In this document: in pieces, positions 1 to 64,000 of the stretch
How positions within the stretch are numbered: position 1 is the first letter of the stretch
Layout of the letters: every line of letters begins with the position of its first letter
DNA from: a virus
Taxonomy: Duplodnaviria; Caudoviricetes
Direction: 5' to 3' (one strand)
Virus record (IMG/VR): IMGVR_UViG_2832142748_000002
Span: 10,418 to 74,417 of that record
Length of the DNA: 64,000 nt
Made by a program: the position numbers and the translations under genes
The notes under the pieces: model-generated
The model's database searches: none
Told to the model about the DNA's origin: nothing
What the model saw: only the letters and a program-made list of their open reading frames with translations

Positions 1-748
1 CCTCGCTGACGAGGAGCACAGGCGCCTCGATCTCTTCGACCGCAGTCTGCCCAACGCCATTGGCCAGGACGGTGGACTCAGGCGTCTGGAGCTCCGCGAC
101 AACCGTGCTGGGAGGCTCATTGGATGGCGCGTGCTGGCGCTGCGGCCAAATGAGGTTGCCAAGAAACGCCGCAACGAGCAGTCCGAGCGCAGCGTCCTTC
201 CAGTGCTGGACGACGAACGCCCTGCCCCTGTTCGCATGACGTCGCGCCAAGCCACGCCAGCGCTGTGCCCGGGTGAGCGGCGGTGACAACAGGTGCTCAC
301 GCAGCTCCGGCGCCCCCATGGCGCGGTCCAGAAGCTTCGGAAGATCCTCGCTCACAGCTACCAACTCCTCGTGCACCTTGGCGGTAGCCGCCGCGTGCGG
401 CAGTCGCACCTGGAGCGCGCGGAACGCGGGGGAGTCGGAGGACGTCCAGGTGACCTCGAGGGACGCGCTGGGAAACTGCTCCAGCACTTCCTCCGGCGTT
501 GTCTGGAGGAGCTGCGACTCCTCAACCTCCGGCCTGACGACGATGGCTGGCAGTCCCGTTTGGACGTGGCGCGCCAGGAAGACGTCACCCTGCTCCGTCC
601 GGCGCTCAATGCACCGGCTCAGGTGGTACTGCCCCACACGGCCGGTCTGCCGGCCCTCGTTGGCGCGCGGCTCTCCCGGACTCGCACCACCACCTCCGCG
701 CGCCCGCTGAGACGCACCACCGCCCCGGCTATTCACACCGCTGCCCAT
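1..748 (-). CDS. Partial ORF running off the left edge: degenerate kinase N-lobe-like segment followed by one transmembrane helix
   Basis: Not in the ORF track. My translation from ATG 748 is open to base 1: ...GRVGQYHLSRCIERRTEQGDVFLARHVQTGLPAIVV... and a hydrophobic stretch DAALGLLVAAFLGNLIWP. The + strand 293..793 ORF is its shadow. Confidence 0.6.
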   Translation of the reverse strand, partial: MGSGVNSRGGGASQRARGGGGASPGEPRANEGRQTGRVGQYHLSRCIERRTEQGDVFLARHVQTGLPAIVVRPEVEESQLLQTTPEEVLEQFPSASLEVTWTSSDSPAFRALQVRLPHAAATAKVHEELVAVSEDLPKLLDRAMGAPELREHLLSPPLTRAQRWRGLARRHANRGRAFVVQHWKDAALGLLVAAFLGNLIWPQRQHAPSNEPPSTVVAELQTPESTVLANGVGQTAVEEIEAPVLLVSE

Positions 749-821
749 CGCGCACTCTCGCTCGCCTGCCTGGAGGGGACTCCAGCGACCTGACTCTACG
801 GCGTTTCCCTGACTCTCCGGG

Positions 822-1115
822 CTACTTCTTCGGCGACCGTCCGCGGCGCGGGGCTTCATGAGGCTCCGGCGTCGTCGAAGCCAGCGCGTCACTCTGCTCC
901 GCCTTCTTCTCGCGGTAGTCGGCGATGGCCCAGCGGAGGAAGTGCTCGCACACGTCGCTGATCGTCCGCTTCTTCTCGGTTCCGCTCTCGACCTCAGCGA
1001 TCTCCCTCAGCTCCTCCCACATCGACTCAGGGAGATAGACCGTGGAGCCCTTCTTCTTCTCTTCAGGCGGGGGAAACAGCGGCATGGGGCGCTCACTTTC
1101 GACGGCTCTCTGCAC
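822..1115 (-). CDS. Ribbon-helix-helix (Arc/MetJ-like) DNA-binding regulator
   Basis: STVYLPESMWEELREIAEVE...TISDVCEHFLRWAI fits the beta-alpha-alpha RHH pattern. AGGAGG RBS just upstream of the GTG. Confidence 0.75.
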   Translation of the reverse strand: MQRAVESERPMPLFPPPEEKKKGSTVYLPESMWEELREIAEVESGTEKKRTISDVCEHFLRWAIADYREKKAEQSDALASTTPEPHEAPRRGRSPKK

Positions 1116-1186
1116 TGCTGGCCTCCTTTCGTATGCGTCGGTCGCAGTTCGGTCAACGACGCAAAGATGTAGTCGCCAAGAACTCC

Positions 1187-1230
1187 AACGTCAAACTTGC
1201 ACTAAACTAAATTTAGTTTAGATTGACGTT
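1187..1230. promoter_or_regulatory. Divergent promoter/operator region
   Basis: Perfect 20-bp palindrome CTAAACTAAATTTAGTTTAG (1202-1221) flanked by inverted AACGTCAA (1187-1194) / TTGACGTT (1223-1230). Rightward TTGCAC-16bp-TAGATT; leftward TTGACG-17bp-TACATC. Confidence 0.7.
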
Positions 1231-1290
1231 CATTGAGGCGGACGGACGGGGCTCCACACGGGAGAGGGCGGATGGGCGGGCGCGAGTCGG

Positions 1291-1419
1291 GTGGCCGACG
1301 AGGACGCCAGCAGGAGCAGCACGGACACCAGCGAGTCAGGGCAGGCGAAGCGCGCGAAGGCGAAGCAGCTGTGCAACTCGGGGCACGCGGTGCCCCAGAA
1401 GGAGGAGTGCCGTGGCTGA
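1291..1419 (+). CDS. Possible 42-aa hypothetical protein
   Basis: GTG-started ORF (MADEDASRSSTDTSESGQAKRAKAKQLCNSGHAVPQKEECRG) whose TGA overlaps the start of the next ORF. Confidence 0.3.
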   Translation: MADEDASRSSTDTSESGQAKRAKAKQLCNSGHAVPQKEECRG

Positions 1420-1582
1420 GAAGAAGACGAAGGCGCCGCGCGAGGTGCTGCGCGCCTACTTCGATGAGCACGAGGTGGAGCCGGAGGTTCTGCGCGCGTG
1501 GCAGGAGCTGGACACCACCATTGGAGGCGTGGCGCTCCGCATGGAGGATGACGTCGCTCGGCTGAAGGGCGGCGCGAAGTAA
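1412..1582 (+). CDS. Hypothetical phage protein (56 aa)
   Basis: AAGGAGGAG RBS before GTG 1412. The stop overlaps the next ATG (TAATG). Confidence 0.6.
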   Translation: MAEKKTKAPREVLRAYFDEHEVEPEVLRAWQELDTTIGGVALRMEDDVARLKGGAK

Positions 1583-1935
1583 TGCCCCTGCACGAGCTGG
1601 CCGAGGCGCTCACCGTCCTCGCTCGTGAGGGCTGGACGCCGCCGGACCGCGACGCGGCGAGCCTCGCGCAACAGGTGCGCGAGCTGGAGGCGCAGCAGGC
1701 CCAGACGCAGGAGGCGCTGCAGGCCGTCGAGTACCTCCAGGAGGCGTGCGAGCCCGACGGCACCGACGCCACGCGCGAGCGGTGGCTGCGCCTCCAGCGC
1801 CGCGTCACCAGTTCGCGACTCCAGTTGGCCCGCCTCAACGAGGCGGAGGTGTATCTGCGCGCGGAGTTGGAGCGCCAGGTGTGGCTCGCGCAGCACCTTC
1901 GCGCGCGGGCCGAGTCGCAGCGGGCCGCCGCGTAG
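1582..1935 (+). CDS. Hypothetical coiled-coil phage protein
   Basis: Coupled start, GC-rich third codon positions, heptad-like Leu/Ala/Gln/Glu pattern. Confidence 0.7.
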   Translation: MPLHELAEALTVLAREGWTPPDRDAASLAQQVRELEAQQAQTQEALQAVEYLQEACEPDGTDATRERWLRLQRRVTSSRLQLARLNEAEVYLRAELERQVWLAQHLRARAESQRAAA

Positions 1936-1985
1936 CACGTCAGACCTCATTGGCAAGACGAAGGCATTCAACCTGAGAGGTTGCA

Positions 1986-2195
1986 TTGCCGAATGGACGC
2001 CGCTCCCCCTGCCCCGCCTACGCCGAGCACCCGGACAGAAGCTGGGTGCTGTGCGAGCGCGAGTATGGACACGAGGGACGGCACCGGTGTCGGGACATGG
2101 AGTGGGACTGCCTCACCCCGGAGGACGAGGTGCAGGCCGAGTTGCGAGAACTGCTGCGCCAGGCCGAGCAGGCCGCAGGCGAGCACTACGAGTAG
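1986..2195 (+). CDS. Hypothetical protein with Cys/His cluster
   Basis: GAGAGG upstream; C-x13-C-x4-GHEGRH-x-C; in operon order before erf. Confidence 0.6.
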   Translation: MPNGRRSPCPAYAEHPDRSWVLCEREYGHEGRHRCRDMEWDCLTPEDEVQAELRELLRQAEQAAGEHYE

Positions 2196-2207
2196 GAGCG
2201 GACGGCA

Positions 2208-3005
2208 ATGACGGGCACCAACACAACCACGGGCACCGCGGAGAAACCGCCGGAGCGCAGCTTGGTGCGCAAGCTGGCCGAGGTCATGGGCGAGGTGGAG
2301 CGCGTCCCGAAGTCAGGGCGCAACGACTTCCACCGCTACGACTACGCGACCGAGGCAGACATCGTCTCGGCCGTTCGGAAGGCCATGGCGGACCGCGCCC
2401 TCATGCTGATTCCCTCCGTGGTGAAGACGGAGTGGCGCGAGGTGGAGCGCAACAAGGGCGGCAAGGACCGAATCGCAACGCTGACCGTGCGCTTCACACT
2501 GACCGACGGCGACAGCGGCGAAGAGCGGTCGTTCGAGGTGCTCGGCGAGGGGCAGGACCAGGGCGACAAGGCCACGTACAAGGCGCTCACCGGAGCGGTG
2601 AAGTACGCCTTGCTCAAGCTCTTCCTGATTCCCACTGGCGATGACCCGGAGGATGACGGGCAAGGCCAAAGCCAGCAGTCCCAGCGCGGAAGCCAGCAGC
2701 GCCCTCGTCAAGCAATGGACGACGGACCGCCCCCTCAGCGCACGGGTGCCCCGGCTCCTCGCACTACTCCTCGGAGTGGAGGTGCCGACGACGTCGCCGC
2801 CGCCATCGTCTCTGAAGCCGAGCAGGTGACCAAGGAGGAGTTCCCCGCGCTCTACGGGCGTGCACAAGGCCTCCCCAAGGGGAGCAAGGCTCGGGAGGTG
2901 GCGGGCGAAGCCGTGAAGGCCTCCGCAAAGCGCCTGGGCTTCTCTGCCAAGCAGGTTGCCGCCATGCAGAAGCCGGTGGGACGCGAGCCCGGCGCGGAGG
3001 GCTGA
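2208..3005 (+). CDS. erf: ERF-family single-strand annealing protein
   Basis: KSGRNDFHRYDYATEADIVSAVR...GEGQDQGDKATYKALTGAVKYALLKLFLIPTGDDPE is the ERF core, followed by a low-complexity tail. Confidence 0.92.
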   Translation: MTGTNTTTGTAEKPPERSLVRKLAEVMGEVERVPKSGRNDFHRYDYATEADIVSAVRKAMADRALMLIPSVVKTEWREVERNKGGKDRIATLTVRFTLTDGDSGEERSFEVLGEGQDQGDKATYKALTGAVKYALLKLFLIPTGDDPEDDGQGQSQQSQRGSQQRPRQAMDDGPPPQRTGAPAPRTTPRSGGADDVAAAIVSEAEQVTKEEFPALYGRAQGLPKGSKAREVAGEAVKASAKRLGFSAKQVAAMQKPVGREPGAEG

Positions 3006-3007
3006 CC

Positions 3008-3253
3008 GTGCGCCGCTGCCGCCCGCGCAAGCCGTCCTCCGAAGTCGTTCGGCACCGGTCCAACCGGGCCGAGTACTTCGCGGGCCTGCGCGCACTGCGC
3101 GGCGAACAGCAGGAACTGCCAGCGCCGCGCCAACTCGACGTACGCGTGGACTGCTGCGCGAAAGCAACCATCCAGGACTGCGCGTGTGGTGGCTCGCGCG
3201 TCTGCCCGGACCATGGCGGCCCGGTGTGCTTCGGGAAGTTCAGCCACGACTGA
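3008..3253 (+). CDS. Hypothetical Cys-rich protein
   Basis: Follows erf with a 2-nt gap; C-terminal DCACGGSRVCPDH. Confidence 0.5.
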   Translation: MRRCRPRKPSSEVVRHRSNRAEYFAGLRALRGEQQELPAPRQLDVRVDCCAKATIQDCACGGSRVCPDHGGPVCFGKFSHD

Positions 3254-3305
3254 TTGCGCAGCACCGCGCGTTCCGACAGCCGCATCACGCGGCCCGGGCC
3301 GATCT

Positions 3306-3419
3306 CCTAGCGCGCGGGGTTGCAACCCGGTGGCATTGGGCCACCGGGCCTTGTCGGTGGAGCGGCCAGCACAACACCTGGCTGGACGGAGCGTTCCACC
3401 TCACCCCGCGCGGCATAGG
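3306..3419 (+). ncRNA. Candidate structured RNA (three-way junction)
   Basis: Nested stems: 3311-3320/3403-3412 (10 bp perfect), 3326-3334/3340-3348 (9 bp perfect), 3357-3364/3392-3399 (8 bp, one G-U) with an inner 5-bp hairpin. Lies in an intergenic gap. Confidence 0.4.
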
Positions 3420-3532
3420 GCCTCGCGGGGCCTCTCACGGCGCTGGCGTTGAGCGCTGCCCGGCGAGGGCGGTCCCCACTCCCGTCCTCGCCGGGTCCTT
3501 CTCTCGCAGTGCCACCACAAGAGGCCGTCCTC

Positions 3533-3913
3533 ATGAACGAAGTCGTCGCAGCGATCATCCTTGGCGTGTTCCCCACAGCCCCGCAGAAGCGAAAGCTTGA
3601 GAAGTTGCGCGGTCCGGACGGTGAGTTCGTGGGCTTCCCACTCAAGGACGTCCCCTCCTTCATTGATGGCTCCACGACCGGAAGCGGTGTGCCCGCCGCC
3701 CTCGGCATCCCCGTGGCCATCGCGAACAGGTTCAAGGAGGCCCCCGGCGCCGTGGACCTTCCCGTCTGTCGCGTCGAGGACTTGTCCAAGGTGCTGAAGA
3801 AGCCGCTGGCCTTGGCGACGAAGCGGTGGAAGCAACTCGCGAAGTGGGCTTCCGCGAATGGCGTGGAACTCGGAGAGCCATCGCTGATCCTCGGACACAT
3901 CAACAGAGGCTGA
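3533..3913 (+). CDS. Hypothetical protein
   Basis: GAGG RBS before ATG 3533; codon usage like neighbouring phage genes. Confidence 0.65.
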   Translation: MNEVVAAIILGVFPTAPQKRKLEKLRGPDGEFVGFPLKDVPSFIDGSTTGSGVPAALGIPVAIANRFKEAPGAVDLPVCRVEDLSKVLKKPLALATKRWKQLAKWASANGVELGEPSLILGHINRG

Positions 3914-3966
3914 GCCCCACGAGCAACACCGCGCCACCACCTAGCGCGCGCAACACCAGCAGCACC

Positions 3967-4033
3967 TGCCGATGACGGGGCGAGGGCCCCCGCTGGACGT
4001 CCCAGCGCTCCCGGTTCGAGTCCGGCGTCGGCA
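3967..4033 (+). ncRNA. tRNA-like cloverleaf (non-canonical; not a standard tRNA)
   Basis: Acceptor-like stem 3967-3974/4026-4033, arm 3977-3981/3986-3990, arm 3991-3996/4002-4007, T-arm CCGG-TTCGAGT-CCGG (4011-4025). Lacks U8, a normal D-loop, U33 and CCA. Confidence 0.5.
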
Positions 4034-4069
4034 ACTCCGTCCAGCCGCAACACCAATCCCCGGAGTCGT

Positions 4070-5203
4070 ATGTCTTTCTCCCCGCGTCTTATCGCGCTGG
4101 CACTCGTGTGCCTCGTCGCGTGCAGTTCCAGCGAGTACAGCACCCGTGGTGAGTCCGAAGCGAAGCCCCGCGCGGACACGGCTGGCGTCATCCTCTTCGG
4201 CCTCCCGTCCTTTCCCAAAAACATGCAGAGCTACTGCCGCAACAGTTCGGACACGGCGATGACCAACTACGAGGCCAAGCGGGGGGCCATCCCCGACGAC
4301 CTCGTCAAGTGCACCTCCGTCCATCTCCAGGCGGATTGCCTACGCGCAGCCCTCGCAAAGCACAGCTCCAACTGGAGCGGCGCCGACGAGGCCTGGGAGG
4401 CACGCTTCCCGGCTGCTGACTGGGACAACCTTCCCAACACCGCCTACGCGGATGCCGAGGATGCATTGGACAATGCGGAGGACACGCATCCGGCGTGCAA
4501 GGGCAAAGGGGTGGCGTTGAGGGCCGGAGCCATCGTCGGACACATCCTCGCCGGAGCCGGCACCGCAGACGGCAAGCCCTTGGACTGGACCGCACACAAG
4601 AGCCCCGCCCGGGCGGCCACGTTCGACTTCGAGTCGTTCATCCCCGCCCGGGCTGCTGACTTCGGCGCCCCTCGCGAGGCGCAGGAGGTCTGGACAGCTT
4701 GGCGCAACGAAGCCATCACCGAGGCCCGCTCGGCGGCCGCCAACGCATACCTCGCACAGAAGGAGGGGCGGCTCGACGTGGACGGCGCGAAGTGCTTCGT
4801 GTGGACCCGCTTCTCCCGTGCCTCCGGTGGGAGCATGAGCCTGATTGATGCCCGAGCCATCGCGCTGGGGGAGAAGATCCGGAAGGTCCCCATCAACGCG
4901 CCGGCCTGGGTGAAGGCCACGTCGAACAAGATCCAGGATGAGGCCGAGGAGAAGTGCGACGACTCGGACAACATCGGCGTCAAATACATGAACCGCATCG
5001 AGAGTGACGCGCGGCTGGCGGCACTTCGCTCCGAGGCGGACGCAGCCATGATGGGAATGCTGAGGTTCGTCAACAACGCGAAGATATTCGTGGAGGCTGC
5101 CGCGACTGGTGGACTGAGCCCCGCGAACCTCCCTCTACCGTTCCTCGGCGGGGACCTCGTCGAGAAGTACCGCCCCCACAAGGGCTACGACGGCCCGCTG
5201 TAG
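4070..5203 (+). CDS. Lipoprotein of unknown function
   Basis: Signal peptide with lipobox LVAC (Cys18); several Cys; long well-formed ORF. Confidence 0.75.
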   Translation: MSFSPRLIALALVCLVACSSSEYSTRGESEAKPRADTAGVILFGLPSFPKNMQSYCRNSSDTAMTNYEAKRGAIPDDLVKCTSVHLQADCLRAALAKHSSNWSGADEAWEARFPAADWDNLPNTAYADAEDALDNAEDTHPACKGKGVALRAGAIVGHILAGAGTADGKPLDWTAHKSPARAATFDFESFIPARAADFGAPREAQEVWTAWRNEAITEARSAAANAYLAQKEGRLDVDGAKCFVWTRFSRASGGSMSLIDARAIALGEKIRKVPINAPAWVKATSNKIQDEAEEKCDDSDNIGVKYMNRIESDARLAALRSEADAAMMGMLRFVNNAKIFVEAAATGGLSPANLPLPFLGGDLVEKYRPHKGYDGPL

Positions 5204-5350
5204 GCACTGATGTGGCTGGCCAGCGAGAGCGAGGCCGCCGCGACTCCGAAGCACTTCAAGTACCGAGCGGGCGGCACAGCGCGGGCCGCCCGCCCGCTTC
5301 CCGCGCGCCGTCACGACGGCGGCGCGATCACCCCCAACAACGAGACGAAA

Positions 5351-5761
5351 GTGGCGACGAAGACGGAGACGAAGAGCAGTGGTGGCCTGCTGGAGCTGGC
5401 AGAGAGGCTGGAGGAGGTCGCGCAGCTGCTGCGTGACACTGTGGCGAAGCTGGGTGGCGTGGTGACGTCCGCGCCCGCGGCGAAGGCGCCCCTGGCGAGC
5501 GCGGCCAAGCCGTCGAAGCCCGGCACGGCGAAGGCGGCGCAGGAGGACGGCACGCGCGTGTGCGCCATCAAGGGCTGCGGCAAGCCCAGCCGGACGAAGG
5601 GCTACTGCGCGGCGCACTACCAGAAGCTGCGCAACCTGGAGAAGACGAAGCGGCGTCCGGCGGACTGGGTGGACGACGCGAAGCCGAACACGGTGGAGGA
5701 CGTCCTCCTGCCGCGCGGCCGCGCCGCCTCGAAGGCGCTGGCGGAGGCGAGCGCCCAATGA
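5351..5761 (+). CDS. VegA-like histone-like protein with C-terminal Cys/His zinc-finger domain
   Basis: Ala/Lys/Pro-rich linker, then CAIKGCGKPSRTKGYCAAHYQKLRNLEKTKRRPADW...LPRGRAASKALA. As I recall the sequence, this closely matches the C-terminus of Myxococcus xanthus VegA. Start GTG 5351 inferred. Confidence 0.75.
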   Translation: MATKTETKSSGGLLELAERLEEVAQLLRDTVAKLGGVVTSAPAAKAPLASAAKPSKPGTAKAAQEDGTRVCAIKGCGKPSRTKGYCAAHYQKLRNLEKTKRRPADWVDDAKPNTVEDVLLPRGRAASKALAEASAQ

Positions 5762-6636
5762 AGCCAGCGGACGTCAGCGGCCTGCCGAAGGAGCTGGAGG
5801 AAGTCCGTCGCATCGCACTGGGCGAAGTGCCCGCCGATGAGGCGCAGGTCCGGGCCGCGCTGGCTCAGGCATGGGCCTGGCTCGCGCCGCTGACGTCCGC
5901 ACTATTGCCGGCTGAACCGTCGCCCGGCGCGGCGAAGCACACGACCGAGGATGTGGAACGGTGGTTCCGGGCAGTGGTCGCGCGGACAAAGGGTTCCACC
6001 GAAACGGTGATGGCCCGGATGCTCCGGGACGCCGCGCTGGAGGGCGCTAAGGTGCCGGGGCTGGTGGCGGACAACGCCGTCCTCCTGAAGCTCGCCCTGG
6101 ATGACGTCCCCGCGTGCGATTGGCAAAGCGGGCGGGGCACGTGTGACGAGACGGGGCGCCAGCCGCGGTGCCAATTCTGCCTGCGCCGGGATGAGCTGAT
6201 GAACAGCCCCGGCGCATCCATGCTCGCAGAGCACGAGACGAAGGTGTCCGCCCTCCAGGCCCAGGTGGCGCATCTCACGGCCGAACTGGACAACCTGAAG
6301 GACTGCGAGCAAGGGGCGAATGCCGTTGCAGTTGAGGCGATGGCTGCGCAGCGCAAGGCCGAGTCCGAGCAGGACGAAGAACGCAAGGCGGTGGAGGCGA
6401 TGACGAAGGCCATCGACAAGCACCTCCCCGGCATCTGCCCGGCGCAGTCCCCGGACGAGGGCATCCACCTGCTGGCCGAGCAGCGCGACGCCGCCCAGGC
6501 CCGCGTGGCGGAGCTGGAGCGCGAGTTGCGCATTCGCAACGATGACCACGCTTTCGAGCAGGACATGCGCATCAAGACCGAGTCCGAGCGCGACGCCCTC
6601 CGCGCAGGTGGAGGCGGTGCGCGACAGGGCGACTGA
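5758..6636 (+). CDS. Coiled-coil phage protein, probably frameshifted near 6601
   Basis: ATGA overlap with the upstream stop. ERDALRA continues naturally as QVEAVRD in the +1 frame. Confidence 0.6.
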   Translation: MKPADVSGLPKELEEVRRIALGEVPADEAQVRAALAQAWAWLAPLTSALLPAEPSPGAAKHTTEDVERWFRAVVARTKGSTETVMARMLRDAALEGAKVPGLVADNAVLLKLALDDVPACDWQSGRGTCDETGRQPRCQFCLRRDELMNSPGASMLAEHETKVSALQAQVAHLTAELDNLKDCEQGANAVAVEAMAAQRKAESEQDEERKAVEAMTKAIDKHLPGICPAQSPDEGIHLLAEQRDAAQARVAELERELRIRNDDHAFEQDMRIKTESERDALRAGGGGARQGD

Positions 6637-6755
6637 GGTGGCGGCGGCGCGGCAGGATCTGGCGGAGTGGGATCAGCAGACCGTGCTCTCATTCGAAGGG
6701 CTCCAGAAGGAAGGGCTCTCTGCATTCACCGAACTCTCGGCGGCGTTGGGGGAGG

Positions 6756-7286
6756 TTGTTCCTCGCCATCCCCGCCCCGCCCGCCGAGACGCGAGCCGAC
6801 GAGGCGTCATGCGCGGGTGACGTCCCACCGTGCGAGGACTCCATGTGCGGCGACCCGGTGTGCACGAAGCACCGCGGCGCAACGCCCGCCCCGAACTCTC
6901 CGGCTCTTCCGGAGGGTTCGACTCCGCCCGCCGAACCTGAAAGCGGGGCTTACACGTTGGCGGCGCGACGCTGGCTGGCGGCCGTTGAGCGCGCGGCCTC
7001 GAATGAGGCCGTCGCGAGTCGCTACCTAGTCAACGCCAATGGCGCATCCGTCCACCCCGGGGCGCTGCGCGAGGCCGTCCGCTGGGTGCTCCGCGGAGAC
7101 GAGCCGGTTTGCGGCGAGCCCTCCACCGTGCAGGGCAGCGGCAAACCCGCCTCAAACCCCATGCTGTCCGCGCTCGACGTGCGCACCGCGGCGCCGCCGG
7201 GTCTGCGAGTGCGCGCCTTCGTTAACACCGTCATCGCAACAAGGGCCGGGCTCTCCTCTTCCTGTCCCGGCTCCTCACTCGCTTGA
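6756..7286 (+). CDS. Hypothetical protein or distal part of the frameshifted 5758 gene
   Basis: Coding-like third positions; contains a 12-bp hairpin encoding NSPALPEGS (6892-6920). Confidence 0.4.
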   Translation: MFLAIPAPPAETRADEASCAGDVPPCEDSMCGDPVCTKHRGATPAPNSPALPEGSTPPAEPESGAYTLAARRWLAAVERAASNEAVASRYLVNANGASVHPGALREAVRWVLRGDEPVCGEPSTVQGSGKPASNPMLSALDVRTAAPPGLRVRAFVNTVIATRAGLSSSCPGSSLA

Positions 7287-7416
7287 GAGAGCGTTGCGGC
7301 ACTTCAGTGAACCTCTGACCTCTCTGCATCCCGAGCCGCTTGAGGTGCGCCTCTCGTCTCGGGTCCTGGGTTCTGCCAAAATGCCCACGGGGGGCAGCAT
7401 TCGCATGAGAGAGCAC

Positions 7417-10400
7417 ATGCCCAGGCAAATTCTGACGTTGTGGCTCTGCGCCACCATGACACTCGGTGACCTCGCACAGGCCGCGCAGACACAACAGGCA
7501 CAAGACGTTTCACCGAGGCTCCGCGGGCTGCTCGCAGCTCTCGATGATCCGAGCGGCCAAGTGGCGGCTGGAGCGCTGCGGTTGTTGATCAAGGAGAAGC
7601 GGGTTCCGGATGAACAGATCCCGCGTCTCGGCCGCATGCTCAAGGACCCCAATCCGCAAACCCGCCTTGACACAGCGCAGGCTTTGGGAGTCCTCGGCAA
7701 GGCCGCCAAGCAGCACGCCCCCCTCCTCACCGGCCTTCTCAGGGATCCAGACGTGTCCGTCCGCCAAGCTGCTGCGGAGGCCCTGGGAGCCATGGGTGAG
7801 GCCGCCAAGGATCAGGCTCCCCTCCTCGTCGACATGCTCAAGGACCCGGATGTGAACGTCCGAATTGCAGCAACGTTTGCGCTGAGAGAAATGGGCAAGG
7901 CCGCACAGGATCAAACCCTACGACTTACCGGCTTGCTGAAAGACCAGCACGGTGGTGTCCGCGCAGCAGCAGTGCAGGTGCTGGTAGCCATAGGCAAAGT
8001 TCCCAAGGAGGAGGCTCCGCACCTCGGCGACCTGCTCAAGGCCCCCAAGGAGAGCGTCCGCTATGCAGCAACGCAAGCGCTGGGCGCCCTGGGCGAGGCA
8101 GCCAAGGAGCAAGCTCCACTCCTCGTTGGCATGCTCAAGGATCCGGATAGTGGCGTCCGTGAGGCCGCAGTTCTAGCACTGGGTAACATGGGCGAGGCAG
8201 CCAAGGAGCAGGCTCCACTCCTCGTTGGCATGCTCAAGGACCCTAATGAGAATGTCAGTAGAGGAGCAGCAAAGGCTCTGGGCGCCATGGGCGAGGCAGC
8301 CAAGGAACAAGCCCCCCTCCTCGTTGACATGCTCAAGGATCCAGACTGGTCCATCCTCATCCCTGCTTTGCAGGCGCTGCAAGCCATGGGCAAGGCCGCC
8401 AGGGAACAGGTCCCGCGCATTAGCAACCTGCTCAAGGATCCGTCACCGTTCCGTCGAATTGTAGCAGCGGAATTGCTGGGACACATGGGCGAGGCAGCCA
8501 AGGAGCAGGCTCCACTCCTCGTTGGCATGCTCAAGGACCCTAATGAGAATGTCAGTAAAGGAGCAGCAAAGGCTCTGGGCGCCCTGGGCGAGACAGCCAA
8601 GGAGCAGGCTCCATACCTCGCCGACATGCTCAAGGACCCTAATGAGAAAGTCCGCGATGCGGCAGTGCAAGCGCTGCAATACATGGGCAAGGCCGCTAAG
8701 GATCAAGCTCCGCACCTTGTCGGCCTGCTCAAGGACCCCGAGAAGGACGTCCGCAAGGAAGCAGCGGCGGCACTGGGAGCCATGGGCGAGGCAGCCAAGG
8801 AGCAGGCTCCATACCTCGCCGACATGCTCAAGGACCCCGATGAGAAAGTCCGCCTTGCAGCAGCGAAGGCGCTGAGCGACATGGGCGAGTTTGACAGGAA
8901 GTACGCGCCTCTAGCTCTGGAGCTTCTGGAGAACGAAACAGTTCAGTATGACTATGAAGCCAAGGGTCTCCTCATGACCATGGCCCCGCTCGAACTCCAG
9001 CACGTTGTCCTGCTCCTGGCGAAGGCAAGCGCGAATCCATGGGATCGCAACGACTGGCTGTTATGCGCTCACGTTACGGGCGGTGGTGAGCCACCGGTGG
9101 AGCGCGTCCTACGTTGGCTCCCAAGGCGGGCCTTCGCGGGACTCCCAACGGAGCTGACGCTCGAGGAGGCCCGGGAGACGATGCATGCGTTCGCCGTGGT
9201 CTGGCAACATTCCGGGAAGTACCCTGACCTGCGGGATGATCTAGCGGAGCAGATTGTACGAGTGGCCAGCCTTACCAAAGGCCAGTGGACGCTCACTGAC
9301 GACAAGCTACTCGTGCAGCATCAGACAAACCTGAAGGCCTCCTACCCGGCGCATGCCGAGAGACTTCAGGCCATCAGGTCCTCTCTAGAGAGCTGGGGGA
9401 GAGTGAAGACCTTCGCGTGGACCTGGGTGGGGCACCTCTGCTTCTGGTTGCTCCTCCTGTTCGTCTACCCACGCTCGCCGCAAGTCCAGGCGGTTTTCTT
9501 CTGGAATCCGTGGGTGCGCACCATCACGGGCTTCGGGTATGTGGGCCTTCTGTTGACATGGGTGCCGATCCTGCGGCGCCGCCTCCTCGCGCCCTTTGCG
9601 AACCAGCTCCTGGCGGATGCAGATCTCGAGCGTTTCCCCAAGGAGAGTTACTTCCACGGCTCCCAGGTCTTCATCCCGTCCGCGGGCCGGAGCGTCCCCC
9701 TGCTCTCCGCCGTCCCCCAGCTGCGAGGCCAAGTGGTCTTGGAGGGAGCCTCGGGCCTGGGCAAGTCGCTGTTCATCCGGTACCTGCTCCGCCACTCGAA
9801 GCAGCTCACGGTGTTTCTGCCCGCAGAGCGATGCCGGGAGGGTGTACTTGAGGCCATCCAGGCCAAGCTGGAGGGGCATGCGAAGGACACCGCCTTCCTG
9901 CAGAGCATCATTTACAGCGGCGCACTGGACATCTACATCGACGGACTCAACGAGGTGACGGCAGACACGCGTGCTCGCATCGTCCAGTTCGTCGAGCGCA
10001 ACTTCCACGGCAACATCCTGCTTGCCACCCAGCGCATGGAGTGGACACCGCCCATCACGGCGCGCCTGTACGTGCTGCAGCCCCTCTCCGACGCCCAGGT
10101 GTCCGAGTTTCTGGCCAGCCGTGAGGTGCTGCTGGGTGAGAAGGCGCGGCTGCGTGGTCCAGAGTACCTCCAGTCATGTGAGCGATTCGTGCAGCGAGTC
10201 CTCGCCCCCGAGCAGCCCGAGGAGCTGCGCCTGTCGATGCGCGAGGTGCTCTCCAACCCGATGGACCTCACCGTCATCGCGCAGATGCTGGGCGAGGGGC
10301 ACTCGCCGGATCTGTTCCGCCTGCGGCAGCAGCAATACGAGCTGATGGCCAGGGACTACCTGGAGGTCAACCTCGCAGAGTTCCCGCTGAATGGGTTCGC

Positions 10401-10878
10401 CGAGGAGTGCCACAGGATGCGGCTCGAGGATCGGCCGTCTCTGCCGGAGGAGCGCTTCGGTAAGGAGTTGCTGCGCCTGGAGTCCTTCAAGATCGTGGTG
10501 CGCCGGCAGTGGAAGGGGCCTGACGGGCGGGAGCACCGCGAGTGGCGTTTCCGCCATGACAAGCTTCAAGAATTCTTCATCGCCCAGGCACTCCTGGGGC
10601 AGGGCAACCCCCGCATTGCCCAGCACATGGACGATCCGCGCTTCCGGGGCGTCTACTTCCTGTTGGCGCTGCTGATGGATCCGGAGAGCGCGCATCAACT
10701 GCGAGATCGGCTGGTCGTTCACGCCGCCAGGACCCGCGACCACAGCGTGAGCGATGAGTTCGTCACCCTGCTGGAGGCGCGGCGCAAGTCCGAGCAGCTC
10801 CTGCATGCGCCGCCCCCGCGACCGCAGGATGACTCAGATCCCTCAAACAAGCACGGAGGAGGCGAGCGCGTGGCATGA
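7417..10878 (+). CDS. Signal peptide + HEAT repeats + transmembrane helices + NACHT/STAND-like P-loop NTPase
   Basis: MPRQILTLWLCATMTLGDLAQA signal; about 15 repeats of 31 aa (LKDPxxxVRxAAAxALGxMGEAAKEQAPLLV); hydrophobic segments FAWTWVGHLCFWLLLLFVY and ITGFGYVGLLLTWVPIL; Walker A GASGLGKS; Walker B LDIYIDGLNE. The start could also be 7381 or 7405. Confidence 0.85.
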   Translation: MPRQILTLWLCATMTLGDLAQAAQTQQAQDVSPRLRGLLAALDDPSGQVAAGALRLLIKEKRVPDEQIPRLGRMLKDPNPQTRLDTAQALGVLGKAAKQHAPLLTGLLRDPDVSVRQAAAEALGAMGEAAKDQAPLLVDMLKDPDVNVRIAATFALREMGKAAQDQTLRLTGLLKDQHGGVRAAAVQVLVAIGKVPKEEAPHLGDLLKAPKESVRYAATQALGALGEAAKEQAPLLVGMLKDPDSGVREAAVLALGNMGEAAKEQAPLLVGMLKDPNENVSRGAAKALGAMGEAAKEQAPLLVDMLKDPDWSILIPALQALQAMGKAAREQVPRISNLLKDPSPFRRIVAAELLGHMGEAAKEQAPLLVGMLKDPNENVSKGAAKALGALGETAKEQAPYLADMLKDPNEKVRDAAVQALQYMGKAAKDQAPHLVGLLKDPEKDVRKEAAAALGAMGEAAKEQAPYLADMLKDPDEKVRLAAAKALSDMGEFDRKYAPLALELLENETVQYDYEAKGLLMTMAPLELQHVVLLLAKASANPWDRNDWLLCAHVTGGGEPPVERVLRWLPRRAFAGLPTELTLEEARETMHAFAVVWQHSGKYPDLRDDLAEQIVRVASLTKGQWTLTDDKLLVQHQTNLKASYPAHAERLQAIRSSLESWGRVKTFAWTWVGHLCFWLLLLFVYPRSPQVQAVFFWNPWVRTITGFGYVGLLLTWVPILRRRLLAPFANQLLADADLERFPKESYFHGSQVFIPSAGRSVPLLSAVPQLRGQVVLEGASGLGKSLFIRYLLRHSKQLTVFLPAERCREGVLEAIQAKLEGHAKDTAFLQSIIYSGALDIYIDGLNEVTADTRARIVQFVERNFHGNILLATQRMEWTPPITARLYVLQPLSDAQVSEFLASREVLLGEKARLRGPEYLQSCERFVQRVLAPEQPEELRLSMREVLSNPMDLTVIAQMLGEGHSPDLFRLRQQQYELMARDYLEVNLAEFPLNGFAEECHRMRLEDRPSLPEERFGKELLRLESFKIVVRRQWKGPDGREHREWRFRHDKLQEFFIAQALLGQGNPRIAQHMDDPRFRGVYFLLALLMDPESAHQLRDRLVVHAARTRDHSVSDEFVTLLEARRKSEQLLHAPPPRPQDDSDPSNKHGGGERVA
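8187..8583 (+). repeat. Near-identical intragenic HEAT-repeat copies
   Basis: About 100 bp at 8187-8286 recurs at 8484-8583 with one mismatch that I could see; further related copies lie between ~7750 and 8880. Confidence 0.85.
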
Positions 10879-10921
10879 GGCAGCGGCCAGGAAGGTGCGG
10901 ATGAAGTAGAGGACACCGCGA

Positions 10922-11215
10922 GTGGACTGGGCAGAGTTTAACAGGAGGACATTTGCGGACACGCCCTGGTCCTCGTCCCGGATGAAGTCTGCCGCGCTTG
11001 CATATTGGCCCAAGTTGGAGGGTCGACATGCAGGGGCCTGGAGTGAAGCTGAAGCAGGCGGAGAAGGAGGCGCTGGACGCGCTGATGTCTCGTACGGTGG
11101 CGTCTGCGACACCTGCTCCATCCCCGGGCGCAACAACCAGTGCGGCTCGCTGTGCAGCAACCCCGCGCAGTGCCAGTACTCCGCGTCCGGCAACTTCCAC
11201 ACCTGCGGATTCTGA
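10922..11215 (+). CDS. Small ORF with a six-cysteine C-terminal domain (start uncertain)
   Basis: CDTCSIPGRNNQCGSLCSNPAQCQYSASGNFHTCGF with good GC3 in the 3' half; the 5' half is doubtful. Confidence 0.35.
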   Translation: MDWAEFNRRTFADTPWSSSRMKSAALAYWPKLEGRHAGAWSEAEAGGEGGAGRADVSYGGVCDTCSIPGRNNQCGSLCSNPAQCQYSASGNFHTCGF

Positions 11216-11336
11216 CGCCCGCTCGTCTGTGGACGGCCGTCCCTGCCGCGAGATGGGACTGTAGGGCAAGCCCAGAGGGGAGACGCAGGGCACGCGCGCT
11301 GCACACCTCCGGAGGGACACGCCTCACGGAGCCAGC

Positions 11337-12377
11337 ATGGACGCCATCTCACGCAGCCGCACCGCTCTCCTCCCCACCACCTACCGCGAGCCCGCAGAGC
11401 AGCCCCAGCGCTCCACGCCGAAGCCCCGGGTCCTGGAGAGGTCAATCAACACCGTCGACGCATTCACGCCGCACACGCCCACCCACAAGGCGCTCGTAGA
11501 CCAGGTCCGCCGCACGACGACGCCCACGGCCATCTCCATCCGCCCGCCTACCGAGGGTCTGACGAAGTCGGCGGAGAGCGAGCCGCGCGTCTCCGCCCAG
11601 GGCTTCTTCAGCTCCGTCGGCGACGCGCTGAAGGACTTCGGCGGGCGCGTGGTGGACGGAGTGGCTGGCATCGGCAAAGGCATCTACGACAGCGTCAAGG
11701 GCACCCTGAAGAACACCTGGGAGATGGCGGAGACGTTCGGAAAGGGCATCGCCAACATCTTCACTGGCCGCTTCGCGGAGGGCTTCACCCAGCTCGGACT
11801 GAGCGTCCTCAAGGCCATCCAGACGCCGACGGACGGGCTCCTGCGCCTGGGAGGAAGCATCCTCAGCGCCATCCAGACGATGCTCTTCATCGAGCCCACG
11901 AGCCGCAAGCTGACGGGCGACGAGCTGGCGGCGCTGCACGAGGTGTACGGGGACTCCATCGACTACACGCGCATCGAGATCAAGGAAGGCAACGCGGGGC
12001 TTCTCACGGTGGGGGGACGACCCTTCACCCATGGGGACACCATCTACATTCCCAAGGACTCACTGCCCCTGCAGCCGGAACTGCTCGTGCACGAGGCGGC
12101 CCACGTGTGGCAGCACCAGCACGGGGGCAACGACTACATGTCCGAGGCCCTGGTGGCGCAGCTCTTCGGCGACGGCTACAACGTCGGCAAGGCCCTCCGG
12201 CAAGGCAAGTCCTGGGAGCAGATGAACCCGGAGCAGCAGGCGGAGTTCATTGAGTTGGCCTTCGGTCAGGGCTGCTTCGAGACGCCGCCGGCGCCGTTCG
12301 AGCTCGGCGGCAAGGACTACACTCAACAGCTTGAGGCCGCGAAGAAGTCCCTCCGCGCCGGCCAGGGAGCACCGTGA
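11337..12377 (+). CDS. HExxH zinc-metallopeptidase-like protein (DUF4157-like C-terminal domain)
   Basis: RKLTGDEL...VYGDSIDYTRIEI...PFTHGDTIY...LLVHEAAHVWQ; amphipathic Gly-rich middle region. Confidence 0.75.
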   Translation: MDAISRSRTALLPTTYREPAEQPQRSTPKPRVLERSINTVDAFTPHTPTHKALVDQVRRTTTPTAISIRPPTEGLTKSAESEPRVSAQGFFSSVGDALKDFGGRVVDGVAGIGKGIYDSVKGTLKNTWEMAETFGKGIANIFTGRFAEGFTQLGLSVLKAIQTPTDGLLRLGGSILSAIQTMLFIEPTSRKLTGDELAALHEVYGDSIDYTRIEIKEGNAGLLTVGGRPFTHGDTIYIPKDSLPLQPELLVHEAAHVWQHQHGGNDYMSEALVAQLFGDGYNVGKALRQGKSWEQMNPEQQAEFIELAFGQGCFETPPAPFELGGKDYTQQLEAAKKSLRAGQGAP

Positions 12378-12787
12378 CCATGCGCCTCCACCGCGTCTTG
12401 CCGCGCGCGCTCGTCGTCCTCCAGGTGTTGCTCCTCACCGCCTGCCAACCGCCGCTGGAGGTGACGCTCGCCTCCGGCAACGAGCGCCTGCCCGGCCCCG
12501 TCTTCCTCGTCGACGAGCCGTCCCAGGACGGGGGGCCGCCGCGGTACGACGTCATCCGCGTGCTGTCCGCAGACGGGACGCAGGTGTGGCACGTCCGCGC
12601 CCTCTCCTTCGGTGGGACGCGCGGACGCCGCGTCGTCTACGGCGAGGTGCCGGAGGGCTTCGAGACGGTGCAGCCCCCACAGCCCTTGGAGAGCGGGCGT
12701 CTCTACAGCATCGGCGTCTCAGGGGAAGCGTCGGGCGCGCTGCGCTTCATCGTCGGACAGGACGGCGACGTCCGGCCGGAGAAGTAG
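12374..12787 (+). CDS. Lipoprotein coupled to the HExxH gene
   Basis: GTGA overlap; lipobox LLTAC. Confidence 0.75.
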   Translation: MTMRLHRVLPRALVVLQVLLLTACQPPLEVTLASGNERLPGPVFLVDEPSQDGGPPRYDVIRVLSADGTQVWHVRALSFGGTRGRRVVYGEVPEGFETVQPPQPLESGRLYSIGVSGEASGALRFIVGQDGDVRPEK

Positions 12788-13026
12788 CCGCCCGCCGGAC
12801 TGGAGCGCGGCACCGCGAATGCGGCGTTCGAGTAGGCAGATGATGAGAATGACCGCCGCCAAGGCCACTATAGGCGGGCCGGAGGTGCTTTTGCCATATC
12901 TGCGCAAGCATACCGTCACATTGCCAAGCTTGACAGAGGGCAAGATATTGGGCTTTGCCGGCTTGTCCTTACTTTTCCGCCTGTGCTATAGTTGAACTAC
13001 AACCCATTGCCCTTCCTAATCTTCCT

Positions 13027-13737
13027 ATGAAATCATCAAGCGCACTTCTTGTTCCTTTAGCCGCCTTCTTGATCCTCGCCGGCTGCGGCGGCACTCAAGA
13101 TGAGGCGTTCAATACACTGGAAGACCAACTAAATGCTCTGATTGCACATGAAGAAGGAAGCTCCAGCGGGGAAGCTTGGTCGCAGCGTATCACTCAAGAT
13201 GCTTTGACAATCTCGCTTTCATCAGACAGCGATCCACAATCGGTCGAAAGGAAGTTCGAATTAACGATTAAGGACAACAAGAGCATCCCAATCGAGGAGG
13301 AACTTGGGCATACCGAGATTTTGCCCTCATCGGATCTTAGCCTTCTGGTTCTTCATTCCAGTGCCAGCAATGGCATTTACATCTTCAGCCTTGGAACCGA
13401 CCAGAATCGCAAGGCAATTGAGCTTTTGAAGAACGATCCGATCCTCAAGACCGCCATCAAGGCTGACGTGCTTTGCGATGGGATAGCACTATCTTCCGGT
13501 TCCTGGAGGCGAGATGCTCTTCATCCAAAAGATGAAGTTTCGGCCTTTTATGCCCAGCCTGATAGTGGCGGTGGCGGTGGCGGTGGCACGGCACCTTCCT
13601 GCACCTCAGGAGGCGCAGGCTCTTCAAGCTGCTCCATCTCGGAGGCTTATAACATGGGCTGCAGCGTTACCTGTAACGCCGGCTATTACGCCTGCTGCAT
13701 GTCGAGCAACACTACATGCAAGTGCTTCAAGGGGTAA
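13027..13737 (+). CDS. Lipoprotein with Gly linker and eight-cysteine C-terminal domain (AT-richer moron)
   Basis: MKSSSALLVPLAAFLILAGC lipobox; tail GGGGGG-TAPSCTSGGAGSSSCSISEAYNMGCSVTCNAGYYACCMSSNTTCKCFKG. Confidence 0.8.
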   Translation: MKSSSALLVPLAAFLILAGCGGTQDEAFNTLEDQLNALIAHEEGSSSGEAWSQRITQDALTISLSSDSDPQSVERKFELTIKDNKSIPIEEELGHTEILPSSDLSLLVLHSSASNGIYIFSLGTDQNRKAIELLKNDPILKTAIKADVLCDGIALSSGSWRRDALHPKDEVSAFYAQPDSGGGGGGGTAPSCTSGGAGSSSCSISEAYNMGCSVTCNAGYYACCMSSNTTCKCFKG

Positions 13738-13952
13738 GTCCTTCCTCTACATCGTTGCCTCCAAGTCCTTTCTCGTGGACAAGATCAACGACCCCTCAAT
13801 TCTGAGAACTGCAAGGTTCGCCACCACGAGAACCCTGTGTCGGGGGATTCCCTAGATTGTTGGACTGCGCGCGCGGCGTTACTCGTCGTCCAAACTCGGG
13901 CGGGAGGAGGCGCAATGATCCGCTTGGGGTTGTAGCGCCCCTTCGGTGAGGC

Positions 13953-14151
13953 ATGGCCTCCCTCTTCCGCCGTGCCCTCACGGCCTTGGGCTTCCTGCCC
14001 AGCCGCCAAGGGCCCCCTCGTCCACGGCCTGCCCATCTTCTCGTTCTCGCCCCGGCGCGGCAGCCGAGAGGTGCTCGTTGCGTACCGGGAGAACGAGGGG
14101 CTGCACGTCGTGGTGGACCAGGACGGCAGCGTGCGACCGGAGAAGGAGTAG
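13953..14151 (+). pseudogene. Probable frameshifted remnant of a lipoprotein related to 12374..12787
   Basis: Signal-like MASLFRRALTALGF, then in another frame C...LHVVVDQDGSVRPEKE*, which resembles LRFIVGQDGDVRPEK* at the end of the 12374 gene. Confidence 0.35.
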
Positions 14152-14243
14152 CGCGCCTGGGTCGGTCCGCGCGTCCTACCCAACAGGATGCACTCGCGGC
14201 CGTGACTTAACTTTCTCGTTTTGCCGTGCTGGCATGTTGAGCC

Positions 14244-14885
14244 ATGTCAGCCGCTTTCGTCCTCCGCAGCGCCGTGAGCGCCGCCGCGATCCTCGCCCTC
14301 GCCGGGTGCGGGTCGGCTACCGTCGGTGGGGGTGGTAGTTCTGCGCGTGCGAAGTGGGTCGGCTCGGTCGTCAGGACGCCGGACGGCGGGCAGCTGCGCA
14401 CGACCATCTACTACGGGCCCTGGCAGTGCAGCGCCGCGTTCCTGTCCCGCTGCGAGTCGAAGTGCGCGGCGCAGGGCTACCCTCTCATGGGCTGCATGTG
14501 GCTGGCCGACATCAAGGGGGACTGGCAGGGGCGCTACCTCTTCATGCCCGCGGAGGCCGGTGGCCGCCTCGCCATCACCCACTGCTGTTGCGATTACCCG
14601 ACCGTGTCGAACGGCCGCCAGTTGCGGGAGAAGTGGAAAAACGCCCGTGAAGGCTTTCGTCGCCAGTGGGGCTCTGAGTTCGGAGAGTGGCCGTCAACGA
14701 ACGGGGCCAACTGGCAGGGCCACCACATCTTCGATTTGGCGCACGGCGGTCCGCCGGTGGCGCCCGACAACGTGCTTCCGGTGCCGCAGGACGTCCACCA
14801 AGTCTTCAACGACGAATACCCCGCCTGCTACGCCCCTGGCGGCAAATGGCTCACGCCAGGTCCCGCGCGGCCGTACGTGGACTGA
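14244..14885 (+). CDS. Lipoprotein with C-terminal HNH-type nuclease toxin (SitA-like)
   Basis: Lipobox LAGC; Cys-rich middle; GHHIFDLAHGGPPVAPDNVLPVPQDVH HNH-like motif; immunity-type gene immediately downstream. Confidence 0.8.
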   Translation: MSAAFVLRSAVSAAAILALAGCGSATVGGGGSSARAKWVGSVVRTPDGGQLRTTIYYGPWQCSAAFLSRCESKCAAQGYPLMGCMWLADIKGDWQGRYLFMPAEAGGRLAITHCCCDYPTVSNGRQLREKWKNAREGFRRQWGSEFGEWPSTNGANWQGHHIFDLAHGGPPVAPDNVLPVPQDVHQVFNDEYPACYAPGGKWLTPGPARPYVD

Positions 14886-14894
14886 GGAGCCACC

Positions 14895-15353
14895 ATGTCC
14901 ATGGAAAGCCTGCTGGCCGAAGTCTCCCGACTCCACTTCCCTCGCCCTCCTGCCACGCTCGCGCAGGTCGCCGCCTTCGAGGCACGCGTGGGGTGGAGGC
15001 TTGATGAGGACCTGCGCGCCTTCTACCTGCACTGCGATGGATGTGATCTCTTCGTTTCCTCGCCGGACACCCGCTTCCGCGTGCTGCCGCTGGAGCAAAT
15101 CATGCGGGCGCGCATCGCCGTCCGCGGCAACGACAGGGACGAAGCCGGAGCGGCATCCCTCTACACGCTCGTGGACATGCAGGACTCCGACTACGTCGTC
15201 CTGGACGTGGCACGGAGTGAGTCCGGCCGCTACTCCCTCTTCGACGCGTGGCACGAGACGTTCCCCGAACTGGTGCCTGTTGCATCGTCCTTCAGCGAGT
15301 TCCTGGAGAAGGCGCTTCGCAGCAGCAACAGCGCCTTCTGGCTGGACGGATGA
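14895..15353 (+). CDS. SMI1/KNR4 (SUKH) family immunity protein
   Basis: PATLAQVAAFEARVGWRLDEDLRAFYLHCDG is the SUKH signature. Confidence 0.88.
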   Translation: MSMESLLAEVSRLHFPRPPATLAQVAAFEARVGWRLDEDLRAFYLHCDGCDLFVSSPDTRFRVLPLEQIMRARIAVRGNDRDEAGAASLYTLVDMQDSDYVVLDVARSESGRYSLFDAWHETFPELVPVASSFSEFLEKALRSSNSAFWLDG

Positions 15354-15371
15354 GCCCGCCGGAGGGCTGAG

Positions 15372-15416
15372 CGGTTCCGGTTTCTCGCCCTAATTTGAGA
15401 GGGAAAACCGGAACCG
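15372..15416. terminator. Hairpin between convergent operons
   Basis: CGGTTCCGGTTT (15372-15383) / AAACCGGAACCG (15405-15416) 12-bp inverted repeat. Confidence 0.6.
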
Positions 15417-15427
15417 GGTGCGACTCA

Positions 15428-16585
15428 TTCACGCCTCGGGTAATCCGGTCGTCGTCCAAAGCGAGCCGAAGAGCTTGAGGACGACGTGAGGCCGTGTCCG
15501 GAAGTAGCCCAGGCCCGAGCGCAGCGCCTGTTGCAACTCGGTCATCTCGTCGAAGAGAAGGTTGTGCGTGGCCCGCTGGCGCAGGGGCCGCCACAGCCGT
15601 TCAATGGGTTGAAGCTGAGGGCTGTAGGGCGGCAGCCGGTACAGGGAGAGGTGCGGGAAGCGGCGCAAGGCCCAATCCACGGGGCGCCCGCGGTGCCAGG
15701 GCGCGTTGTCGATGATGAGGACGACTTGCCGCCACGCCGTGGCGGGATAGGCGCGGGCGACGTCGAGCAGGTGGTGGGCGAAAGCCACCTGCATGCGCTT
15801 TGTCTTGGAGAGTCCATCCTTGCGACGCGCTCGGGTGCGGCTGCCGTACAGCCTGCTCGTCACCGCGCCCGTCGTGAGGTTGGCGGAAGCGAAGGTGTGC
15901 ACCACGTCCTTACAGTCGCGGGTGCCAATGACGGGGCGGCATCCCTTCACGCCCAGCGTCGCCGTCAGCGTCGGCACCATGGGAAATCTCGCTTCGTCCT
16001 GGCTCAAGAGGGCGATGTCACCTGCTTGCGCCTGGCGTTTTTTTCACTCAATTCCTGCCGCGCCTGCTGCTGGCGTGAAGCGTCCGCGCGAAGGAAGCGA
16101 TAGGTGGGCCGGTACAGACGCACGCCATGGCGACGGCAGAAGTCCCCCATGGCCGTCTCCCGCGCCCGAATCCCCGTCTGGCGGTAGAGGAAGTCCGCCA
16201 GCGCCTCATGCGTCCAATTCGCCCGCTTGACGCCGCAGGCCCTTGGCCCCCGCTGGACCCAGCCCAGAATCACTGGCGCCAGCCCCTCGGGAATCAACGG
16301 CGTGCGGCCCGGTGCCCACTGAATCCTCAACCCGCTCAAGCCTCCCGCTCGATAGCGGGCGAGGAAGCGCTGGACGTTGCGTGGCGTCGTCCCCAGGTCC
16401 TCGGCAATCTGCTGCTGGGAGCGCCCTCGGGACGTCATCAGCACCGCCTGGCACCTCTCACGCAGACGTCGGTCCTCCGTCGTGCGGAAGCAGGATTCCA
16501 GCTCGCTCCGCTGCTCCTCGCTCAGCGCCAGTCCGCTCATGCTCCTTCAACCCGGCTGACACGACGGATTCTTCCGGGCCGTGAA
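15428..16585 (-). mobile_element. IS630-family insertion sequence
   Basis: Imperfect ~30-bp terminal inverted repeats starting TTCACG; TCA direct repeat at 15425-15427 and 16586-16588. Confidence 0.9.
15429..16540 (-). CDS. IS630 transposase split into two ORFs joined by a -1 programmed frameshift
   Basis: ORF A (HTH; 16004..16540) and ORF B (DDE: SQDEARF, IIDNAPWH, LPPYSPQLQPIERLW). An A7 run at 16038-16044 joins EKK-RQAQAGDIALLSQDE. Confidence 0.9.
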
Positions 16586-17293
16586 TCAGGCGGCGCGGGC
16601 AACCGTGGCCGCGCCTGCCTCAAGGCGCCGCGCGGCGGCCTCGCAGTAGCGCTCTTCCAGTTCCACGCCGACTGCGCGGAGCCCAAGTGACTGCGCGGCG
16701 ACGAGCGTGGCCCCGGAGCCGACGAACGGATCCAGGACGAGGCCGCCCGTCGGGCAGGAGCGCTCCAGCAGGTAGCTCAGCAGGTTGACCGGCTTCTCGG
16801 TGGGGTGCGTGCGCGCCCGCGCGGGCACCGGCGGGTAGCCATCGAGGACCGCGCCGTGCCGCTTCCCAGCGAGCGCGCGACGTGTCGGCCCGGCGCCGTG
16901 CAGCACCACCTCGTAGTCCGGCGCGAAGCTGGCGGCGCAGTCACCCATGCCGCCGCGCGCCTTCCACCACATCAGCGCGCCCTTGATCTTCAGGTGGGCG
17001 CTAGCCGCGTCGAAGAAGTCCGGCCAGCTCTCCCAGTGGCAGAAGACGAAGGCGTGCAGGTCCGGCTTCAGCGCGGGCCCCGCAGCCGTGAGCGCCTGGC
17101 GGAAGACGCGCATGCCCTGGCGGGAGCCGTCCGCACGAATGGCGGCGCCGCTCTTCCCCTTTGCCTCGTAGGCCATCCCGTAGGGCGGGTCGGTGAGGAG
17201 CACGTCCACGGATCCGGACGGGAGTCCGGGCAGCGCGTCGCGGCAGTCGGCATGGAGCAGGGTGATGGTGTCGGTCTGGAAGTAGGGCTTCAC
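16586..17293 (-). CDS. Orphan DNA methyltransferase (N6-adenine/N4-cytosine, beta class)
   Basis: DPPY catalytic motif, HPTEKP, LDPFVGSGAT SAM-binding motif. Start GTG 17293 inferred. Confidence 0.92.
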   Translation of the reverse strand: MKPYFQTDTITLLHADCRDALPGLPSGSVDVLLTDPPYGMAYEAKGKSGAAIRADGSRQGMRVFRQALTAAGPALKPDLHAFVFCHWESWPDFFDAASAHLKIKGALMWWKARGGMGDCAASFAPDYEVVLHGAGPTRRALAGKRHGAVLDGYPPVPARARTHPTEKPVNLLSYLLERSCPTGGLVLDPFVGSGATLVAAQSLGLRAVGVELEERYCEAAARRLEAGAATVARAA

Positions 17294-17505
17294 TCTGGGG
17301 GCCTCGTCGGGCACGTGGGGCGAGGTGCACCACACGCGCGCGTGGTGCACACGGGATGCCGCTCGGCTGCCATCCTCACTATCCAGACGTACAGTTCTCA
17401 GGAAGGACTGCCACATGGACTGGTAGTCCAAGTCCTTCCGGTGCTTCAGTTCGTCATCAAGCGTGGGACGGGGTGTCTCACGTCATCGAAGAAAGGAAGT
17501 CTGGA

Positions 17506-17829
17506 ATGCCGCACAGCCGTGAAGTCGTAGACCTCATTGCAGAGCTGAAGGCGCAGCGCCCTGTGGGTGAATTCGAAGTCACCGGACACCACACAGCCGA
17601 CGAATACATTTGGGTGGCGGTCCGGCACACGGACGGCTCGCCAGCGTGCACCGTGCCGACGAGCATTGTGCCAGCGGATGGCCTGCAGGGCCTGATTCAG
17701 CAGTATGGCCGGCAGGAGTTAACCCGGGGAGCTGGCTGCTTGCCGGAGTGCACACGCTGCTCGAAGGAGATGATCTGGCGGCCATTGGACGTGGATGACA
17801 CCAAGGTCGCGCTCGTCGCCGCTGCGTAG
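17506..17829 (+). CDS. Hypothetical protein with C-terminal CxxC
   Basis: AAGGAAG RBS; followed by a strong hairpin. Confidence 0.55.
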   Translation: MPHSREVVDLIAELKAQRPVGEFEVTGHHTADEYIWVAVRHTDGSPACTVPTSIVPADGLQGLIQQYGRQELTRGAGCLPECTRCSKEMIWRPLDVDDTKVALVAAA

Positions 17830-17845
17830 CCCCCTCAAGCAGCAA

Positions 17846-17876
17846 CGGCCCGCCCCGAGTCATCCGGGGCGGGCCG
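17846..17876. terminator. GC-rich hairpin, probable bidirectional terminator
   Basis: CGGCCCGCCCCG-agtcatc-CGGGGCGGGCCG between convergent ORFs. Confidence 0.6.
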
Positions 17877-17886
17877 CAGCGCTTCA

Positions 17887-18065
17887 TCAGCCGAACGTCC
17901 ATCGCACGCCCGCGCCAGCCATCCGCTCGCGCTGATTGGCCTCCACGAAACCGAAGACGCCCAGGTTCTGCCGGAGCCGCGCCCCACCCTCCAGGCGCGC
18001 GTAGGCGCCCGTAAGGGAGGTGACGCCCGCCTGGGCCTCCAGGTAGCCCGAACCGGCATGTCAGA
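17887..18065 (-). pseudogene. 5'-truncated, frameshifted second copy of the 18683 beta-strand gene
   Basis: SDMPVR/(fs)GYLEAQAGVTSLTGAYARLEGGARLRQNLGVFGFVEANQRERMAGAGVRWTFG* aligns with the 18683 ORF. Confidence 0.75.
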
Positions 18066-18085
18066 CCAACGTCGTAGGTTGGGCC

Positions 18086-18727
18086 ATGTCAAACTGCCCG
18101 CCAAAACCTCGGAAGCGTCGCAATGTTGCCGAGCGATTCTGGGAAAAGGTCCGCAAGGGAGAGGGGTGTTGGGAGTGGGCCCTTGCCCACCTGCGGGGAT
18201 ATGGGGTCTTCACAGCGAACGGAAAGCACCTGCGGGCGCACCGGGTCGCATGGGAACTGACCAACGGTCCCATCCCAGATGGCATGTTGGTCTGCCACCA
18301 CTGCGACAATCCTGGGTGCGTCAGGCCCGACCATCTCTTCCTGGGCTCAAATGCCGACAACAGCTCAGACAGGGACTCAAAGGGACGCCAAGCCCGTGGC
18401 GCAAAAGTTGTGCCGCTCACCCTCCCACGCGGTGACGAGCACTGGACTCGTCGTCAACCCGATCGCCTGCAGCGTGGTGACGCGAATCCGTCTCGAAGGC
18501 TTCGGGAGAAGCTCAAGCGCGGCGAGTCGCATCCAAAGGCGAAGATCACCCGCGAAGTTGTTCTTGAAATCAGGGCGGCTCACGCCGAGGGCGTCTTGGC
18601 CAAAGCTCTGGCGGAACGCTTCGGCGTAAGCCGTCATCTGATCTACCGAGTCGTCAAGAAGACGTTATGGGCGCACGTCGTTTCAGAAAAGCCACCTGAG
18701 CCCGGCCCCTGCCATCCGGGTTCCTGA
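18086..18727 (+). CDS. Free-standing HNH homing endonuclease
   Basis: RFWEKV..GEGCWEW; HRVAWEL..GPIPDGMLVCHHCDNPGCVRPDHLFLGS..DN; C-terminal GESHPKAKIT..EIR HTH. Confidence 0.92.
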   Translation: MSNCPPKPRKRRNVAERFWEKVRKGEGCWEWALAHLRGYGVFTANGKHLRAHRVAWELTNGPIPDGMLVCHHCDNPGCVRPDHLFLGSNADNSSDRDSKGRQARGAKVVPLTLPRGDEHWTRRQPDRLQRGDANPSRRLREKLKRGESHPKAKITREVVLEIRAAHAEGVLAKALAERFGVSRHLIYRVVKKTLWAHVVSEKPPEPGPCHPGS

Positions 18728-18868
18728 CGAGGCTTCGGCGAATGCGAAGGCGCCGAGATGGTTGGTCGGTCGATAGCCAACCTCTCCGCGAACTCGCCAT
18801 CCGCTACCCGATGCCACGGTGGCGGTGATCTCGGCATACCCGTGGCGCACCGGCACGTCGCTCAGCAC
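18683..18868 (-). CDS. Small beta-strand protein of the lysis region (start uncertain)
   Basis: DVPVRHGYAEITATVASGSGWRVRGEVGY...RMAGAGLRWLF; alternating hydrophobic pattern and terminal Phe. The frame is also open further upstream. Confidence 0.55.
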   Translation of the reverse strand: MLSDVPVRHGYAEITATVASGSGWRVRGEVGYRPTNHLGAFAFAEASSGTRMAGAGLRWLF

Positions 18869-18891
18869 CCGCGACAGCCCCGCGGCGACTT

Positions 18892-19422
18892 CTACCCGCG
18901 GGGCATCGAAGGGACCGCCGCCACCGCCGCCGTGGCGACCGGGCCCAGCGCGGCGGTGCTGCCGATGGCGCCGAGCGCGAGCTCCAGCGCCTCCGCGCGC
19001 ACCTTCACGTCGGCCTTCTGCGCGCCGTGGATGGAGGCGAACTCCAGCTTCACGGCCTCCTGCTCCCAGGGCTTCAGCGGGCGCCAGCCGTTGGCCTTCA
19101 GCCAGGAGTCCGCCACCTCCAGGCCCTTGGCCACCTTGTCGAGGGCGTTCTCCTCCTCGTCCATCGCGGCGAAGTCCTCCACCACGTGGAAGGCATGGAA
19201 GGCCACGGTGGCGACGATGCGCTTGCGCCGGGTGGTAAGCCAGGTGCCGCCGGCGAAGAGGCCGACGGCACCGGCGACGATGCCCAGGCCGATGCCGATG
19301 TTCCCCGGTGTGAACAGCGCGTCCAGGATGCTGGAGCTGGCGCCGGTGGACGCCTGGGCCAGGGCCGCCGGAGCGGCGAGGACGACCGGGAGACACGCGG
19401 CCAGGGTGAGACGCTTCTTCAT
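18892..19422 (-). CDS. Membrane protein of the lysis cassette (holin- or spanin-like)
   Basis: Signal-like N-terminus plus TM IGIGLGIVAGAVGLFAGG, then basic TTRRKR. Confidence 0.6.
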   Translation of the reverse strand: MKKRLTLAACLPVVLAAPAALAQASTGASSSILDALFTPGNIGIGLGIVAGAVGLFAGGTWLTTRRKRIVATVAFHAFHVVEDFAAMDEEENALDKVAKGLEVADSWLKANGWRPLKPWEQEAVKLEFASIHGAQKADVKVRAEALELALGAIGSTAALGPVATAAVAAVPSMPRG

Positions 19423-19498
19423 GGGGTGCTTCTCCTTCTGGGGTGTGGGGCTCCCGGGAGCGCCCCGGGCGAGCGCCGGCAGCTGCCGGAGGAAGACG

Positions 19499-19993
19499 TC
19501 AGACGCGCGGCATCCAGTTCCAGCAGCCGGGCACGGGCGCCTCGGTGGGGGCCTGGGACACGTCGGACGCCGTGAAGGGCAGGAAGCGGGGCGGCTTCAC
19601 CAGGAGCTCCACGGTGCCGTCGTCGTTGACGGCGGTGATGTCCGCCGCGCACACCACCTCGTCGCGCTGGTAGTGGACGGCCCGGCCGACGCTGGGCTTC
19701 TGCCCGGGCGGCACCATGGGAGCGCCGACCGGGCCCGGCGGCACCGCCACGGACGCGACCGGGGTGTTGATGGCCTCGGCCACCGCGAGCCAGCCGGCGC
19801 GAACCAGCGCGGAGCACTTCTCGAACGGGGGCAGCTCGGCGCCCGTCACCGCGGAGCGCCCGCCGGTGACGCTGCCGTAGCAGGTGTAGAGCGTGAGGGC
19901 CGTGGCGAGCTTGCCGGGGCTGGCCTGGGCCAGAGCCCTTTCGGCGGCGGTGATGAGATCGGCGGGCGGCGTGTACGGCGCGGGTGAGGACAT
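19499..19993 (-). CDS. Hypothetical phage protein
   Basis: C-terminal PSVGRAVHY...GCWNWMPRV domain typical of small phage late proteins. Confidence 0.7.
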   Translation of the reverse strand: MSSPAPYTPPADLITAAERALAQASPGKLATALTLYTCYGSVTGGRSAVTGAELPPFEKCSALVRAGWLAVAEAINTPVASVAVPPGPVGAPMVPPGQKPSVGRAVHYQRDEVVCAADITAVNDDGTVELLVKPPRFLPFTASDVSQAPTEAPVPGCWNWMPRV

Positions 19994-20092
19994 GCTGGTG
20001 CTCCTGGTGGTGCTGCGGGTTGGACGTCGGGAAAGAGATTCGGCGGCACAGCGGCACCCGAAGAGAGCGCGCCATGGGCAGGCAGGTGCAAC

Positions 20093-20545
20093 TCAGGAGA
20101 CGAAGGGCAGGCGCCGGAAGCCGAGAACGTCGGGGCGGTACTCCACGCGGGTGAAGGACTTCACCTTCGCGTCCGCGCGCACCGCATCGTCCAGCGTGAG
20201 CGTCTTGCTGCCGCCCCCGGAGGCGCCCACCACGACTCCCGCGCCCACGTGCACCATGACGTGGTCCGGATCGCCGGCCTTGCCGTACAGCACCAGGTCT
20301 CCAGGCTGCAGGTCCGCCGCGCTCGCCACCGGAGCGCACTCCGCCCACAGCCGGTCCGTGTTGTGCGTCGCGCGCCAGTCCTTCCCGCCCACCTGATTGA
20401 AGCACCACGTCACGAGGCCGGAGCAGTCGAAGAGGCGCGGGCCATCCGCCGCGGCTCGCTGGCCCTTCGCGCCCCAGCGGTAGGGCGAGTGCATCTGCGC
20501 GAGGACGAGCTGAAGGAAGGCGGCGCGCTGCGAGGTGATAGGCAT
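20093..20545 (-). CDS. NlpC/P60 peptidoglycan peptidase (endolysin candidate)
   Basis: PYRWGAKG...FDCSGLV...PGDLVLY...HVMVHVG (catalytic Cys and His). Confidence 0.88.
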   Translation of the reverse strand: MPITSQRAAFLQLVLAQMHSPYRWGAKGQRAAADGPRLFDCSGLVTWCFNQVGGKDWRATHNTDRLWAECAPVASAADLQPGDLVLYGKAGDPDHVMVHVGAGVVVGASGGGSKTLTLDDAVRADAKVKSFTRVEYRPDVLGFRRLPFVS

Positions 20546-20577
20546 GGTGAGGCTCCGGCTGCTGGGAGTAGGCGGCG

Positions 20578-20661
20578 TCATGGAGAAGCGCTGACCCAGA
20601 CCGCCAGGACGAGGGCGGCGCACACGGCGAGCATGTGCGCGGCGAAGAGGGAGAGGCTCAC
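20578..20661 (-). CDS. 27-aa hydrophobic peptide
   Basis: MSLSLFAAHMLAVCAALVLAVWVSASP; GTGA overlap with the upstream gene. Confidence 0.4.
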   Translation of the reverse strand: MSLSLFAAHMLAVCAALVLAVWVSASP

Positions 20662-21215
20662 CGGCGCCTCATGGGGGAACCGGGCTCGGACGCGTCCTGC
20701 GTGAGCTGGTGCTGGGCGGGCGCCTGGGCCTGGACGAACCAGCGGCCGCAGTCGCGCAGCCCAGCGAGCCCCAGCAGGCCGACGACGACGCCCACCACCC
20801 ACAGCGCCCCAGCCTGACGGGAGTTCCGGTGCTCCTGCGCGTCCTGGCGCTCCCGGATGGCGGGGATGGCCTCCACCGCAACCCCGTGGGCGGCCGAGGA
20901 CTTCTCCAGCGCCTCCACCTTCGCTGCCAGCCCGGGCACCGCACCGACGGCCGGCGCGTGCTCCGTCACGCGCCGGTCCACCTCCATGATGCGATCTTCC
21001 AGGCGGCGCACCTGCTCGGCGGTGGCCATGCGCTCGCCGACGCCGCGCACCTCCGTCTGGACGCCCTCCATGAGCCGGTGGAGGTCCACCGCCATCCGCT
21101 CGGCGGCTTTCAGCGCCGTGCCTGCGCGCTCGTTCGTCGCCTCCTGCTGGGCGGCAAGCCGGGCGAGGTCCTCACGGACAGTGTTGTCGGGGGTACGGCG
21201 GGGAGCGGGGGGCAT
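20658..21215 (-). CDS. Coiled-coil protein with C-terminal TM (XhlA/holin-like)
   Basis: Long heptad region then ALWVVGVVVGLLGLAGL; first gene of the lysis cluster. Confidence 0.65.
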   Translation of the reverse strand: MPPAPRRTPDNTVREDLARLAAQQEATNERAGTALKAAERMAVDLHRLMEGVQTEVRGVGERMATAEQVRRLEDRIMEVDRRVTEHAPAVGAVPGLAAKVEALEKSSAAHGVAVEAIPAIRERQDAQEHRNSRQAGALWVVGVVVGLLGLAGLRDCGRWFVQAQAPAQHQLTQDASEPGSPMRRR

Positions 21216-21407
21216 ACCGCCGCATGGTCAACGCTCGCGTGGACGGTGTCCGGCGGCACTTGTGCGAGCCCGCCCACCGAATCAGCAGCAAACAGGAGTC
21301 GTAGACGCCCCAGGAACACAGGTTCAGATGACAAGCAATAAGTCCGTTCTATAGCGTCTGCCGGAACGCAGGCTCTCTACTTAGCAATCGGACTCTAAAA
21401 ACCATCC

Positions 21408-22691
21408 ATGCGAATCATTGAAGAAATCGACAGTGGCGGCTTCGGCAAAATCGAGAAAGTAGAACTCTCAGACGGCACAATCGCCGCAAGAAAGACTTTC
21501 TCACCCAGCGTCAAGGTGGCAACCAATGAGGAGCGCGAGAAGCTAAGAAAACGATTCTGCCGAGAGGTGCGAATTCAGCGCGGACTATCGTCCGACCTGT
21601 TCCTGCCGGTGCTTGACGCCGATCTTAACGGGCCCGCACCTTGGTTCACAATGCCGCTCGCCGACAAGTCATACATTGAGCAGATCGAAGAAGACAAGCA
21701 GTCCGGGATCATTACCAGCGAAGCTCTTGCAGACATTCTTAACGGATTAGAGGAACTACACAGGCTTGACTATGTACATCGTGACTTAAAACCCGCGAAC
21801 ATCCTTCTTCACGAAGGAACATGGAAACTGGCCGATTTCGGGTTGGCCTTGCCTCCGAACGGAGGGACATCCAGACTGAGTTCGCAGTATTCAGCGTGGG
21901 GCTCAGAACACTATGCAGCCCCCGAACAATACACCGACTTCTCAAACGTTCGACCTTCTGCCGACATCTACTCGTTCGGCTGTATTCTTCACGATCTCGT
22001 AGCAAACGCGAGCAGAATCCCTTATCAGCGGCAAACCTGTAGCGGGCCGTTCGCCCCAATCATAGAAAAATGCACCGAAACAATCCCAACAAAGCGCTTC
22101 AAGACAATTAGCGGGCTTCGATCCGCACTTCTAGGTCTCCTCGCTCAGCCGAACAGCATCAAGATCTCTCTCGAATCAGGGGAGTGGATCAAAGAACTCG
22201 ACTCAGTCAACACCTGGACAATCGAAACTGTCGCAAACTTCGAGCGCTACTTAAAAACAACCGACACGGAGCAAAAATGGGCCATCCTGGATAAGTTCAA
22301 TGAAGAAACTATCACCATCCTGTCGAAACTCGACCCAGACCTTTGGCTGTCGCTAGGGCTGGTTTATTCCGACTGGGCACGCGGATCATTCGACTTCTCA
22401 TACTGCGACGTGGTTGCAGTGCGCCTGCTCGCCATCTTCAAGTCGACAAGCTCACTGGAGCTCAAGGCATCCATTGCGCTTTCCCTTGCCGAACTTGCAT
22501 ATTCCCACAATCGCTGGTTCGTCATGGAACGACTATTCACGATTTGCGGTCACAGTTGCGACGCAGCCGCAGCCGCTCGAATCGCTCTTGAGATCCAGGC
22601 AGAGGAGTTTCAGAGGCCATTCAAGAGATGTGCAGAGGGAATTCGGCGCACGCCAACCATGTTCCATCCAATTATCGCAGGTGTCCTCTGA
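21408..22691 (+). CDS. Hanks-type Ser/Thr protein kinase (AT-richer moron, antisense to the late genes)
   Basis: GGFG, ARK, HRDLKPANIL, DFG, YAAPE and DIYSFG motifs all present; helical C-terminal domain; no TM. Confidence 0.95.
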   Translation: MRIIEEIDSGGFGKIEKVELSDGTIAARKTFSPSVKVATNEEREKLRKRFCREVRIQRGLSSDLFLPVLDADLNGPAPWFTMPLADKSYIEQIEEDKQSGIITSEALADILNGLEELHRLDYVHRDLKPANILLHEGTWKLADFGLALPPNGGTSRLSSQYSAWGSEHYAAPEQYTDFSNVRPSADIYSFGCILHDLVANASRIPYQRQTCSGPFAPIIEKCTETIPTKRFKTISGLRSALLGLLAQPNSIKISLESGEWIKELDSVNTWTIETVANFERYLKTTDTEQKWAILDKFNEETITILSKLDPDLWLSLGLVYSDWARGSFDFSYCDVVAVRLLAIFKSTSSLELKASIALSLAELAYSHNRWFVMERLFTICGHSCDAAAAARIALEIQAEEFQRPFKRCAEGIRRTPTMFHPIIAGVL

Positions 22692-22712
22692 AGCTCAGAG
22701 CCGAGCAAGTCG

Positions 22713-23252
22713 CTAGTTCGTTGCCCCAACGGCTCTGTCCTTTCCGACGCCAAGCAACCAGTCGCGAAAGGCGGGCCAGGAGTCCTCAGTGATGAGTCCG
22801 CGTGCGGCAGCGTTCGCCTGCCACTCGCGGATGAGCCCGTCACCGCGCTGGAGCAGCCAGGGCCGCCCGAAGGCGGTCCGCTGCTCCAGCATGTACTTCT
22901 CGAACTCGGCCACCGTCTGCTCGAACGTGGCCAGCGGGTTGAAGACGAGCCAGTCGTAACCCTTGTCCTTCGCGTAGAAGCGCTCGTCCTGGCCGACCAT
23001 CTCTACGGTGGAGTACTTCCCCCAGTCGTCGCTGCTGCCGGGGGCCGCGCCCGCGGACTCCAGCTGCACCAGCTCCTGCTCGAGCGCCGACTTCTTCACC
23101 AGCGTGGCGGAGTTCACCTCAGCGGCCGCGCGCGACAGTGCGGCTGAGGCATCGAGCTGCCCCTTGATGCGGGCGATCTCCAGCCGCAGGTCCCGCTTTC
23201 GGGCCTCGTTGGCGTTGATGGTGTAGACGTCGCTCTGCGTGAGGGTGGGCAT
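22713..23252 (-). CDS. Hypothetical tail-associated protein
   Basis: Follows the tail fibre with GGAG RBS; N-terminal coiled coil. Confidence 0.7.
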   Translation of the reverse strand: MPTLTQSDVYTINANEARKRDLRLEIARIKGQLDASAALSRAAAEVNSATLVKKSALEQELVQLESAGAAPGSSDDWGKYSTVEMVGQDERFYAKDKGYDWLVFNPLATFEQTVAEFEKYMLEQRTAFGRPWLLQRGDGLIREWQANAAARGLITEDSWPAFRDWLLGVGKDRAVGATN

Positions 23253-23261
23253 GGCCGACTC

Positions 23262-25397
23262 CTAGATGGGCTGCTTGATGTTGTGGCTGAGGAGGCCCGC
23301 GGACTCGTACGTCCGGGCCCCGTGCACGGTGAGCTTCACGACGGCGCCCTCCCCTTCCGGCGCGACGCGCCGCACGAGCCCCGGGCGCAGGCCCTCCAGC
23401 AGCTCGCCGGGCCGAAGCGCGCGGACCTGCGTCCAACCTGCGAAGCGCCGGTAGACGAGGTGGTTGGGCGTCGCAACCAGGACGCGGCCATCCGTCAGCT
23501 CCACCCGCCAGCGCGCGGCCCGGTGGCTGGAGGCGGCCGTCACCTCAAAGGTGCCCACCCGGCGCGTGTCCTCGTGCTGGGTGAGGACGCGCATGCCGGG
23601 GCGGATGGACGCCGCAGGCACCTCCTGCCCGTCCTCCAGCGTGATGAGCGTCTCGGGCGCTACGCATGTGCCGCCCGTCCCGCCGGAGCCGCCGCCGCCG
23701 CCACCCGCGGGCGCGCCACTGAAGGGCGAGGTCGTGGACTTCGCGAAGTTGATGCCCAGCCCGGCGCCGAACGTGGGGGTGAACCACATGGAGGCGCTCA
23801 CGCCGTAGACGCCGTGCACCTCGCACAGGAGCGCGACGTACTCTCCCAGGTTCTGGCCGTAGAGCCCCGAGAGGGCCGCCGGGTACTGGAAGGTGTGGGT
23901 GATGGCGATGCGGTTGACCGCGTTGCCGTCCACTGCGGCGGCGTACTTCCGGTCCGCGAGGGTGATGTAGCGCGTGCCCCGGTACGTGGCGCTGACGCTG
24001 CTGTAGTAGTCCACCTTGAGGTAGCGGAGCGCGTCGAGGTTGTCGTCGATGCTGGAGGGCTGGATGAAGAAGTGGTGCACCAGCCAGGAGTGGACGATGG
24101 GCGTCGTGTACCGGAAGTAGTCCGTGCACTGGACGTCCAGCCGGTCAATGAGCGGCGCCCCGCCGCGCACGCCCGTGTTGTTGCTCCCCCGGTAGTGGAC
24201 GCGCCCCGCGGCCGATGTCCCATCCAGCGCCTGGTTGGCCCGGAAGAAAGGCGTGTCCAACAGGTAGCTACCAATCTGCACGTTGCCGCCGGCCGCCTTG
24301 AAGGCGGTGCCCACGTTGTCTAGCTTCGCCCCGGCGACGGGCACGCCGTTGCCGTCCTCCGCGTAGTTGGACGTCTGGAGGGTGTTGGCCACAAGCAGGT
24401 CGAACGTCACCATCTTCCGCATGGAGATGGCGTCCAGGTACACGGCCTTGCCGGCGTCCGCTCCCACGGCATTGAGCTCGAAGTACAGCTGCACGCCGGT
24501 GCACCCGGCCGGGCACGTGCCCTTCAGCTTCACGCGCTGGTAGCCCGTCGTGAGCGTGACGGCGACGGAGGTGATCTGACCGTCGTAGCTGCCGCTCGCC
24601 CCCTCCCAGAGAAGGAAGAGCGTCGCGCCAGACTGGGCGAGCGCGGCCGAGGACTTCACCCAGGCCTCGGCGTAGAACTGATCCCCAGCGGTGCACTTGA
24701 TGCGGCCACCGGGTGCGGTGCTCCGGTAGCCGCCGATGAAGTTGAGGCCCACGAAGCCGCCCCCCACGGGCACGGGCAGCTTGCGGCACCAGCGCCCCTC
24801 CTTCGCGCTGGAGGGCTCCTCCACCAGCCTGTCACCCTCGGGGGACTGGCCCAGTGCGGCCGCGCCGGCTTCCGAGTACCCGTTGGGCACCAGGTTGTCC
24901 GTGGGCGGCAGCAGCAGGTGCGTGAAGCTGATGGCCGCCGCCGCCACCGCGGCGCTGGTGACGGAGCTCGCCGACATGTGCCGGGCGTAGACGCTCCCCG
25001 TCGGCACATTGGAGAGGTCCGCCACTGCCATGGTGAGGGTGTCCGGGTCCGCCACCACGCTACCGCCGAGGACGCGCCAGTTGCTCTGGCTGCCGTTGGT
25101 GTAGAGGGCCTGGACAGCGCACTGCACCTCCGTCGGCAGCTTCAGCTTCAGCGGCGCCACCCACCGTCTCTCGGAGGGGCCGAACTTCCGGGGCTCCAGC
25201 AGGTAGCTGTCCGTGTTGTTGGGGTCGCTGCCCTCGTAGACGACGACCTGGAAGCCCGCGAGGAGGTGCGCGGGGAGCACCTCCTCGTGCGTCCAGCGGA
25301 TGTCCAGGTAGCGCGACTTGACGAGCTGTGGGGAGCGGACGCCGTCCACCTCCCGGTCGTAGACGCCGGCCGCTTCTTCCTGCTCGCGCGAGCGCAT
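23262..25397 (-). CDS. Tail fibre/tip protein with carbohydrate-binding-like domain and C-terminal Hint domain
   Basis: Follows gpJ. NLVPNGYSE...FYAEAWVK CBM-like segment; Gly linker; Hint 23280..23666 (C1, ATPNH, LLSHN) followed by IKQPI. Confidence 0.88.
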   Translation of the reverse strand: MRSREQEEAAGVYDREVDGVRSPQLVKSRYLDIRWTHEEVLPAHLLAGFQVVVYEGSDPNNTDSYLLEPRKFGPSERRWVAPLKLKLPTEVQCAVQALYTNGSQSNWRVLGGSVVADPDTLTMAVADLSNVPTGSVYARHMSASSVTSAAVAAAAISFTHLLLPPTDNLVPNGYSEAGAAALGQSPEGDRLVEEPSSAKEGRWCRKLPVPVGGGFVGLNFIGGYRSTAPGGRIKCTAGDQFYAEAWVKSSAALAQSGATLFLLWEGASGSYDGQITSVAVTLTTGYQRVKLKGTCPAGCTGVQLYFELNAVGADAGKAVYLDAISMRKMVTFDLLVANTLQTSNYAEDGNGVPVAGAKLDNVGTAFKAAGGNVQIGSYLLDTPFFRANQALDGTSAAGRVHYRGSNNTGVRGGAPLIDRLDVQCTDYFRYTTPIVHSWLVHHFFIQPSSIDDNLDALRYLKVDYYSSVSATYRGTRYITLADRKYAAAVDGNAVNRIAITHTFQYPAALSGLYGQNLGEYVALLCEVHGVYGVSASMWFTPTFGAGLGINFAKSTTSPFSGAPAGGGGGGSGGTGGTCVAPETLITLEDGQEVPAASIRPGMRVLTQHEDTRRVGTFEVTAASSHRAARWRVELTDGRVLVATPNHLVYRRFAGWTQVRALRPGELLEGLRPGLVRRVAPEGEGAVVKLTVHGARTYESAGLLSHNIKQPI

Positions 25398-25407
25398 GCC
25401 CTCCCAT

Positions 25408-27888
25408 TTACGGAGGAGGCGTGGACGAAATCCCCAGGGTAAGGGTGGCAGGCACCGTGGGCACGGACACCACGAGGACGCTCGCCGCGCTGGTGCTGTA
25501 GTTGCCCGAGGTGTCGATGGCCTTCACGTGCACCAGCTGGTTGGTGCCCGGCGCCGGCAGGGCCCATTCGTAGGTGGTGGCTCGCACCTTGCCGATGAGG
25601 CTGCCCACCTCCCAGCTGCTGCCGTAGCGCAGCTCGTAGGTGTCCCGGTCCAGGTCCGGCACCTCCGCCCAGCGCAACGTCGCGGTGCTTCCGTTGAGGA
25701 CGCAGGTGAGGCCCGTCACGTTGGAGGGAGGGGCCGCCTTGCCCACCACGGTGTGGCTGGCCGAGGCGTAGGTGGTGACGAGGCCGTTGAGGACGGCGGC
25801 CACCTGGACGGTGTACTCGCCCGGCAGGCAGTCCTGGAGCTCCCAGAAGTGCGTCTGCACCGGTGGCTCCGACGTCCAGTTGCCGCCCTCGCGCCGCCAG
25901 CGCACGCGGTACTCCGTGGCCGTGGCCACCTGCGTCCAGCGGGCCGTCACCATGACCTTCACGCCACCATTCGTCGTCTTGTACAGCGACTCGCCCACCG
26001 CGAGGCCCGCAGGTGGCGCGGACGAGGGCAGCACGGACGTGGGCAAGGGCTGCAGCTTCACGCCGTGCTCCACCTCCGCGTACTTCCCCGGCTCGTGGCG
26101 CAGGGCGGTGATTTCGTAGAGGTGCGGCTCCACCTCCGCGACGTTGAGGATGCGCCAGAGGGTGGGCGTCAAGTCGGACGCGGCCAGCACCCAGACGGCC
26201 TGGGGCTGGGGCGCGGCCGAGAAGGGCGTGGCCACCGTGAGGGCCCGGTACGGCGCCGGCGCGAGCGCGGCCAGCGGGCGCTCCTCCACGGTGCCGTCCG
26301 GCAGCACCGCGGAGAGGGCGTACGTCTTCCCTGCTTCCAGGGTGACGTCCGCGTCGAGCTCCACCTGGCTGGCGGTGGCGGCCACCACGCGCCCGCCCCA
26401 CCTGCGCCCGGCGCGGTATGGGTCCTGGAGCTTCACCACGGCGCCGGGGTTGCGCATGGCGCCCTCGAAGCCGGTGCGGAACGTCACCGTCTCCGTCTCC
26501 AGCCTCTCGGTGAGGAGCAGCCACCGGCCCACGCGCTGCGCCTGGCCCCGGGAGGTGCAGCCGAGCGCCACCACCTCGGTGGGGTTGTAGCCGTAGGTGG
26601 CGAGGCCCTCTTCGTCGGTGACGTACTCCTGGGCCACCTTGAAGTGGTTGTCCGGGTCGTTCCAGCTGACGAGGGCCACCGTGTGGCGTGCGCGCTTGCC
26701 GCTGGAGGCATACGTGAAGAGGCCCTCCACCACGTTGGCCGGCGTGAAGAGGTACTCGGCGTCGCGCGGCGCGTCCTGGGCGACGAAGACGGCGCCGGAG
26801 GCCCAGTACGTCATGCCGCGGAAGACGGACGCGAGGTTGTTGATGACCTTGTACGCGTCCTCCTGCGTCTGGAGGTAGAGGTTGCAGCGGAAGCGCGGCT
26901 CCATGCCGCCCTTCCCGTCCGGCACCAACTCGTCGCAGTACTTCCCCACCGTGTAGAGGCCCCATTTGTCCACGGCGGCCTCGTTGAGGTAGCGGCCCAG
27001 GCCGTAGCGCTTCGTCGTCAGCAAGTCGTAGAAGCACCAGGCCGGGTTGTCCGTCCAGGCCACCTTCCACGTGCCGTCCCAGGTGCCCTCGTACGTCCGG
27101 GCCACGGGGTTGTAGTTGCTGGGCACGCGCACCCGCAGCCCGCGAATCCGGTAGCTGCGCGTGGGGATGCTGCTGAACTGGCTCGCCGGCACCTGCAGCG
27201 CGCAGAGGGCGGTGTTGGGGAAGGAGAGCTTCTCGTCCAGCAGCGTTGCGTAGGACTTCCAGAGGACCTTGTTCTGCTTCGTGACGCTGTCGGCCTCCTC
27301 GCTGACGCGCGTGACGCGGATGTCCCACGGGGGCGAGCCCGTCAGCTCCACGCGGAAGGTGCGCTCGTAGGGGCTGGTGCACTTCCCGCGGAAGAGCTCC
27401 GCGCCCTGGAAGGACTGCTCCACGTAGCCGCCGCCGTTGCTCTGCACGGCGATGGAGACGAGGACGCGGGTGGGCAGCAGGTCGCCCGTCGTCGGATCCT
27501 GGTAGGTGAGCTGGGGCGCCTGGAGGGTGACGCGCACGGCGTCCACCCCCGGGTCCGTCACGGTGCGCACCACCGGGGTTGCGTGCTTCACCTCCACGCC
27601 CACGGAGTACTCCGCCTCGCCGGACGGGAAGCCGGGGATGTACTCCTGGGACTGCGTGCCGCGCACGTCGTAGACGGTGACGCCGGTGAAGTTGAAGGTG
27701 CCGTCGGGATTCTGGATGGCGACGCCGTCCAGGTAGACGGACTTCAGCCCGTCGACGAGGCCCTGAATCTCCCCCTCGCACAGCAGGTCCAACACGCGCG
27801 CCTTGGAGCTGGACTTCAACGTGTTCGGAGACTCGACGGGCGTCCGCTGGGCGCCGCCCTCCCCCTTGCCGCCGCTGCTGCCACCCAT
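25408..27888 (-). CDS. Lambda gpJ-like central tail tip protein
   Basis: DLLCEGEIQGL, WTDNPAWCFYDLLT..RYGLG, EPRFRCN, GRRWGGRV, FN3-like C-terminus. Confidence 0.95.
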   Translation of the reverse strand: MGGSSGGKGEGGAQRTPVESPNTLKSSSKARVLDLLCEGEIQGLVDGLKSVYLDGVAIQNPDGTFNFTGVTVYDVRGTQSQEYIPGFPSGEAEYSVGVEVKHATPVVRTVTDPGVDAVRVTLQAPQLTYQDPTTGDLLPTRVLVSIAVQSNGGGYVEQSFQGAELFRGKCTSPYERTFRVELTGSPPWDIRVTRVSEEADSVTKQNKVLWKSYATLLDEKLSFPNTALCALQVPASQFSSIPTRSYRIRGLRVRVPSNYNPVARTYEGTWDGTWKVAWTDNPAWCFYDLLTTKRYGLGRYLNEAAVDKWGLYTVGKYCDELVPDGKGGMEPRFRCNLYLQTQEDAYKVINNLASVFRGMTYWASGAVFVAQDAPRDAEYLFTPANVVEGLFTYASSGKRARHTVALVSWNDPDNHFKVAQEYVTDEEGLATYGYNPTEVVALGCTSRGQAQRVGRWLLLTERLETETVTFRTGFEGAMRNPGAVVKLQDPYRAGRRWGGRVVAATASQVELDADVTLEAGKTYALSAVLPDGTVEERPLAALAPAPYRALTVATPFSAAPQPQAVWVLAASDLTPTLWRILNVAEVEPHLYEITALRHEPGKYAEVEHGVKLQPLPTSVLPSSAPPAGLAVGESLYKTTNGGVKVMVTARWTQVATATEYRVRWRREGGNWTSEPPVQTHFWELQDCLPGEYTVQVAAVLNGLVTTYASASHTVVGKAAPPSNVTGLTCVLNGSTATLRWAEVPDLDRDTYELRYGSSWEVGSLIGKVRATTYEWALPAPGTNQLVHVKAIDTSGNYSTSAASVLVVSVPTVPATLTLGISSTPPP

Positions 27889-27889
27889 G

Positions 27890-28948
27890 TCAGTCCTCCA
27901 CCGTTGGGTCCGCCTTCTTCACGTTGTGGCTGAGGAGGCCGTCGGAGACGTAGGTGTGCGCGCCCGCCACGGTGAGGCGTACCACCGGCCCGCGCTCACC
28001 GCGCGTCACCTGGCGCACCACGCCCGGCCGGGCGCCCACCAGTCGCGTGCCGGCCGCGAGGTGCCGCAGTTCCACCCAGGCGTCCTCCGTCCGCACGCGG
28101 TGGGTGCCGGTGGCCTCCAGGCGTCGGCCGTCCTCCAACTCCAGCAGCCAGCGGACGCCCTCGGCGGGCTCCGCTGCGATGACGGGGAAGACGTCCCACT
28201 CCAGCGTCTCCTCGTCCTGGGTGCGCACCGCCATGCCCACCTGGACTTCGCCTGCCGGCACTTCCCGGCCGTCCGCCAGGAGGATGGGCACCCACGGCGC
28301 GGGGCAGGTGCCGCCGCCAGGGGTGGTTCCGCCGACGCCCGTCTGTCCGCTGCCGCTGTTGCCCCCGAAGCCGCCGTCGGACCACTCGGTGACGATGCCG
28401 GCGGAGACGACGCAGCTGCCCACCTCCATCTCCCCGTAGCAGATGGGCACCGGGTGGCCCTGGGCGAGCGTGTTGACGGGGCCGTTGAAGACGTAGCTGG
28501 GCTTGTTGGCGTCCTTCTCGTCAGGCCCATTCGCGGTGGGCGGGGCGAAGAGGAGCTGGGAGACGCCGCCGGCCATCAGGGAGATGCCCGCGGTGATGAG
28601 GGGCACGCCCGCGCCGTACCCGTAGACGGAGAGGACGACGCCGGCGGCGATGAGCACCGCACCCGCCACCACCTGGAACCAGCCGGACTTCGCCCCGGCC
28701 AGCGCGGGCATGAGGGTGAGGACGCGCGCGCCGGTGGGCATGCCCAGGTCGTCCTCCCCCACGTCCCGCTTGCCCGCGAAGACGTGGTAGCCGGGCTCGC
28801 TGTTCTCCGCGAGGTAGCGCCGGAAGCCGTCGCAGACGGCCGAGAGGGCGCGCACCGCCTCCGCAGGCGAGGGCACCGAGAGGTCCATCTTCCACACGCG
28901 CCCGAAGCGCTTCCCCAGCGGACCACCCAGGACGATGGTCGTCAGCAT
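27890..28948 (-). CDS. Lambda gpI-like tail assembly protein (ubiquitin-like N-terminus) with C-terminal Hint domain
   Basis: LGGPLGKRFGR...SPAEAVRAL...LMPALAGAKSG, Gly zipper, FNGPVNTLAQGHPVPICYGE; Hint 27923..28306 (C1, ATGTH, LLSHN) followed by VKKADPTVED. Confidence 0.92.
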   Translation of the reverse strand: MLTTIVLGGPLGKRFGRVWKMDLSVPSPAEAVRALSAVCDGFRRYLAENSEPGYHVFAGKRDVGEDDLGMPTGARVLTLMPALAGAKSGWFQVVAGAVLIAAGVVLSVYGYGAGVPLITAGISLMAGGVSQLLFAPPTANGPDEKDANKPSYVFNGPVNTLAQGHPVPICYGEMEVGSCVVSAGIVTEWSDGGFGGNSGSGQTGVGGTTPGGGTCPAPWVPILLADGREVPAGEVQVGMAVRTQDEETLEWDVFPVIAAEPAEGVRWLLELEDGRRLEATGTHRVRTEDAWVELRHLAAGTRLVGARPGVVRQVTRGERGPVVRLTVAGAHTYVSDGLLSHNVKKADPTVED

Positions 28949-29673
28949 CGGGAGACGTGCCTCACGACGCGCTGGGTGATGCGCTCCCAGAAGCCGGAGT
29001 ACGTCTCCCGGCCGGACAGGCGCCCCATGACGTGGTGCAGGAGGACATCCCCGCCCAGGTAGACGCCCGCGTGGTTGGGCACCGGGGCGCGCAGCTGCAT
29101 AAGGAGGACGTCATGCTCGCGCAGGGCCTGGCCCGTCACATCCACGAAGCCCGCCCGGCCGAAGCCCTCCTGGTAGAGGTTGCCACCCTTCGCCCACCAG
29201 TCGTCCGGGCGCTCGAAGTCGGGCAGTGCCAGGCCCAGGCGCTCCCGGTAGTAGTCCTGGATGAGGGAGTAGCAGTCCAGGACGCCGTGGCTGAAGGTGC
29301 GGCCCACCAGCGGCGGCCGGTAGCCGTCCGGGTACCAGAGGCACCAGTGCCCCACCGGCACGTTGAGGATAAGCCAGGGCAGGCCCCAGCGCTCCATCAT
29401 CACCCGGTCCGCCTCGCTCGGCTCCGGCGCGGCGTTGGGGTGGGAGTGCACCACTGCCACCACCTCGCCATCCCCTTCCGCCCGCGCATAGTCCTCGGGC
29501 GACAGGACGAAGTGCGCCTGGCCGTCGGCGAGGTTCCGGCAGGGCCGGTACCGCTGGGCGCCTCCAACCAGCACCACGAGGCCGCAGGACTCGCGGGGAT
29601 AGTCCGCCTGGGCGTGTGCGAACGCGGCGCCCAGGACGTCATCAGCCAGCGTCAGCCGGCAGGGGTCGACCAT
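28942..29673 (-). CDS. Lambda gpK-like tail assembly protein (JAB + NlpC/P60)
   Basis: ESCG and HSHPNAAPEPSEAD JAMM motif; DCYSL and HAGVY NlpC motifs. Confidence 0.95.
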   Translation of the reverse strand: MVDPCRLTLADDVLGAAFAHAQADYPRESCGLVVLVGGAQRYRPCRNLADGQAHFVLSPEDYARAEGDGEVVAVVHSHPNAAPEPSEADRVMMERWGLPWLILNVPVGHWCLWYPDGYRPPLVGRTFSHGVLDCYSLIQDYYRERLGLALPDFERPDDWWAKGGNLYQEGFGRAGFVDVTGQALREHDVLLMQLRAPVPNHAGVYLGGDVLLHHVMGRLSGRETYSGFWERITQRVVRHVSRC

Positions 29674-29729
29674 GCCGGCATCGTCGGCGGTAGCGTGGAC
29701 GACGTCCCTTCAGACTCTGCACGCCAACA

Positions 29730-30557
29730 TCAATGCTGCATCTCGTTGATGACCGCATCCACGAACTGCAGGCGACACTCCGGAGCGGGATGTTTCGACT
29801 GCGCTTCGCCCTCATCACATCGGATTGGCAGAACCAGAGCCGGCTGCTCGCACGAAACGGAATTGATCCCGGCATCGGCAAGATCGGCACGGGCGCGCGC
29901 AATCATCTTGGCGACAGGCGTATTGGGCGACTCGGCGAGAGCCCGGAGTTCCTCGTTCGTGACAACACCACCGTCGGCGCGCTTCATGTTTGGCCCTCTC
30001 AACCGGAGCATCAGCTGGAAAGAGCATGACTCAACGGAACGCGCGAACAGGCGCGCGCTCTCTTTATCTATTTTATCCTTCGCCTTTGGCCCGGCCCAGG
30101 CCACCCGACAGTCCTTGATGACGGGCCGCTTGAGGAGGAGGCCTCGCACTGTACCGTGGAAGGCAACAAGCTGCCCCTTCGCCAGCTCCGCGACGGCTTG
30201 CATCTGCTCGTCCGGAACAAGGCACATGACAGAGCTCATCATCTCGCCCACGTCCAGCGAGATGACGATGTTATCTGTCGCGTCCTTGGCAATGTCTTGG
30301 ATGAGTCCCGTCACCTCCACCTGCTTGCTGCGGTACTTCATGTCCGCTGCCACCTCGTTCTCGGCGTAAGCCTCCCAAAGCTGGCGCGGGCCCACGAGGA
30401 TGAGCCCTGGTGCGGCAGGAGCTGGAGGTGGACTGGGAGCCCTGGCGGCTGGGCCCGAGGTATCGCTGGGTGCTGCTGCCACCTGCTCCGGGGCCCGTCC
30501 CGCCTCCTGCTTGCACCCGACTACCGTCAGCACTGCAACAAGCCACCACGCGCGCAT
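29730..30557 (-). CDS. OB-fold lipoprotein (tRNA_anti-like family), moron
   Basis: Lipobox VVGC; QLWEAYAENEVAADMKYRSKQVEVTGLIQDI signature. Confidence 0.82.
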   Translation of the reverse strand: MRAWWLVAVLTVVGCKQEAGRAPEQVAAAPSDTSGPAARAPSPPPAPAAPGLILVGPRQLWEAYAENEVAADMKYRSKQVEVTGLIQDIAKDATDNIVISLDVGEMMSSVMCLVPDEQMQAVAELAKGQLVAFHGTVRGLLLKRPVIKDCRVAWAGPKAKDKIDKESARLFARSVESCSFQLMLRLRGPNMKRADGGVVTNEELRALAESPNTPVAKMIARARADLADAGINSVSCEQPALVLPIRCDEGEAQSKHPAPECRLQFVDAVINEMQH

Positions 30558-30650
30558 CGTCCCCTCCAGTGAGACGTGGGAGGACAGCACGGGGCACCAG
30601 AACGACGCAAGGAGTCGGGCTTGGCGGCGGGCGTCTCTGGAAAGGATGGA

Positions 30651-31160
30651 TCACACCTCCACCAGCAGAACCGCCAGGGCCAGCAGCCGCTCCCGGACGC
30701 GGGCGCGCAGGGTGGCGGCGGCGGCCACGGCACGGCGCCAGGCATTCAGCGCGGCGGACGCCTCGCGCGCCAGCTCCGCCAGCAGCAGCGGCACGGGACG
30801 ACGCGACAGATTCGTGGCCTGGGCGCAGTAATCACGTGCGGGACCCGTGCGGCCCGCGCTTCGGTACAGCGTGGCCCGGCGTGCGAGTAGCTCCGCGCGG
30901 GCCTCCCCTGACGCGGCGGACACCAGCCTGCCCAGTGGCTCCAGCCGCTCTGCCTCTTCTTCCGGCGTGCCCGTGCCGGGCGGAGGCAGCAGGTCCAGCA
31001 GCGCCTGTGCCGCCCACGCGTCCAGCGGCCCCTCCGCCAGTAGGCTGCGCAGCGAATCTGCGGCGGCGCTCGCGCGGCCCAGTGCGAGGCACAGCTAGGC
31101 TAGTTCGCGGCGGGCCTGACAGCGGGCGTCGCCCGCCAGCCGGGGTCGCAGTTCCACCAC
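30651..31160 (-). pseudogene. Internal fragment of a large host-type TPR/alpha-solenoid gene
   Basis: ELRPRLAGDARCQARRELA*LCLALGR...LLPPPGTGTPEEEAERL...AELLARRA; very high GC, in-frame TAG, no start. Confidence 0.7.
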
Positions 31161-31194
31161 GTCTCCCACGCCTCGCGCAAGTTGGCAAGCCGCG

Positions 31195-32124
31195 TCAGAT
31201 GACCTCGATGGTCGGCTCAGCGTCTTCACCAGTGCCAACTGCGAGAACGCTCCGCCGCCGAGCCGGGTCAGCCTTCGAGCGCTCCTTCGCAACTTTCTGA
31301 ACGAGGTCAGCTCGGTGGATGGTCGCGGCCGCTTCCGCCTTCACATCGTTCACGACCACGAGGCCGCAGGACGATGAGAGGTGACGGGGCACTCCTTTCA
31401 CCTTGACCGTCTCCCCGGAGAGCGATGCCAAGGCCGCATGCAGGCGACGCCGTGCCTGTTCCAGCGGAGTCGCTGGCATCACGACAACAACCTCATCACC
31501 GCCCTTTCTGTAGGCATCGCCCACGTCGGAGACTGCCTTTTCGAGGACATGGAAGAACGCCTTGATGGCCTCATCGCCAGTGGCGTGATCACCGTCCTCG
31601 TTGAATGCCTTGAGCCCGTTCATGTCGAGATAGGCCACAGAAACTGGCGAATCTGCCTGGATATTCATAATGGCGATCGCCAAGTCACGCTCAGCATAGC
31701 GTCCATCGTAAAGGATATCAAAAGGCTCTCGAAGCCGGGTCGCCCGAAGCTCGTCTTGCAGTCGCGCCAATTCCAGTCGACCCAGGTGGCCCATCTCCAG
31801 GCCTACAGTCTGCCCCGACAATAGCCGCCCGACAAGCAATGCCTGTTCTCGGCGGTCTTCGCTCTCCATCTGCTGGGCGAGCGTACTCGTGTATCGCATG
31901 TCGATAGAGTCATAGCCCCTTCGAGTATCGGGGCCATTGAGGATGCCGCGATGAATGAGCGACATCACCATTTGCATTTTTTTCGCGGACATGAACTCAC
32001 TCCCGCCCAGAGGGAATGAAACGCTAATCCAGCGCTCCTGCTCAAATCGAGCAAGGAACTGCAACTCGCGGAAACGAGCATCATTCACGTAGTCAGCCAT
32101 GCCGGATGGGTCCTCGTGCGCCAT
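31195..32124 (-). CDS. GGDEF-domain protein (putative diguanylate cyclase), moron
   Basis: YLDMNGLKAFNEDGDHATGDEAI...YRKGGDEVVVV...SSCG. The guanine-binding N and D are kept; no RxxD I-site. Confidence 0.85.
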   Translation of the reverse strand: MAHEDPSGMADYVNDARFRELQFLARFEQERWISVSFPLGGSEFMSAKKMQMVMSLIHRGILNGPDTRRGYDSIDMRYTSTLAQQMESEDRREQALLVGRLLSGQTVGLEMGHLGRLELARLQDELRATRLREPFDILYDGRYAERDLAIAIMNIQADSPVSVAYLDMNGLKAFNEDGDHATGDEAIKAFFHVLEKAVSDVGDAYRKGGDEVVVVMPATPLEQARRRLHAALASLSGETVKVKGVPRHLSSSCGLVVVNDVKAEAAATIHRADLVQKVAKERSKADPARRRSVLAVGTGEDAEPTIEVI

Positions 32125-32247
32125 ACACAGGCAGCAACGCCTGCTTTGTCAGCGAACCATAAGAGAAGAAGACAACGGGGCAGAAGCACTATCCCTTGGC
32201 CAGCGGAATGCCTCAGGGGTCTTCATGACCCGCCCGAGAAAAGAAGC

Positions 32248-32943
32248 CTACCGGATCAGCCCTACCGCCGGAAATCCCCCGTACGGAAGCACTGCGGTAG
32301 TCCCAAAGCGCAGCTTGCAGCTTGTGAGGCGCTTCCCGCAGCGGTCCTCGGTGGCACTGGACGTCAGCGTATCGTCCAGCTTCGCTACCGGGGGCCCCGC
32401 GTAGCCGCAGCCCTCCCCCCGGTACTCCCAGGGGCACATCTGCGTGATGATGCGCAGGGGGATGCGGACGCCGTCCAGGTCGCACTTCGCGGCCAGGCTG
32501 AACTCGATGACGTGCTTGTTCTCCACCGTCTTCTGATCCACCACGAATTCGTCGTCCGGGAAGGCATCCAGCGGCGAGGCGGTGGGGTTGACGCCCCCGG
32601 GGTAGTTCACCGCGTCCAGGTAGCGGACGAAGGTGCGCTTCCGGAGGACGCGCGCGCCCAGCAGATCGTTCAAGTCCCGCGCCATGGCGCCGATGGTGCC
32701 GGCGACGTTGGCGAGCGTCAGGGTGGGCCGGGGCAGCCGGCCCATGCCCGACTTGTCGAAGCCCTTCACCTGGATGGCCCAGGGCTCGTACGCCATGCCC
32801 TGCCAGACGACGGGCCCGCGGAGGCCATTGGTACCCGCGTGGAAGTGGCTGACGCCCCCGCCAGGCAGGTTGGTGGCGTCCAGGACGAAGAGCTCCACGA
32901 GGGCCCCCGCGTCCAGCCTCTGGATGTCGTTGGCGATGCTCAC
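32248..32943 (-). CDS. Lambda gpL-like minor tail protein
   Basis: VELFVLDAT, PRPTLTLAN, RKRTF, CPWEYRGEGCGY...CGKRLTSCKLRF (Fe-S Cys pattern), GGFPA. Confidence 0.95.
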   Translation of the reverse strand: MSIANDIQRLDAGALVELFVLDATNLPGGGVSHFHAGTNGLRGPVVWQGMAYEPWAIQVKGFDKSGMGRLPRPTLTLANVAGTIGAMARDLNDLLGARVLRKRTFVRYLDAVNYPGGVNPTASPLDAFPDDEFVVDQKTVENKHVIEFSLAAKCDLDGVRIPLRIITQMCPWEYRGEGCGYAGPPVAKLDDTLTSSATEDRCGKRLTSCKLRFGTTAVLPYGGFPAVGLIR

Positions 32944-33527
32944 CCTGCCTCCTCCTGGAACGTCGCAGTGAAGTCGTAGGCATTGAAGCCCTTCGCGGTG
33001 CGGTGCCACTCCTCGCACACGACGTGCGCCACCAGTTCGCCCGCGCCGGTGAAGGTGAGCGCCGCCCCAGCGGCTGGCGCCGCAGTGAAGGTGACGAGAC
33101 CCGAGGCAGAGAGCACGTAGGCGGTCCCCGCCACCTGGGCGACGCCCGCCACGTAGACGGTGGGCGGCGCCGACCAGTCTGCGGCGGGCACCAGCAGATG
33201 CGGCATCTCCGGGGACAGCGGACGCTGGAGGAGCCACTGTGTCCGCGCCTCGTCTCCCACCCCGAAGGGCTGCGCGGCGACCGACCAAGCTGTGTCCGGG
33301 GTGACGAACTCGAAGGGCTCGACGCCCGCGCGGGCGCGCAGGAAGGACTCCAGGGCGTCCGCGTCCACCTTCGTGAGGCTGGAGAACTGGAGGGCCCAGC
33401 GCCGCAGGACGGGGTTGAGTCCGTCCCCGGATCGCTGGGTGTAGCCCTCACCGAACTGCGCCTTGCGCACCCGGAGCACCGAGTCCGCCTGGGCCCCGTA
33501 GTCCGGAGTGAAGGGGAAGCGCTCCAT
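32940..33527 (-). CDS. Lambda gpM-like distal tail protein with an inserted domain
   Basis: VRKAQFGEGYTQRSGDGLN...FL.AR.GVEPF...ATFQE. Confidence 0.92.
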   Translation of the reverse strand: MERFPFTPDYGAQADSVLRVRKAQFGEGYTQRSGDGLNPVLRRWALQFSSLTKVDADALESFLRARAGVEPFEFVTPDTAWSVAAQPFGVGDEARTQWLLQRPLSPEMPHLLVPAADWSAPPTVYVAGVAQVAGTAYVLSASGLVTFTAAPAAGAALTFTGAGELVAHVVCEEWHRTAKGFNAYDFTATFQEEAG

Positions 33528-33746
33528 GGCCTACCGCCCCCTTTTGGGCATCCACCTGGTCATGCGGCAGATCATTGGCGACAGCGTGGACGGTGGCCGT
33601 CGTGACTTCGAGGCAGTCCTGAAGCGCAGTCGTCCATCCTGACGCTAGGGCGGACCGCCCCTTCGCTGCATGTAAAGTCTCGCTCCTCAGGTCCTGCTCC
33701 CTAACAAGAGCGTCTCCGCCGCATTTTCCGAGTTACAGTTGCAAGG

Positions 33747-34181
33747 CTAGTATGGAATGTCCTCGTCCGAGGAAATGCCATCCTTGACTGAGACGCGGAC
33801 GCAACTGTCGCAGAGTCTCTTTCCAGAGAATTCTCCCGCGCCCGGCGAAGTAACCAAGGGCCACGGGGCGGTATACGGAACAGACTTGCGGCACTTTGCG
33901 CAAGTAACGAATTTCGCCTTTAGGCGTGATTGCTCACTCGATTTGGGGACCAATAGAAGTTCTTGAGCGGTGCCGTTGCTAAAGTGAGCGCATAGCTCAT
34001 CTGCAGTGAGCCTTTTTGCGCGAACAAGATCAGCCGCACTTCGGCAGAACTCCACAACCGCCTTTAGGCAGGCGCTGCAATAGATGACCGGGTCCTTGCC
34101 TAGTTGAATGCGCGCCCAGTCGTCCACGCGCTGGGAGCAGAATCGACAAGGAAGCTGACCGGATTTCTTCACTCGTGCCAC
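33747..34181 (-). CDS. Protein with two C4 zinc-finger motifs (moron)
   Basis: AGGAGG RBS before GTG 34181; CRFC..CSAC and CAKC..CDSC. Confidence 0.65.
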   Translation of the reverse strand: MARVKKSGQLPCRFCSQRVDDWARIQLGKDPVIYCSACLKAVVEFCRSAADLVRAKRLTADELCAHFSNGTAQELLLVPKSSEQSRLKAKFVTCAKCRKSVPYTAPWPLVTSPGAGEFSGKRLCDSCVRVSVKDGISSDEDIPY

Positions 34182-34890
34182 GTCCCTCACCTCCTTGGCG
34201 ACCCTACCAGACCGACGGGCCAAATACGTGGATCCAGCACGGATCGCACAGCCGAACTCCGAGAGCCTTCGCGCGCACCGATGTTCACCTGCTTGCCCCG
34301 TGCACCCCGCGCGATTCAAGCAGGAAGGGCGCGCGTCAAGGCTACGTCGTCCTGCGGGTCCACAAAGTCCGAAGGCGCGCAGACTGCCGGGGTACAATCC
34401 TGCGTTCGTTATGCAACCTCGGTGTAGATGACCGAGCGAGACAGGACCATTTCATGAGCGGCTTTGAAAAAGGTGGCATGTACGATCTCACATGGAAGAA
34501 GGCCGTGACGTGGCACTCTCCGGTCTGCCAAGCCAATGCGTGCTGGCACGAGAATTCTTACAACGGAGGAGACGACTTCCTCGATCAGCTCTTCGAAACC
34601 CAACTTCGACCGCGCGGATTCGCCCGCCATCCAATCAAGACTACTTCAGCATTGCGTCTCTCGGGACCGGGCATCAGCGCCGGGAGCACAGACGAACTGT
34701 TCTCTGCGATCCGAAAGCCTCTTCCAGCGCCGATACATCCTAGAAACGTGTCTTCGCCATGACGGCCTTCTGCTAGCGGCCCGGAGGCATCATTACCGCT
34801 GACCGCCTGTCACAAGGAGCAGAGCGAACAGATCCGTTTCCTGGCTTGGTCGCGCAGCGCTGCCAGCGTGAAGGCCTTCCCCAGCGCCGC

Positions 34891-35010
34891 CTACCTACTC
34901 AACAAAGGTGTGCGTCATTCCACCTGGGGCCCTCTCCTCGCGCCTCACCTTGCGGACTGCGTCAAGGCGGCGGCCCAGGCGCTTCGCCTCAGCGCGCCCT
35001 CGTCGGCGCT
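34891..35010 (-). repeat. Degenerate second copy of the tape measure gene 3' end
   Basis: GRAEAKRLGRRL-DAVRKVRREERAPGGMTHTFVE* versus GRAEAERLGRRLADAVRKVMREEMAPGGMTYTFVRGR* at 36901. Confidence 0.85.
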
Positions 35011-35069
35011 CGCCTTGACGCTGGGGGCGCTGCGCCAGGTTCGGACCGGCGGCCGCAGTTCAGCAGCAG

Positions 35070-35387
35070 CTACCTCAACTCGCGTCGTCGTAACAGCCTG
35101 CCCGCGTAGTCCCGCTTGGCGTAGCAGTTCGTTGCCCGGTGTCCTTTGTGGCCGCAGCGGAAGCACACGAAGCCTTTCGCACCGTGGATGCGGCCGTGGA
35201 CGCCTCGCGACACCGCAGTGAGGTTCTCCGGCCGGTTGTCCCCCTTGTCGCCGTTGATGTGGTGGACGACTTGCCCCTCTTGGAGAGGCCCCCCGAGCTT
35301 CTCCTCCATCGTGTAGACGTGGACGAACCGCATCCGTCCGTCACGGGCCCGGAACGTCTTGTAGCCGTTCTTCCATCCGAAGCTCAT
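35070..35387 (-). CDS. Small HNH endonuclease with C-terminal CCHC zinc knuckle
   Basis: VVHHINGDKGDNRPENL..VSRGVH; CFRCGHKGHRATNC = C-x2-C-x4-H-x4-C. Confidence 0.82.
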   Translation of the reverse strand: MSFGWKNGYKTFRARDGRMRFVHVYTMEEKLGGPLQEGQVVHHINGDKGDNRPENLTAVSRGVHGRIHGAKGFVCFRCGHKGHRATNCYAKRDYAGRLLRRRELR

Positions 35388-35519
35388 GCGGCCTCCTGGG
35401 TGCCCACGTGGCGGCAGTGCTACGTGGGGAACCCCAATAGCATACCACAAAAGACCACATTGGACCACCTGCACGAATGAATGAGCCCCGCATATGCGGA
35501 GTAGCCGCTGGGCGGCTGA

Positions 35520-36633
35520 GTTACTGACGACGCCAAGCTCAAGGCGAACGTGGAAGCGCGGCTGGTGCGCGTGGGCGACGCGCTGGTGGCGCTGGAGAAG
35601 GCCGCGCGGCTCGCGCCGGACGCGGCCGTGCTGCTGGACCTGGAGGACCTGAGCCTGCGCTGCGAGCGGCCCGAGCATGCCCGCAGTGCGCTGGAGTCGC
35701 TGCTGTCCACGCTGCCGCGCACCGCGGCGCCGGAGAAGCTGGCGGACGTGCGCGCGCGGCTGGGCCGGGCGTGTGAGCTCCTGGGCGACCGTGAGGGCGC
35801 CATTGCCGCGTACGCGCAGGCGTTCCCGCTGCGGCGGCTGGACGACGTGCGCGCCACTCGGCTGGAAGCCCTCTACACGGAGGCCGGCGAGATGCAGGCA
35901 CTGGCCGAGCTATGGGCCACGCGCGCGCAGGCGCTGGCGGGCGCGGACCGGTCGGAAGAAGCGGCGCCGCTGTTCTTCCAGAGCGCGCGCGCCCTGCTGG
36001 AGCGCGGGGAGAAGGCCGCCGCGCTGATGCGCCTGGCTTCCGCGCTGGAGGCGAGCCCCGAGGGACCGCTCGCCGCGGAAGTGCTGGAGGCCCTGGCCGA
36101 GCTGGAGCTGGAGCGCGGCGAGAAGCTGGAGGCGGCGCGGCTGTACGCGCGGCGGGCCACGCTGGTGCCAGAGGCCCGGGCGGGCGCGAAGCTGCTCTTC
36201 CGCGTCGCTGCTGGCCGCGGGCACCAGCCGCGAGGAGGCCTTCCTCGCCGAGGCGCTGGAGCGCGACGCGACGTTCGCGCCCGCGCGGATCCGCCGGGGC
36301 GAGCTGCGGCTGACCACGGATGCCCGCGCCGCGCTGGAGGACTTCGAGGCGGTGCTGGCCCTGCCGCCCGCGGACGTGGATGCCCCGCGTGAGGCGGAGC
36401 GCGTGGCCCTCACGCGCAAGGCCGCCACCGCCGCCGTGCGCGCGAACCGCACGGACGCGGCCCGGCGCCTGCTCGCGGAGTTCTGCGCGCGCACGCCGAA
36501 GGACTTGGACGCGCGGCTTGAGTTGGCCGCGCTGCACCGCAAGGCCGGCGCCAGCCGGGCCCGGGCGGACCTGCTGGCGGAGCTGTGGCCGCGCCTCGCC
36601 GGAGCCGCCCGCTGCCCGCCCTGCGAATCCTGA
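35520..36633 (+). pseudogene. Internal fragment of a large host-type TPR gene, frameshifted near 36201
   Basis: TPR-like helices (EGAIAAYAQA, EAARLYARRA); KLLFR continues as (A)SLLAAGTSREEAFL after a 2-bp loss; begins after an in-frame TGA at 35517. Confidence 0.75.
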
Positions 36634-36655
36634 GCGGGCGGCCGCGGCTCTACCT

Positions 36656-36793
36656 CTAGAAGAACGCCGCGAGCAGGCTGAGCACCGCAGGCAAGAGCAA
36701 CAACAGGTTGATGACCGCGTAGAGGAGAGAGAGCCACGCTGCGGTACGGCGGATGGACGACGTCTTGATTCGCTTGGTGATGTTCTTGTTCAT
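36656..36793 (-). CDS. 45-aa basic and hydrophobic membrane peptide
   Basis: MNKNITKRIKTSSIRRTAAWLSLLYAVINLLLLLPAVLSLLAAFF; below the ORF-track cutoff; AT-rich upstream region. Confidence 0.55.
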   Translation of the reverse strand: MNKNITKRIKTSSIRRTAAWLSLLYAVINLLLLLPAVLSLLAAFF

Positions 36794-36900
36794 ACCCACC
36801 ACGTAACGAATTGATCTAAAAATTTGACGGATGGTCCGTTCTCCCCATACCCCTGGTCGGCGCCTCGACCATGGACGGGGTACGCCCCTCCCCTCTTCTC

Positions 36901-39900
36901 CTACCGCCCCCGGACGAACGTGTACGTCATGCCTCCGGGGGCCATCTCCTCGCGCATCACCTTCCGGACTGCGTCCGCGAGGCGGCGGCCCAGACGCTCC
37001 GCCTCCGCGCGCCCGCCCTCCCCTGACGCGCTCACCTGGGAGGAGCCGTCCGAGTTGATGGTGATGGAGATGGTCTGGTTAACGTCCCCTCCCCCCAGCG
37101 CCTCGTTGGGGACGATGCGGCCGGAGCTGGAAGGGATGAAGAGCTCCGGCCCCAACTCGCCCACCAGGTGCGCCTGCTGCGCGCGGACGGACCCGCCGGC
37201 CGCGTGCGCGCCGCCCAGCATGAAGTTGTAGGTGCCGCTCATGTCCGCGCCGCCGACCATGGTGGAGCCGCTGCCGCCGGACGAGCCCATCCCGCTGATG
37301 GCGTCCATGCCCAGGTTGACGAGCGCCATGAAGGCCTTCTGCGCCGCGAGCCGCGCCAGGTCCTTCAGGATGCCATCCACGAGGGCGGAGAACTCCAGCC
37401 GGCCCGTGGTGACGAAATTCGCGAAGGCGTCCGCCATGTGCTGCGTGGCCGTGCCGACGATCTCCTTCGTGTAGGAGAAGCCACCGTGGAGCTGGTCCTG
37501 GAGGCGCTCCACTTCCTGCCGGTACTGCTCCGCGGTGATGCGCCCCTCGGCGAAGAGCTGCTTCACCATCTCCAGGCGCTTCTGCAGCTCCGCCGTCGGG
37601 TTGAGCTGCTTGGCGAGTTGGTCCATCTCCGTCTTCAGCGCCGCCTCGGCCTTGCCCTCCGGCGTCCACATCTCCCGGGCCTTCTTCATGGCCTTCGCGT
37701 ACTCCTCCGCCTTGATGCGCTGAGCCGCGAGCTCCTCGCCCAGCAGCTTCTGGGCCTGGGCGTACTTCACGGTGTCCTGATTGCCCAGCTCGCGATTGAG
37801 GCTCTGGAGCACCTGCTTGCGCTCCTCCTCCGCCTTCTTCACCCGCTCCGTCTCCTCCTTCTGCTTCCGGAGGGCCTCCAACTGGGCGATGGCCGCGTCC
37901 GCCCGCGCGATCATCTTCGGGTCTTTCAGCGAGCGGTATTCGTCGGAGAGCTCCTTCGCTTCGTCCTTCGTCTTGCCGAGGGTGCGCGCCTCCTCTTCCA
38001 GGTTCATCAGCCACTGCTCCTGGCGCTTGAGCAGCTTCTCCCGGGCCTTCTCCTCCTGCTCTGCCTCCTTGAGTGAGGCCTTCGTGTTGGCGGTGCTCTC
38101 CTTCGCGGCGGCCGCGCTCACCTTCGCGTCTTCCGCTCGTGCAGCCCGCACCCGCTGGAGGCTCTTCTCGATGTCGGCCGCGCGCTGCATTTGGATGCTG
38201 AGATCCTTCTCCAGGGGCGCTAGCTTCTTCTCAATGTCCTCGGCGTAGGCGGGGTCCGCACGAACCTTCGAGAATGGCACGTCACGACCTATGTTCTTCG
38301 ACAGCCTTTCATCGTTGTAGTGATTCAGCACGATCCAACGCTTCACGCCGTTGTTGGGATCGTTGATTTCCTTTTCGAGCCGGTCAATCTCAGCCAAGGC
38401 CGCCACCAGATCCTCCTGGGAGAGGCTTTCGTAAACCCTGACGACATCCTCCGCTGAGTCGCCAACGTTTTTCAGGGCATCCTGGTATCTCCCCCCCAGC
38501 GACGCCATTTCCGTGCGCGCGATAGCGGCGGCCTTCTGCGCCTTCTCGTAGTCCTTGAGGGCCTTCGTTTCGCGGATGAGGTTCTCCGCGATTTGACTGC
38601 CACGGGTGGCGTTGGCGCCGCTCTCTTGAGCGAACTGCCGCGTCTTCTCCTTCGCGTCCTCTGCGGCTTTGCCGTACTCGTGCCAGAGGGCGACCGCCGT
38701 GGTGAGGGCGCCGGTGATGATGCCGATGGGCCCACCCATGAACTCCAGCGCCGTCTTCCCCGCGCGCGCCGCCAGGGACGCGCCCTCGATGGCTGACGCC
38801 TCCCTCACCTTCGCCAGCGCCAGCTCCGTGGAAGCCAGCGTGGCACGCTTCGTCGCCGACATGAGGCTGCCCTCCACGGCCGCCGAAGCCTGGAGCGCCG
38901 CGAGCTTCTTCTCCAACATGGCCTGCGCCGAGCGGAGCGCGGCGATGCGGCTCTCGTCGGCGGCCCGGGCGTACTTCGCCTCGGCGAGCGCGGCGCTCGC
39001 AGCGGACTCGCGCGCCTGGGTGAGCGCGGTGGACTTCGCAACCAGCCCCTTCACCCACTCCTGGGCCCACGTGGCCCCGCGCATGGCCGCCACCACCACC
39101 AGCGCCTCACCGAAGAGCTTCACGGCGTAGGTGGCCGTCTCGAAGTTCTCCGTCAGCGCCCGGACTCCCGGCTCCGTCGCGGAGAGGATGTCGCCGCCCA
39201 CCTCGCCCTGGAGCTCCGAGAAGCGCGCGCGGAGCTGGTCCAAGGCGAATTGGGGCGTGCTCGCCATCTTGTTGAAGGCGGCCTCCGTGCGTCCGGCGGA
39301 GTCCTGCATGTGCTTCAGGGAGGCGGCGAAGTCCGCGGAGGCGGTGCCGGTGAGCGTCATCACCGGAAGCAGGGCTTCCACGCCCCCGAAGAGCATGGCC
39401 ATCTCCTCGGTACTGCCACGCGTCTTCTCTTTCACGTCCTGGAGGAAGCCGGCGAGCCCTTTGGCCTTCAGCGCGGTGACGGAGAACTCCAGGCCGAGCG
39501 CGTCCGCGAGCTTCGCTGCTTCGTGGGACGGCTTCGCGGTGGCGGCGATGATGGCGCGCAGGCCTTCCATGGCCGTGGACGTCTGGATGTTGTTCTTCGT
39601 GAGGGCACCCGTGGCCGCGAGCAGTTCCGCGAGGCTGACGCCCGTCTGGGAGGCGATGGGGGCCACCCGGCCGATGAAGCGTGAGAGGTCCTCGATGCTC
39701 GTCTTCCCATCCGCGGCGCTCACGAACATCATGTCCGCCGCCTGGGTGACGTTGCGCAGCTGGCTGCCGTAGCTGGCCATGACGCCCGTCAGGCCGTCCG
39801 CAGCCGTCCTCACGTCCGTCACGCCGCCAATGGCCAGCTTGTTGGAGACGGTGAGCAACTCCGTGGCCTTCGCCGCGTCGCTCGCGCCCGCGCTGAGGAT

Positions 39901-40644
39901 TTCGTAGAGGGCCCCGGCCTGGTCCGTGGGTGTCCGGCCGAACTGGTTGCCCAGCTCCTTCACCTTCGCGGTGAGGGAGTCCATCATCCCCAGCTGGTCC
40001 TGCTCCAGCACCGTGGAAACCTGGGCCATCGCCGTCGAGAACCGCAGCGCCTCTTCCGTGGCGCTCTTGATGGCGGCTCCCGCCGCCGCGACGCCGAGGA
40101 ACTGGCCCGCCAGGCTCTTCATCCCGTCCGCGAACTTGCTCACCGGAGGCTCGGCCTTTGCGGCCTCCTCCTTCACCTTGCGGAGAGCGTCCGCCGCCCC
40201 CTCTTTCTGCTTCCCCATCTCGTCGAAGCGCTTGTTGAGGGACTCCACATGCCCCAGGAAGCGCGACAGCGCGGACGTGTCCGCGAGCGTCGCCTGGAGC
40301 TTTCCGGCCGCGCCACCGAGGGACATGAGCTGGGCCTCCAGCGCCCCCGTCGCCGTCGCCGTCGCCGTGAAGGCTGTCTGGATCTTCGCCGCGGACTGCT
40401 CCAGCACCGAAAGGTGCGAGGTGGCGGCCCGGATGTCGGCCAGCGCCTTCGACGTGCCGTCCAGGCTCCGCGTCGCGCGGGCGAAGGCCTTCGTGAGGGC
40501 CTCGGTGGCGTTCTCCAGGCCCGATGTCCTCCGCTCCGTCTTCTCGGCAGCCTCCTCCAGCCCACCCAGCGACGTGACGGCCTCTTTCGCGTCGGAGGTG
40601 TCGATGCGGATGCTCAGCTCAGCCAGGTCAAAGCCACCGGACAT
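36901..40644 (-). CDS. Tape measure protein (TP901-type core, lambda-like C-terminus)
   Basis: 1247 aa, Ala-rich; FGRTPTDQAGALYEILSAG, GKTSIEDL, GGAHAAGG...VGELGPELF. Confidence 0.96.
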   Translation of the reverse strand: MSGGFDLAELSIRIDTSDAKEAVTSLGGLEEAAEKTERRTSGLENATEALTKAFARATRSLDGTSKALADIRAATSHLSVLEQSAAKIQTAFTATATATGALEAQLMSLGGAAGKLQATLADTSALSRFLGHVESLNKRFDEMGKQKEGAADALRKVKEEAAKAEPPVSKFADGMKSLAGQFLGVAAAGAAIKSATEEALRFSTAMAQVSTVLEQDQLGMMDSLTAKVKELGNQFGRTPTDQAGALYEILSAGASDAAKATELLTVSNKLAIGGVTDVRTAADGLTGVMASYGSQLRNVTQAADMMFVSAADGKTSIEDLSRFIGRVAPIASQTGVSLAELLAATGALTKNNIQTSTAMEGLRAIIAATAKPSHEAAKLADALGLEFSVTALKAKGLAGFLQDVKEKTRGSTEEMAMLFGGVEALLPVMTLTGTASADFAASLKHMQDSAGRTEAAFNKMASTPQFALDQLRARFSELQGEVGGDILSATEPGVRALTENFETATYAVKLFGEALVVVAAMRGATWAQEWVKGLVAKSTALTQARESAASAALAEAKYARAADESRIAALRSAQAMLEKKLAALQASAAVEGSLMSATKRATLASTELALAKVREASAIEGASLAARAGKTALEFMGGPIGIITGALTTAVALWHEYGKAAEDAKEKTRQFAQESGANATRGSQIAENLIRETKALKDYEKAQKAAAIARTEMASLGGRYQDALKNVGDSAEDVVRVYESLSQEDLVAALAEIDRLEKEINDPNNGVKRWIVLNHYNDERLSKNIGRDVPFSKVRADPAYAEDIEKKLAPLEKDLSIQMQRAADIEKSLQRVRAARAEDAKVSAAAAKESTANTKASLKEAEQEEKAREKLLKRQEQWLMNLEEEARTLGKTKDEAKELSDEYRSLKDPKMIARADAAIAQLEALRKQKEETERVKKAEEERKQVLQSLNRELGNQDTVKYAQAQKLLGEELAAQRIKAEEYAKAMKKAREMWTPEGKAEAALKTEMDQLAKQLNPTAELQKRLEMVKQLFAEGRITAEQYRQEVERLQDQLHGGFSYTKEIVGTATQHMADAFANFVTTGRLEFSALVDGILKDLARLAAQKAFMALVNLGMDAISGMGSSGGSGSTMVGGADMSGTYNFMLGGAHAAGGSVRAQQAHLVGELGPELFIPSSSGRIVPNEALGGGDVNQTISITINSDGSSQVSASGEGGRAEAERLGRRLADAVRKVMREEMAPGGMTYTFVRGR

Positions 40645-40742
40645 GCTCCAGCCCTTTCACGCAAACCCACGATCCTCAACGCCCGCCACAACTGAACACA
40701 CGTCAAGTGGAACTACTCACACAAACATGGTGGCATCGGGGC

Positions 40743-41729
40743 ATGAGATCGCTAGTCATTTTCATTTTTATTGCTACATCGTCAGCAGCAACAGCAGCAG
40801 ACAACCCCACATCTTCGGGCGAGGCGACTCAAAAACAGCTTTCAGAATCAATCAGCGGGCTTGAATCAATCTCAATGCTCTCCGCCTACGCATTCGCCAC
40901 AATCCCGCATTCTATAGAGCAAGCCGGACTGAGCGAGCCAAGTCTACAAGCGCTTACCAGAGCGCAGCTTCAGGCCGCTGGACTCACAATCGGAACTACC
41001 GCCGAGGACAATGGCCCTAACCTAATAGTATCCCTCAAGATCCTTGCTACGGGGACTGGGAAGTCCAGCCAGCACGTAGTTGAAATCCAAATGCGACTAC
41101 ACCAAGAGGCACTTCTAGCGTCAGACCAGCGAAGAACGCGACCCATTACTTGGTTCTACAGCAAGCTCAGCCTACACCCCAGCAACGCAAAGCAGACAGC
41201 AAGCGCGGCTCTTGACGAGCTTACGAACGGAATAGATAAGTTCATCGCCGACACTGCGGCAGCAAAAGCCAGGCTTGTGCGACTCAAGGCAATTAGCCTA
41301 GCCAACTCATCTACAGCGCTCATCAAGGAGACTGACGACAAAGAGTCCGCCACAACAAGACACTACGGCGCCGCCCCAGAAACGACCGAGACGAAGAGGC
41401 AACGTCGTATTGCTTTCTACAACTCACCCAGTACCCCGAGAAGCGACCCGGACTTCTACACGACAACCTCGGGAGCAGACGCCACGACGTTCGTTCGAAT
41501 GTTCCGCCTCAAGGAACTGAATCCTTCAAAACGGAAAGAGTTCCTCGAATCCGACGCTGAGTTGTTCGGATGTGTCGCGCAGACGTTCTTGGAAATGGGT
41601 TTCAGTCGCCTTTCCGTCCAGGAGATGGACACCCACGAAGAAGTCGTAAAGGAAATGGCATCGCTAAAATCCTCGGTCAAATGCGAGAGCGCCCAAGCGG
41701 GCGACAAGCGGACCTCCGCCCAGGACTGA
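40743..41729 (+). CDS. Secreted protein, AT-richer moron
   Basis: Signal peptide MRSLVIFIFIATSSAATAA; antisense to the tail operon. Confidence 0.75.
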   Translation: MRSLVIFIFIATSSAATAADNPTSSGEATQKQLSESISGLESISMLSAYAFATIPHSIEQAGLSEPSLQALTRAQLQAAGLTIGTTAEDNGPNLIVSLKILATGTGKSSQHVVEIQMRLHQEALLASDQRRTRPITWFYSKLSLHPSNAKQTASAALDELTNGIDKFIADTAAAKARLVRLKAISLANSSTALIKETDDKESATTRHYGAAPETTETKRQRRIAFYNSPSTPRSDPDFYTTTSGADATTFVRMFRLKELNPSKRKEFLESDAELFGCVAQTFLEMGFSRLSVQEMDTHEEVVKEMASLKSSVKCESAQAGDKRTSAQD

Positions 41730-41757
41730 TCGCCTGCCATTACCAATCCATCTCTCC

Positions 41758-42117
41758 TCACTTCTTCGAGACTTCGACCAGGAACGCTTCGTCTAACCGG
41801 CGGAGGAGCTGCACCTCGAAGGGCGTGGGGCGGCTGCCGGAGAGGCGGCCCCAGGACTCCATGTCCTGGAAGGAGATGGGGTTGAGGGTGAAGGCGCCGG
41901 CACCGCGGGCGTTGGACAGCTCGGCGAACCACCCCCAGACGTGGGCGAGGGCCTCGGGCAGAGGGGGCGCCTCCAATAACTCCGGCGGCGGCTTCCCGGT
42001 GGCGCGCTCCACCTGCTCCAGGTGGGCACGGACGGAGACGCCCTCCGCGTCGGTGCGGCTCAGGCGGAATTCGTGACGGGCGAAGTCGAGGAGTCGCTCG
42101 GCTTCTCCTCGAAAAAA
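41758..42117 (-). CDS. Tail assembly chaperone gpT-like frame (reached by -1 frameshift)
   Basis: Slippery T TTT TTC at 42111-42117; -1 frame ...EFFRGEAERLL...HVWGWFAELSNAR...EVQLLRRLD. Confidence 0.85.
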   Translation of the reverse strand, partial: FFRGEAERLLDFARHEFRLSRTDAEGVSVRAHLEQVERATGKPPPELLEAPPLPEALAHVWGWFAELSNARGAGAFTLNPISFQDMESWGRLSGSRPTPFEVQLLRRLDEAFLVEVSKK

Positions 42118-42515
42118 CTCGCGCGGTCCCCCACCGCCTCGTCCACCTGGCGGCGCAGCCACGGGTGCGCGGTGAAGAGGCGCCGGGCATTGTCGGGCGT
42201 GAGGGGCACCGCCGCGCCGTGCTCCATGACACCCGTCCAGGAGACGGTGCAGGACACCAGCAGCTCCAGCGCGTCGGCCTCCATGTCCCGCGGCACCTCC
42301 TGCCGGGCGCGGCGGCCGGCACGCGGCGCGCTGGCGGTGGCCCTGTCGATGAGGGAGCGCGTGGCGTCGCGGTAGCGCGGCGAGTCCATGCCAGCCACCT
42401 CCACCTGCATGCCCGTGGGCTGGCCGGTGACGGGGTGGAGGATGTCCACGGTGAGGGTGTCGTGGTGGATGAGGCTGGAAAGGTCGAAGCCGGAGGCGGC
42501 GGGGGCGGTGCTCAT
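42060..42515 (-). CDS. Tail assembly chaperone gpG-like
   Basis: Between tail tube and tape measure; HPVTGQPTG, LLVSCTVSW, HPWLRRQV..AVGDRASFF. Confidence 0.9.
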   Translation of the reverse strand: MSTAPAASGFDLSSLIHHDTLTVDILHPVTGQPTGMQVEVAGMDSPRYRDATRSLIDRATASAPRAGRRARQEVPRDMEADALELLVSCTVSWTGVMEHGAAVPLTPDNARRLFTAHPWLRRQVDEAVGDRASFFEEKPSDSSTSPVTNSA

Positions 42516-42558
42516 GGGGTGCTCCTGGTGAGGGGGGACGGGCTGCGCAGGCCGCGGG

Positions 42559-43707
42559 CTACGCGTTGCTGCGCTGGTAGAGGATGGAGGCGCCGGACGT
42601 GGAGTCCAGCAGCGCCGTGAAGGGCATGGACACCTGGACGGGCCCCTCCTTCGGGTTGTCGAGTTCGCCGCCCGTGTACTTGAGGCGGGGAATCCGGAGG
42701 GTGTGGAAGTCCGTCCCGTTGACGTCCTGCAGCACCACCTCCAGCGAGGACTCGGACTCGTCGAGGAACTTCGCCAGCAGCTCCTGCCCCATGAAGTAGG
42801 CCGAGAGGGTGCCGGACACGCCGAAGCCGCCCTCGTGGATCTCCGTGGCGGAGCGCTGGCCGATGACGCCCTTCGTGGAGCGCCCGTTGGTGATGTCCAG
42901 GTCCAGGGACGTGACGTTGGCCACCAGCTGCCCGCCCTCGCGCAGGCTGCCGGTGAAGGCGTCGAAGGGGCTGTTGGTGCCCGGGGGCGTGACGGTGGCC
43001 GCGTGCGACGCCGTGGCCATCTGCATGTCCTTGCCCAGCAGGGCGAAGGTGCCGGTGATGATCTCCTCCGGCTTGATGGAGAGCTTCAGGCTGTCCACCG
43101 CGCAGCCGCGGTAGAGGGCGTACTGGTTGATGTCCGTGAAGGCGCGCTCGAAGGAGAACGTCTTCAGGACGGTGCCGGACTTCAGCCGGCGGCCCACCAG
43201 CGCCACGGTGCGCCCGGCGGCGGCCACGTCGTCCTCCAGCTCCCGGTCCACCGTGAGGGCCAGGGCGGTGACGGCCTCGACGCGCGCGCGGCCGTTGTTG
43301 CCCGCTTCCGCGAAGCCGGACACCAGCACCTGGTCCCCGGGCAGGAAGCCTTCGGCGAGGAAGCTGCCGGCGGTGCGCACCAGGGTGCCCGTGGCCGCGT
43401 CCGCGGCGAGGGAGACGCTGCCGGTGGTGGCCGTGGCCCAGGTGCCGCTGAGGGCGGCCTCCAGCAGGTCGTCGAAGGTGCCGAGGGAGAGCTCGACGCC
43501 GATGTCCCCGCCGACGCTCACCATGCCGTGGCGCAAGTCGGAGAGGTGCCGGTCGGCCCGAATCTCGTTGGACTGGTAGTTGGCCTTCGAGAGGTTGAGG
43601 CCCGTGCTGGTGAAGCGCAGGGCCTTGTAGGTGGTGCTGGCCGCGACGCCGAAGGAGGCCTCGGAGGTGAAGCGCAGCGCAGTGCGCTGGCCGGAAGCGG
43701 AAGGCAT
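42559..43707 (-). CDS. Major tail tube protein
   Basis: SNEIRADR, GGDIGVELS, FSFER.FTDI, SGTLSAYF; expected position. Confidence 0.9.
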   Translation of the reverse strand: MPSASGQRTALRFTSEASFGVAASTTYKALRFTSTGLNLSKANYQSNEIRADRHLSDLRHGMVSVGGDIGVELSLGTFDDLLEAALSGTWATATTGSVSLAADAATGTLVRTAGSFLAEGFLPGDQVLVSGFAEAGNNGRARVEAVTALALTVDRELEDDVAAAGRTVALVGRRLKSGTVLKTFSFERAFTDINQYALYRGCAVDSLKLSIKPEEIITGTFALLGKDMQMATASHAATVTPPGTNSPFDAFTGSLREGGQLVANVTSLDLDITNGRSTKGVIGQRSATEIHEGGFGVSGTLSAYFMGQELLAKFLDESESSLEVVLQDVNGTDFHTLRIPRLKYTGGELDNPKEGPVQVSMPFTALLDSTSGASILYQRSNA

Positions 43708-43737
43708 GGGTTTCTCCTGTCGCGCGAGGCGACGGTG

Positions 43738-44157
43738 CTACGCGTGGACGAGCCAGAAGACGGAAACGGGACGCATCCACCAGGGCTCCTCGCGGAGGCC
43801 CGGCCCGGCGGAGGCGGACTGGATGCGGACGACGGTGGCGCCTACCTGCAGTGAGGTGCCGCGCGCGAAGCCGTCGCACACGGCCTGCGCGGCGGCGTTG
43901 GCGGGCCCTGCGCCCTCACCCAGGGGATAGAAGAGGGACACCTGGAAGACGCCAGGGTGGCGCGTCTGCGCATCCTGGCCCAGGCCAGCGGCGCCGGTGC
44001 GTGCGGGCAGGTGGTCCACCCGCGCCCAGGGCATGCCCTCCTTCGGTGAGAAGAGGACGTTGGGGAAGGCGATGTTGTCCACCCCCACCACGGACGCCAG
44101 CACGTCCGCGGCCCGCGCCTCCAGCGCCCGGGGGATGTCCAGGAGGACGGTGCTCAC
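43738..44157 (-). CDS. Tail terminator-like protein
   Basis: IAFPNVLFSP...GVFQVSLFYPLGEG; position in the neck cluster. Confidence 0.8.
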   Translation of the reverse strand: MSTVLLDIPRALEARAADVLASVVGVDNIAFPNVLFSPKEGMPWARVDHLPARTGAAGLGQDAQTRHPGVFQVSLFYPLGEGAGPANAAAQAVCDGFARGTSLQVGATVVRIQSASAGPGLREEPWWMRPVSVFWLVHA

Positions 44158-44573
44158 TTCGCCGCCTCCTCGAGGATTTCATCCAGCTGGGCGAGGGTGG
44201 TGCGCACGACGCCCTTCGGGGCCTGCTGACTCCAGCCGAACTCAATCCGGCGGGCGTAGGGCAGGTTGTTGGTGATGAAGACGGTGTCGCCCAGCTCCAC
44301 CCCCTCCAGCTTCGCGCCCTCGCGGGAGATGGTGCCGCTGCCGTCCTTGTCCTCCGCCTCCACGGTGCCAGCGGGCCGCTCAGCAATGCCCACCTGCCAG
44401 TTGCCGCGGAAGCGTCCGGTGTCCACCGGGGAGGCGGTGACGACGTTGGCCAGGACGCCCAGCGCCGTCTTGCGCACCACCTCGTTGGCCTTCGCCTGGG
44501 TGGCTTTCACGGAGGCCTGCACCTGCTTGGAGAAGCGGGCCCCCTTGCGGATGCGCGAGTCCACCTTCGTCAT
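44154..44573 (-). CDS. HK97-gp10-like neck protein
   Basis: SPVDTGRFRGNW and NNLPYARRIEFGWSQQAPKG motifs. Confidence 0.88.
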   Translation of the reverse strand: MTKVDSRIRKGARFSKQVQASVKATQAKANEVVRKTALGVLANVVTASPVDTGRFRGNWQVGIAERPAGTVEAEDKDGSGTISREGAKLEGVELGDTVFITNNLPYARRIEFGWSQQAPKGVVRTTLAQLDEILEEAAK

Positions 44574-44956
44574 GCGGACACCCGGAGGTTGAAGAGGATG
44601 GGGGTGCCGCCCAGCTGCGTCGGCGGGTCCGTGCGCAGCACGCGCCAGGTGCGGCCCTCCAGTGGGCCCACGGTGTCGCCCGGCGCCGGCACCACAGGCA
44701 GGCCGCCAGCCGCGACGAGCACCTTCCGCCGGTCCGCGCGGGTGGTGCCGCCGTCGGTGAGGCTGTCGCCCTCCTTGTCCTGGCCGCTGTCCGCCTGCAC
44801 CAGCACCTGGACGGGGTACGTCGCCGTGGACGCCACCACCTTCGCGGTGGCCACGTCGTAGGTGCCCGGCCCGGCCCGCGTGAGGGTGGCCTCCTGGCCG
44901 TAGCGCTTCACCAGCGCCAGGGCCTTCGTCGCCAACCTGTCGGCCTGGGCGCTCAT
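44570..44956 (-). CDS. Head-closure/head-tail joining protein
   Basis: ALVKRYGQEATLTR..GTYD, VPAPGD; ATGA overlaps on both sides. Confidence 0.75.
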   Translation of the reverse strand: MSAQADRLATKALALVKRYGQEATLTRAGPGTYDVATAKVVASTATYPVQVLVQADSGQDKEGDSLTDGGTTRADRRKVLVAAGGLPVVPAPGDTVGPLEGRTWRVLRTDPPTQLGGTPILFNLRVSA

Positions 44957-45444
44957 CCGCGCACCGTGGTGTGGACGCGGATGCCGCCCGCGCTGCCCTG
45001 GACGAGGGGCCCCAGCAGCGCCAGTACCTGGGAGGGGATGGGCCGGTGCGTCTCCTTCGACGTCTTCAGCGGGCCCACCGTCACGCCCTCGTCCACCACG
45101 GGCCCGAGGCCGGCCGTCCAGTCCTCGCCCAGCAGCCGGAAGGCGAACTCCGCCACCGCGGCCTTCACGCGCCGGGGGACGGCGCCCTCCGCCACCGGGC
45201 ACCCGTCGAGCACCACGCCCCGGCGTGGCCAGGCCAGTGCCTGCTCCGCGTCGGCGCGCGCGCCCAGCCACTCACAGCGCGAGTCCAGGACGGACGTCGC
45301 CCACTGCAGGTGCCGCTCCTTCGCCGCCACGTCAGCAGCGGCCCAGGCGTCGTTGTGGCCGCGCGCCGCGTGGTAGGCGTCCGCCTCCGCGACGTCGCAG
45401 TAGGAGTCGGTGAGCGGGCCGCCGGGGGTGGTGTCGAGCGCCAT
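44953..45444 (-). CDS. Head-tail adaptor (DnaT-like phage family)
   Basis: DSYCDVAEADAYHAARG...QALAWPR...VPRRVKAAVAE. Confidence 0.8.
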   Translation of the reverse strand: MALDTTPGGPLTDSYCDVAEADAYHAARGHNDAWAAADVAAKERHLQWATSVLDSRCEWLGARADAEQALAWPRRGVVLDGCPVAEGAVPRRVKAAVAEFAFRLLGEDWTAGLGPVVDEGVTVGPLKTSKETHRPIPSQVLALLGPLVQGSAGGIRVHTTVRG

Positions 45445-45465
45445 GGGCAGGTCCTCGTGCGCGGA

Positions 45466-45957
45466 CTACTTCGCCGCCTTGCCGGCCTTGGGCGCCTTCT
45501 CCTGGGCCTCGGTGGCGGGCGCGTCGGTGGCCGGTGCGCCCTTGGCACTGTTCTCGGTGGCGCCAGCGGTCGCACCCGCCTTGGCCTTCGCCTCCGCGCG
45601 CGCCAGCTTCGCCTCCAGGTCCTCGCGCTCGCGCCGGGCCCTCTCCAGCAGGCTCTCGCGCTCGCGGTGGGCCGCCTCCAACTGGGCCTGCAAATCCTCC
45701 ACGTCCCGCGCGCTCACCTCCGAGGACGCCCCGCGGGCGGACGGCGTCTCGCCCTGGGACGCCAGCCAGGCGCGGTGCGCCTCGCGCCCTTCCAGGCTGC
45801 CCTCGGGGTAGGCGCTGTAGTAGCGCGTGAGGAGGCGCTGCGCGTGCTCACTGCCGCGCGAGGGGAGGATGAGCTCTCCCTCCTCGAAGCGGAAGCCGCC
45901 CAGCTCAATGTCCTTGCCCGCGTTCGGGCCCACCAAAACCATACGAATGCCGTCCAT
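45466..45957 (-). CDS. Hypothetical protein downstream of the capsid gene
   Basis: Operon position; Ala/Lys-rich tail. Confidence 0.7.
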   Translation of the reverse strand: MDGIRMVLVGPNAGKDIELGGFRFEEGELILPSRGSEHAQRLLTRYYSAYPEGSLEGREAHRAWLASQGETPSARGASSEVSARDVEDLQAQLEAAHRERESLLERARREREDLEAKLARAEAKAKAGATAGATENSAKGAPATDAPATEAQEKAPKAGKAAK

Positions 45958-46031
45958 GCGAAAGGCTCCTGTGCTGCCGAAGGTGTGAGGGAAGGAGGAG
46001 GGGCTGCCGACGCGGCCGACTCCTGGTGACG

Positions 46032-46964
46032 TCAGGCGAGGGGCGCGACGCGCACGCCCTTCACCACCGCGAGGGCGTAGTCGTTGTAGTTGGCCATGCC
46101 GCAGTACCAGACGATGCGGTCGATGCTCTCGTCCTTGGCCTGCGCCTCGCCCACCGTCTTGATGTGGATGCCCGCGCTGTCGCCCGGCGCCGTCAGCCCG
46201 GCGATGCCCACCTTCCGGCTGCCGTCGTCGAAGCAGCCCGCGGCGATGGTGGTGCAGTCGGTGGCCGTCCCCTGCGTCTGGTTGGTGGGGATGGAGTCAT
46301 TCACGAAGATGGGAATGCCCCGGTACACCGGCACCGTCTTCCCACTGGGCAGGGTGAGGACGTCGTTGATGCTCGCGCCCCCCAGCTTGCGCAGGTAGGC
46401 GTAGTGCCGGTTGAGGAGCACCTCCGCCATGGTGATGAAGTCCACCTCGCCGTCCTTCGCCTTCACCTTCGAGATGAGGTCGTCGAGGATGCCCACGTCG
46501 TAGAGGGCGCCGTTGGTGCCGGCCACCAGCGTCTGGCCCGCCGCTACCTGGGTGAGGAGGCCGGGGAACTCGTCGTTGAGCCCCGTGCCGTTGATGAACA
46601 TGTTGCGGAAGCGGCGCCCCGCGGCCTTCGCCTTGCTGGCCACCTGGTACGTCCGCTGGTCGTTGACGTTGCTGCGCGTGGCCTGGATGAGTCCGTCCAC
46701 CTCCGCGTCGCCGATGATGCGCGTCAGCGTCGCGGTGGACTGCTCCACCGTGGCCGGATTCTTCGCGGTGATGGTGCCGCCGACGCCGAGCACCTGCACG
46801 TCACCCAGCACCGACTCCTTGTTCCACGTGTGCGAGTTGCCCTCCAACTCGTCGAAGGGCAGCCGCTCGTAGAGGCGGTCGGTGGTGATGATGGTTTCGA
46901 CGACACCGGCAACCAGGTCGTCTTTGCACAGCTTGGCGGACTCAGCGAGGGTGATGGAAGGCAT
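46032..46964 (-). CDS. Major capsid protein
   Basis: MPSITLAESAKL..DDLVAGVVETI...LPFDELEGNS; FINGTGLNDEFPGL; position after the scaffold. Confidence 0.9.
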   Translation of the reverse strand: MPSITLAESAKLCKDDLVAGVVETIITTDRLYERLPFDELEGNSHTWNKESVLGDVQVLGVGGTITAKNPATVEQSTATLTRIIGDAEVDGLIQATRSNVNDQRTYQVASKAKAAGRRFRNMFINGTGLNDEFPGLLTQVAAGQTLVAGTNGALYDVGILDDLISKVKAKDGEVDFITMAEVLLNRHYAYLRKLGGASINDVLTLPSGKTVPVYRGIPIFVNDSIPTNQTQGTATDCTTIAAGCFDDGSRKVGIAGLTAPGDSAGIHIKTVGEAQAKDESIDRIVWYCGMANYNDYALAVVKGVRVAPLA

Positions 46965-47137
46965 GCGGGTGGACTCCTCCTCGGGGAGAGGGAGGTGAAA
47001 CAGGGCGGGAAGACGCGCCAAGGGCGAAGGGGTGTCAGGGCCCCGGGGCGTATGAAAGGGATTGGACGAGAGGGGCACTGCCGGGCATCCCGCCCGGTTC
47101 GCCTCGGTGACGCATCCCGCGTCCTCGGGGCCTACTC

Positions 47138-47887
47138 CTATTTGCGATTGGCCAAGCCCGCCGAGATGCGCTGCGTCGGGTTCAGCTTGTCGCTACCGCT
47201 GGGCATCGCGCCCGTCCTCGGCCCCGGTTGCGTCCCGCTTCCGGAGGCACTCGTGCTGTCGAAGGCACGAGCGAAGTTGGCGTCCTTCTTGAGCTCCGTG
47301 ACGAACTCTCGAATCGTCAGGAAGCCGCCCTTGCCGTTGCCGCGAGGATCGCCCTCCGCGTCAACAACCCGAGCCAAGAATGAACCACCTTCCTCAATCA
47401 CTTTCACATGCTTCTGGACGTGGGGCAAGAGCAACACCGCACTTCCTTTCAGCTCCGCGAGGGCTGCCGTGGCCTCCGCGTCCACGAGGTGCTTGTGGAG
47501 CGAGGCGCGCATGCGCTCCACGACGGTGTCGCGCTCGCCGAGCGCCTTCGCGTGGCCGGCCTCGAGGTCCGCCTTCAGCTTCTCGAAGTTGGCAGCGCCG
47601 TCCTTCCCTTCCTGGGCCTTCGCCAGCGCCGCCTTCAGCTCGCCGAGGGACTTCTCCACGTCCTCCGGCGTCTTGCCGAGCTTCAGCCACGCCGCCTGGG
47701 CCGTCGTCAGCGCCTTGCTGCTCTTGCGCTCCTTGTCCAGGGCGGTGGTGAGCCCACTGTGGTCCATGCGCTTGAAGACGTCCGCGTCGAGGGCGAACTT
47801 GCCGCCCTCCCCCTTCGCGTACAGCCCGCGGAACTTCTCCGGGACGATGTCCAGCGCGTCCAGCTCCTGCTGCCACTCGAATTCCAC
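47138..47887 (-). CDS. Capsid scaffolding protein
   Basis: Coiled coil, LLLPHV, FDSTSASGSG, LNPTQRISAGL end; directly before the capsid gene. Confidence 0.82.
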   Translation of the reverse strand: MEFEWQQELDALDIVPEKFRGLYAKGEGGKFALDADVFKRMDHSGLTTALDKERKSSKALTTAQAAWLKLGKTPEDVEKSLGELKAALAKAQEGKDGAANFEKLKADLEAGHAKALGERDTVVERMRASLHKHLVDAEATAALAELKGSAVLLLPHVQKHVKVIEEGGSFLARVVDAEGDPRGNGKGGFLTIREFVTELKKDANFARAFDSTSASGSGTQPGPRTGAMPSGSDKLNPTQRISAGLANRK

Positions 47888-47917
47888 GTGTCTGCCTTTC
47901 TCGGCCCAACGGGCCGG

Positions 47918-49117
47918 CTACAGCTGTGCCTTCTTGAAAGCGGCGGCCTCGGTGGCGCGCAGCGCGTCCAGGGTGAGCGTCTTGCCGCTGGCGTCGGTGA
48001 AGCTGCCGAGGCGGAGGCCTCCGTCCCGGAAGAGGCGCCCGCGCGCGGGCCCCAACACCTCGTCCTGGAAGCTGGTGGGCTGACGGCGCAGCCAGTCCTC
48101 GTAGGACAGGCCCTTCGGCGCGGAGCCGATGTTCTCCTTGGCCCAGCGCTCGCGGACGCGCTTCACCGCAGCGCCGCGCTCCTTCTCCGTCATGTCCTTC
48201 CATGCCTCGCCGGCCTTCGCCTTTGCCTCGGCCCGGAAGTCGATTTCCCGGTTCCGCCTGTCGCGCGTGTCCCGGACGGTGGGCCTGTCGCCCACGAGGC
48301 GCACGCCGTCGATGACGGGGATGGTGGTGCTGCGGCAGCGCCAGTGCGCCGGCGGTCGCGGGCCCCCGCGCACCGGGAAGGTGTGGCCGTCACGGGAGGC
48401 GCACAGCAGCGTGGTGCGGCCGTCCAGCGTGGACACCCAGCGCACCTCTCGCACCAGGTCCTCGTTGGCCCGGTACACCTCCTCGCGGGCCTGGGTGGCC
48501 ACGTGGTTGAGGGCGGTGCGCGCCACGGCTTCCGCGCCGCGGCGGCTGCCCTCCAGTGCCCCATCCCCGCTGACGAGGTCCCGGACAATCTGCTGCGTCG
48601 TCCGGCCCTCCACCACCCCGGCCTGAATGGTGCGCTCGATGCGCGCCAGGTCCGCCGGCTCCATGCCGCCCACCCACGTCTCGAAGAGGGCGCCGTTGAA
48701 GGGCCTGGAGAAGACGGCCGCCTCCAGCACCTCCGCCGTGGGCGCGGCGATGGAGACGTCCACGATGAGCGTCTCCTCCAGCAGGGCCGCCTGCCACCGC
48801 GCCTCGTACGCCGCGAAGGAGGCCGCCTCCTCCTGCAGCGTGCTGGAGATGGCCGCGTAGGCTCCGGCCCGGAGGGTGCGCACCTCGGACAGCAGGCCCG
48901 CGATGCGCTCCGTCGTCTCGCGGCCGGTGTCGTACCCGCCCGTGTCCTCGACGGCCTGGAGGCGCGAGGCGAGCTGCTCCGTCAGGCGCTCCTCCGTGTC
49001 ATTGAGGAGGCCCACGACGCGCCGGGCGACGCCCGCCTTGTAGCGCTCCAGCTGGACGGCGTGCGCGACGGAGCGCTCCAGCAGCTCCTCGTTGGCGGTG
49101 GGGAGGCCGGTGCTCAC
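47918..49117 (-). CDS. Head morphogenesis protein (SPP1 gp7 / Mu gpF family)
   Basis: AEAVARTALNH, WVSTLDGRTTLLCASRDG, PPAHWRCRST. Confidence 0.92.
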   Translation of the reverse strand: MSTGLPTANEELLERSVAHAVQLERYKAGVARRVVGLLNDTEERLTEQLASRLQAVEDTGGYDTGRETTERIAGLLSEVRTLRAGAYAAISSTLQEEAASFAAYEARWQAALLEETLIVDVSIAAPTAEVLEAAVFSRPFNGALFETWVGGMEPADLARIERTIQAGVVEGRTTQQIVRDLVSGDGALEGSRRGAEAVARTALNHVATQAREEVYRANEDLVREVRWVSTLDGRTTLLCASRDGHTFPVRGGPRPPAHWRCRSTTIPVIDGVRLVGDRPTVRDTRDRRNREIDFRAEAKAKAGEAWKDMTEKERGAAVKRVRERWAKENIGSAPKGLSYEDWLRRQPTSFQDEVLGPARGRLFRDGGLRLGSFTDASGKTLTLDALRATEAAAFKKAQL

Positions 49118-49332
49118 CGCGTCCCCCGCTTCACCTGGACGGGTGCGTTGGAGCGCTGCTCGCGGAGATGCCGCGCCTGATGCAGCTCACGCAGACGGCG
49201 GCGTACCTTCCGCGCACCGCGGCGGTTGGAGCGGAACCAGTGGGCGGCCCGCGCGAAGTCTTCCGTGAGGCACGGCAGTTGCTCCCCAAGGAGTCCCGCC
49301 GCGCACAGCGTCTCGTCATGGAGCAGCTTCAC
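49114..49332 (-). CDS. Hypothetical protein (72 aa)
   Basis: Overlaps both the portal stop and the next start. Confidence 0.45.
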   Translation of the reverse strand: MKLLHDETLCAAGLLGEQLPCLTEDFARAAHWFRSNRRGARKVRRRLRELHQARHLREQRSNAPVQVKRGTR

Positions 49333-50810
49333 AGGGCACCTCCGGCGAGCTGCCCAGGCCCCTGCGCGGACGGCACCTGGCCGCCAGCCGCCGGCGCCGT
49401 GCGGAGGCTGCCCAGGGCGGGCCCCTCGCTCGCGAGGCGCTCCCCATCCGCCTCCACGTCGAAGTCGGCCATGAGGACGCCGCGGCGCTTGAGCTCCGCC
49501 AGGAAGGCCTCGCGGGAAATCTCCCGGGCCGCGCGCGCCTTGAAGAGGACGTCCAGGCCCTGCGCGTCAGACTCGGAGATGCCGAAGTCGGTGTGCACCT
49601 CCACCTTCAGCTTCGCGTCTTCCACGTCCAGGGCCAGCCACCGGGCCGCGAAGTAAAAAGCCAGCTCCAGCGCGTCGCTGAAGGACTCCGCCATGGCCTG
49701 CAGCTCGGAGTGCGACTGCGCGGTGTTGATCGACTTCTCGGTGGCCGTGGGGGTGCCGGAGCGCCGGACGAGGAGTTCCACGCCCAGCATGGCCATCTCG
49801 TCCTTCAAGTCCTCCAGGTCCTGCCGGCCGGCCTCGATGGCCTTCCCCGAGTGCTCGACGTAGTAGAACTTCCCCTGCGGACTGCTGGTGGTGAGGAGCG
49901 CGTGGGGCCCCACCGTCACCTTCCCCGAGCCTCGTGACTCCCCTTCCCCGCGGTCCTGCTCCAGCCCAGAGGCCGCCAGGATGGGGAAGCGCGCCACGTT
50001 GAGGATGTTCCGCTGGTCGCTGGCGGACTGCCAGTGCTCCACGTTCTTGTCCGCCAGGTCCATCAGCGGCGGCTTCGCGGCGCACAGGGCCGTGCGCTCC
50101 CCGGCGTACCAGGTGACGAGGGGGATGAAGCCCAGCGTGTTGGGGCCGCTCGCAGCCTCCTTCCACTCGCTGGTGCCGCTGCGCTCGTAGACGGTCCAGG
50201 TGTCGCGCTCGAGGACGCGCACCCGCTCCACCTTCACCTCGTCGAAGCCGTCCCGGCGCGTCTCGCTCTCGCGGATGCGCACGTGGGTGAGCACCTCCAC
50301 CCCGCCCACCGTCTCCGCGTACGCGGCGATGAGGGACTCGGCGGAGACGTGCACGAAGTAAGGGCGGAGGCCGGCGCGCTGCTCGTCCTCCAGCGTCTTC
50401 ACCGTCTCCGAGTCCACCACCGGGAAGTCCACGAGGATGTGGGCGAGGCCCTTGGCCAGGCCGTCCCGGAAGACGCCGCGGGCCCAGGCGGTGACGTCGC
50501 TGCCCTGCCTGTCCACGTCATCCACCAGGACGCGCAGCGGCTCCGGCGCGGAGTCGCCCAGGCGCACCGGCTTGGCGAAGGGCTTCGCGGCGAGGTTGCG
50601 CACCGTCTTGCCGAAGACGTTGAGGAGGACGGCGCGCGCGAGGCGCTCCTTGTACGCCGCGTCCTCCTCCGCGTGGTACTGCGGCAGGTAGGTGCGGCCG
50701 GCGGCGCGCATGGTGCCGGTGCCGCCCAGGAGGGCCAGGACGAGGGCCCATGCGGGCTGCATGGCCCGGTAGGCGCCGCTGGGGGTGCTGACGTCGGAGG
50801 CGCCGCTCAT
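49329..50810 (-). CDS. Portal protein (DUF4055-type)
   Basis: YLPQY..E...Y.ERL.RA, GLAHILVDFP, FIPLV, PPLMDLA..N.EHWQS.SD. Confidence 0.93.
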   Translation of the reverse strand: MSGASDVSTPSGAYRAMQPAWALVLALLGGTGTMRAAGRTYLPQYHAEEDAAYKERLARAVLLNVFGKTVRNLAAKPFAKPVRLGDSAPEPLRVLVDDVDRQGSDVTAWARGVFRDGLAKGLAHILVDFPVVDSETVKTLEDEQRAGLRPYFVHVSAESLIAAYAETVGGVEVLTHVRIRESETRRDGFDEVKVERVRVLERDTWTVYERSGTSEWKEAASGPNTLGFIPLVTWYAGERTALCAAKPPLMDLADKNVEHWQSASDQRNILNVARFPILAASGLEQDRGEGESRGSGKVTVGPHALLTTSSPQGKFYYVEHSGKAIEAGRQDLEDLKDEMAMLGVELLVRRSGTPTATEKSINTAQSHSELQAMAESFSDALELAFYFAARWLALDVEDAKLKVEVHTDFGISESDAQGLDVLFKARAAREISREAFLAELKRRGVLMADFDVEADGERLASEGPALGSLRTAPAAGGQVPSAQGPGQLAGGAL

Positions 50811-51343
50811 CCGGGCACCACGAGGAAGGGGCCTCGCACGCCGTTGTTGAAGCGCTCCGCCGCGCGAAGGGCCGTACGCACGCGCTCCACCGGCTTCGCG
50901 CCCTTGGTGGCGAAAAGGGCTCCGCGCGCGACGTCCGCACCGCAGCCGACAGCCGCGAAGGAGTCCCGCGACTCGCCCACCTGGTAGTCGTCTTCGACCG
51001 TGAAGAGGCGGCCGCAGACGCCCACCAGGAAGTGGCCACCGCGCTCCTGTCCGTTCTCCTGGTGCGCGAAACCCGCGTCCTTCAGCGTCGCGCGCAAGGC
51101 ATCAACGAAGTCCACCACCATGAAGCGCTCCAGGGCGCTTGTCCGGCGAGGTGGCGGCGGCGGCCGGAAGGCGTGGCGCAGCACCTGTCCCATCCGGAAG
51201 GAGGTGGTGAAACCGAGGACGTAGGGCCCGTTGCGGAACACCTTCGCGTCCTTCCGCACCACCAACTGCCAGCTGTTGGAGCCAGCGCTGTCCCCGCCGA
51301 CGTACACGCGTCCCTGGTGAACCACTCCGGCAATGCACGTCAC
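50807..51343 (-). CDS. Proteasome-beta/HslV-like Ntn peptidase
   Basis: After Met removal: Thr1, Asp17 and Lys33 at exactly the proteasome-beta positions (TCIAG..GGDS..KDAKVF); AVGCG in place of the GSG loop. Confidence 0.88.
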   Translation of the reverse strand: MTCIAGVVHQGRVYVGGDSAGSNSWQLVVRKDAKVFRNGPYVLGFTTSFRMGQVLRHAFRPPPPPRRTSALERFMVVDFVDALRATLKDAGFAHQENGQERGGHFLVGVCGRLFTVEDDYQVGESRDSFAAVGCGADVARGALFATKGAKPVERVRTALRAAERFNNGVRGPFLVVPG

Positions 51344-51834
51344 AGCACCACCTCCATGCGGCGGATCGCCGCCTCGCCGCACACCGCGGTGAAGACGCTC
51401 GCCACCACGTGGCCCTGCATCGCGGACGGGCCGGACAGCAGCAGGTGCAGCACCTCCGGCCGCTCGGCGTTGAGGGTCTCGCGAACGGAGGCCTCGTCGG
51501 TGCGCGACAACCTGGCGGGCCCACCCGGGTGGGTGTGCCAGTCGCCCAGGTAGCGCAGGCACGGAGACACCCGGCCCAGGAGGCGGTTGTCGCGGACGCG
51601 GTCCGCCGCGAAGCCCACGCGGCCGCGCACGGCACGCCGGCCTGGGCCGGTGATGGCGAGCACGTGGGCCTCGCCGTCCACCACGGCGCCCAGCAGCAGG
51701 CCGCCCGTCTCCAGCGGGGCGCGTACCCGCGCCAGGCGCAGGGCCTTCGCCAAGACGCCGGGCGCCAGGCGCACGCGGTAGCCGTCGGAGACGTAAAGGG
51801 CCGGCGCCGACGCCGACGGCAGCGGGCAGGCCAT
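51340..51834 (-). CDS. Free-standing JAB/JAMM metallo-isopeptidase
   Basis: ETGGLLLG and WHTHPGGPARLSRTD, an exact E...HxH-x7-S-x2-D motif; ATG overlaps the terL TGA. Confidence 0.9.
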   Translation of the reverse strand: MACPLPSASAPALYVSDGYRVRLAPGVLAKALRLARVRAPLETGGLLLGAVVDGEAHVLAITGPGRRAVRGRVGFAADRVRDNRLLGRVSPCLRYLGDWHTHPGGPARLSRTDEASVRETLNAERPEVLHLLLSGPSAMQGHVVASVFTAVCGEAAIRRMEVVL

Positions 51835-53390
51835 CACCGGTAGCTCCTCACCTGGAAGGTGGCGGTCCCCTCGCCGAGCATCAGCTCCGTGAGGGCCCAC
51901 ACCTCCGCGTCCATGCGGTTGGGGCTCCAGGTGGACTCCCCGGGCACCCACGTCGTCTGCTCGTCCTCCAGCGCGGGCAGGCGCCCCACGTGGTGGGCCA
52001 TGCCGCGCTCGAAGAGGGCCGCCACCGGCTCCGCGCGCTTCGCCTTGCCACGCGAGGCCGTCACCACCTTTACGGTGACGTGCTTCTTCATCTCGCGGGC
52101 CTTGGCGCGGAGGTTCGTCTCCACCATGTCGCCGCCGAAGTTCTTCTCGCCCACAACAGCGTCCGCGCTCTCTTTCTCGTAGACGGCCAGGGACTTCGCG
52201 GCCCATCCCTCCGCGGAGTACTTCGCGGAGTCGTCGCGCCAAACGTAGGCGTGGCCGTTGCTGGCCTTGCCCGCGCAGACGATGCCCACCTCGTCGTTGG
52301 CGGGCCCGTCGCCGCCGGCAGGGTCGACCGCCACCACCACGCGCACCATGGGCAGGGGGTTGCCCTCGGCGTCCTTCGGCAGCGAGGAGACGCGGGTGTT
52401 GTCCAGCACCTCCTGCGTCCACAGCGCGCCCACCGCTGCGGCCTTGAAGGCCTCCTCCACCGTCGCCGGGTACTCGCGGCGGAAGTCGTGGATGCCCTTC
52501 TCGTAGACGGAAATCTTCGCCCGGCGCCAGGCGAGCTGCGCGTCGTCCAGCTCGAAGCCGTGCGCCTCGCGGCAGAGGGCGGCGTACCGCTCCTCCTCGC
52601 TGGTGCGCTCGAAGCCGGGCGGCACCTCGCGCCGGTACTCCTCCTGCCAGAACCAGGGGACGAAGATGAGCTCGAAGTCGTTCTCCCCCTTCTGCGCCGC
52701 CATGCACAGGTGGTGGAAGAGGCCCTGGGGCCCGTCGCTGGTGCTCTCCAGGATGACTTCGGTGCCCGGCGCCGTCGGCACGCCCTCCATGACGCCGCGC
52801 ATGTGCGTCGCGGCGTTGGGCCAGAAGGCCACCTCGCTGCCGTGGAAGTACTGGATGGTGGAGGAGCGGCCCGTCCCTTTCGCGCCCGCAGTGCCCACCT
52901 TGTAGCCGGAGGACAGCTTGTCGAAGAGGAGCTCCTTCGCGTTGGAGGCGCTCGTCGAAGGCTTCACCAGGGCCGGAACGTGGTCGTGGTACCTCTTCGC
53001 CATGTCGAAGAGGTTCACCGTCGCCGCGTCCTCGTGCGTGAGGATGTAGGCGCGCACGCCCTTCAGGTGGCTCACCTTCCAGTAGAAGCGGGCCTCGACG
53101 TACGTGCTGCAGCCCTGCTGGCGCCCCTTCAGGACGATGGCGCGCACGAAGCCCCGGCGCTTCAGCTGGGCCTCCAGCCGCTCGTGGATGTACAGCTGCG
53201 CGCGGTTCAGCTTCAGCGCCGGCAGCTCCCCGCCCGTCACCTCCTTCGGGCGGATGCGCAGGCACCGCGAGGCGTAGTGCGGGAAGTCGTCCTTCAGCCG
53301 CTGGCGGATGGCCTTCTCTCGCGCAGAGAGGGGCGCTGGGGCCGCGCCCTGGCGGGACTCGGCCGCGCGGCGGCGGGCGGGGGCGCTCAT
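51834..53390 (-). CDS. terL: Terminase large subunit
   Basis: IVLKGRQQGCST (Walker A), FHGSEVAFW, ESTSDG, VVAVDPAG, SPNRMDA.VWAL. Confidence 0.95.
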   Translation of the reverse strand: MSAPARRRAAESRQGAAPAPLSAREKAIRQRLKDDFPHYASRCLRIRPKEVTGGELPALKLNRAQLYIHERLEAQLKRRGFVRAIVLKGRQQGCSTYVEARFYWKVSHLKGVRAYILTHEDAATVNLFDMAKRYHDHVPALVKPSTSASNAKELLFDKLSSGYKVGTAGAKGTGRSSTIQYFHGSEVAFWPNAATHMRGVMEGVPTAPGTEVILESTSDGPQGLFHHLCMAAQKGENDFELIFVPWFWQEEYRREVPPGFERTSEEERYAALCREAHGFELDDAQLAWRRAKISVYEKGIHDFRREYPATVEEAFKAAAVGALWTQEVLDNTRVSSLPKDAEGNPLPMVRVVVAVDPAGGDGPANDEVGIVCAGKASNGHAYVWRDDSAKYSAEGWAAKSLAVYEKESADAVVGEKNFGGDMVETNLRAKAREMKKHVTVKVVTASRGKAKRAEPVAALFERGMAHHVGRLPALEDEQTTWVPGESTWSPNRMDAEVWALTELMLGEGTATFQVRSYR

Positions 53391-53986
53391 TCCAGCGCCC
53401 CCAGCGCGTCCTCGTGGCTGAACTGGACGGTGGTCTCCACCTTGTCGACGAAGAGGCGCAGGTGCTTGCCCAGCAGCTCCAAGGACTTCGTCTTGTCCCA
53501 GAGCTTCACCTTGGCCACGGTGCCGATGGCCTCGCCGTCCACGGTGAGCTGCTCCACCTCGATGGAGGAGATGGCTCGGCGCAGGTGGGCCGGCATCTCC
53601 TTCAGCGGCAGCAGCGCCCCGGTGGGACTGAAGGCGTCGCCGATGTCCGTCCGGGCGATGAGGAGCAGCTCGCGCAGGACGTCGTCCGCCTTCACCTCAA
53701 CGCGCTCGGCCCGGGCGGCCTTGGCGGCAGCCACGGCTTCCTGGACCTTGGGATTTCTTAGCAACTTCGAGGCCGTCACCTCGGCGGACCGCTCGGAGTA
53801 GCCGGCGCGCATGGCGGCCTGCTTCCCGTTGAGGTCGACCAGGTACTCCTGGACGAAGCGCTCCTGGTTCGGCGTCAGCGCATGGGCGCGCGACTCACCC
53901 GCCGGCGTCTTCCGGCCAGAGCGCGTGCTGGGCTTGCGAGGAGGCGTGCTTCCCACACCGCCGAGTCTCGGGTGTCGCGTGGACAA
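53387..53986 (-). CDS. terS: Terminase small subunit
   Basis: LTPNQERFVQEYLVDLNGKQAAMRAGYS...LL.NP.V; KVKLWDKTKSLELLGKHL. Exact start uncertain. Confidence 0.92.
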   Translation of the reverse strand: MSTRHPRLGGVGSTPPRKPSTRSGRKTPAGESRAHALTPNQERFVQEYLVDLNGKQAAMRAGYSERSAEVTASKLLRNPKVQEAVAAAKAARAERVEVKADDVLRELLLIARTDIGDAFSPTGALLPLKEMPAHLRRAISSIEVEQLTVDGEAIGTVAKVKLWDKTKSLELLGKHLRLFVDKVETTVQFSHEDALGALE

Positions 53987-54062
53987 CGTCCGGCCCGGGC
54001 GCGGGAGGCCGCCCCTTCTTCATGGGTACAGGGGACTTTCCCCGGCTCACCACGGAGGAGTC

Positions 54063-54275
54063 GTGCGCCTGCTCTACTGCCCTGCCTGCCGCACCCACCG
54101 ACCCGCGGACATGCGCCACTGGTGCTCTGGCCTGGAGGAGCTGCGCCAGCGCGCCGAGCGGCTCAGGACCTGCCCGCACACCTACGCGTCCCGTGTGCCG
54201 GGGACGCAGGACTGGTACTGCTCGGACTGCGACTACCTCGGCCCGCGCCCGAAGGGGACCCGAGAGCGCAGCTGA
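54063..54275 (+). CDS. Small zinc-finger protein
   Basis: GGAGGAG RBS; CPAC, CPH, CSDC motifs. Confidence 0.6.
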   Translation: MRLLYCPACRTHRPADMRHWCSGLEELRQRAERLRTCPHTYASRVPGTQDWYCSDCDYLGPRPKGTRERS

Positions 54276-54280
54276 CACCT

Positions 54281-54544
54281 TCAGCCCTGGCGCTCGGGCT
54301 CGTCGCCCCACAGCGCGAGCTGCCCTTCCGGCTCCGTCCGCTTCCGCGTGGCCCGGGGGGCGGGCTCTACCGGGGCTGCCGGGAGCGGCTCTCTCTGTGC
54401 GTAGGCCTGGGCCGCCTTCCGGAGCCGGTCCTGGGCGCGAGAGAACTCCTCCTCGTCCCCGTCGTCCGCCTCCGCGTAGGCCAGCGCCGCAGCCGTCAGC
54501 CTGTCCCAGGGCGTGGCATATGGCTCGCGCAGCGGCTCCGACAT
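54281..54544 (-). CDS. Hypothetical protein
   Basis: MSEPLREPYATPWDRLTAAALAYAEAD...; coding-like composition. Confidence 0.55.
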   Translation of the reverse strand: MSEPLREPYATPWDRLTAAALAYAEADDGDEEEFSRAQDRLRKAAQAYAQREPLPAAPVEPAPRATRKRTEPEGQLALWGDEPERQG

Positions 54545-54897
54545 GGACCGCCCGCGGCGCTGCCGCATGAGGTGCCCGTGACAGCGCCGGTGCCTGGGCG
54601 CCCGGGGCCGGGTGCAGTCGCCTTCGGAGCACTGGTCTGGAGAGCGGCAAGAGGCCATGGACGCCACTACTGTGCCGCACACCCGAGCAGCGCGCACGAG
54701 ATGCGCGCTGCCCAGCGACGTTCAGGTCCGTGGCCAGGTTCTGCATGGCGCCCGCCCAGGCGGCGCAGGAGGAAGAAGCGCAGGAGGGGTAAGGACTACC
54801 CATGTCTGCGGTTATCGGCGCCCCACCTGCGCTGCCATGCTTCCTCGCGTCGTCCGCCTCCCTTCGGCATGGAGTAGACTTGCGTAATGGCCACTAC

Positions 54898-55260
54898 GAG
54901 GGGCTGTCCCTGATTAGCGCAGCCAAAGAAACATGGATGCGACGTGCAGGACGGCGAGGTAGCTGGTCGCCATCTTGTCATAGCGGGTGGCGACAGCACG
55001 AAAGCGCTTGAGGTCATGGAAGAAGCACTCCACCCGATAGCGCAGCCGGTACAGGGTGCGGTCTAACGGCAACGCCCGCTTGCGGCTCGGGTTCGAATGG
55101 ATGACAGGCTTCATCCTGAGCTTTCGAACGTTGGCGCGAATGCGGTCGGCGTCATAGCCGGTATCCGCGATCAAAGCGGCGCCCTCTGCGTGCACCAGAA
55201 GTTCTTCGGCCATTGTGTACTCGTGCTGCTGGCCGCGCGTCAGCGCGACGTGTTGAGGCA
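54898..55260 (-). pseudogene. IS5-family transposase, C-terminal fragment
   Basis: LIADTGYDAD, Y.LRYRVECFFHDLKRFRAVATRYDK (YREK-like motif); N-terminal half missing. Confidence 0.88.
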
Positions 55261-55282
55261 ATTCTGAGATCACCTCTACACC

Positions 55283-56416
55283 TTGAACCAAGCCCCATGG
55301 GCGCGGGGACTGAATATGGTAGTGTGGCGCCGCCATCCTACTCACCGCGAGGCAATTTTGCATTTCACGCCAGCACCTCAAAAGTGGCCGCTCAAAGCCG
55401 CCTTCCTTTTCATCCTCTGCATGCCGGCCATTGCAGTGGCCGCCGGCGCACCCTCTATTGATGGAAAACTGGGAGGAGTGGAATGGACCGACTCGTCGGT
55501 CCAGAAAGCACAGCTTCCATACGGCACTATCAAAGCCTTGTACTCCAATGCCACTCTGTACATCGCCGTAGACATGGTCTTGGATGAGCATGACGATGGC
55601 CTGTTCAATGGCCGCTATCCTCCCAAAGGGGATGGCTTGGACGTCATTTTCGATTCGTCATCCGCAGGCAAGGGAAATATCGATATCCAAGACATTGCCT
55701 TTACCCGCAAAGGAGACATTGGGGCTCCGCATCGATATACGTGTCAAACTTGTCGGACCAAGGACCAGAAAACGCTCGAAACAAAATCCCAGATCGCGAT
55801 GGGTTTTGGAGCATCTCCTGATTCCGCCAATCCACATCTCATCTGGGAGTTGTCGATTCCAATAAGCGAGATTAACGCACGTGAGGGGGAAGCCGTTCGT
55901 CTCTGGTTGAAATTCTGGTCCGAATCTCCTCATATCGATGGTGAATACTTTCCTGAACTGTCGGACGGTGAATCCTCCCCTAGGAAGTTGGAATTCAAGC
56001 TTGAATCGGCTCAAGTGCAGGCCACCGCGCCAGCAATAGCGTCAACTACCCTGGCAGCATCGCAAGGCCGGACGATGGTCGTGCTTGATGATGGAACCAT
56101 TGAAGTCAAGTCTTCTGATGGGATGCGCAGCGTCCTGACCAAGGATGGGCGCTTTCGCCTGCGCCCAGGAGATCAACTGCCCTCCAGTACTCCTGTTGAA
56201 GCCCCGGCGGCCATCCTACCCGTATTTGCTAACGACTCCCCTATGGCTACTTGGCTTGAGTCACACAACACAGGGTTGCTCAAGACGATCAAGCGGCTGC
56301 TCAACGATGATCCCGCGCTCATTTCAAACTACCTCAAGAGCGAGCGCAACATGAGTGTCTTCAATAAAATCGATCGCAGGGCCGACGTAATCAACTTCCT
56401 CAGCACAACTCCATGA
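55283..56416 (+). CDS. Secreted protein with DOMON/CBM9-like N-terminal domain (start uncertain)
   Basis: Signal ...AAFLFILCMPAIAVAAG; PSIDGKL..VEW, LYIAVD, WELSIPISEI; AT-richer DNA. Confidence 0.6.
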   Translation: MNQAPWARGLNMVVWRRHPTHREAILHFTPAPQKWPLKAAFLFILCMPAIAVAAGAPSIDGKLGGVEWTDSSVQKAQLPYGTIKALYSNATLYIAVDMVLDEHDDGLFNGRYPPKGDGLDVIFDSSSAGKGNIDIQDIAFTRKGDIGAPHRYTCQTCRTKDQKTLETKSQIAMGFGASPDSANPHLIWELSIPISEINAREGEAVRLWLKFWSESPHIDGEYFPELSDGESSPRKLEFKLESAQVQATAPAIASTTLAASQGRTMVVLDDGTIEVKSSDGMRSVLTKDGRFRLRPGDQLPSSTPVEAPAAILPVFANDSPMATWLESHNTGLLKTIKRLLNDDPALISNYLKSERNMSVFNKIDRRADVINFLSTTP

Positions 56417-57078
56417 GTCACATCAACTCTAGACCATTTTTCTTGATGCTCCTGGTTTGTCTTGCTGATTCAGCGGCGGCTGGCGGTACAAGCACCTCCG
56501 GAAAATCGCCAGAGGCGCCAGGAGTCGGCGAGCGGCTCGACCAGTTCCTGAAGAATGCAGAGCGACAGCCTGAAGAGGTGGCAGAACAACTATTTGTCCC
56601 ACCACTCCCTGACGCAGCAACAACTGACGAGGGGACCAAAGCCGAATACCAGAAGGCGCTGCGGTCCTATTACGAATATCGCCAATCGGGATATCAACAT
56701 CGAAAGGCAGTGTTTGCCTGGCAGCTTCTCTCCTCGAAAATAATCTTTGCTGTCGTTGTCTTATTGGTGTTGATTGGTGTTTATTTTTCGTGGATTCAGC
56801 TGACTGGACGAACCTACAGACACCCTTCCGCATCGAAACTCCAGAAACTGGGCACCCAACAGGGCAAGCCCGCAAACAACACTCAATCAGTCGAAACTCC
56901 CACAGCAGAAGATAGCGCGCTCAAAGCACCTCCTGATTCGGGCGCAATGAAATTCAAGGCTGCGCTCGATGGAATAGAAGTCTCCTCTCCTGTTCTTGGG
57001 GTAGTTATCCTTGTGATATCCATCGTCTTCTTCTATCTCTATCTAGTGGTTGTATACCCTATTCATGACGCATTCTGA
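56413..57078 (+). CDS. Membrane protein (signal plus two TM helices)
   Basis: ATGA overlap; TMs IIFAVVVLLVLIGVYFSW and VLGVVILVISIVFFYLYLVVVY. Confidence 0.8.
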   Translation: MSHINSRPFFLMLLVCLADSAAAGGTSTSGKSPEAPGVGERLDQFLKNAERQPEEVAEQLFVPPLPDAATTDEGTKAEYQKALRSYYEYRQSGYQHRKAVFAWQLLSSKIIFAVVVLLVLIGVYFSWIQLTGRTYRHPSASKLQKLGTQQGKPANNTQSVETPTAEDSALKAPPDSGAMKFKAALDGIEVSSPVLGVVILVISIVFFYLYLVVVYPIHDAF

Positions 57079-57169
57079 TGCACTGAGTGCGAGTTGCAAA
57101 TCCTGCCGAAAATAGGCATGGACCTGCCCCGGGTGCGTTCGCTCTTGGGCGTGTGCACCATCAGGAGGA

Positions 57170-57360
57170 TGACGTGTGGAAGCGGGTGGCTCCGCTGCTA
57201 CTACGCCACAGGCGCGAGACGCGACGTGGGTGGCTCAGGTGAGATGACCATGCGGTGCTACGCGGCATTGTCTTCGTGTTCAAGACGGGTATCGCCTGGG
57301 AGGACCTGCCGGCGGAGGTGTTCCGCGTCCGCGGCATCACCTGTTACTCGCGCCGGAGCT
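57170..57360 (+). pseudogene. IS5-family transposase, N-terminal fragment with in-frame stop
   Basis: WKRVAPLL...*DDHAVLRGIVFVFKTGIAWEDLPAE. Confidence 0.75.
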
Positions 57361-57542
57361 GCGCAGGCGGCAGCCCCTCCGGCCGGTCCGGACCGAGGCC
57401 TCGCGGATCCGCAGCCTCGTCCTCAGGCAGTGGTGGTTTGCGGCAGCGGGCTATGCCCTTCCACCGTGCCTCAATCTGGGCCCGTCCGCACGGGAGCCGC
57501 TTGGTGGGCACTTCGCCCTCGGACCTCCGTCGCTGGGGAAGT

Positions 57543-57948
57543 ATGGGGATTCCCATGCTTCCCCTCGACCGTCGGCAATACCGACGGTCGCCCCGTTCCT
57601 CGGAAGTGAGAAACGGGGTGTAGCTCAGAAACGAGAAGCGCCGACGAGGCTCAGAAGTGAGCAACGGCCGGGAGGAGGTCACAACGGTTGTGACCCCCTC
57701 CTGGATTTCCCGGAGGCCCCCACCCAGGACAAGGGTCACATCGGATGTGACCCCCACCACTCCGGGAATCTCCGGAGTGGCGTCGCGCGCGGTGGGGGTC
57801 TGTTCCGTTCAGCCCCCCACTCTATGAATCCGCAGAGTGCGTGCCTGGGCGGAGCAGGAGCCGAGGCGAGGGGTCTTCCCGGTCCAGCCCCCCGTTCTGC
57901 GAATTCGCAGAACGGGCCCCCTTAAAACTACCCAGGTCCTGGGTAGTT
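57543..57948. repeat. Dense array of different palindromes and short direct repeats
   Basis: Hairpins at 57566-57590, 57677-57695, 57733-57753, 57757-57780, 57891-57916 (perfect 26 bp) and 57926-57948; CTCRGAARYGAG three times at 57599, 57624, 57650. Confidence 0.85.
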
Positions 57949-57969
57949 AATCTGGCCCGGCGCGGGACG

Positions 57970-58188
57970 TCACAGCCCTAGTTCCGCGCGCCACCCGGGG
58001 ATGAACATGTCCGGCTCCGTGGCCCCAAAACCGCCGCGCTCGGCAAGCCGCTCCAGGGACTGCGCAGTGCCGTAGCGCCGCGAGCACTCGGCGTAGGCGC
58101 GCTCAGCCAGGGCCTACGGGATGGTTCGAGGGATGCCCGCGTCAATGTCCTTCTGGATCACCAGCAATGGGAAGCGGCGCTCATTCAT
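57970..58188 (-). pseudogene. Small phage gene interrupted by one TAG
   Basis: MNERRFPLLVIQKDIDAGIPRTIP*ALAERAYAECSRRYGTAQSLERLAERGGFG...; TAG at 58114-58116, frame intact on both sides. Confidence 0.6.
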
Positions 58189-58202
58189 GGTGCGTGCTCC
58201 TC

Positions 58203-58570
58203 TCAGAAAGCCGGCCACCTGGCCCGCTCCTCGTCCGACACCTCGTCACCGCCCAGGGTCTCCTCCCCTACGTCGTAGAGGGCGCAGGAGTGACAGAGGA
58301 GCGCCCAGCACTTCGTGCACTCCGCCCGGTCGTCTCGCGCGAGGCTCCCGCAGTCCTTGCAACAGTCCGAGTTCGTAGCGGGTCCTTCGGCCGCTTCGTC
58401 CGGCGCGGCGCGCGCTTCACCTCGGGGACCGGCTCCTGTGGCGTGAGACGGTCTGCCCCCCAGGTGGCAAGGGCCTGCCCTGCCGCACTTCCGAGCACGG
58501 CGAGAACCCCTCGAGCAGCCTCCATGGCCAACGTCTTCACCCACGGCTTCATCGAGTCCTCCTGCGCCAT
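58203..58570 (-). CDS. One or two short hypothetical ORFs (frame ambiguous)
   Basis: One frame gives MAQEDSMKPWVKTLAMEAARGVLAVL..., another gives a Cys cluster CCKDC..CTKC..CHSC. Confidence 0.3.
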
Positions 58571-58659
58571 GGGTAGCGCGGAGGGCCCACAAGCACGTCT
58601 AGAATGGAGCAACACAGCCCATTTTTTGGACAGATTCTCCACCATGTTACTGTTTGACA

Positions 58660-59082
58660 ATGGGTGAGCAGGCACATGGACGCGTCAGGGTTTCCGACTT
58701 GTACCGAAACACACTGCAGGCCGTTCTGACGCAGTCGCTAAACTTGGGCGAGCCGCTCTCGGAGAGCGAGATTGAATCCTACATCTCAGGTGATGGCCCT
58801 GAGGAGCATGAATTCAAGGCGGAAGGTGGGGCAACCAACCCCAACCGCCCCAAAAGTTACCACCTTGGGCGCGTGAAATACTTCTCTAATCGGTTCAGAA
58901 GTGGCGCCCCGGTCGAGCCCATCCTCATCACGTTCCTCCCCTTTGTCGGGTGGTGTGTCGGTGATGGAAGTCATCGTCTCTTGGGCGCACACTTCGCTGG
59001 GGTGTCGTGGATCGATGTCATCGTGGCGCCGGAAGCGCAGCACCTACTTCGTCGTCCTAATCCTGAGAGCACTGGCTATTGA
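58660..59082 (+). CDS. ParB/sulfiredoxin-like domain protein (moron)
   Basis: VEPILI...CVGDGSHRLLGAHFAG...IDVIV resembles the ParB-N DGxHR motif. Confidence 0.55.
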   Translation: MGEQAHGRVRVSDLYRNTLQAVLTQSLNLGEPLSESEIESYISGDGPEEHEFKAEGGATNPNRPKSYHLGRVKYFSNRFRSGAPVEPILITFLPFVGWCVGDGSHRLLGAHFAGVSWIDVIVAPEAQHLLRRPNPESTGY

Positions 59083-59527
59083 GCAGAAGGCCGCCGTCGG
59101 AGCCGACTCCGCATCATGTGCAGCGTGTTCATCCGGATGCCCGTCTCCGCATGGACGGCACCGGGCGTCGCGCCCCGGAGTAGTTATCCACGGGCGAGTG
59201 CCGCGAGGCGCCGGGCCTCGCGCGCGTCCCCGCAAGCCCGGCCCGCGCAGGCGCACGTCCTCTTCCGCCTTCCGGCGATTCCGGGGCGCGGGGGCCTCCA
59301 ACAGCAGCAGGAGCTGCTCCGGCTCGCGGCAGGCCATGGCTACTCGCCAGCCGTCTTAGCGCCCTACTGCGGACCCGTCGTCGGCAGGTCCCGGTAGGTG
59401 CTGTCGCAGATCGTCTGGATGGCAGCACAGCGGTAGTAAAGCCGGGCCGGGTGCGTCACGCCGCACCCGGCGGCGAGCTCGACGCCGATACATCCCAGCT
59501 CCTCGTGTAAATCCCCAGGGCGACACG

Positions 59528-60058
59528 TCATGCCTTTTTGCCTCCTGAGGTGAAGGCCGACGTGGCCAGGGCTGCGAGCCCGCGCAGCGGCCGGGACGGG
59601 GCCTTCTTCGGGGCCTTCGGCTTCCGCGCCTTGGGCGCGCGAGGAGCGGCGGCCTCGGTCAGAACCGGAGGTGGAGGTGGGGCCAGCGCGTCCTGGGCGC
59701 GGACGGCCGCGGCGAGTGGATCATCCCCCCAAGAGAGCTCCACCAGGACGGACGGCGCCCCCTGGGCCTGTGCGTACACCCAGCGCACCAAGGGCGAGGC
59801 GTCGTCCAGGCGGAGCTGCCGCGCCACCTCGTCGCGGATGCTCTTCATCGCGATGGGGAGGTTGTCCCCGCTGTCGAGAGCCCGCAGGGACATGCGCGTC
59901 AGGCGCACCACCAGCAGGGCGGGGCCGCTCCAGCCTGGCCAGAGCAGGTGGGTGGCGGCGCGCTGTCCCTTCGCGCGCTTGTGGCGCTGCATGTGGTGCT
60001 CGCGCCGATTGGAGGTGTTCACGGTCTCCACCGGCACCTCGAAGCGGATGCAACTCAC
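59528..60058 (-). CDS. RusA-like Holliday junction resolvase
   Basis: VNTSNRREH, VRLTR...LDSGDNL..AMKSIRD..A..LRLDD. Confidence 0.75.
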   Translation of the reverse strand: MSCIRFEVPVETVNTSNRREHHMQRHKRAKGQRAATHLLWPGWSGPALLVVRLTRMSLRALDSGDNLPIAMKSIRDEVARQLRLDDASPLVRWVYAQAQGAPSVLVELSWGDDPLAAAVRAQDALAPPPPPVLTEAAAPRAPKARKPKAPKKAPSRPLRGLAALATSAFTSGGKKA

Positions 60059-61031
60059 CGATGGTCCTCCTCGGGAGCGGCGCCAGCTGAATCCGCAGCC
60101 ACAGCCGCGCCTTCAGTACTTAGAGCGGGAGGCGGTAGGAGGCGCACTTCCCCTCCGTCCGCAGTTGCCAAGGGCGTTCCCCCTCGTCGAAGCATCCTTG
60201 GCAACGTGGACGGCGTCCCCAATCCTCGCCCCAGGGGCGAAGCTGACGACCCGTGCCCTCTTCTTGAATGACGACGGCACTACATCGCACGTGCATGCAG
60301 TCGTTGGACCATCGAAAGGTTGTCGCAAGCCACTACGCGTGTACGGGCTCGTCCTCCCTCGCCCCTGGGATGAAGCACGTACAACCGGGATTACGGATGT
60401 GGTCGCCCCCTACCCTTGGCTAAGCAGCGATGCGTCTCTCAACTCGCTCGACCGCATAGGCCTGCCATTACACCGAGGCGGCTCGTCGTTCAGGCAACGC
60501 CGCGACTGTTTAAGAGCGAGCAATAAGCCAACCCAGGAGGATGCCACACTGAAGGAGCCGCATCAGAACCAAGCTCCTCCCATTGGGAGCCCCAGGCCAG
60601 AAACAACCCCACAACTTTAGGGCTGGTTTGATGCGACTTCTGCCCTGGAAGTCTATCACGAGGACACGGATGGGTGAATCTAGACCCATCATACCACTAC
60701 CCAATAGATTGTCCTGCTCAGTCCAACCTCATTAGGGAGACTGCACCCACACCCCTAGTGCAAACTGATTTCTTGACGTCCGGATTCTGCGGTCGTATGC
60801 GGGGGAAGGGGGAAGCAGAGGCTGAGAGCGTCAAGGTGCGCGTTTTTGTTGGCGATTTTTATCCAGGCTCGCATCGCCTACCAGCCCTGAAAACTACCCA
60901 GCATGCGTTAGCACTCAGCACCCGTGACTGCTAACGGTGAGCTTGACTGGTCACCGCAGGGAAGATAAATCCCGACGAACTCAACAGGAGGTCTTACATT
61001 AGCTAGAAGCAAAGCGCGCACATGCGCGCAC

Positions 61032-61067
61032 AAAAAAGGCCCCCACGGTTTGCCGACCATGGAGGCC
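61032..61067 (-). terminator. Rho-independent terminator (minus strand)
   Basis: 12-bp stem GGCCTCCATGGT/ACCGTGGGGGCC followed by T6. Confidence 0.8.
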
Positions 61068-61335
61068 CTGAAATCCCCGCTTACTCTGACGAATGGTATC
61101 TGACAGGTTATCGCGGTTGGTCTTGGAACCCTGACCGTGGCGATAGATAGCCCCCTATCCCTAACCCGTCAAGATCACTGTGTCCGTAGACGCGTGGGTC
61201 GGTGTAGGCATTTTCGCCTTTACCACTGAAATCATGTCGTCACAGGGGATTTCCTGTGAGGGCAATGCCACAAGTCTGCCCTGAGCAATCAGGGCACTGT
61301 TGTAAAACCTCTGGGGCGCACGGATGCACTGAAAC

Positions 61336-61596
61336 ATGAATATCGTGATTTCGTATGATTTGGACAGCCATCACACGGCGGTGAAGAATTTGGCATGCGC
61401 CAATGGATTCTCCGACCAGGTTATGACCACTGCTGGCTGGAAGACGCTGCCGAACACCACGTTGATCGGTGACTTCCCCAGCGCGAAGGACGCCGCCGAC
61501 GCGTTCAAGCGCCTCGCCAAGACGGCAGCGCCTTACGTGAAGGTTGAAAAGGTGCTGGCGTGCCCGATGGGCGTCGCATGGGTAACCAACGAGTAG
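61336..61596 (+). CDS. Small Cas2/VapD-like ferredoxin-fold protein (moron)
   Basis: 86 aa starting MNIVISYDL, the first beta-strand/Asp pattern of Cas2/VapD; has its own terminator. Confidence 0.6.
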   Translation: MNIVISYDLDSHHTAVKNLACANGFSDQVMTTAGWKTLPNTTLIGDFPSAKDAADAFKRLAKTAAPYVKVEKVLACPMGVAWVTNE

Positions 61597-61619
61597 TCGC
61601 TCGCGCCCAAACGTAGTGC

Positions 61620-61656
61620 GGGGCCACTCTCGTAGGAGGGTGGCCCCTCTTATTTT
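61620..61656 (+). terminator. Rho-independent terminator
   Basis: GGGGCCACTCTC-gtag-GAGGGTGGCCCC then TCTTATTTT. Confidence 0.75.
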
Positions 61657-61672
61657 GTCGATGCTGACTTTC

Positions 61673-62743
61673 CTACTGCCTGTCGTGGCGACCCCTGCTC
61701 CCCTCCCATAACTCAGAGCCCGCGCGCGAGAGACTGGGCGCCTTGCCACCCACCTGGAGCACGAAGGCAGACTCCCTCAGGCGGCGCTCCAGGCGGCCCG
61801 GTGGCGTGCGCTCCGCGTCTAAGCCTGGGCTGCGGTGACGCGGACAGTGGCGCCATCCCATCTCCGCTTCCACCTCGCACTCCAAGCCGCCCGGCAGTGG
61901 GACGCCGCACAGGGAGGGCTTCCAGCCGTCGAAGCGCGCGAGAAAGTCCTTCCGCCCCAGGTGGGTGGTGAGGACGGTGCGCCGTCGGTCCCGGTAGCGC
62001 GCGTCCAGGACGTCGTGCAGCAGCCCCAGGCCGACGTCACCGAGGCGCTCCGTGCCGACGTCGTCCAGCACCAGCAACTGCGCGCGGCGCACGTCCTCCA
62101 GGCGCTCGCGGCCCGCCTGGCTGAACACGTCCATGGACGCGAACTCCCCCGCCGCGAGGAAGAGGCCGGGCAGCGCCGGCCGCCCGCCCCCGCTGGCGCG
62201 GCCCCAGGGGTACGCGCGCACGAAGGCGGCCAGGGCTACCACCGCCGCCTGCGTCTTGCCGGTGTCGGGCGGCCCCATGAGCAGAAGCCACGGGTGCGGC
62301 ATGGTGCCCTGCCGGACCTCCAGGTGGTGCTCGTCCGGGGGCAGCGTCGGGCGGGGCTGGGCCAGCCATGCGCGTACCGCGCGCAGCGTGTCGCGCGTCT
62401 CGTCCAGCGTGTGCAGGCCCTGGACATGTCGGATGCCCACACCCATGCGCGCCAGGTGCGCCGGTACATCCACGCGGGCCTGCGCCTCACCCTCTTCGCG
62501 GGAGCGCCGCAGCTGGCACTCGTACTCGGCCACCTCGCGCAGCCGCCACATGTCCCACCACGTGTGGGCATGCTCCACGCCCGGTCGCGCGCCGGGACAG
62601 TCCGGCGGGCAGAGGATGAGGGCGCGGCCTTCCGCGGCGAGCTGCCGGGACTCGTCGCGGTGGGCGCGCGCGAGGGCGCGGACGCGCTCCCGCAGGCTGA
62701 CGTGCATCGGGGCTTCGGACTCGGGCGTGTTGCAGGTGGACAT
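61673..62743 (-). CDS. DnaC/IstB-like AAA+ helicase loader
   Basis: GPPDTGKT Walker A, LLVLDDVG Walker B, TVLTTHL; downstream of the initiator. Confidence 0.88.
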   Translation of the reverse strand: MSTCNTPESEAPMHVSLRERVRALARAHRDESRQLAAEGRALILCPPDCPGARPGVEHAHTWWDMWRLREVAEYECQLRRSREEGEAQARVDVPAHLARMGVGIRHVQGLHTLDETRDTLRAVRAWLAQPRPTLPPDEHHLEVRQGTMPHPWLLLMGPPDTGKTQAAVVALAAFVRAYPWGRASGGGRPALPGLFLAAGEFASMDVFSQAGRERLEDVRRAQLLVLDDVGTERLGDVGLGLLHDVLDARYRDRRRTVLTTHLGRKDFLARFDGWKPSLCGVPLPGGLECEVEAEMGWRHCPRHRSPGLDAERTPPGRLERRLRESAFVLQVGGKAPSLSRAGSELWEGSRGRHDRQ

Positions 62744-62751
62744 GGTGAACC

Positions 62752-64000
62752 TCAGAAGGGCTGGGGGAACTCCTCGGGCTGGGAGGCTGGTGCGGGCGCG
62801 GTGGAGGCGCGGCGCCCGGGCGGGCCCGCGCCGGTGCGCGTCTCTGGTTGGGCGTTAGCGTCCCAGCGCCGGACGAGCATCCCGAGGTGGTCCACGCGCT
62901 GGCCGAAGGTGGCCGTCAGCCCGTTGCGCCAGCGCCGCAGCACCTCCGGGACGCCGCCGGCGCCGGCCCAGGCCAGCAGCTGGCGCGACGCGGGCTCGTC
63001 CCGGGACGACACCCAGGTGTAGGCGACACGCTTCGCCTCGCGGAAGACGCGGTCCACGCCGTCCTGGAGGGCTTCCGCGGGCGCGCTGCCGTCCTGGCCC
63101 AACTCGAAGGGGAGCGCGTCCGGCACCAGTGCAACCGGCGGCAAGGCCACCGGGACGACAGGTCCTGCCGGCGCGGGTGTGGGGGCTTCGGGCGCCACGA
63201 GGCGGACTCCCTCGTTCCCCAGGGCGCGCAGCACCTGGCGCACCAGTTCGAGGACGCCGTCCTCCGCCAACCACGTGGGTGCGTACGCGTCGGCGCACGC
63301 CAGCACCAGGTGCCCGTCCTCCAGCGCCACCGGGGTGACGCGCAGGCGCAGCTGGCCCACGACGTGGGCACGGCCATCCGCGTCCATCATGTCCAGCACC
63401 TGCCGCCACGCGCGGGCGTGCGGCGTCTCCGGGAGCGTCCCCGGGCTCGGAGGCGCGTCCGCGGGTGCGGACGGCAGTGGGTCCACGCTCCACGTCCGGG
63501 ATAGGAGCTGCTCCGCCACCTCGTAGCCCCCGTGCGTCGTCCCCTTCAACACGTAGACGAGGGACGCGCGCTGCCGGCTGCTCAGCTCCCCGCGGCACAC
63601 CGGGGAGCGCGGGACGAGGCTGAACACCTCGCGCCACTCCTCCAGTGGGCGGCGCTGCAGGGCCTCCAGTGCGTCCGCGAGCAGCTGCCGGGAGGTGCGC
63701 TCCCCCCAGGGGGTGAAGCCGTGCGGCGCGGCGAACTCGTTCCAGGCCGCGCGCAGGGCTTGCACCTGGGCAGGAAGCGTCTCCGGCTTCCGGTGCTCGC
63801 GGAGGGGGGCCGAGTCACGTTGCCCGTCACGCTGGGCCTGCGTGACAGGCCCCTGCGCGCCCCCTGCTTCCTGGGCAGAGGGAGAGGGAGGAGGAGATGA
63901 AGACTTCTTCTCCTGTGTCACCCTGGCATTCAGCGTGACAGCGTGACTGTCACGCTGCCGGACTCGCTGGTTTCTCTTCCTCTCCCTCGCAAGTTCTCGA
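62752..64000 (-). CDS. Replication initiator, partial (open to the right edge), with DnaA N-terminal-like domain
   Basis: Frame stays open upstream of 63921 (RELARERKRNQR..RDSHAVT); AWRQVLDMM...WLAEDG DnaA-N-like segment. Confidence 0.75.
   Translation of the reverse strand, partial: RELARERKRNQRVRQRDSHAVTLNARVTQEKKSSSPPPSPSAQEAGGAQGPVTQAQRDGQRDSAPLREHRKPETLPAQVQALRAAWNEFAAPHGFTPWGERTSRQLLADALEALQRRPLEEWREVFSLVPRSPVCRGELSSRQRASLVYVLKGTTHGGYEVAEQLLSRTWSVDPLPSAPADAPPSPGTLPETPHARAWRQVLDMMDADGRAHVVGQLRLRVTPVALEDGHLVLACADAYAPTWLAEDGVLELVRQVLRALGNEGVRLVAPEAPTPAPAGPVVPVALPPVALVPDALPFELGQDGSAPAEALQDGVDRVFREAKRVAYTWVSSRDEPASRQLLAWAGAGGVPEVLRRWRNGLTATFGQRVDHLGMLVRRWDANAQPETRTGAGPPGRRASTAPAPASQPEEFPQPF
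63810..63956. repeat. Iteron-like GTCAC/GTGAC repeats inside the initiator gene (probable origin)
   Basis: About seven GTCAC(G)/(C)GTGAC copies in mixed orientation, e.g. CAGCGTGACAGCGTGACTGTCACGCTG. Confidence 0.55.

Follow-up and report, generated by a model that had tools for sequence, protein, structure and literature searches.

A Corallococcus genome contains a complete prophage of siphovirus type, in whose accessory region lies the gene for a 1153-residue protein, P0002. On balance, we read this protein as a single-chain, membrane-spanning NLR-like receptor carried as accessory cargo by the temperate prophage. The protein joins a signal-peptide-like N-terminus, a HEAT array, a stalk, one membrane helix, a conserved loop with a hairpin and a NACHT module, in that order. 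It most likely represents an inside-out version of the NLR-type switch, in which the N-terminal sensor is periplasmic and the NACHT module cytoplasmic.

To our knowledge, the NLR/STAND immune receptors studied so far all sense within the cytoplasm. Animals and plants rely on other receptor classes, such as TLRs and receptor kinases, for sensing outside the cell. Among NLRs of whatever kingdom, we know of no description of one protein that acts as sensor, switch and executioner across the inner membrane. If the sensor of P0002 does lie outside, a signal from across a membrane can drive a NACHT switch.

Prophage setting and gene structure

The window, that is the whole stretch of 64,000 nucleotides that was analyzed, contains genes for terminase, portal, head, tape measure and tail J as well as Erf (Table 1). 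These structural and Erf genes confirm that the gene is prophage-carried, as an earlier note made from the sequence had stated. While the longest open reading frame over the gene spans positions 7039-10878, the start chosen here (MPRQ...) is the NCBI start of a 98 % identical C. exiguus protein, P0003. The alternative start at 7039 was rejected: it adds 126 Ala/Pro/Arg-rich residues that are absent from all relatives. The long repeat-NTPase gene of the earlier note is a single gene, with a start that agrees with the C. exiguus homologue.

Table 1. Positions of the features of the P0002 gene and its prophage in the window
Feature	Position	Strand	Description
Erf gene	2208..3002		
Structural genes	23-53 kb		terminase, portal, head, tape measure, tail J
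Mobile cassette	7201..11000	+	gene with ~215 nt upstream and ~120 nt downstream; common to related C. exiguus prophage
HEAT-TM-NACHT protein gene (P0002)	7417..10878	+	1153 aa; stop codon included
Signal-peptide-like N-terminus	7417..7482	+	residues 1-22, ends LAQA
HEAT array, predicted sensor	7504..8931	+	residues 30-505, ~14 units of 33 aa
Hypervariable stretch	8201..9200	+	HEAT repeats ~8-14 and stalk start; 82-92 % against C. exiguus allele
Family-specific all-helical stalk	8932..9402	+	residues 506-662; final helix runs on into TM1
Membrane-spanning helix TM1	9412..9468	+	residues 666-684; from hydropathy
Pro/Trp/Arg-rich loop (PRSPQVQAVFFWNPWVR) and short hydrophobic hairpin with GFGY turn	9469..9573	+	residues 685-719
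NACHT module NBD-HD1-WHD-HD2	9712..10791	+	residues 766-1125; from structure match and motifs
Walker A, GASGLGKS	9745..9768		residues 777-784
Walker B, LDIYIDGLNE	9925..9954		residues 837-846
Winged-helix His motif, FRHDKLQEFF	10549..10578		residues 1045-1054
C-terminal tail	10792..10875	+	residues 1126-1153; pLDDT 42-65, conservation 0.11

DNA identity to the C. exiguus prophage L009 is 95-100 % across the cassette, except at 8201-9200. Beyond the cassette, the sequence left of 7200 is unrelated (identity 0.585), the backbone on the right is 82-92 % identical, and the left neighbour of the cassette differs in the C. exiguus prophage. Because it has its own boundaries at about 7200 and 11000, we regard the cassette as a separately acquired unit in the prophage. 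Next to the cassette, the prophage carries a toxin/SUKH immunity pair as cargo. Scanning positions 6600-11500 for promoter and terminator consensus sequences yielded nothing useful, with two 'promoters' falling within repeated HEAT units.

The NTPase is a NACHT-type STAND module

Predicted structure, a family profile and sequence motifs agree in supporting the STAND/NACHT class that had been proposed for the NTPase, and the modeled fold is that of a complete NACHT-type STAND module, nearer to NACHT than to NB-ARC or MalT. The GxSGxGKS Walker A and the DGLNE Walker B of NACHT type that had been read from the sequence are both present and near-invariant in the family, the Walker B marking the best-conserved 20-mer of the protein (0.91) and aligning, in the family profile, to the NLRC4 Walker B in the PDB match. 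In the winged-helix His motif the R, H and K are invariant in the full-family profile, A1. NACHT proteins carry a sensor-1 arginine after strand 4, of TSRP type; the sensor-1 position, placed from sequence alone, reads LLATQR in P0002 and TTQP in the family consensus, with T and Q invariant.

The query for structure comparison was a predicted two-domain model (pLDDT 87.5, pTM 0.66). Model region 221-638, corresponding to residues 710-1127, matched autoinhibited NLRC4 (4kxf) with a VIA Z of 20.9 over 378 residues at 4.0 A. NLRP3, NOD2 and NLRP9 gave Z scores of 18-19.5, with weaker scores for the NRC1 NB-ARC (13.1), Apaf-1 (11.7) and MalT (11.5). The top Foldseek matches of the AlphaFold model were all NLRs (NLRC4, NLRP3 and NOD2; E ~1e-6), and a profile search of the PDB returned NLRC4 first (5e-4) when the profile was A2, built from short family members; A1 drew mostly HEAT/alphaRep proteins. 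In the model, the NACHT module is predicted to adopt the closed, ADP-type resting form.

The NACHT HMM search proposed in the earlier note gave a mixed outcome. P0002 itself gave no match to Pfam NACHT (PF05729) up to E 10 and did not reach the gathering score, which is a detection criterion and not a structural one; eight of ten short relatives did match, weakly and below threshold (best 1.6e-5), and the A2 profile led to NLRC4. The PADLOC bNACHT and Avs models did not match P0002 up to E 1, and the NTPase half alone returned only weak AAA_16, AAA_22 and sigma-54 matches in Pfam and nothing meaningful in the PDB. HD2 is the last domain and no recognizable effector domain was found anywhere in the protein. 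The helical tail without an effector, as it had been described, thus holds as far as the effector is concerned; the tail itself turns out to be the HD1-WHD-HD2 of the NACHT module.

A repetitive, fast-changing predicted sensor half

The HEAT array is evident from Pfam (HEAT_2 6e-86, HEAT 7e-72, 12 stretches), and NCBIfam and PADLOC searches matched nothing but this array. Tandem repeat analysis (TRF) of the gene DNA found a 99-nt unit in 12.3 copies together with a 297-nt super-period. Residues 101-496 form twelve units of exactly 33 aa, preceded by about two degenerate units, which brings the earlier estimate of about 15 repeats nearer to 14. Modeled alone, the stalk (residues 490-665) reached a pLDDT of 93.3 and a pTM of 0.89 in AF2, and its matches in a structure search were all of generic helical-repeat type (Z no higher than 9.1), with no known sensor or stalk fold that could be named. 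In the AF2 model an unbroken helix (model residues 155-197) runs from the stalk into TM1.

Compared to the C. exiguus allele, the gene outside the hypervariable stretch is 97-100 % identical in DNA, the signaling half being 99 % identical. For HEAT5-14 the dN is 0.117, the dS 0.22 and the omega 0.53, plus a one-repeat indel, whereas the TM and NACHT regions differ by four non-synonymous changes in 492 codons (dN 0.0036, omega 0.09). In the HEAT array omega is below 1 and dS is raised too, so that part of the divergence could have arisen without positive selection, through shuffling of the repeats, gene conversion or repeats out of register.

Membrane topology

The N-terminus of P0002 is signal-peptide-like, as had been noted: MPRQ, ILTLWLCATMTLG and DLAQA-AQ fit the n/h/c pattern, by a heuristic only and with an h-region weaker than the family median. 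This pattern, with A-x-A or V-x-A, recurs in myxobacterial and cyanobacterial relatives. A strongly hydrophobic N-terminal 12-mer is found in 125 of the 163 full-length-like members and is preceded by a mean of 3.0 K+R and 0.27 D+E.

TM1 has a Kyte-Doolittle 19-mer score of 1.71 (family median 1.65), and in many relatives its hydrophobicity is no more than marginal. The second segment (residues 702-719) scores 1.27 (family median 1.22) and reaches at least 1.6 in 4 % of members. On a crude insertion-energy scale (after Hessa et al. 2005, without position weighting), on which only the difference between segments is to be read, TM1 of P0002 comes to +0.4 and the second segment to about 4 kcal/mol worse. 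Across 133 members, mean charges are 1.47 K+R and 1.0 D+E before TM1, 3.09 K+R and 0.02 D+E in the loop before the second segment, and 3.45 K+R in the stretch after it. In the AF2 model, DSSP splits the second segment at GFGY into 7-residue helices. The loop and hairpin (685-719) are the best-conserved region of the protein (0.82, compared to 0.77 for the NBD) and, judging from DSSP, hydropathy and charge counts, probably lie on the cytoplasmic face as a re-entrant or interfacial element. Instead of the two or more transmembrane spans seen in the earlier note, we therefore propose one span and a probable re-entrant hairpin, the second segment being sub-threshold in 96 % of members. With a signal peptide and two true spans, the NTPase would, implausibly, end up in the periplasm.

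In one relative, P0151, a signal anchor and a Peripla_BP_6 domain (8e-37) replace the HEAT array ahead of the TM-NACHT unit. Because AmiC-type PBP domains can be cytoplasmic, this swap is no proof of a periplasmic HEAT array. The inverted order reported earlier, with repeats N-terminal and NACHT C-terminal, is real. Taken together, the signal peptide, the single spanning segment, the positive flanks, the GxGY-broken second segment and the PBP variant make an extracytoplasmic HEAT array with a cytoplasmic NACHT module the best-supported topology in silico, and one that we consider likely.

Family distribution and genomic contexts

The family is large, patchy and unstudied. At 50 % identity it falls into 731 clusters; its members come mainly from myxobacteria and Nostocales, and the signaling half is about 50 % identical between myxobacteria and cyanobacteria. 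Within the same taxonomic family, 8 of 121 genomes carry a member, with patchiness extending even within the genus, and the Corallococcus genome holds one copy. An EAD11 adaptor occurs in one relative and a second STAND NTPase in others. Five chromosomal homologue contexts showed no conserved partner or neighbour, no subtilase partner in particular, and no consistent defense island, so the co-occurrence with defense islands suggested as a check did not appear there; a GT4-conflict gene is present in one homologue neighbourhood. A tblastn search of 50,697 phage records found no homologue, tblastx between the window and the loci of homologues returned high-GC noise only, and ORF-level blastp around two homologues (G112 and G056) revealed no prophage genes in common with the window.

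Comparison with known systems

The bNACHT proteins (Kibby et al., 10.1101/2022.07.19.500537) are likewise single-chain bacterial NACHT proteins with repeat sensors, HEAT included, in many clades, and comprise a class with TM regions, some members of which are likely to sense signals from within the membrane or from the periplasm. However, they run from an N-terminal effector through NACHT to a C-terminal cytoplasmic sensor, whereas P0002 runs from a signal peptide through HEAT, stalk and TM to NACHT, and PADLOC matches to P0002 are confined to HEAT-containing models. With NLRC4, NLRP3 and NOD2 (4kxf, 8sxn, 5irl), P0002 shares the NBD-HD1-WHD-HD2 arrangement (Z 18.7-20.9 over 359-378 residues), the DG(L/F)xE Walker B and the winged-helix His motif, closed ADP-type forms matching best. 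Sequence identity to animal NLRs is 10-13 %, and these are cytosolic with a C-terminal LRR and an N-terminal CARD/PYD, in contrast to the membrane span and probably exported N-terminal HEAT array of P0002.

A variable periplasmic sensor in STAND systems of multicellular bacteria has been proposed in silico for DGR-diversified STAND/NACHT conflict proteins, which have C-type lectin (CLec) sensors that are predicted to face one or the other side of the membrane (Dore et al., PNAS 2024, PMC10907252). In that work the CLec is diversified by a retroelement, and NACHT and CLec lie together in the predicted periplasmic target, while P0002 varies by HEAT repeat turnover and has a NACHT module predicted to be cytoplasmic. 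Avs proteins (Nature 2026, PMC13581612) are STAND NTPases that detect phage proteins and form oligomers, and some, with TM effectors, resemble P0002 in having a TM element as well. They differ in being cytoplasmic, with an N-terminal effector and a C-terminal TPR-like sensor, and P0002 has no sequence match to the PADLOC Avs models.

Alternative explanations

P0002 could be a membrane-tethered NLR lying wholly in the cytoplasm, with an uncleaved N-terminal helix, its N-terminus outside and the later segments forming a true hairpin; the repeats would then behave as in classical NLRs, detecting ligands inside the cell and autoinhibiting NACHT. The hydrophobic segments do number three, TM1 is marginal in many relatives, and STAND sensors are usually cytoplasmic (Kibby et al., 10.1101/2022.07.19.500537). 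However, this arrangement would require the N-terminal tail, with its mean of 3 K+R, to cross the membrane and would leave the net +3 loop in the periplasm. It also sits poorly with the A-x-A/V-x-A cleavage-type motifs conserved after the h-region, with a second segment that lies below threshold in 96 % of members and is turn-broken in the model, with the PBP-domain variant and, weakly, with a pTM of 0.66 despite a pLDDT of 87.5, the stalk and NACHT not being confidently docked. We judge the all-cytoplasmic arrangement to be distinctly unlikely.

The topology may also serve purposes other than immunity. A transmembrane STAND receptor for an envelope, polysaccharide or kin/social signal could switch a cytoplasmic partner, the prophage copy being lysogenic-conversion cargo that alters host behaviour. 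STAND NTPases include non-immune regulators such as MalT (structural match Z 11.5), the family is concentrated in multicellular bacteria (myxobacteria and Nostocales), homologues occur in ordinary chromosomal contexts without defense islands, and the adjacent toxin/SUKH immunity pair is linked to kin discrimination. Yet the protein has no DNA-binding, kinase or cyclase output domain, is patchy even within the genus and has immune NLRs as its nearest structural relatives; the EAD11 adaptor in one relative and the GT4-conflict gene in one neighbourhood also speak against such a role, and a mobile cassette with a hypervariable sensor half suits conflict systems better, making a non-immune receptor unlikely. 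Finally, a periplasmic HEAT scaffold or chaperone might be mounted on an ATPase that powers envelope assembly or extraction with no ligand-triggered switch, given that HEAT arrays are often scaffolds and that the extreme conservation of the membrane module suits a machine part. Such a machine is very improbable: the NACHT fold and the winged-helix His motif indicate a switch and not a motor, the closed form is predicted, a HEAT array varying 30-fold faster than the ATPase would be unexpected, and the homologue contexts examined hold no conserved partner genes.

Proposed mechanism

For P0002 as a transmembrane NLR-like receptor, we propose that a Sec signal peptide would export the roughly 14 HEAT repeats and the stalk into the periplasm, that the only true span would be a continuation of the last stalk helix, and that the near-invariant Trp/Pro/Arg-rich loop and hairpin would lie at or in the cytoplasmic leaflet, with the complete NACHT module resting closed in the cytoplasm. 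The variable HEAT surface would bind a periplasmic ligand, candidates being proteins that a superinfecting phage ejects or a lipoprotein toxin delivered through outer-membrane exchange, and the continuous stalk-TM helix would relay the signal. NACHT would then open, swap its nucleotide and oligomerize as in other STAND proteins, clustering the conserved membrane module. The likeliest output, because the protein has no other effector domain, would be membrane damage or depolarization by the clustered module, leading to abortive infection or exclusion and favouring the lysogen; alternatively, an unlinked effector may be recruited.

Conflict-type behaviour is suggested by the contrast between the fast HEAT array and the near-frozen TM and NACHT regions, by the mobile cassette, the patchiness, the relatives with EAD11 or a second STAND NTPase and the conserved membrane module; we regard a conflict or defense role as evenly balanced. 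That residues 685-719 are the effector is a tentative assignment. Equally speculative, and possible rather than probable, is a surface-type bacterial NLR in which a diversifying periplasmic HEAT antenna is coupled to a NACHT module whose oligomerization turns its own hairpin into a death or exclusion effector. If true, P0002 would provide a simple system for how a ligand signal reaches a STAND NTPase through a single helix, and a candidate for phage defense or exclusion that acts while the phage genome enters or earlier. The two prophage alleles, nearly identical but with different HEAT middles, amount to a natural specificity-swap experiment.

A putative inverted NACHT receptor on a mobile cassette

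The P0002 gene is real and well conserved, and its 1153-residue product is a STAND protein of divergent NACHT type, inverted in layout and most likely membrane-spanning. From the N-terminus it runs through a predicted signal peptide, HEAT repeats, a stalk (residues 506-662), a transmembrane segment (TM1, 666-684) and a hydrophobic hairpin to the NACHT module. A prophage carries the gene as a mobile cassette, in which the predicted sensor changes fast.

A long plus-strand open frame (7039-10878) spans the gene in this high-GC window. The start at 7417 (MPRQILTLW...) matches the start of the closest relative, a Corallococcus exiguus protein with 98% identity (C-terminal 511 residues), and the N-termini of all other relatives. 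A start at 7039 was rejected: the 126 residues that it would add are rich in Ala, Pro and Arg and are without counterpart in the relatives. GC3 is 0.76 for the whole gene and 0.68 for its repeat part; it exceeds 0.80 in every adjacent frame taken as coding, lying mostly at 0.81-0.97. An antisense open frame in the NACHT-coding region has a GC3 of 0.87 and appears 'conserved' in the homologue loci too; it most likely reflects high GC and conservation of the sense strand and is no gene.

Features of the window around the P0002 gene
Feature	Position	Strand	Remark
Erf annealase	2208-3005	+	PHROGs
P0002 gene	7417-10878	+	
Antisense open frame	9933-10355	-	within NACHT-coding region
Small frame	10922-11215	+	directly 3' of P0002 gene
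346-aa gene	11337-12377	+	same order in C. exiguus prophage
137-aa gene	12374-12787	+	same order in C. exiguus prophage
213-aa protein gene	14244-14885	+	directly precedes SUKH-1 gene
SUKH-1 (SMI1/KNR4) immunity gene	14895-15353	+	8.6e-17

The NTPase belongs to the NACHT clade

The Walker A (GASGLGKS, residues 777-784) and Walker B (LDIYIDGLNE, 837-846) motifs are as the earlier note described them. Sequence libraries left the NTPase domain unnamed, with AAA_16 and AAA_22 reached only below threshold; among PADLOC models only HEAT-containing ones match P0002, and phmmer against the PDB returned no match. Modelled with AlphaFold2 from 58 sequences, residues 490-1153 (pLDDT 87.5, pTM 0.66) resemble the animal NLRs. 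The top Foldseek matches of the model are all of this class (NLRC4, NLRP3, NOD2, NAIP5 and NLRP9, E about 1e-6), and closed or autoinhibited forms score highest. Realignment to autoinhibited NLRC4 (4kxf) gave a Z of 20.9 over 378 residues at 4.0 A, pairing model residues 221-638 (protein residues 710-1127) with NLRC4 residues 93-570; closed NLRP3 and ADP-bound NOD2 gave 18.7-19.5. Scores fall far lower for NB-ARC (13.1), Apaf-1 (11.7), MalT (11.5) and open, active NLRC4 (about 12).

A profile built from ten short family members also found NLRC4 as its first match in the PDB (5e-4), in an alignment that extends from before Walker A through strand 4, and eight of these ten members reached Pfam NACHT below threshold. 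The winged-helix motif FRHDKLQEFF (1045-1054) has its R, H and K invariant in the family. Judged from the model and these profiles, the NTPase is a STAND domain of the NACHT clade, though a divergent one, with the caveat that the sensor-1 arginine position reads TQR in P0002 and TTQP in the family. What had been described as a helical tail with no obvious effector does lack a separate effector domain; the tail itself is the HD1-WHD-HD2 part of a complete NACHT module, matched by NLRC4 to residue 1127. About 28 disordered residues follow the module, and P0002 then ends.

Predicted sensor repeats and stalk

The HEAT repeats are clear (Pfam HEAT_2 6e-86, HEAT 7e-72; 12 separate stretches). Residues 101-496 form twelve in-register units, each of exactly 33 residues, and about two degenerate units precede residue 101, so that the earlier count of about 15 repeats becomes about 14. 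At the DNA level the array appears as a 99-nt unit in 12.3 copies with 66% matches, over which lies a 297-nt super-period (79%), a recent duplication of three repeats. Predicted alone, the stalk gives a confident model fold (pLDDT 93.3, pTM 0.89) whose structural matches are generic helical repeats only, with Z at most 9.1.

Membrane topology

Topology is the crux of this reading, because a signal peptide together with two true spans would place the ATPase in the periplasm. The signal peptide noted earlier is a heuristic prediction. A signal-like N-terminus is a family trait across phyla, with putative ends ..ARA/AP and ..AQA/AQ in myxobacteria and ..PWVSA/KE and ..PWVNA/KE in Nostoc; a strongly hydrophobic 12-mer lies near the N-terminus in 125 of the 163 full-length-like members, and the residues before it carry on average 3.0 K+R and 0.27 D+E. 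The earlier note had also counted two or more TM segments. Two hydrophobic segments are indeed present, and the second of them (702-719) probably does not form a full span. The Kyte-Doolittle 19-mer value is 1.71 for TM1 (family median 1.65) versus 1.27 for the second segment (median 1.22), where only 4% of members reach 1.6, and a crude insertion-energy sum separates the two by about 4-5 kcal/mol. Charge counts from 133 members give the 19-residue inter-segment loop 3.09 K+R and 0.02 D+E and the 15 residues past the second segment 3.45 K+R, against 1.47 K+R and 1.0 D+E for the 15 residues ahead of TM1. By the positive-inside rule, these positive flanks put both ends of the second segment in the cytoplasm.

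The model shows the final stalk helix running unbroken into TM1 (model residues 155-197) and the second segment split at GFGY into two helices of 7 residues each, which would fit a re-entrant or interfacial hairpin. The metagenomic relative P0151, whose NACHT module is 47% identical, has a Peripla_BP_6/ANF-receptor domain (8e-37) in the HEAT position together with a signal anchor, and shows a single strong TM (2.19) without a second peak. The sensor position therefore accepts other extracytoplasmic-type domains. Five independent in-silico lines favour one membrane span, and with it the inverted layout that had been proposed, in which the repeat sensor would lie outside the inner membrane; we regard this predicted exported-sensor topology as quite probable. 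In P0151 the Peripla_BP_6 domain (residues 41-379) is followed by a beta-rich region of about 220 residues (400-620), which has no Pfam match, and then by the TM-NACHT unit.

Residues 685-719, comprising PRSPQVQAVFFWNPWVR, the GFGY hairpin and RRR, show the highest conservation in P0002, with a mean majority fraction of 0.82 (0.77 for the NBD, 0.42-0.49 for the last HEAT unit and stalk). Such conservation exceeds the needs of a mere anchor. Because no other output domain is present, this membrane module is a candidate effector or coupling element.

Relatives and described systems

The C-terminal half retrieved 718 proteins in a word-indexed search and 731 clusters at 50% identity in an exhaustive one, 424 of them below 1e-30. 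Named relatives come from myxobacteria (Corallococcus, Archangium, Myxococcus, Vitiosangium, Hyalangium), in number from Nostocales (about 50% identity over about 500 residues), and from Entotheonellia and Bipolaricaulia MAGs. The gene is patchy: it occurs in 8 of 121 genomes and 4 of 51 genera of the taxonomic family of the window and in one of seven other genomes of the genus, and is single-copy in its own genome. In some relatives a second STAND NTPase (AAA_16, nSTAND1/nSTAND6) follows the NACHT, and one ends in an EAD11 adaptor; these extended relatives (P0133, P0144, P0181; P0245) may be genuine fusions or may stem from merged gene calls.

Around five chromosomal homologues the neighbouring genes are unrelated, with no partner conserved among them. 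The sole conflict-type neighbourhood among these five contexts is in Archangium gephyra, where the homologue lies between a 2155-aa WD40 protein and a GT4-conflict glycosyltransferase (positions 1-1100 and 10998-12203 of that locus). Homologues in two other myxobacterial genomes do not lie in any related prophage, and the phage genome collection searched held no P0002 homologue.

Kibby et al. (bioRxiv 10.1101/2022.07.19.500537) catalogue TM-containing bacterial NACHT proteins and state that some of them likely detect intra-membrane or periplasmic signals; these keep the usual order of effector, NACHT and sensor, whereas the P0002 layout is inverted. Periplasmic CLec sensors are predicted in some DGR-diversified STAND systems (Dore et al., PNAS 2024, PMC10907252). 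In their surveys of conflict systems, Kaur et al. name HEAT as one of the repeat types and TM forms of other components, without the P0002 layout. We found no described HEAT-TM-NACHT family in the open-access literature, which cannot prove absence.

Prophage setting and allele comparison

Carriage by a prophage, as first proposed, is borne out by the Erf annealase and by PHROGs matches on the minus strand at 23-53 kb (large terminase, portal, head morphogenesis, major head, minor tail, tape measure, tail assembly and central tail fibre J). The P0002 gene sits between the early region and toxin/immunity cargo. Its 98% relative occupies the same place in a related C. exiguus prophage, which has the same downstream genes and a different upstream set, AAA_24 replacing Erf; the early region of these prophages is a mosaic. 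In the C. exiguus locus the early region upstream of the gene (6060-7037) encodes the AAA_24 protein, and none of its called genes matches Erf. Within the cargo, the 213-aa gene and the SUKH-1 gene form a toxin/immunity-type pair, present in the related prophage at just 78% identity. The 346-aa product has a weak eCIS_core/DUF4157-type match (0.005), and its gene and the 137-aa gene are possibly further toxin-type cargo.

We aligned the window to the C. exiguus locus at the DNA level. Identity is 0.585 left of 7200, 95-99% at 7201-8200, down to 82-92% at 8201-9200 and 97-100% at 9401-11000; the prophage backbone beyond 11000 is at 82-92%. On this profile the gene and 215 nt upstream, the HEAT middle excepted, form a unit younger or more recently exchanged than the surrounding prophage. 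The TM and NACHT part (492 codons) has 4 non-synonymous and 14 synonymous changes (dN 0.0036, dS 0.039, ratio 0.09). HEAT repeats 5-14 give dN 0.117 and dS 0.22 (ratio 0.53) with a one-repeat indel, and the stalk dN 0.065 (ratio 0.57). A variable predicted sensor joined to a constant switch is the pattern shown by immune receptors. Repeat shuffling or gene conversion may explain much of the HEAT divergence, since dS is raised too and the ratio is below 1, and we claim no positive selection for this region.

The small frame 3' of the gene straddles the right edge of the cassette (7201-11000). The end of its product is Cys-rich, 6 of the last 37 residues being Cys (...CDTCSIPGRNNQCGSLCSNPAQCQYSASGNFHTCGF). 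The frame may encode a small secreted peptide or may have arisen by chance in this high-GC DNA.

Follow-up and report, generated by a model that had tools for sequence, protein, structure and literature searches.

The tail-tip genes of an apparently complete siphovirus prophage in a Corallococcus genome raise the question of what an intein-like domain does at the very end of a tail fibre, and of whether the encoded fibre end is also the mature one. Gene-family matches across the window (the whole stretch of 64,000 nucleotides analysed) show the prophage structural module extending from TerS to the fibre gene; the tail-tip part follows the order lambda-type gpK, gpI, gpJ and then the fibre gene. 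The feature lies on the minus strand, as the plus-strand reading of the interval contains only stops; the preliminary description of this DNA gave no strand and missed a second Hint copy, on gpI. The features used below are as follows.

28942..29673, minus strand: gpK-like protein (JAB and NlpC/P60), from family-profile matches
27890..28948, minus strand: gpI-like protein of the tail tip, P0177 (352 aa); residues 2-188 match phrog_32 at 1.6e-55
~27923-28306, minus strand: paralogous Hint domain of gpI P0177, Cys215 to Asn342, followed by the tail VKKADPTVED
25408..27888, minus strand: gpJ-like tip attachment protein of 826 aa, comprising just the N-terminal and FN3 parts; phrog_31 at 1.4e-287, Pfam FNIII-A_GpJ and Phage-tail_3
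23262..25397, minus strand: tail fibre gene P0001, 711 aa, an ORF call lying 10 nt beyond the gpJ stop, with a Shine-Dalgarno-like GGGAGGG of its own
24408..24908, minus strand: CBM4/16/22/61-like beta-sandwich of the fibre, residues ~164-330, from VIA Z and the AlphaFold model
23718..24140, minus strand: second beta-sandwich, residues ~420-560, adjoining the linker, from the AlphaFold model
23667..23717, minus strand: flexible linker rich in Gly, residues 561-577, with G-G-T at its end and Thr577 at -1; from sequence and low pLDDT
23280..23666, minus strand: Hint domain, residues 578-706, 129 aa, from profile, AlphaFold, Foldseek and VIA
23664..23666, minus strand: Cys578, position 1, predicted thioester nucleophile, from the codon and family conservation
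23460..23471, minus strand: block B, T643-P-N-H646, a T-x-x-H motif
23280..23285, minus strand: His705-Asn706, terminal block-G pair, predicted Asn cyclisation, from the codons
23265..23279, minus strand: C-flank I-K-Q-P-I, five residues, then the stop TAG at 23262-23264
23274-23276, minus strand: Lys708, the +2 Lys, invariant among fibre homologues
22713..23252, minus strand: conserved gene P0179, 179 aa, 9 nt downstream of the fibre gene, from homologue conservation

Architecture of the fibre and identity of its last domain

P0001 is encoded after gpJ and contains a domain of receptor-binding type, which agrees with the earlier naming of the carrier as a tail fibre, or distal tail protein; against PHROG tail-fibre families the match was weak (phrog_18983 at 2e-5). 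The CBM-like domain (pLDDT ~80-88 in the AlphaFold model) gave VIA Z of 12-13 against carbohydrate-binding modules and of ~11-12 against the phage fibre or tailspike chains 9euf, 5w6h and 7xyc, and on this modelled fold it is likely a glycan-binding module. The strands of the second sandwich span residues 420-554, with pLDDT mostly 72-91 and two lower blocks at 63 and 53. The linker reads GGGGGGSGGTGGT at residues 565-577, and its pLDDT falls below 50 at residues 565-575.

Homologous fibres come from Myxococcota throughout and have two forms, of ~700 aa and ~1080 aa; in all of them the Hint domain is C-terminal, behind a Gly linker. A locus search with the fibre protein as the query matched just three sequences, two near-identical proviruses and a distant contig, tblastn against the GenBank phage collection gave the single record MT835519 (a faecal metagenome phage), and a word-based search for longer homologues yielded close relatives from Corallococcus alone.

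The fibre's C-terminal domain is a genuine Hint domain, the match being far beyond chance. Its AlphaFold model (pLDDT 92) has the Hint fold, a horseshoe beta structure with pseudo-twofold symmetry. In Foldseek, BIL2 and mini-inteins were found at E ~4e-11 and TM 0.80, with BIL2 at the top (E 3.8e-11) and a range from 4e-11 to 1e-8 across BIL2, inteins, Hedgehog and BIL. VIA gave Z of 18-20 against Hint structures; with rmsd 1.5-2.1 over 130-140 residues, Z was 20.4 for the NpuDnaB mini-intein, 20.1 for Tetrahymena BIL2 and 19.8 for the C. thermocellum BIL. Since a single-sequence PDB search with phmmer was uninformative, swamped by Gly-linker matches to WAVE1 and with only marginal intein matches, a family profile was needed. 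Against solved chains it reached 1.8e-13 for 8w20, 3.3e-13 for the NpuDnaB intein and 1.2e-10 for the C. thermocellum BIL 2lwy, and it fits the latter two equally well.

In single-sequence Pfam/NCBIfam searches, every match of P0001 lay below its curated cut-off (Hint 16.8 bits against 29.7; Vint 15 against 27; Hint_2 13.9 against 28.4; intein_Nterm 18.6 against 24.5). PT-HINT did not match P0001 at E<=1, and it was matched by 17 of 58 relatives at E<=1e-3. The fibre Hint thus belongs to a divergent family missed by the existing Pfam/NCBIfam models.

The preliminary description had called this an intact intein-like Hint domain. Cys578, T643-x-x-H646, the block-F stretch VVKLTV, the ending LLSHN and His705-Asn706 are all present, and profile and fold agree with the class. 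The word 'intact' holds for Cys1, block B and His-Asn, but not for the His typical of block F in the family, which is replaced by Arg695 in this fibre and by Arg in its clade. Also present are the five-residue C-extein IKQPI and the +1 residue Ile707, which is neither Cys, Ser nor Thr. Cys578 is invariant in 25 fibre homologues, and the domain (129 aa) contains no homing endonuclease insert.

Class-1 mini-inteins such as NpuDnaB (4O1R) and SspDnaB (1MI8) are close in structure: blocks A, B, F and G can be made out, and the first-named comparison (Z 20.4) gives 29% identity over 131 residues. Unlike them, the fibre Hint does not sit at a conserved position in a housekeeping protein and has no extein to rejoin; lacking a Cys, Ser or Thr at +1, it could not perform canonical splicing. 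A canonical class-1 intein was ruled out on this ground, together with the five-residue C-flank at the protein end and the terminal position in homologous fibres.

Conservation and carriers of the Hint-cap family

The family comprises at least 672 clusters at 50% identity. Catalytic conservation was counted over 130 copies, the C-flank over 155 and linker Gly over 128. Position 1 is Cys in 129/130, while the block-B His and the terminal His-Asn occur in all 130; a Ser or Thr lies three residues ahead of the block-B His in 118/130, and the block-F His is found in 101/130. At least four Gly are present among the 12 residues preceding Cys1 in 90 of the 128 copies. The +1 residue is A, K, I, V, L or M in 136/155, Ser or Thr in 11/155 and Cys in none of the 155. 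A Lys stands at +1 or +2 in 145 copies (94%) and at +3 or +4 in the remaining 10. The tail after Asn is never shorter than four residues in the 155 copies, and it has 4-6 residues in 69 of them. With dN/dS of 0.10-0.13, against 0.14-0.23 for the rest of the fibre, the fibre Hint is by this measure under purifying selection.

It was proposed previously that type-A BILs are marked by Cys1, a block-B His, a C-terminal His-Asn and no nucleophile at +1 (PMC4031507, citing Amitai 2003 and Dassa 2004). The fibre Hint, with His705-Asn706 and Ile707, has these motifs, and a family +1 position without Cys, in which Ser and Thr are rare, matches both the definition and the mechanism proposed for this class. 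The C. thermocellum BIL (PDB 2LWY) shares the Hint fold (rmsd 1.5 over 130 residues at the Z given above); as in type-A BILs, there is no endonuclease and the carrier is a variable, non-housekeeping protein. Unlike type-A BILs, the fibre Hint family, which appears to be a separate sequence family, is placed at the extreme C-terminus, with a short tail, a near-invariant +1/+2 Lys and phage tail proteins as carriers.

At the loci examined the family caps distal tail proteins: a gpI beside gpK and gpJ (L008), a whole gpJ (L041), fibres, a siphovirus distal tail protein (L040) and a myovirus baseplate-region fibre (L042). Many short family members matched PHROG tail families, whereas almost nothing was matched in PHROGs by ten internal-Hint members with long C-extensions. 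The gpI Hint of our locus shares 49% identity with that of the fibre (E 7e-33). Each is found alone in many genomes, and the two group by carrier rather than by locus; a two-part gpI and fibre system was rejected for these reasons, and the two copies evolve independently, each with its own carrier.

Fate of the fibre C-terminus

In our reading, the last 134 residues of the fibre are probably a type-A-BIL-like Hint module, a C-terminal cap that works a single time, in cis, and removes itself. Cys578, aided by Thr643 and His646 of block B, would convert the Thr577-Cys578 peptide bond into a thioester. Asn706, aided by His705, would cyclise and break the bond to the five-residue tail, and the thioester would be resolved by hydrolysis or by transfer of the fibre C-terminus onto the released tail. 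The Hint domain (~15 kDa) would then depart, leaving a mature fibre that stops at the Gly-rich linker or slightly beyond it. The gpI copy would act in the same way, independently.

Autoprocessing of the fibre C-terminus, suggested already in the preliminary description, is the reading that best accounts for catalytic residues kept invariant over about 130 diverged copies and for the purifying selection. Moreover, the domain seems functionally constrained, because one stop codon before the linker would delete it, yet it is kept in separate gpI and fibre clades. Since Arg695 replaces the block-F His, this particular fibre may carry out the C-terminal step slowly or not at all. Against the cap count the sub-threshold single-sequence Pfam matches and a fold model that covers the monomer and is silent on the trimer.

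We infer the processing itself, its timing and what the cap does before it is removed. As a guess, it might hold trimeric tail-tip components soluble, or sterically blocked, at their C-terminal end until assembly, which would make it, in function, an analogue of the self-cleaving S74 chaperone of tailspikes. Self-cleaving C-terminal chaperones of the S74 type that are later discarded are known from phage tail fibres, and Peptidase S74, a C-terminal, self-cleaving and discarded module of trimeric tail fibres and spikes, is the closest functional analogy. Unlike S74, with its Ser-Lys dyad, the fibre Hint is unrelated in fold and chemistry and is tethered by a flexible Gly linker; no S74 match was found in P0001 with Pfam. 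The S74 domain comes directly after the triple beta-helix and serves as a template for folding of the trimer (PMC7824862), and the long flexible linker argues against a templating role of this kind for the fibre Hint.

The thioester might be resolved in more than one way. One possible, although rather unlikely, course is a Lys-directed 'isopeptide splicing', in which the C-terminal carbonyl is handed from the thioester at Cys1 to the +1/+2 Lys, at its epsilon-amine, and Asn cyclisation then frees the Hint, so that mature fibre and gpI end in a small branched peptide. A Lys within four residues of the Asn in 155/155 copies, a tail of at least four residues and strict retention of an Asn that almost nothing follows fit this course. 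BIL2 joins its N-extein to a Lys in its C-extein through an isopeptide bond (PMC8616854); by analogy, the Lys close by hints at an internal acceptor in the caps too. Alternatively, the conserved Lys may have a purely structural or catalytic-helper role, or the alpha-amine route could apply, as proposed for type-A BILs (thioester, Asn cyclisation and attack by the freed amine; PMC4031507). BILs yield mainly cleaved products (PMC7664689).

Attack on the thioester by a nucleophile of another tail protein or a small molecule, leaving the fibre C-terminus cross-linked or modified in the virion, appears improbable. Such transfer has parallels in Hedgehog, whose Hint thioester goes to an outside nucleophile (cholesterol), and in BIL2, the thioester of which can be transferred to Lys of other proteins (PMC8616854); that two tail-tip proteins of a single locus bear Hint domains also speaks for it. 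However, the Lys near the Asn in all 155 copies would supply an acceptor in cis from the outset, the Hints of fibre and gpI are each found alone and cluster by carrier, and no candidate partner emerged. The gene downstream of the fibre, P0179, without a family match in domain or PHROG searches, was considered here. Its homologues (52-91% identity) directly follow the Hint-capped fibres of the ~700-aa class at six loci, and none was found after ~1080-aa fibres within the flanking DNA examined; it was therefore rejected as a general Hint partner, though it is a possible fibre accessory protein. The coupling to a partner or small molecule that had been put forward for this fibre is thus not borne out.

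Quite unlikely, too, is that the mature fibre keeps the Hint as a distal knob of structural use, or as an adhesin, that does not process itself. The Arg in place of the block-F His in this fibre clade would be in keeping with it, as would the distal position, the usual site of receptor-binding knobs. Yet Cys1, the block-B His and His-Asn, each kept in 129 or 130 of 130 copies, are hard to explain without chemistry, the identical cap type sits on gpI, an internal tip protein, and a flexible Gly linker is atypical of a load-bearing tip.

Little probability can be given to a selfish or neutral passenger derived from inteins, persisting only since failed excision would harm its carrier and of no benefit to the phage. 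Hint domains do descend from, or share ancestry with, inteins, and the family is patchy in Myxococcota (17 of 301 genomes), but this patchiness tracks prophages, a homing endonuclease is absent, and a terminal domain that a single stop codon could remove harmlessly has nevertheless a dN/dS of ~0.1 and long-lived carrier-specific clades. Finally, covalent adsorption, whereby an unprocessed Hint on the virion would transfer the fibre end to a host-surface nucleophile upon contact, is very improbable, as the analogy to Hedgehog-type transfer and a distal position beside a CBM-like domain are all that favours it, while gpI, which is not a surface-exposed receptor binder, has the same cap, the Lys in cis favours internal resolution at once and thioester intermediates are not expected to last in stored virions.

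Related modules and possible significance

Among solved structures, BIL2 of the BUBL1 polyubiquitin-like locus of Tetrahymena thermophila (PDB 6Y75, 6TMM) resembles the fibre Hint over 140 residues including both flanks, and the conserved family Lys invites the same isopeptide chemistry by analogy. Identity is only 17-19%, and unlike the eukaryotic BIL2, which lies between two ubiquitin-like domains, the fibre Hint has a phage fibre as its N-extein and a five-residue peptide as its C-extein. To our knowledge, BIL2 is the only related case of Lys ligation so far. The pretoxin Hint (PT-HINT, PF07591; the Hint region of 8W20) gave the best profile match among solved chains and is likewise a Hint belonging to a large protein that is secreted or at the surface. 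Behind PT-HINT comes a toxin domain, which it is thought to release, whereas only a short peptide follows the fibre Hint.

If the self-removing cap is correct, it would represent a second self-processing module of fibres, unrelated to S74, and autoprocessing of tails would have evolved at least twice. The ends of receptor-binding proteins would then have to be annotated and modelled differently, as the mature tip would differ from the encoded one. The family is spread over hundreds of sequence clusters and over siphovirus and myovirus tail proteins. Its domains are small (~130 aa), need no +1 nucleophile and have a short conserved acceptor tail; should the Lys route be true, they would be tools supplied by nature for modifying proteins at the C-terminus and a widespread, compact, ATP-independent protein-to-Lys ligase module in phage tails.

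We found no paper describing the Hint-cap family on phage tail proteins, nor biochemical evidence for any member. Already known is the Hint label of close homologues, named "Hint domain-containing protein" in NCBI, whereas distant members are all metagenomic 'hypothetical proteins'; the chemistry of the fibre Hint is a prediction. A search with the last 46 residues for C-flanks of solved BILs gave spurious beta-trefoil designs only. At the DNA level, the junction GGCGGCAC(A/C)TGC is common to the copies because they share the residues G-G-T-C, and it reflects nothing more.

The Hint domain at the fibre C-terminus

The interval of the Hint domain is the 3' end of the ORF at 23262-25397 (-), which encodes the 711-aa tail fibre P0001; read on the plus strand, it yields stops only. 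The residue string quoted for the fibre C-terminus in the preliminary description was recovered exactly in the minus-strand translation, where the following elements are read from the sequence.

P0001 residues 565-577 (-): Gly-rich linker, ending G-G-T
Cys578 (-): position-1 Cys
T643-P-N-H646 (-): block B
VVKLTV (-): block-F-like segment
LLSHN (-): His705-Asn706
I-K-Q-P-I (-): C-flank (residues after Asn), with Ile707 at +1, then TAG

Single-sequence searches with the fibre domain were weak, and every score against Pfam Hint, Vint and Hint_2 and NCBIfam intein_Nterm was under the cut-off. A 134-residue domain query of the 1.84 billion representatives of 50% identity clusters found 672 clusters at E<=1e-3 and 176 at E<=1e-10. 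When a family profile of 58 short members was compared with solved Hint domains, it matched 8w20 (1.8e-13), the NpuDnaB intein (3.3e-13) and the C. thermocellum bacterial intein-like domain (BIL) 2lwy (1.2e-10). The AlphaFold model of the domain (pLDDT 92) was placed by Foldseek closest to Tetrahymena BIL2, the Ssp/Npu DnaB mini-inteins, Hedgehog and the C. thermocellum BIL (E 4e-11 to 5e-8, TM ~0.8), and VIA with the full-length model gave Z of 20.4 for NpuDnaB, 20.1 for BIL2 (with both flanks of the latter match covered) and 19.8 for 2lwy (rmsd 1.5 over 130 residues). P0001 carries no endonuclease insert in this domain. Given these matches, the Hint domain on the fibre is real and far above chance.

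P0001, 10 nt past the stop of the preceding gene, has a Shine-Dalgarno-like GGGAGGG of its own, and a gap of 9 nt separates its stop from the next gene. This downstream neighbour, at 22713-23252 (-), starts 9 nt past the fibre stop and encodes 179 aa without any family match. Its homologues lie directly 3' of ~700-aa Hint-capped fibres at six loci, and none was found after ~1080-aa fibres within the flank examined; its product is a possible accessory or assembly factor for the fibre.

Carriers and distribution of the family

Nearly all PHROG matches of the 58 short members were tail proteins, among them gpI-type tail assembly proteins (7/58), tail fibres, tailspikes and others; Pfam matches of these members further included Mtd_N. 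At four loci the context was read directly.

L008: gpK, gpI-Hint, gpJ
L040: siphovirus distal tail protein, then amidase
L041: lambda-like tail cluster with gpJ-Hint
L042: on a 214-kb contig, CBM-bearing protein of 2095 aa near baseplate genes

The distant family members are metagenomic, and the sole match in GenBank phages (50,697 records) was one faecal metagenome phage. L041 also bears, at 14937-21324, a 7-deazaguanine/queuosine-type gene set (GTP cyclohydrolase I, PTPS, QueC, radical SAM) adjoining DNA polymerase.

A second copy of the domain lies in the window.

27890-28948 (-): gpI-like protein, 352 aa; gpI body in residues 2-188, then a Gly linker and another Hint of this family

The gpI Hint spans Cys215 to Asn342, is followed by the tail VKKADPTVED, and shares 49% identity with the fibre Hint (E 7e-33). 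No other strong copy occurs in the 10.8-Mb genome. A weak third match in this Corallococcus genome (G000 contig C56:3284-3547, locus L006; E 7e-4, 30% identity over residues 1-90) sits within a 685-aa open frame and probably represents another type of Hint.

Of 301 Myxococcota genomes sampled, 17 had the family, patchily by genus. Five further genomes carry the gpI and fibre pair, ~4.6 kb apart; others have the ~1080-aa fibre copy alone, up to three per genome, or the gpI-type copy alone. Contig C1 of the Myxococcus-group genome G245 holds three Hint-capped ~1080-aa fibre genes, at 5516045, 6047423 and 6089256, which suggests repeated prophage-like units. A maximum-likelihood tree built from 22 domains joined the gpI-type copies in a single clade (support 100/99); the fibre copies lay outside it, grouped by fibre type, and no copy paired with the other copy of its own locus. 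As either copy can occur alone and clustering is by carrier, never by locus, the caps are independent modules kept with their carriers and do not make up a two-part system of gpI and fibre Hints.

Conserved residues and a predicted self-excising cap

Family counts refer to 130-156 domain copies from the best 150 representatives. The block-B His and the His-Asn pair occur in all 130 copies, the position-1 Cys in 129, Ser or Thr three residues N-terminal of the block-B His in 118, and the block-F His in 101; in P0001 and its fibre clade the last is replaced by Arg695 (23313-23315), and the gpI copy keeps it. C578, H646, H705, N706 and K708 are invariant in 25 fibre homologues. A family-specific pair, His608-Glu609 (23571-23576; domain positions ~31-32), is kept in 98 and 114 of 130 copies, respectively. 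At least four Gly are present among the 12 residues preceding Cys1 in 90/128 copies.

The +1 residue is A, K, I, V, L or M in 136/155 copies, Ser or Thr in 11 and Cys in none. Lys stands at +1 or +2 in 145/155, and at +3 or +4 in the remaining 10. No C-flank is shorter than 4 residues; 69 have 4-6, 33 have 7-15, 13 have 16-60 and 40 more than 60. The Asn, strictly kept even though hardly anything comes after it, the minimum flank length and the Lys that is always near suggest that the short tail would be a participant in the reaction, not a leftover.

Type-A BILs have His-Asn as in inteins, without a +1 nucleophile, and give mostly cleavage products; for their ligation it was proposed that the amine freed by Asn cyclisation attacks the N-terminal thioester (PMC4031507; PMC7664689; PMC7765530). 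Because the motifs of the fibre domain fit this description, we read the fibre end as a predicted single-turnover self-excising cap: a thioester would form at Thr577-Cys578, Asn706 would cyclise, and the ~15-kDa Hint domain would be lost. BIL2, the closest structural match, is reported to splice onto a C-extein Lys by an isopeptide bond (PMC8616854); by analogy, such a route for the phage caps is conceivable, if rather unlikely. Trans-ligation, joining the fibre to a partner, seems improbable, as a cis Lys is already there and the gpI and fibre copies are independent; no partner was found. We give equally little credence to an unprocessed structural knob, with which the invariant catalytic residues are hard to reconcile.

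When the fibre gene was codon-aligned with two IMG/VR provirus copies, dN/dS in all three pairs was 0.10-0.13 in the Hint domain versus 0.14-0.23 in the N-terminal 556 residues (dS ~0.2-0.4). Since a terminal domain could be lost by one stop codon and yet is constrained, this argues for a needed function; a selfish passenger is similarly doubtful, such constraint on an easily deleted domain being hard to reconcile with it. Covalent adsorption to the host is speculative, fits the gpI copy poorly and is very improbable.

Before removal, the self-excising cap might exert steric or solubility control over the C-termini of the trimeric components of the tip, the role we favour and infer. The S74 autocleaving tailspike chaperones (PMC7824862) are a functional analogue, although the flexible linker of the fibre Hint speaks against true templating.

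A few metagenomic proteins (P0045, P0063, P0066, P0096, P0111, P0154) bear tandem copies, which in P0045 and P0096 are ~6-7 residues apart, Lys included (e.g. LVGKGG); activity of both would free or re-ligate a tiny peptide. In about a quarter of copies (40/155) the Hint lies inside the protein, and over 60 residues follow Asn (e.g. metagenomic P0055, P0093, P0130, P0149, P0123). In ten proteins scanned, the extension was ~120-500 residues, with almost no match in a PHROG search.

The bare domain call is already known, because NCBI names close homologues 'Hint domain-containing protein'. Our literature searches turned up no account of phage tail proteins capped by a Hint or BIL domain, and we regard these caps as a distinct tail-associated Hint family with a conserved acceptor-like Lys tail.

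Prophage setting and identity of the fibre

GC in the window is high (0.59-0.74), its closest protein relatives come exclusively from Corallococcus, Myxococcus and Pyxidicoccus, and near-identical stretches in IMG/VR are listed as proviruses. The minus-strand siphovirus-type structural module looks complete.

(-): TerS, TerL, portal, head morphogenesis protein, major head protein, tail protein
(-): tape-measure protein
(-), with several inserted genes in between: lambda-type gpK (JAB + NlpC/P60), gpI and gpJ (its N-terminal 826 residues)

Between tape measure and gpK, at 29730-32124 (-) and 35070-35678 (-), lie non-tail genes (tRNA_anti-like / Sie-like protein, GGDEF protein, HNH endonuclease), and no gpM or gpL was recognisable adjoining gpK. 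Just past the fibre module, on the opposite strand, lies a Hanks-type Ser/Thr kinase gene (21408-22691 (+); Pkinase E 1.9e-26; phrog_2361).

P0001 directly follows gpJ. In its full-length predicted model, residues ~164-330 form a beta-sandwich that matches CBM4/16/22/61 modules (Z 12-13) and phage fibre or tailspike chains (Z ~11-12); 'tail fibre' is therefore a fair name, and P0001, which probably binds glycans, continues the central tip protein distally. In the metagenomic phage of L041, an unsplit 1380-aa gpJ bears the same cap at its end.

Follow-up and report, generated by a model that had tools for sequence, protein, structure and literature searches.

The DNA analysed here, referred to below as the window, is a 64,000-nt stretch of a Caudoviricetes genome (IMG/VR record IMGVR_UViG_2832142748_000002, positions 10,418 to 74,417). 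It contains a lambda-like tail module whose minus-strand genes follow the order tape measure, HNH ORF, gpM, gpL, GGDEF, Sie-like, gpK, gpI-Hint, gpJ and fibre (Table 1). The same K–I–J order, with a K protein that combines JAB and NlpC/P60 domains, was found at six other surveyed loci (L001–L004, L006 and L007). Farther along the window there are a tail-tube gene and ORFs of terminase, portal and capsid size, of which the Pfam scan covered the tube and the capsid. The gpI-Hint gene has a GC3 of 0.94, matching that of the surrounding phage genes. The nearest database protein comes from Corallococcus and is 93% identical, so that the sequence carrying this gene is a myxobacterial prophage.

Table 1. 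Tail-module genes of the window and parts of the two Hint-bearing proteins
Feature	Position (nt)	Strand	Evidence
Tape measure protein	36901..40644	-	Pfam PhageMin_Tail, E 2e-28; Tape_meas_lam_C, E 4.4e-12
HNH endonuclease ORF	between tape measure and gpM	-	
gpM homologue (distal tail protein)	32940..33527	-	Pfam Phage_min_tail, E 1.3e-22
gpL homologue (start approximate)	32248..32870	-	Pfam Phage_tail_L, E 1.4e-66, aa 143–344 of ORF 32248–33288
GGDEF protein, inserted accessory gene	31195–32124	-	
Sie-like OB-fold protein, inserted accessory gene	29730–30590	-	
gpK homologue, JAB metallopeptidase + NlpC/P60	28942..29673	-	Pfam Prok-JAB, E 2.1e-18; NLPC_P60, E 9e-11
gpI-Hint gene, 352 aa + stop	27890..28948	-	ORF list, translation, PHROG 32, PDB gpI homologues, GC3
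gpI N-terminal ubiquitin-like (beta-grasp) domain, aa 1–86, AGAKSG at end	28691..28948	-	Alignment to lambda gpI; AlphaFold2 secondary structure; Ubl assignment per Iyer 2006
Two hydrophobic helices (lambda gpI H1/H2), aa 89–133	28550..28684	-	AlphaFold2 helices 89–108 and 114–133; lambda gpI alignment
gpI C-terminal structural part (TAPI-C, plug + beta strands), aa 135–196	28361..28546	-	PDB matches
Gly-rich linker, aa 197–214, GGGT at end, Thr214 = -1 residue	28307..28360	-	Translation; pLDDT below 50 (AlphaFold2)
Hint/type-A-BIL-like domain, Cys215–Asn342, 128 aa	27923..28306	-	AlphaFold2, Foldseek, profile vs PDB, invariant columns
10-aa tail past His-Asn, VKKADPTVED	27893..27922	-	Translation
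Lys344, invariant +2 Lys	27917–27919	-	+2 Lys in 12/12 and 14/14 aligned sequences
gpJ homologue, 826 aa, hub + central fibre	25408..27888	-	Pfam FNIII-A_GpJ, E 6.9e-37; Phage-tail_3, E 3.6e-25
Fibre-like protein, 711 aa	23262..25397	-	Translation, PHROG tail fiber (E 2.1e-5), AlphaFold2, fold search
Fibre Hint, Cys578–Asn706, 129 aa, then IKQPI	23280..23666	-	Identity to gpI Hint; fold search

The gpI-Hint protein

As an earlier note on this DNA had read from its letters, the gene product consists of a gpI-type protein (aa 1–196), a Gly linker, a Hint domain of 128 residues (Cys215–Asn342) and ten further residues, a layout borne out by the translation, PDB and PHROG matches, AlphaFold2 and Foldseek. 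The ubiquitin-like (Ubl) beta-grasp domain that the note had placed at the N-terminus of gpI and the JAB domain that it had placed in the neighbouring gpK were likewise recovered, the former by alignment to lambda gpI and AlphaFold2 and the latter by the Pfam Prok-JAB match.

The gpI portion of the gene is a complete homologue of lambda gpI, with every landmark found. Residues 1–196 match solved gpI-type proteins in the PDB from end to end (25vf_9, E = 2.6e-36), including lambda gpI itself (8iyk_I, E = 7.5e-21), and this part of the protein belongs to PHROG 32 ‘tail assembly protein’ (E = 1.6e-55); the Pfam match to Lambda_tail_I (aa 5–68, E = 8.4e-4) lies under the curated cut-off. The N-terminal domain is modelled by AlphaFold2 with a beta-beta-alpha-beta-beta, beta-grasp-like order of elements, and ends in the AGAKSG motif, which is kept in lambda gpI and whose Gly (G85) is invariant in the alignment. 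The counterparts of the next two helices in lambda gpI, H1 and H2, have been described (PMC11101478). Residues 117–196 match the gpI chains of 9e7m, i.e. the virion-resolved part of lambda gpI, at E of about 5e-9; aa 135–196 are disordered in the AlphaFold2 monomer, as would be expected of a region that folds against gpJ.

The TAPI family was defined by a Ubl domain and a TAPI-C domain, with the JAB protein K and J encoded on either side (Iyer 2006); I-J and I-K fusions were recorded in that work, and a Hint fusion is absent among those noted. The view expressed there that gpI is absent from the mature tail has been superseded by cryo-EM of the lambda tip, which identified gpI as a virion component that forms a trimeric plug and passes between the gpJ hub domains (PMC10721106, PMC11101478). 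These structures contain three copies of gpI, place residues of about 135–223 in the plug under the C-terminus of the tape measure protein, and led to the proposal that the hydrophobic helices enter the outer membrane upon opening (PMC10721106, PMC11101478, PMC12617516).

In the gpI Hint domain, Pfam detected no Hint family above its threshold (the best were Intein_splicing, E = 0.0055, and PT-HINT, E = 0.06), and fold and profile searches were therefore used. The AlphaFold2 model of the domain, with pLDDT of about 90, had the Tetrahymena BIL2 structure (6y75) as its top Foldseek match (E = 5.6e-12), and other Hint folds were found among the further matches, namely the Ssp DnaB intein/1mi8, the Clostridium thermocellum BIL (2lwy) and hedgehog (1at0). 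A profile built from 12 such Hint domains matched 2lwy at E = 2.5e-9, with an HTY block F common to both, and the NpuDnaB mini-intein (4o1r) matched the gpI Hint by sequence (E = 1.5e-4). The domain carries Cys215 (Cys1) and the block-B His283, both invariant in the Hint alignments, AHTY in block F and the terminal His341-Asn342, which is followed by Val343 and not by Cys, Ser or Thr; block F has an Arg in place of the Asp found in many inteins, and an endonuclease insert is absent. In these sequence features, the gpI Hint agrees with how type-A BIL domains are defined. A canonical (class 1) intein was considered and rejected on account of the Val at +1, the absent endonuclease, a ‘C-extein’ of 10 residues and the existence of Hint-less gpI relatives that end earlier.

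A second Hint domain and the wider clade

The fibre-like protein encoded downstream of gpJ carries a Hint of its own, separated by a Gly linker from a conserved beta-sandwich (about aa 395–560) that models as FN3/Ig-like in AlphaFold2 and the fold search. Its C-terminal end reads GGT|C...SHN-IKQPI, so that both proteins have the GGT|C and HN-x-K ends to which the earlier note had drawn attention. With 49% identity (BLASTP, E = 8e-35) the two Hint domains are indeed paralogous but diverged. Against solved Hint folds the fibre domain scores Z of 18–20, among them 19.7 for 2lwy (1.5 Å over 130 residues) and 20.2 for 4o1r. The DNA alignment of the two Hints contains short identical runs only at the two junctions and gives no sign of recent gene conversion between them. 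In a maximum-likelihood tree built from 12 of the Hint domains no branch was starred, and pairwise identities were used in its place: gpI Hints from related prophages share 68–70% identity with each other vs about 50% with their own fibre partners, which makes the pair old paralogues and not a recent internal copy.

The gpI-Hint fusion recurs in prophages of Corallococcus, Myxococcus and Pyxidicoccus and in metagenomic contigs, the most distant copies being 38% identical. At seven loci, Hints are found on both gpI and a fibre or J protein. Four of these are the window, L002 (where the second copy ends a J protein of 1,467 aa), L003 and L007; the other three, one in a genome of the same genus and two in a single genome of the same family, were recognized from spacing and frame sizes only. 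However, the pairing of gpI-Hint and fibre-Hint raised in the earlier note proved not to be obligatory in the locus survey. Three loci (L001, L008 and L009) encode a gpI-Hint and have no second Hint within the locus; in one of these, the sister prophage L008, the fibre matches that of the window over its first 165 residues, whereas its distal part has been swapped for one that has no Hint. At L010–L012, as in most of the clade described below, the Hint-bearing protein is J-like or a fibre, and no gpI is encoded close by. In addition, there are gpI relatives at 50–61% identity that have no Hint and end about 20–45 residues past the gpI core, and other gpI homologues bear unrelated C-terminal add-on domains. 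Given the unpaired loci and the Hint-less relatives, each Hint cassette is autonomous and accessory, and co-occurrence of two cassettes is frequent and not required.

A profile search against 1.84 billion cluster representatives yielded 173 matches at E ≤ 1e-30, which make up the Hint clade, whereas the number rose to 2,337 at E ≤ 1e-10. Among the best 150 matches, the domain lies at the extreme C-terminus in 84, on gpI-type proteins in 7 and internally or in tandem arrays in 59, and a domain of ∼180 residues directly before the linker is common to 42; in the fibre of the window, this domain is the one modelled as an FN3/Ig-like beta-sandwich. Pfam scans of 49 of the C-terminal cases detected Phage-tail_3 (gpJ-like) in 17, Rcc01698_C in four and FNIII-A_GpJ in two, and the others contained tail-tip, spike, carbohydrate-binding or collagen domains. 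The clade is thus a large one, found among these best matches mainly on proteins that decide host range. In tblastn searches of 50,697 cultured-phage records, the gpI Hint matched nothing at E ≤ 1e-5, and the fibre Hint matched a single uncultured record (MT835519, E = 9e-9), along with weak matches to true inteins in terminases and helicases. Our search of the literature on Hint or intein-like domains in connection with tail fibres, tail tips or host specificity turned up no paper that describes this module. Hint/BIL chemistry and gpI are both already known; what appears to be new is the conserved tail-tip context and the flanking Lys signature.

The preference of the cassette for the distal C-terminus of receptor-binding proteins might suggest that the Hint is retained in the virion and undergoes a reversible N–S shift, with its thioester reacting with a nucleophile of the host envelope to bring about covalent adsorption. 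Intein precursors can keep a latent thioester for a long time, as is exploited in intein purification systems. We nevertheless regard such a latent electrophile as extremely improbable: it leaves the conserved His-Asn and Lys unexplained and has no phage precedent, and the thioester would probably be lost to a thiol of the cytoplasm by the time of lysis.

All 167 domain copies of the clade end in Asn; the His before it is present in 166 copies and Cys1 in 165. A Lys follows the His-Asn at +1 or +2 in 162 of the copies, Cys, Ser or Thr at +1 is rare, and the -1 flanks are Gly-rich throughout. The number of residues past the Asn has a median of five in the fibre/J class and nine in the gpI class. 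Such near-perfect retention of Cys1, the block-B His, His-Asn and the Lys at 30–40% identity is hard to reconcile with a domain that performs no chemistry at the two junctions, and we consider it very unlikely that the Hint is catalytically dead and serves as a structural decoration or spacer outside the tip, even though the Asp-to-Arg replacement in block F and the non-catalytic C-terminal domains found at the same site in other gpI homologues would fit that reading.

Relation to known Hint and gpI proteins

The closest comparison is with the type-A BIL domains, such as that of C. thermocellum (2LWY), as these are characterized in the accounts cited (Amitai 2003, Dassa 2004 and Aranko 2013, as quoted in PMC7765530 and PMC7664689). 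The phage domain resembles them in the Hint fold, in having Cys1, the block-B His, an HTY block F and the terminal His-Asn with neither Cys/Ser/Thr at +1 nor an endonuclease, and in being located in a variable, non-conserved part of its host protein. It differs in its position at the extreme C-terminus, where about 3–14 residues follow the His-Asn, in the near-invariant Lys at +1/+2, in being hosted by phage tail-tip proteins and in not reaching the gathering threshold of any Pfam Hint family.

The Tetrahymena BUBL protein (6Y75/6TMM; Chiarini 2021, as quoted in PMC8616854) is similar in that a Ubl-containing protein also bears a BIL domain. According to the outline in that source, BUBL BIL2 forms an isopeptide between the epsilon-amine of a Lys and the upstream C-terminus with no ATP or E1/E2 (PMC8616854). 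The Lys downstream of the BIL domain is a known nucleophile in BUBL, whereas the conserved Lys of gpI-Hint is a candidate one. Furthermore, the C-terminus of the Ubl is joined directly to Cys1 in BUBL, whereas in gpI-Hint the two helices, the structural part and the linker put about 128 residues between the end of the Ubl (∼86) and Cys215; what follows the BIL domain is a second Ubl in BUBL and a 10-residue tail in gpI-Hint.

With lambda gpI (Iyer 2006; 8IYK, 8XCG, 9E7M) the protein has in common the Ubl, AGAKSG, the two hydrophobic helices, the plug/beta-strand part and the K-I-J order, but lambda gpI stops at residue 223 and gpI-Hint adds the linker, Hint and tail, 156 extra residues. A Hint that processes itself and lies towards the C-terminal end of a long secreted or filamentous protein is also known from PT-HINT (Zhang 2012, PMC3482391) and from hedgehog Hog. 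Unlike the former, the gpI Hint is followed by 10 residues with no toxin domain, and its match to the PT-HINT family is below the cut-off; unlike the latter, it has the terminal His-Asn and no sterol- or adduct-recognition region. The intramolecular chaperones of tailspikes and fibres of the Peptidase_S74 type, in which a C-terminal module is thought to cut itself off, offer a functional analogy, whereas the Hint fold and chemistry are unrelated to them and the Pfam scans gave no sequence match.

Putative processing at the gpI C-terminus

From the architecture, fold, distribution and residue conservation described above we infer a series of chemical steps and a fate for the Hint domain. The protein is an ordinary lambda-type gpI with a self-contained C-terminal cassette that comprises a Gly linker, a type-A-BIL-like Hint, x-Lys and a few further residues. 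Cys215 would attack the carbonyl of Thr214 in an N–S acyl shift, the thioester would be resolved by water, a cytoplasmic thiol or the epsilon-amine of the invariant Lys344, and Asn342 would cyclize. The outcome would be loss of the 14-kDa Hint and a mature gpI whose last residue is Thr214; this end would be free or would carry a small Lys-bearing peptide. We favour this self-processing with moderate confidence. As the Ubl is at the opposite end of the protein, the reaction would not amount to activation of the ubiquitin-like domain; a C-terminal add-on situated outside the tip is plausible.

Conservation of both junctions is the reason for arguing that chemistry takes place at both. BIL domains with no nucleophile at +1 ‘produce predominantly cleaved products’ (PMC7664689), mainly by N- and C-terminal cleavage (PMC7664689, PMC7765530). 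Plain hydrolysis is probably not the whole story, since mere removal of the Hint needs neither a conserved His-Asn nor a Lys, and hedgehog Hints lack them. Attack in cis by the cassette's own Lys is a serious option, because plain cleavage would leave the near-universal Lys beside the His-Asn unexplained. It also counts against self-removal that the model gives no account of what is gained by adding a Hint and then shedding it, and that the block-F Asp of many inteins is replaced by Arg. If the cassette merely cuts itself off, it would be a C-terminal module of a new kind that fibres and tip proteins can discard, with a bearing on the prediction of mature receptor-binding proteins and on the annotation of gpI and J genes.

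The earlier note had proposed a conjugation route in which a Hint-generated thioester replaces E1/E2 activation and the Lys after the His-Asn serves as acceptor, linking parts of the tail tip. This reading is partly supported. The chemistry has a precedent in BUBL BIL2, but the Hint does not follow the Ubl: with the helices, the structural part and the linker lying between the AGAKSG Gly and Cys215, a thioester would activate the C-terminus of gpI as a whole and not the Ubl. The Lys is near-invariant across the clade, but Lys344 belongs to the 10-residue tail of its own chain, and its use would therefore not link tail-tip parts.

In a trans version of this route, which we consider unlikely, an amine of another tip subunit, e.g. 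gpJ, would attack the Hint-made thioester on the C-terminus of gpI or the fibre and so staple the tip through an isopeptide or peptide bond. The full set of catalytic residues is conserved; trimeric gpI, gpJ and the fibres pack together in the tip; seven loci have Hints on both gpI and a fibre or J protein; and the top structural match, BUBL BIL2, performs ATP-free joining to a Lys (PMC8616854). That a covalent link from the C-terminus of I to the N-terminus of J can be tolerated is evident from P0274, a natural Hint-less fusion of gpI aa 2–197 to a J-type protein, as it is from the I-J fusions of Iyer (2006). On the other hand, the Ubl and the Hint lie far apart in the chain, gpI Hints and fibre or J Hints occur without each other (L001, L008 and L009; L010–L012 and most of the clade), the cassettes of fibre and J proteins sit at the distal receptor-binding end, remote from other subunits, the only nucleophile conserved across the clade is the +1/+2 Lys of the same chain, and BIL domains chiefly cleave (PMC7664689). 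A search for longer fused forms found Hint-bearing fibres and the one I-J fusion only, and no I-Hint-J polyprotein. An N-terminal Cys on J for an attack of the native chemical ligation type is absent, the window J beginning with MGGSSGGKGEGG. The Gly/Lys-rich N-terminus of J is not specific to Hint-bearing phages. The N-terminus of lambda gpJ has a similar Gly/Lys-rich character.

In a broader form of the idea, the Gly-Hint-x-Lys cassette would be a ligation device of tail morphogenesis independent of ATP and enzymes, with the thioester resolved by a Lys of its own (isopeptide ‘splicing’, as in BUBL BIL2) or of a neighbouring subunit and the isopeptidase-type JAB domain of gpK possibly acting as an editor; its trans version appears quite improbable. 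If the Lys does act as the nucleophile, bacterial viruses would have in the cassette a counterpart of what ciliates do in ‘ubiquitination by protein splicing’ and, at the same time, a compact ready-made self-ligating or self-cleaving tag.

The gpI C-terminus and the domain preceding the fibre Hint

Six homologues of the tail-tip protein gpI (P0025, P0040, P0043, P0114, P0109 and P0097) carry C-terminal extensions of 60–130 residues other than Hint, and the gpI C-terminus is evidently a general site for the attachment of add-on domains. The protein P0274 (1378 aa) is a direct gpI-gpJ gene fusion that has a Pro/Gly-rich linker of ∼ 20 residues and lacks a Hint domain.

In the fibre-like protein, the Gly linker and Hint are directly preceded by a conserved domain of ∼ 180 residues that is common to 42 of the 150 best cluster representatives matching the Hint profile. 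This domain had no matching Pfam family; its model suggests an FN3/Ig-like beta-sandwich (Z of only about 8).

Features of the tail region (positions in the window)
Feature	Position	Strand	Remarks
NlpC/P60 protein	20093–20623	−	Beyond the Ser/Thr-kinase-like gene
Ser/Thr-kinase-like gene	21408–22691	+	PHROG 2361, E = 9.7e-44
Conserved pre-linker domain of the fibre (∼ 180 residues)	23750–24260	−	Fibre aa about 395–560
Sie-like/tRNA_anti-like OB-fold protein	29730–30590	−	Between gpL and gpK
GGDEF diguanylate-cyclase-like protein	31195–32124	−	Between gpL and gpK
HNH endonuclease ORF	35070–35678	−	Between tape measure and gpM

Neighbouring and accessory genes

Directly past the fibre region of the window lies the Ser/Thr-kinase-like gene, on the strand opposite to that of the fibre, and the NlpC/P60 protein encoded beyond it is possibly a lysis enzyme. 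In the related Myxococcus prophage (L007), the Hint-ended fibre is directly followed downstream by genes for an AHH nuclease toxin and an Imm11 immunity protein (16378–17693). The tail-tip operon of the window is itself interrupted by accessory genes, at 29730–32124 and at 35070–35678 (both on the minus strand).

Other Hint arrangements

Four proteins (P0131, P0156, P0225 and P0263) contain 4–6 Hint domains each, arranged head to tail in tandem arrays in which HN-K-G(G)-C is the sole joint between the units. These Hints, with their CF..GT start, represent a different subfamily. The Hint of P0073, a coiled-coil-rich protein of 377 aa encoded on a short metagenomic contig (L005, 3977–5110), is of the same subtype as the gpI Hint of the window and is 55% identical to it; it forms the C-terminus of a protein that has no gpI part. 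The host genome (G000) encodes four more, more distant Hint domains (contigs C512, C56, C333 and C486; E-values from 4.9e-17 to 2.9e-6), one of which falls in an open frame of 2100 aa.

Follow-up and report, generated by a model that had tools for sequence, protein, structure and literature searches.

Candidate accessory genes between terminase and portal in a Myxococcaceae prophage: a Cap3-like JAB protein and a proteasome-like peptidase

The window analysed here, a stretch of 64,000 nucleotides of viral DNA, carries two genes between those for the terminase large subunit (terL) and the portal protein, which we read as two separate accessory genes in a variable terL-portal slot within the late operon of a Myxococcaceae prophage. 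They travel separately and form no fixed pair, and neither would need the other; to this explanation, taken as a whole, we give a probability of about 0.5. The first encodes a predicted metallo-isopeptidase of the JAB/JAMM type whose catalytic residues are intact, and the placement of this protein in the CBASS-related Cap3 branch of prokaryotic JABs is supported by sequence comparison. The second encodes a predicted compact threonine peptidase of the proteasome/HslV type, from the phage-associated AAH/BPH-like group. The JAB gene is the more interesting of the two.

The terL-portal slot

On the minus strand, the packaging and head genes are found in the order terminase small subunit (terS, 53387..53986; Pfam Terminase_2, E=7.7e-41; phrog_51), terL (51834..53390; Pfam Terminase_6C, E=2.6e-10; phrog_979, phrog_38 and phrog_2), the solo JAB gene of the Cap3 clade (51340..51834, 164 aa), the peptidase gene, apparently an optional cassette (50807..51343, 178 aa), and the portal gene (49329..50810; Pfam DUF4055, E=1.3e-40; phrog_145, E=6e-134). 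The rest of the head module lies on the same strand at 46032..49117 (phrog_241, phrog_206 and phrog_212), where PHROGs identified a MuF-like head morphogenesis protein (47918-49117), a scaffold (47138-47887) and the major capsid protein (46032-47078). Consecutive genes in the slot overlap: the TGA of terL (51836-51834) shares a TGATG with the ATG of the JAB gene (51834-51832), the TGA of the JAB gene overlaps the GTG start of the peptidase gene (GTGA), and the TGA of the latter overlaps the portal ATG (50810) as ATGA. On our reading of the sequence, a GGAG-type Shine-Dalgarno motif precedes the starts of both the JAB and the peptidase genes. A search for terminator-like sites on the coding strand from terL to portal found none.

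These coordinates bear out the overlaps that the initial annotation had noticed inside a late packaging/head operon, and its recognition of a JAMM-motif protein next to an Ntn peptidase with Thr1/Asp17/Lys33 also stands, with catalytic residues invariant in homologues of both. Its remark that terL and portal are normally adjacent holds for distant relatives of the head module (L206-L211) but not as a general rule. No canonical prohead protease was seen with PHROGs in the head module, and neither the JAB protein nor the peptidase matched canonical prohead proteases (HK97 S78/U35 or ClpP-like S49) in Pfam or PHROGs.

The JAB protein and its Cap3 relatives

The JAB protein scores 44.6 bits (cut-off 25; E=1.5e-11) with Pfam Prok-JAB (PF14464) and reaches E=5e-17 with the PADLOC CBASS JAB model. 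The JAMM residues E42, H100, H102, S110 and D113 (E...HxH-x7-S-xx-D) are invariant across 30 homologues, and the AF2 model (pLDDT 89) has the MPN fold. Using Foldseek, we found Rpn11 homologues as the top structural matches (TM up to 0.76-0.83), with the Cap3 structure 9ild also matched; this Cap3:CD-NTase complex is the best PDB profile match (E=1.1e-17). Profile searches ranked Cap3 or Cap2-Cap3 fusion models highest, and Cap3-type models lead the NCBIfam matches yet stay under their curated cut-offs (30.5 vs 200 bits for NF050170; 48.2 vs 127.6 bits for TIGR02256). Among the 78 nearest genomic relatives outside the myxophages, 71 are Cap3 genes of type II CBASS operons, with Cap2 directly upstream. 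The myxophage JABs form a single clade (SH-aLRT 97) with Cap3 sequences on either side, in a tree that has no outgroup and therefore does not formally show nesting inside Cap3. No Cap2, cyclase or effector is present on the contig of the JAB gene, and the SMODS and ThiF matches of the genome all fall on other contigs. With Cap2 and cyclase missing from the contig, we rejected the JAB gene as a component of a prophage-borne CBASS. It does not belong to a Bil operon as the BilB deubiquitinase either, the contig having no E1 or E2 gene.

The JAB gene is kept between terL and portal in all 13 distinct myxophage relatives. Two of these (L008 and L009, with JABs 92-93% identical) have no peptidase gene, and an ATGA combines the JAB stop with the portal start; in four loci (L013, L015, L016 and L121) an ORF of ~70 aa occupies the slot in place of the peptidase. 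At least four further phage types also have solo JABs in their head modules, on viral contigs with the orders terL-JAB-portal-like (L020), JAB-terL-portal (L024) and portal-like-JAB-protease (L022/L023), or with the JAB gene preceding genes for Mu-like_Pro and capsid E (L021). A tblastn search of 50,697 deposited phage genomes returned no match for the JAB of the window or for the head-module JABs of L020 and L022, and there is thus no cultured phage to serve as a model.

A contig of the host (C344) encodes a type II CBASS operon consisting of phospholipase, CD-NTase, Cap2 and Cap3. The C-terminal residue of its cyclase is Ala, the ending expected of conjugated cyclases (PMC10097602). Full-length Cap2-like genes were identified in about 11/150 genomes of the host family, including 3-4/11 in the same genus. 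Membership of the JAB protein in the Cap3 branch and the presence of a type II CBASS in the host make an anti-CBASS deconjugase a reasonable hypothesis, and a captured Cap3 serving as a counter-defence deconjugase is our best guess, if a tentative one. The phage lineage would have captured a Cap3 isopeptidase and kept it without Cap2 or cyclase. Translationally coupled to the head genes and probably produced late in infection, the enzyme would cleave the isopeptide links that host Cap2 forms between the cGAS-like cyclase and its targets, and the loss of cyclase conjugation would blunt CBASS signalling of the host. In a wider form, offered still a little more cautiously, several unrelated phage lineages may have independently captured Cap3 and may express it from head modules without Cap2, as a 'de-cGASylase' that removes cyclase-priming conjugation. 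The initial annotation had suggested counter-defence against CBASS or Bil; the anti-CBASS part is reasonable, but the link to Bil gives way to the Cap3-type best matches.

The JAB protein shares only 35% identity over 68 residues with the Cap3 of the host itself, so that it may not recognise the cyclase tail of the host. In the only other sampled genome with a phage-type JAB (G124), the query used here matched no Cap2. Cap3 has been described as antagonising CBASS signalling (bioRxiv 10.1101/2022.03.31.486616). Krueger et al. propose instead that it sets free the cyclase bound in an inactive conjugate with PspA (bioRxiv 10.1101/2023.09.29.560134), and on their model a phage Cap3 would therefore aid the host, which argues against counter-defence. 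It is thus disputed whether Cap3 dampens or releases CBASS signalling, and the JAB gene bears on this dispute: if the phage profits from Cap3 activity, the model in which conjugation primes and Cap3 antagonises would be favoured. The anti-CBASS proteins that we found in the literature, such as Vs.4, degrade or sequester the nucleotide signal, and in our literature search no publication described a Cap3, JAB or isopeptidase encoded by a phage and acting as an anti-CBASS or anti-Bil factor. An enzyme that reverses cyclase conjugation would introduce a new principle of counter-defence and a new class of anti-CBASS factors, acting on the sensor instead of the nucleotide signal, as a phage counterpart to the deubiquitinases and deISGylases of eukaryotic viruses.

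The JAB protein could instead be a morphogenetic enzyme of the phage that, as particles assemble, processes or de-tags a protein of the head, portal or neck. Lambda gpK has such a processing role in tails. The JAB gene diverges about as fast as the portal gene (62% vs 68-69% identity), and this rate together with its constancy means that a morphogenetic role fits as well as an anti-defence one. Its presence in 13/13 relatives, the ATGA coupling to portal seen when the peptidase is absent, the recurrence of solo JABs in the head or neck modules of four or more further phage types and the lack of a recognisable prohead protease in the head module are all in keeping with this role. Against it, distant relatives of the SPP1-like head module (portal 37-40% identical) are devoid of any JAB, homologues are present in 0 deposited phage genomes, and the head genes yielded no candidate substrate bearing a ubiquitin-like or cleavable tag at its C-terminus. 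The nearest relatives of the JAB protein are, moreover, Cap3s of immune systems and not phage structural proteins, and we consider a morphogenetic role rather unlikely. The link to the gpI-Ubl/Hint tail chemistry of the phage raised in the initial annotation was abandoned, as the tail module owns a second, separate JAB (at about 29362-29640) and nothing joins the tail and head modules.

The peptidase and its occurrence apart from the JAB gene

The peptidase was identified by PHROGs (phrog_1040, 'peptidase HslV family', E=6e-21) and by structure only, Pfam and NCBIfam returning nothing. The protein begins M-T, and Thr2, Asp18 and Lys34, which become Thr1/Asp17/Lys33 after removal of Met, are invariant in 27 homologues. 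Its AF2 model (pLDDT 90) has the alpha-beta-beta-alpha Ntn fold and matches BPH (5ovs) with a TM of 0.78; HslV and 20S beta subunits come next, at E<=1e-7. It is not HslV proper (ClpQ), for there is no match to HslV or Pfam Proteasome and no AAA+ gene alongside. It is predicted to form a ring peptidase that, late in infection, would degrade a protein or peptide. The family is already known: phage-linked proteasome homologs were catalogued in 2021, when Fuchs, Alva & Lupas reported the AAH/BPH group-I proteasome homologues from phages and Actinobacteria (PMC8665760). The peptidase therefore drops out of the undescribed system proposed initially and is a further example of a known family, although its repeated adjacency to terminase and portal is worth recording.

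A terminase, portal, MuF or prohead-protease gene lies on the same strand within 5 kb (<=5 kb) of the peptidase in 31 of 65 non-redundant viral loci and directly adjacent to it in 17 of the 65, with the order terL-peptidase-portal in four (L049, L061, L063 and L075). Such neighbours would be explained if the peptidase served head maturation, as an auxiliary protease or to clear the scaffold, and the phage has a scaffold protein and lacks a known prohead protease. However, a canonical HK97-type prohead protease is also encoded in L049, L063, L066 and L079, the remaining peptidase loci have replication, methylase and HNH neighbours, and large cultured phages carry the gene among early or nucleotide-metabolism genes. 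Closely related myxophages lack the peptidase altogether, which makes a role in head maturation improbable and led us to reject it as the sole prohead protease of the phage.

The initial annotation had treated the JAB gene and the peptidase gene as one operon, encoding a coupled deconjugase-protease pair, akin to a miniature Rpn11-plus-proteasome, that strips or degrades Bil- or CBASS-type ubiquitin-like tags on virion proteins. The two genes are adjacent and translationally coupled, and two sub-clades of the myxophages maintain the pair, at identities as low as about 65-70%. Rpn11, itself a JAB protein, works alongside the proteasome in eukaryotes and archaea, and its homologues rank first among the structural matches of the phage JAB. 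The distribution of the genes speaks against such a pair. Of the 13 distinct myxophage JAB loci, 7 have the peptidase and 6 lack it, the JAB always being kept. Elsewhere, none of 75 other viral peptidase loci (65 clusters at 90% identity) has a JAB within 5 kb, and none of the 78 JAB loci outside the myxophages has the peptidase. Homologues of the peptidase were found in 204 deposited phage genomes and of the JAB in 0 of these, and the 150 sampled host-family genomes include seven with a peptidase but no phage-type JAB, one with the converse and none with both. The gene upstream of the peptidase in L004/L005 was considered as a hidden JAB and rejected, showing no similarity to JAB. The peptidase tree is poorly resolved, its topology not separating co-inheritance with the JAB from exchange; L012 and L004 are differently placed in it, a weakly supported hint of exchange independent of the JAB. 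No Bil-type profile match was obtained in an NCBIfam search, which holds no dedicated Bil profile. The two genes thus occur independently, the very outcome that the initial annotation had named as telling against its proposal, and we regard a coupled pair as quite improbable.

Comparison with known systems

The side-by-side arrangement of a JAB deubiquitinase with a peptidase of the proteasome beta type recalls Rpn11 and the 20S proteasome. Unlike in that system, the JAB and the peptidase are apart almost everywhere, and no ATPase or ubiquitin-like gene lies alongside. The tail JAB of the lambda gpK type, with the ubiquitin-like protein gpI, is likewise a phage JAB in a structural module, but the JAB described here belongs to the head module and is of Cap3 type, the tail module having its own.

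The peptidase resembles the AAH/BPH group I in its compact subunit of ~180 aa and in Thr1/Asp17/Lys33, and BPH (5ovs and 5ovu) is its best PDB match both by sequence and by structure. It also fits AAH in length (~180 aa; PPH ~140) and in having actinobacterial and phage homologues, a fit judged without comparison to the reference WP_035979212. What sets the peptidase apart is that it is here a cassette within a head module.

The JAB protein shares its fold and JAMM motif with Cap3 of type II CBASS (TIGR02256/VC0181; NF050170; 9ild), which is its top profile match in PDB, PADLOC and NCBIfam. It differs from Cap3 in its setting, its gene being a solitary one in the terL-portal slot of a phage late operon.

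Gene order and identity of the JAB protein

The late operon of a high-GC prophage begins in this region, with all genes on the minus strand: terS (53387-53986), terL (51834-53390), a 164-aa JAB protein (51340-51834), a 178-aa proteasome-like peptidase (50807-51343) and the portal gene (49329-50810), followed downstream by genes for a MuF-like head morphogenesis protein, a scaffold and then the major capsid protein. The initial annotation had read from the sequence a JAMM site in the first inner protein, the N-terminal Thr, Asp and Lys of the second, and overlapping junctions (TGATG for terL/JAB, GTGA for JAB/peptidase and ATGA for peptidase/portal), and this reading of both genes proved accurate. 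GGAG-type ribosome-binding motifs precede both inner starts (JAB and peptidase), and no terminator-like site was found on the coding strand from terL to portal. The position of the JAB gene allows its translation together with the head proteins. Just upstream of terS the GC content falls to 0.59-0.63 (54000-58000), and a 225-aa ORF located there (54914-55591, minus strand) has a C-terminus that, judged by eye, resembles a DDE transposase.

The JAB protein scores over the Pfam Prok-JAB cut-off and carries a complete JAMM site (E42, H100, H102, S110 and D113) that is invariant among 30 homologues; its AlphaFold2 model (pLDDT 89) has the MPN fold. All of its best matches point to Cap3, the JAB isopeptidase of type II CBASS. 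These are the PADLOC CBASS JAB models (E=5e-17), the Cap3:CD-NTase complex (PDB 9ild; E=1.1e-17, seven orders of magnitude better than Rpn11) and the NCBI Cap3-type models (TIGR02256/VC0181, the Cap2-Cap3 fusion model and NF050170), the latter each matching below the curated cut-off. A second Prok-JAB match (29362-29640, minus strand; 68.6 bits, in a 255-aa frame) lies in the tail module and is presumably lambda gpK-like, unrelated to the head-module JAB.

Phage JABs among Cap3 sequences

A genomic JAB scan with one genome per species yielded 80 loci, two of them prophages of the myxophage relatives, the phages of the same lineage with terL-JAB-portal order. The gene for Cap2, the E1-E2 of type II CBASS, is encoded directly upstream of the JAB gene and mostly overlaps it in 71 of the 78 non-myxophage loci, thus these are genuine Cap3 genes. 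The Cap2 and cyclase assignments of the seed sequences were confirmed by PADLOC. The myxophage JABs group in a single clade (SH-aLRT 97) of a maximum-likelihood tree, flanked by Cap3 sequences on either side; because the tree is unrooted and many of its deep branches are weak, their nesting within Cap3 is likely rather than proven.

At least four other, unrelated contigs of viral origin (GC 40-63%) encode solo JABs of the same kind within a head or neck module, with no Cap2 nearby. The gene orders are terL-like, JAB, small ORF and portal-like in L020 (2998-7362), JAB, terL and portal in L024 (2680-6770), portal-like phrog_332, JAB and protease phrog_458 in L022 and L023 (L022:789-6220), JAB, a Mu-like_Pro gene and a capsid E gene in L021 (4375-8013), and phrog_578 and JAB in L017 (3479-5378). 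Two genes downstream of the JAB, this last viral contig also encodes a radical-SAM protein with an HMPTM zinc ribbon (L017:6753-7799). In the same tree, these other viral JABs take at least three separate positions among the Cap3 sequences, which suggests that phages captured a Cap3-type JAB repeatedly.

Distribution of the JAB and the peptidase

From viral contigs we collected 24 loci encoding relatives of the JAB and 80 encoding relatives of the peptidase, and scored every open frame with profiles of the JAB, the peptidase and the head proteins of the window. All 13 distinct myxophage-type JAB genes, including that of the window and those of two genomic loci, sit in the order terL-JAB-portal. 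Our results showed that the JAB is a predicted isopeptidase of the Cap3 clade, with intact catalytic residues, that is stably retained in this phage lineage.

The peptidase is present beside seven of these 13 JABs and missing beside the other six. In two viral contigs lacking it (L008 and L009), the JAB is 92-93% identical to that of the window and its stop codon overlaps the start codon of the portal gene (ATGA). These sequences part ways with the window no earlier than the last three JAB codons, thus the peptidase amounts to a clean difference the size of a cassette. In four further loci, the space between JAB and portal is taken by an unrelated Arg-rich ORF of ~70 aa (L013:3785-4000; L015 and L016, ~5487-5700; L121, ~6455-6670) whose start overlaps the JAB stop (GTGA), a third state of this cargo slot. 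More distant relatives of this head module (portal 37-40% identical) have neither JAB nor peptidase. At 75 other viral loci with the peptidase, which fall into 65 clusters at 90% identity, no JAB was detected within 5 kb of it. Among deposited phage genomes, homologues of the peptidase occur in 204 and homologues of the JAB in none. Of 150 species genomes sampled from the host's family, seven encode the peptidase but no phage-type JAB, and one encodes the JAB but no peptidase.

The peptidase has no match in Pfam or NCBIfam and matches phrog_1040 (peptidase HslV family). It starts with M-T, and Thr2, Asp18 and Lys34 are invariant among 27 homologues from several phyla that are ~60% identical to it. 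In structural superposition, the model of the peptidase (pLDDT 90) comes closest to the bacterial proteasome homologue BPH (TM 0.78), followed by HslV and 20S beta subunits. Compact phage-linked proteasome homologues were catalogued by Fuchs, Alva and Lupas 2021 (PMC8665760), among them PPH (~140 aa) and AAH, the latter being found in phages and abundantly in Actinobacteria. Judged from length and distribution, the peptidase fits the AAH/BPH-like proteins and is therefore of an already known kind.

In at least 31 of 65 non-redundant viral peptidase loci (L035-L109), a gene for a terminase, portal, MuF protein or prohead protease lies within 5 kb on the same strand, directly adjacent in 17, and the surrounding packaging and head modules are built from unrelated terminase and portal families. 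The order terL-peptidase-portal is repeated, again with unrelated families, in L049, L061, L063 and L075, and other arrangements are terS-peptidase-terL, portal-peptidase and peptidase-prohead protease (examples of these modules are L049:1221-6243, L075:2900-7682 and L066:3724-9587). The remaining loci contain capsid and terminase genes and also replication, methylase, HNH and resolvase genes, and in large cultured phages the peptidase gene lies among early or nucleotide-metabolism genes. The position beside packaging genes is recurrent, not universal. A role as maturation protease is argued against by several peptidase phages that also encode a canonical prohead protease. We commit only to a predicted ring-forming threonine peptidase that acts late.

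Possible roles of the JAB in infection

We favor tentatively, with a probability of roughly one in three, a JAB that is a counter-defence deconjugase and would remove Cap2 products late in infection. On one contig of the 10.8-Mb host assembly (G000), C344 (L119:4808-9196, minus strand), a phospholipase effector, CD-NTase, Cap2 and Cap3 are encoded in this order and make up a complete type II CBASS. The cyclase ends in ...SSSSA, which fits the C-terminal Gly or Ala reported to mark conjugated cyclases (PMC10097602). The phage JAB and the host Cap3 share only 35% identity, over 68 residues. On C485, a second host cluster combines an E1-type gene with two SMODS cyclases; no JAB was detected in it. 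Among the sampled genomes, ~11 of 150 from the family and three to four of 11 from the same genus have a full-length Cap2-like gene. The host also encodes a ThiF-type E1 gene and a JAB gene ~1.2 kb apart (C175:8545-10769), which may be another ubiquitin-like conjugation or sulfur-carrier operon.

That the JAB is instead a morphogenetic enzyme of the phage is unlikely, a role also suited by its constancy and its portal-like divergence rate. The initial annotation had coupled the JAB and the peptidase, naming independent occurrence as refuting; this is what the myxophages, the other viral loci, and the phage and family genomes revealed, thus the pair is refuted on those terms and we consider it highly improbable. 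The proposed undescribed two-gene system is likewise not supported, since the genes occur apart and the peptidase is of a known kind. The remaining probability falls to some role other than these three.

A literature search found no description of a solo Cap3-like JAB in phage head modules. As for Cap3 itself, Krueger et al. proposed that it releases the cyclase from an inhibitory PspA conjugate (bioRxiv 10.1101/2023.09.29.560134), a model that counts against the counter-defence reading. In two papers Cap3 is described as antagonizing the priming of the cyclase (one is bioRxiv 10.1101/2022.03.31.486616), and CBASS reportedly fires at a late stage of infection (PMC12991175), both of which fit a counter-defence role. 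We regard the solo Cap3-like JAB of phage head modules as a concrete candidate for a new principle of anti-CBASS action, and one that can be tested.
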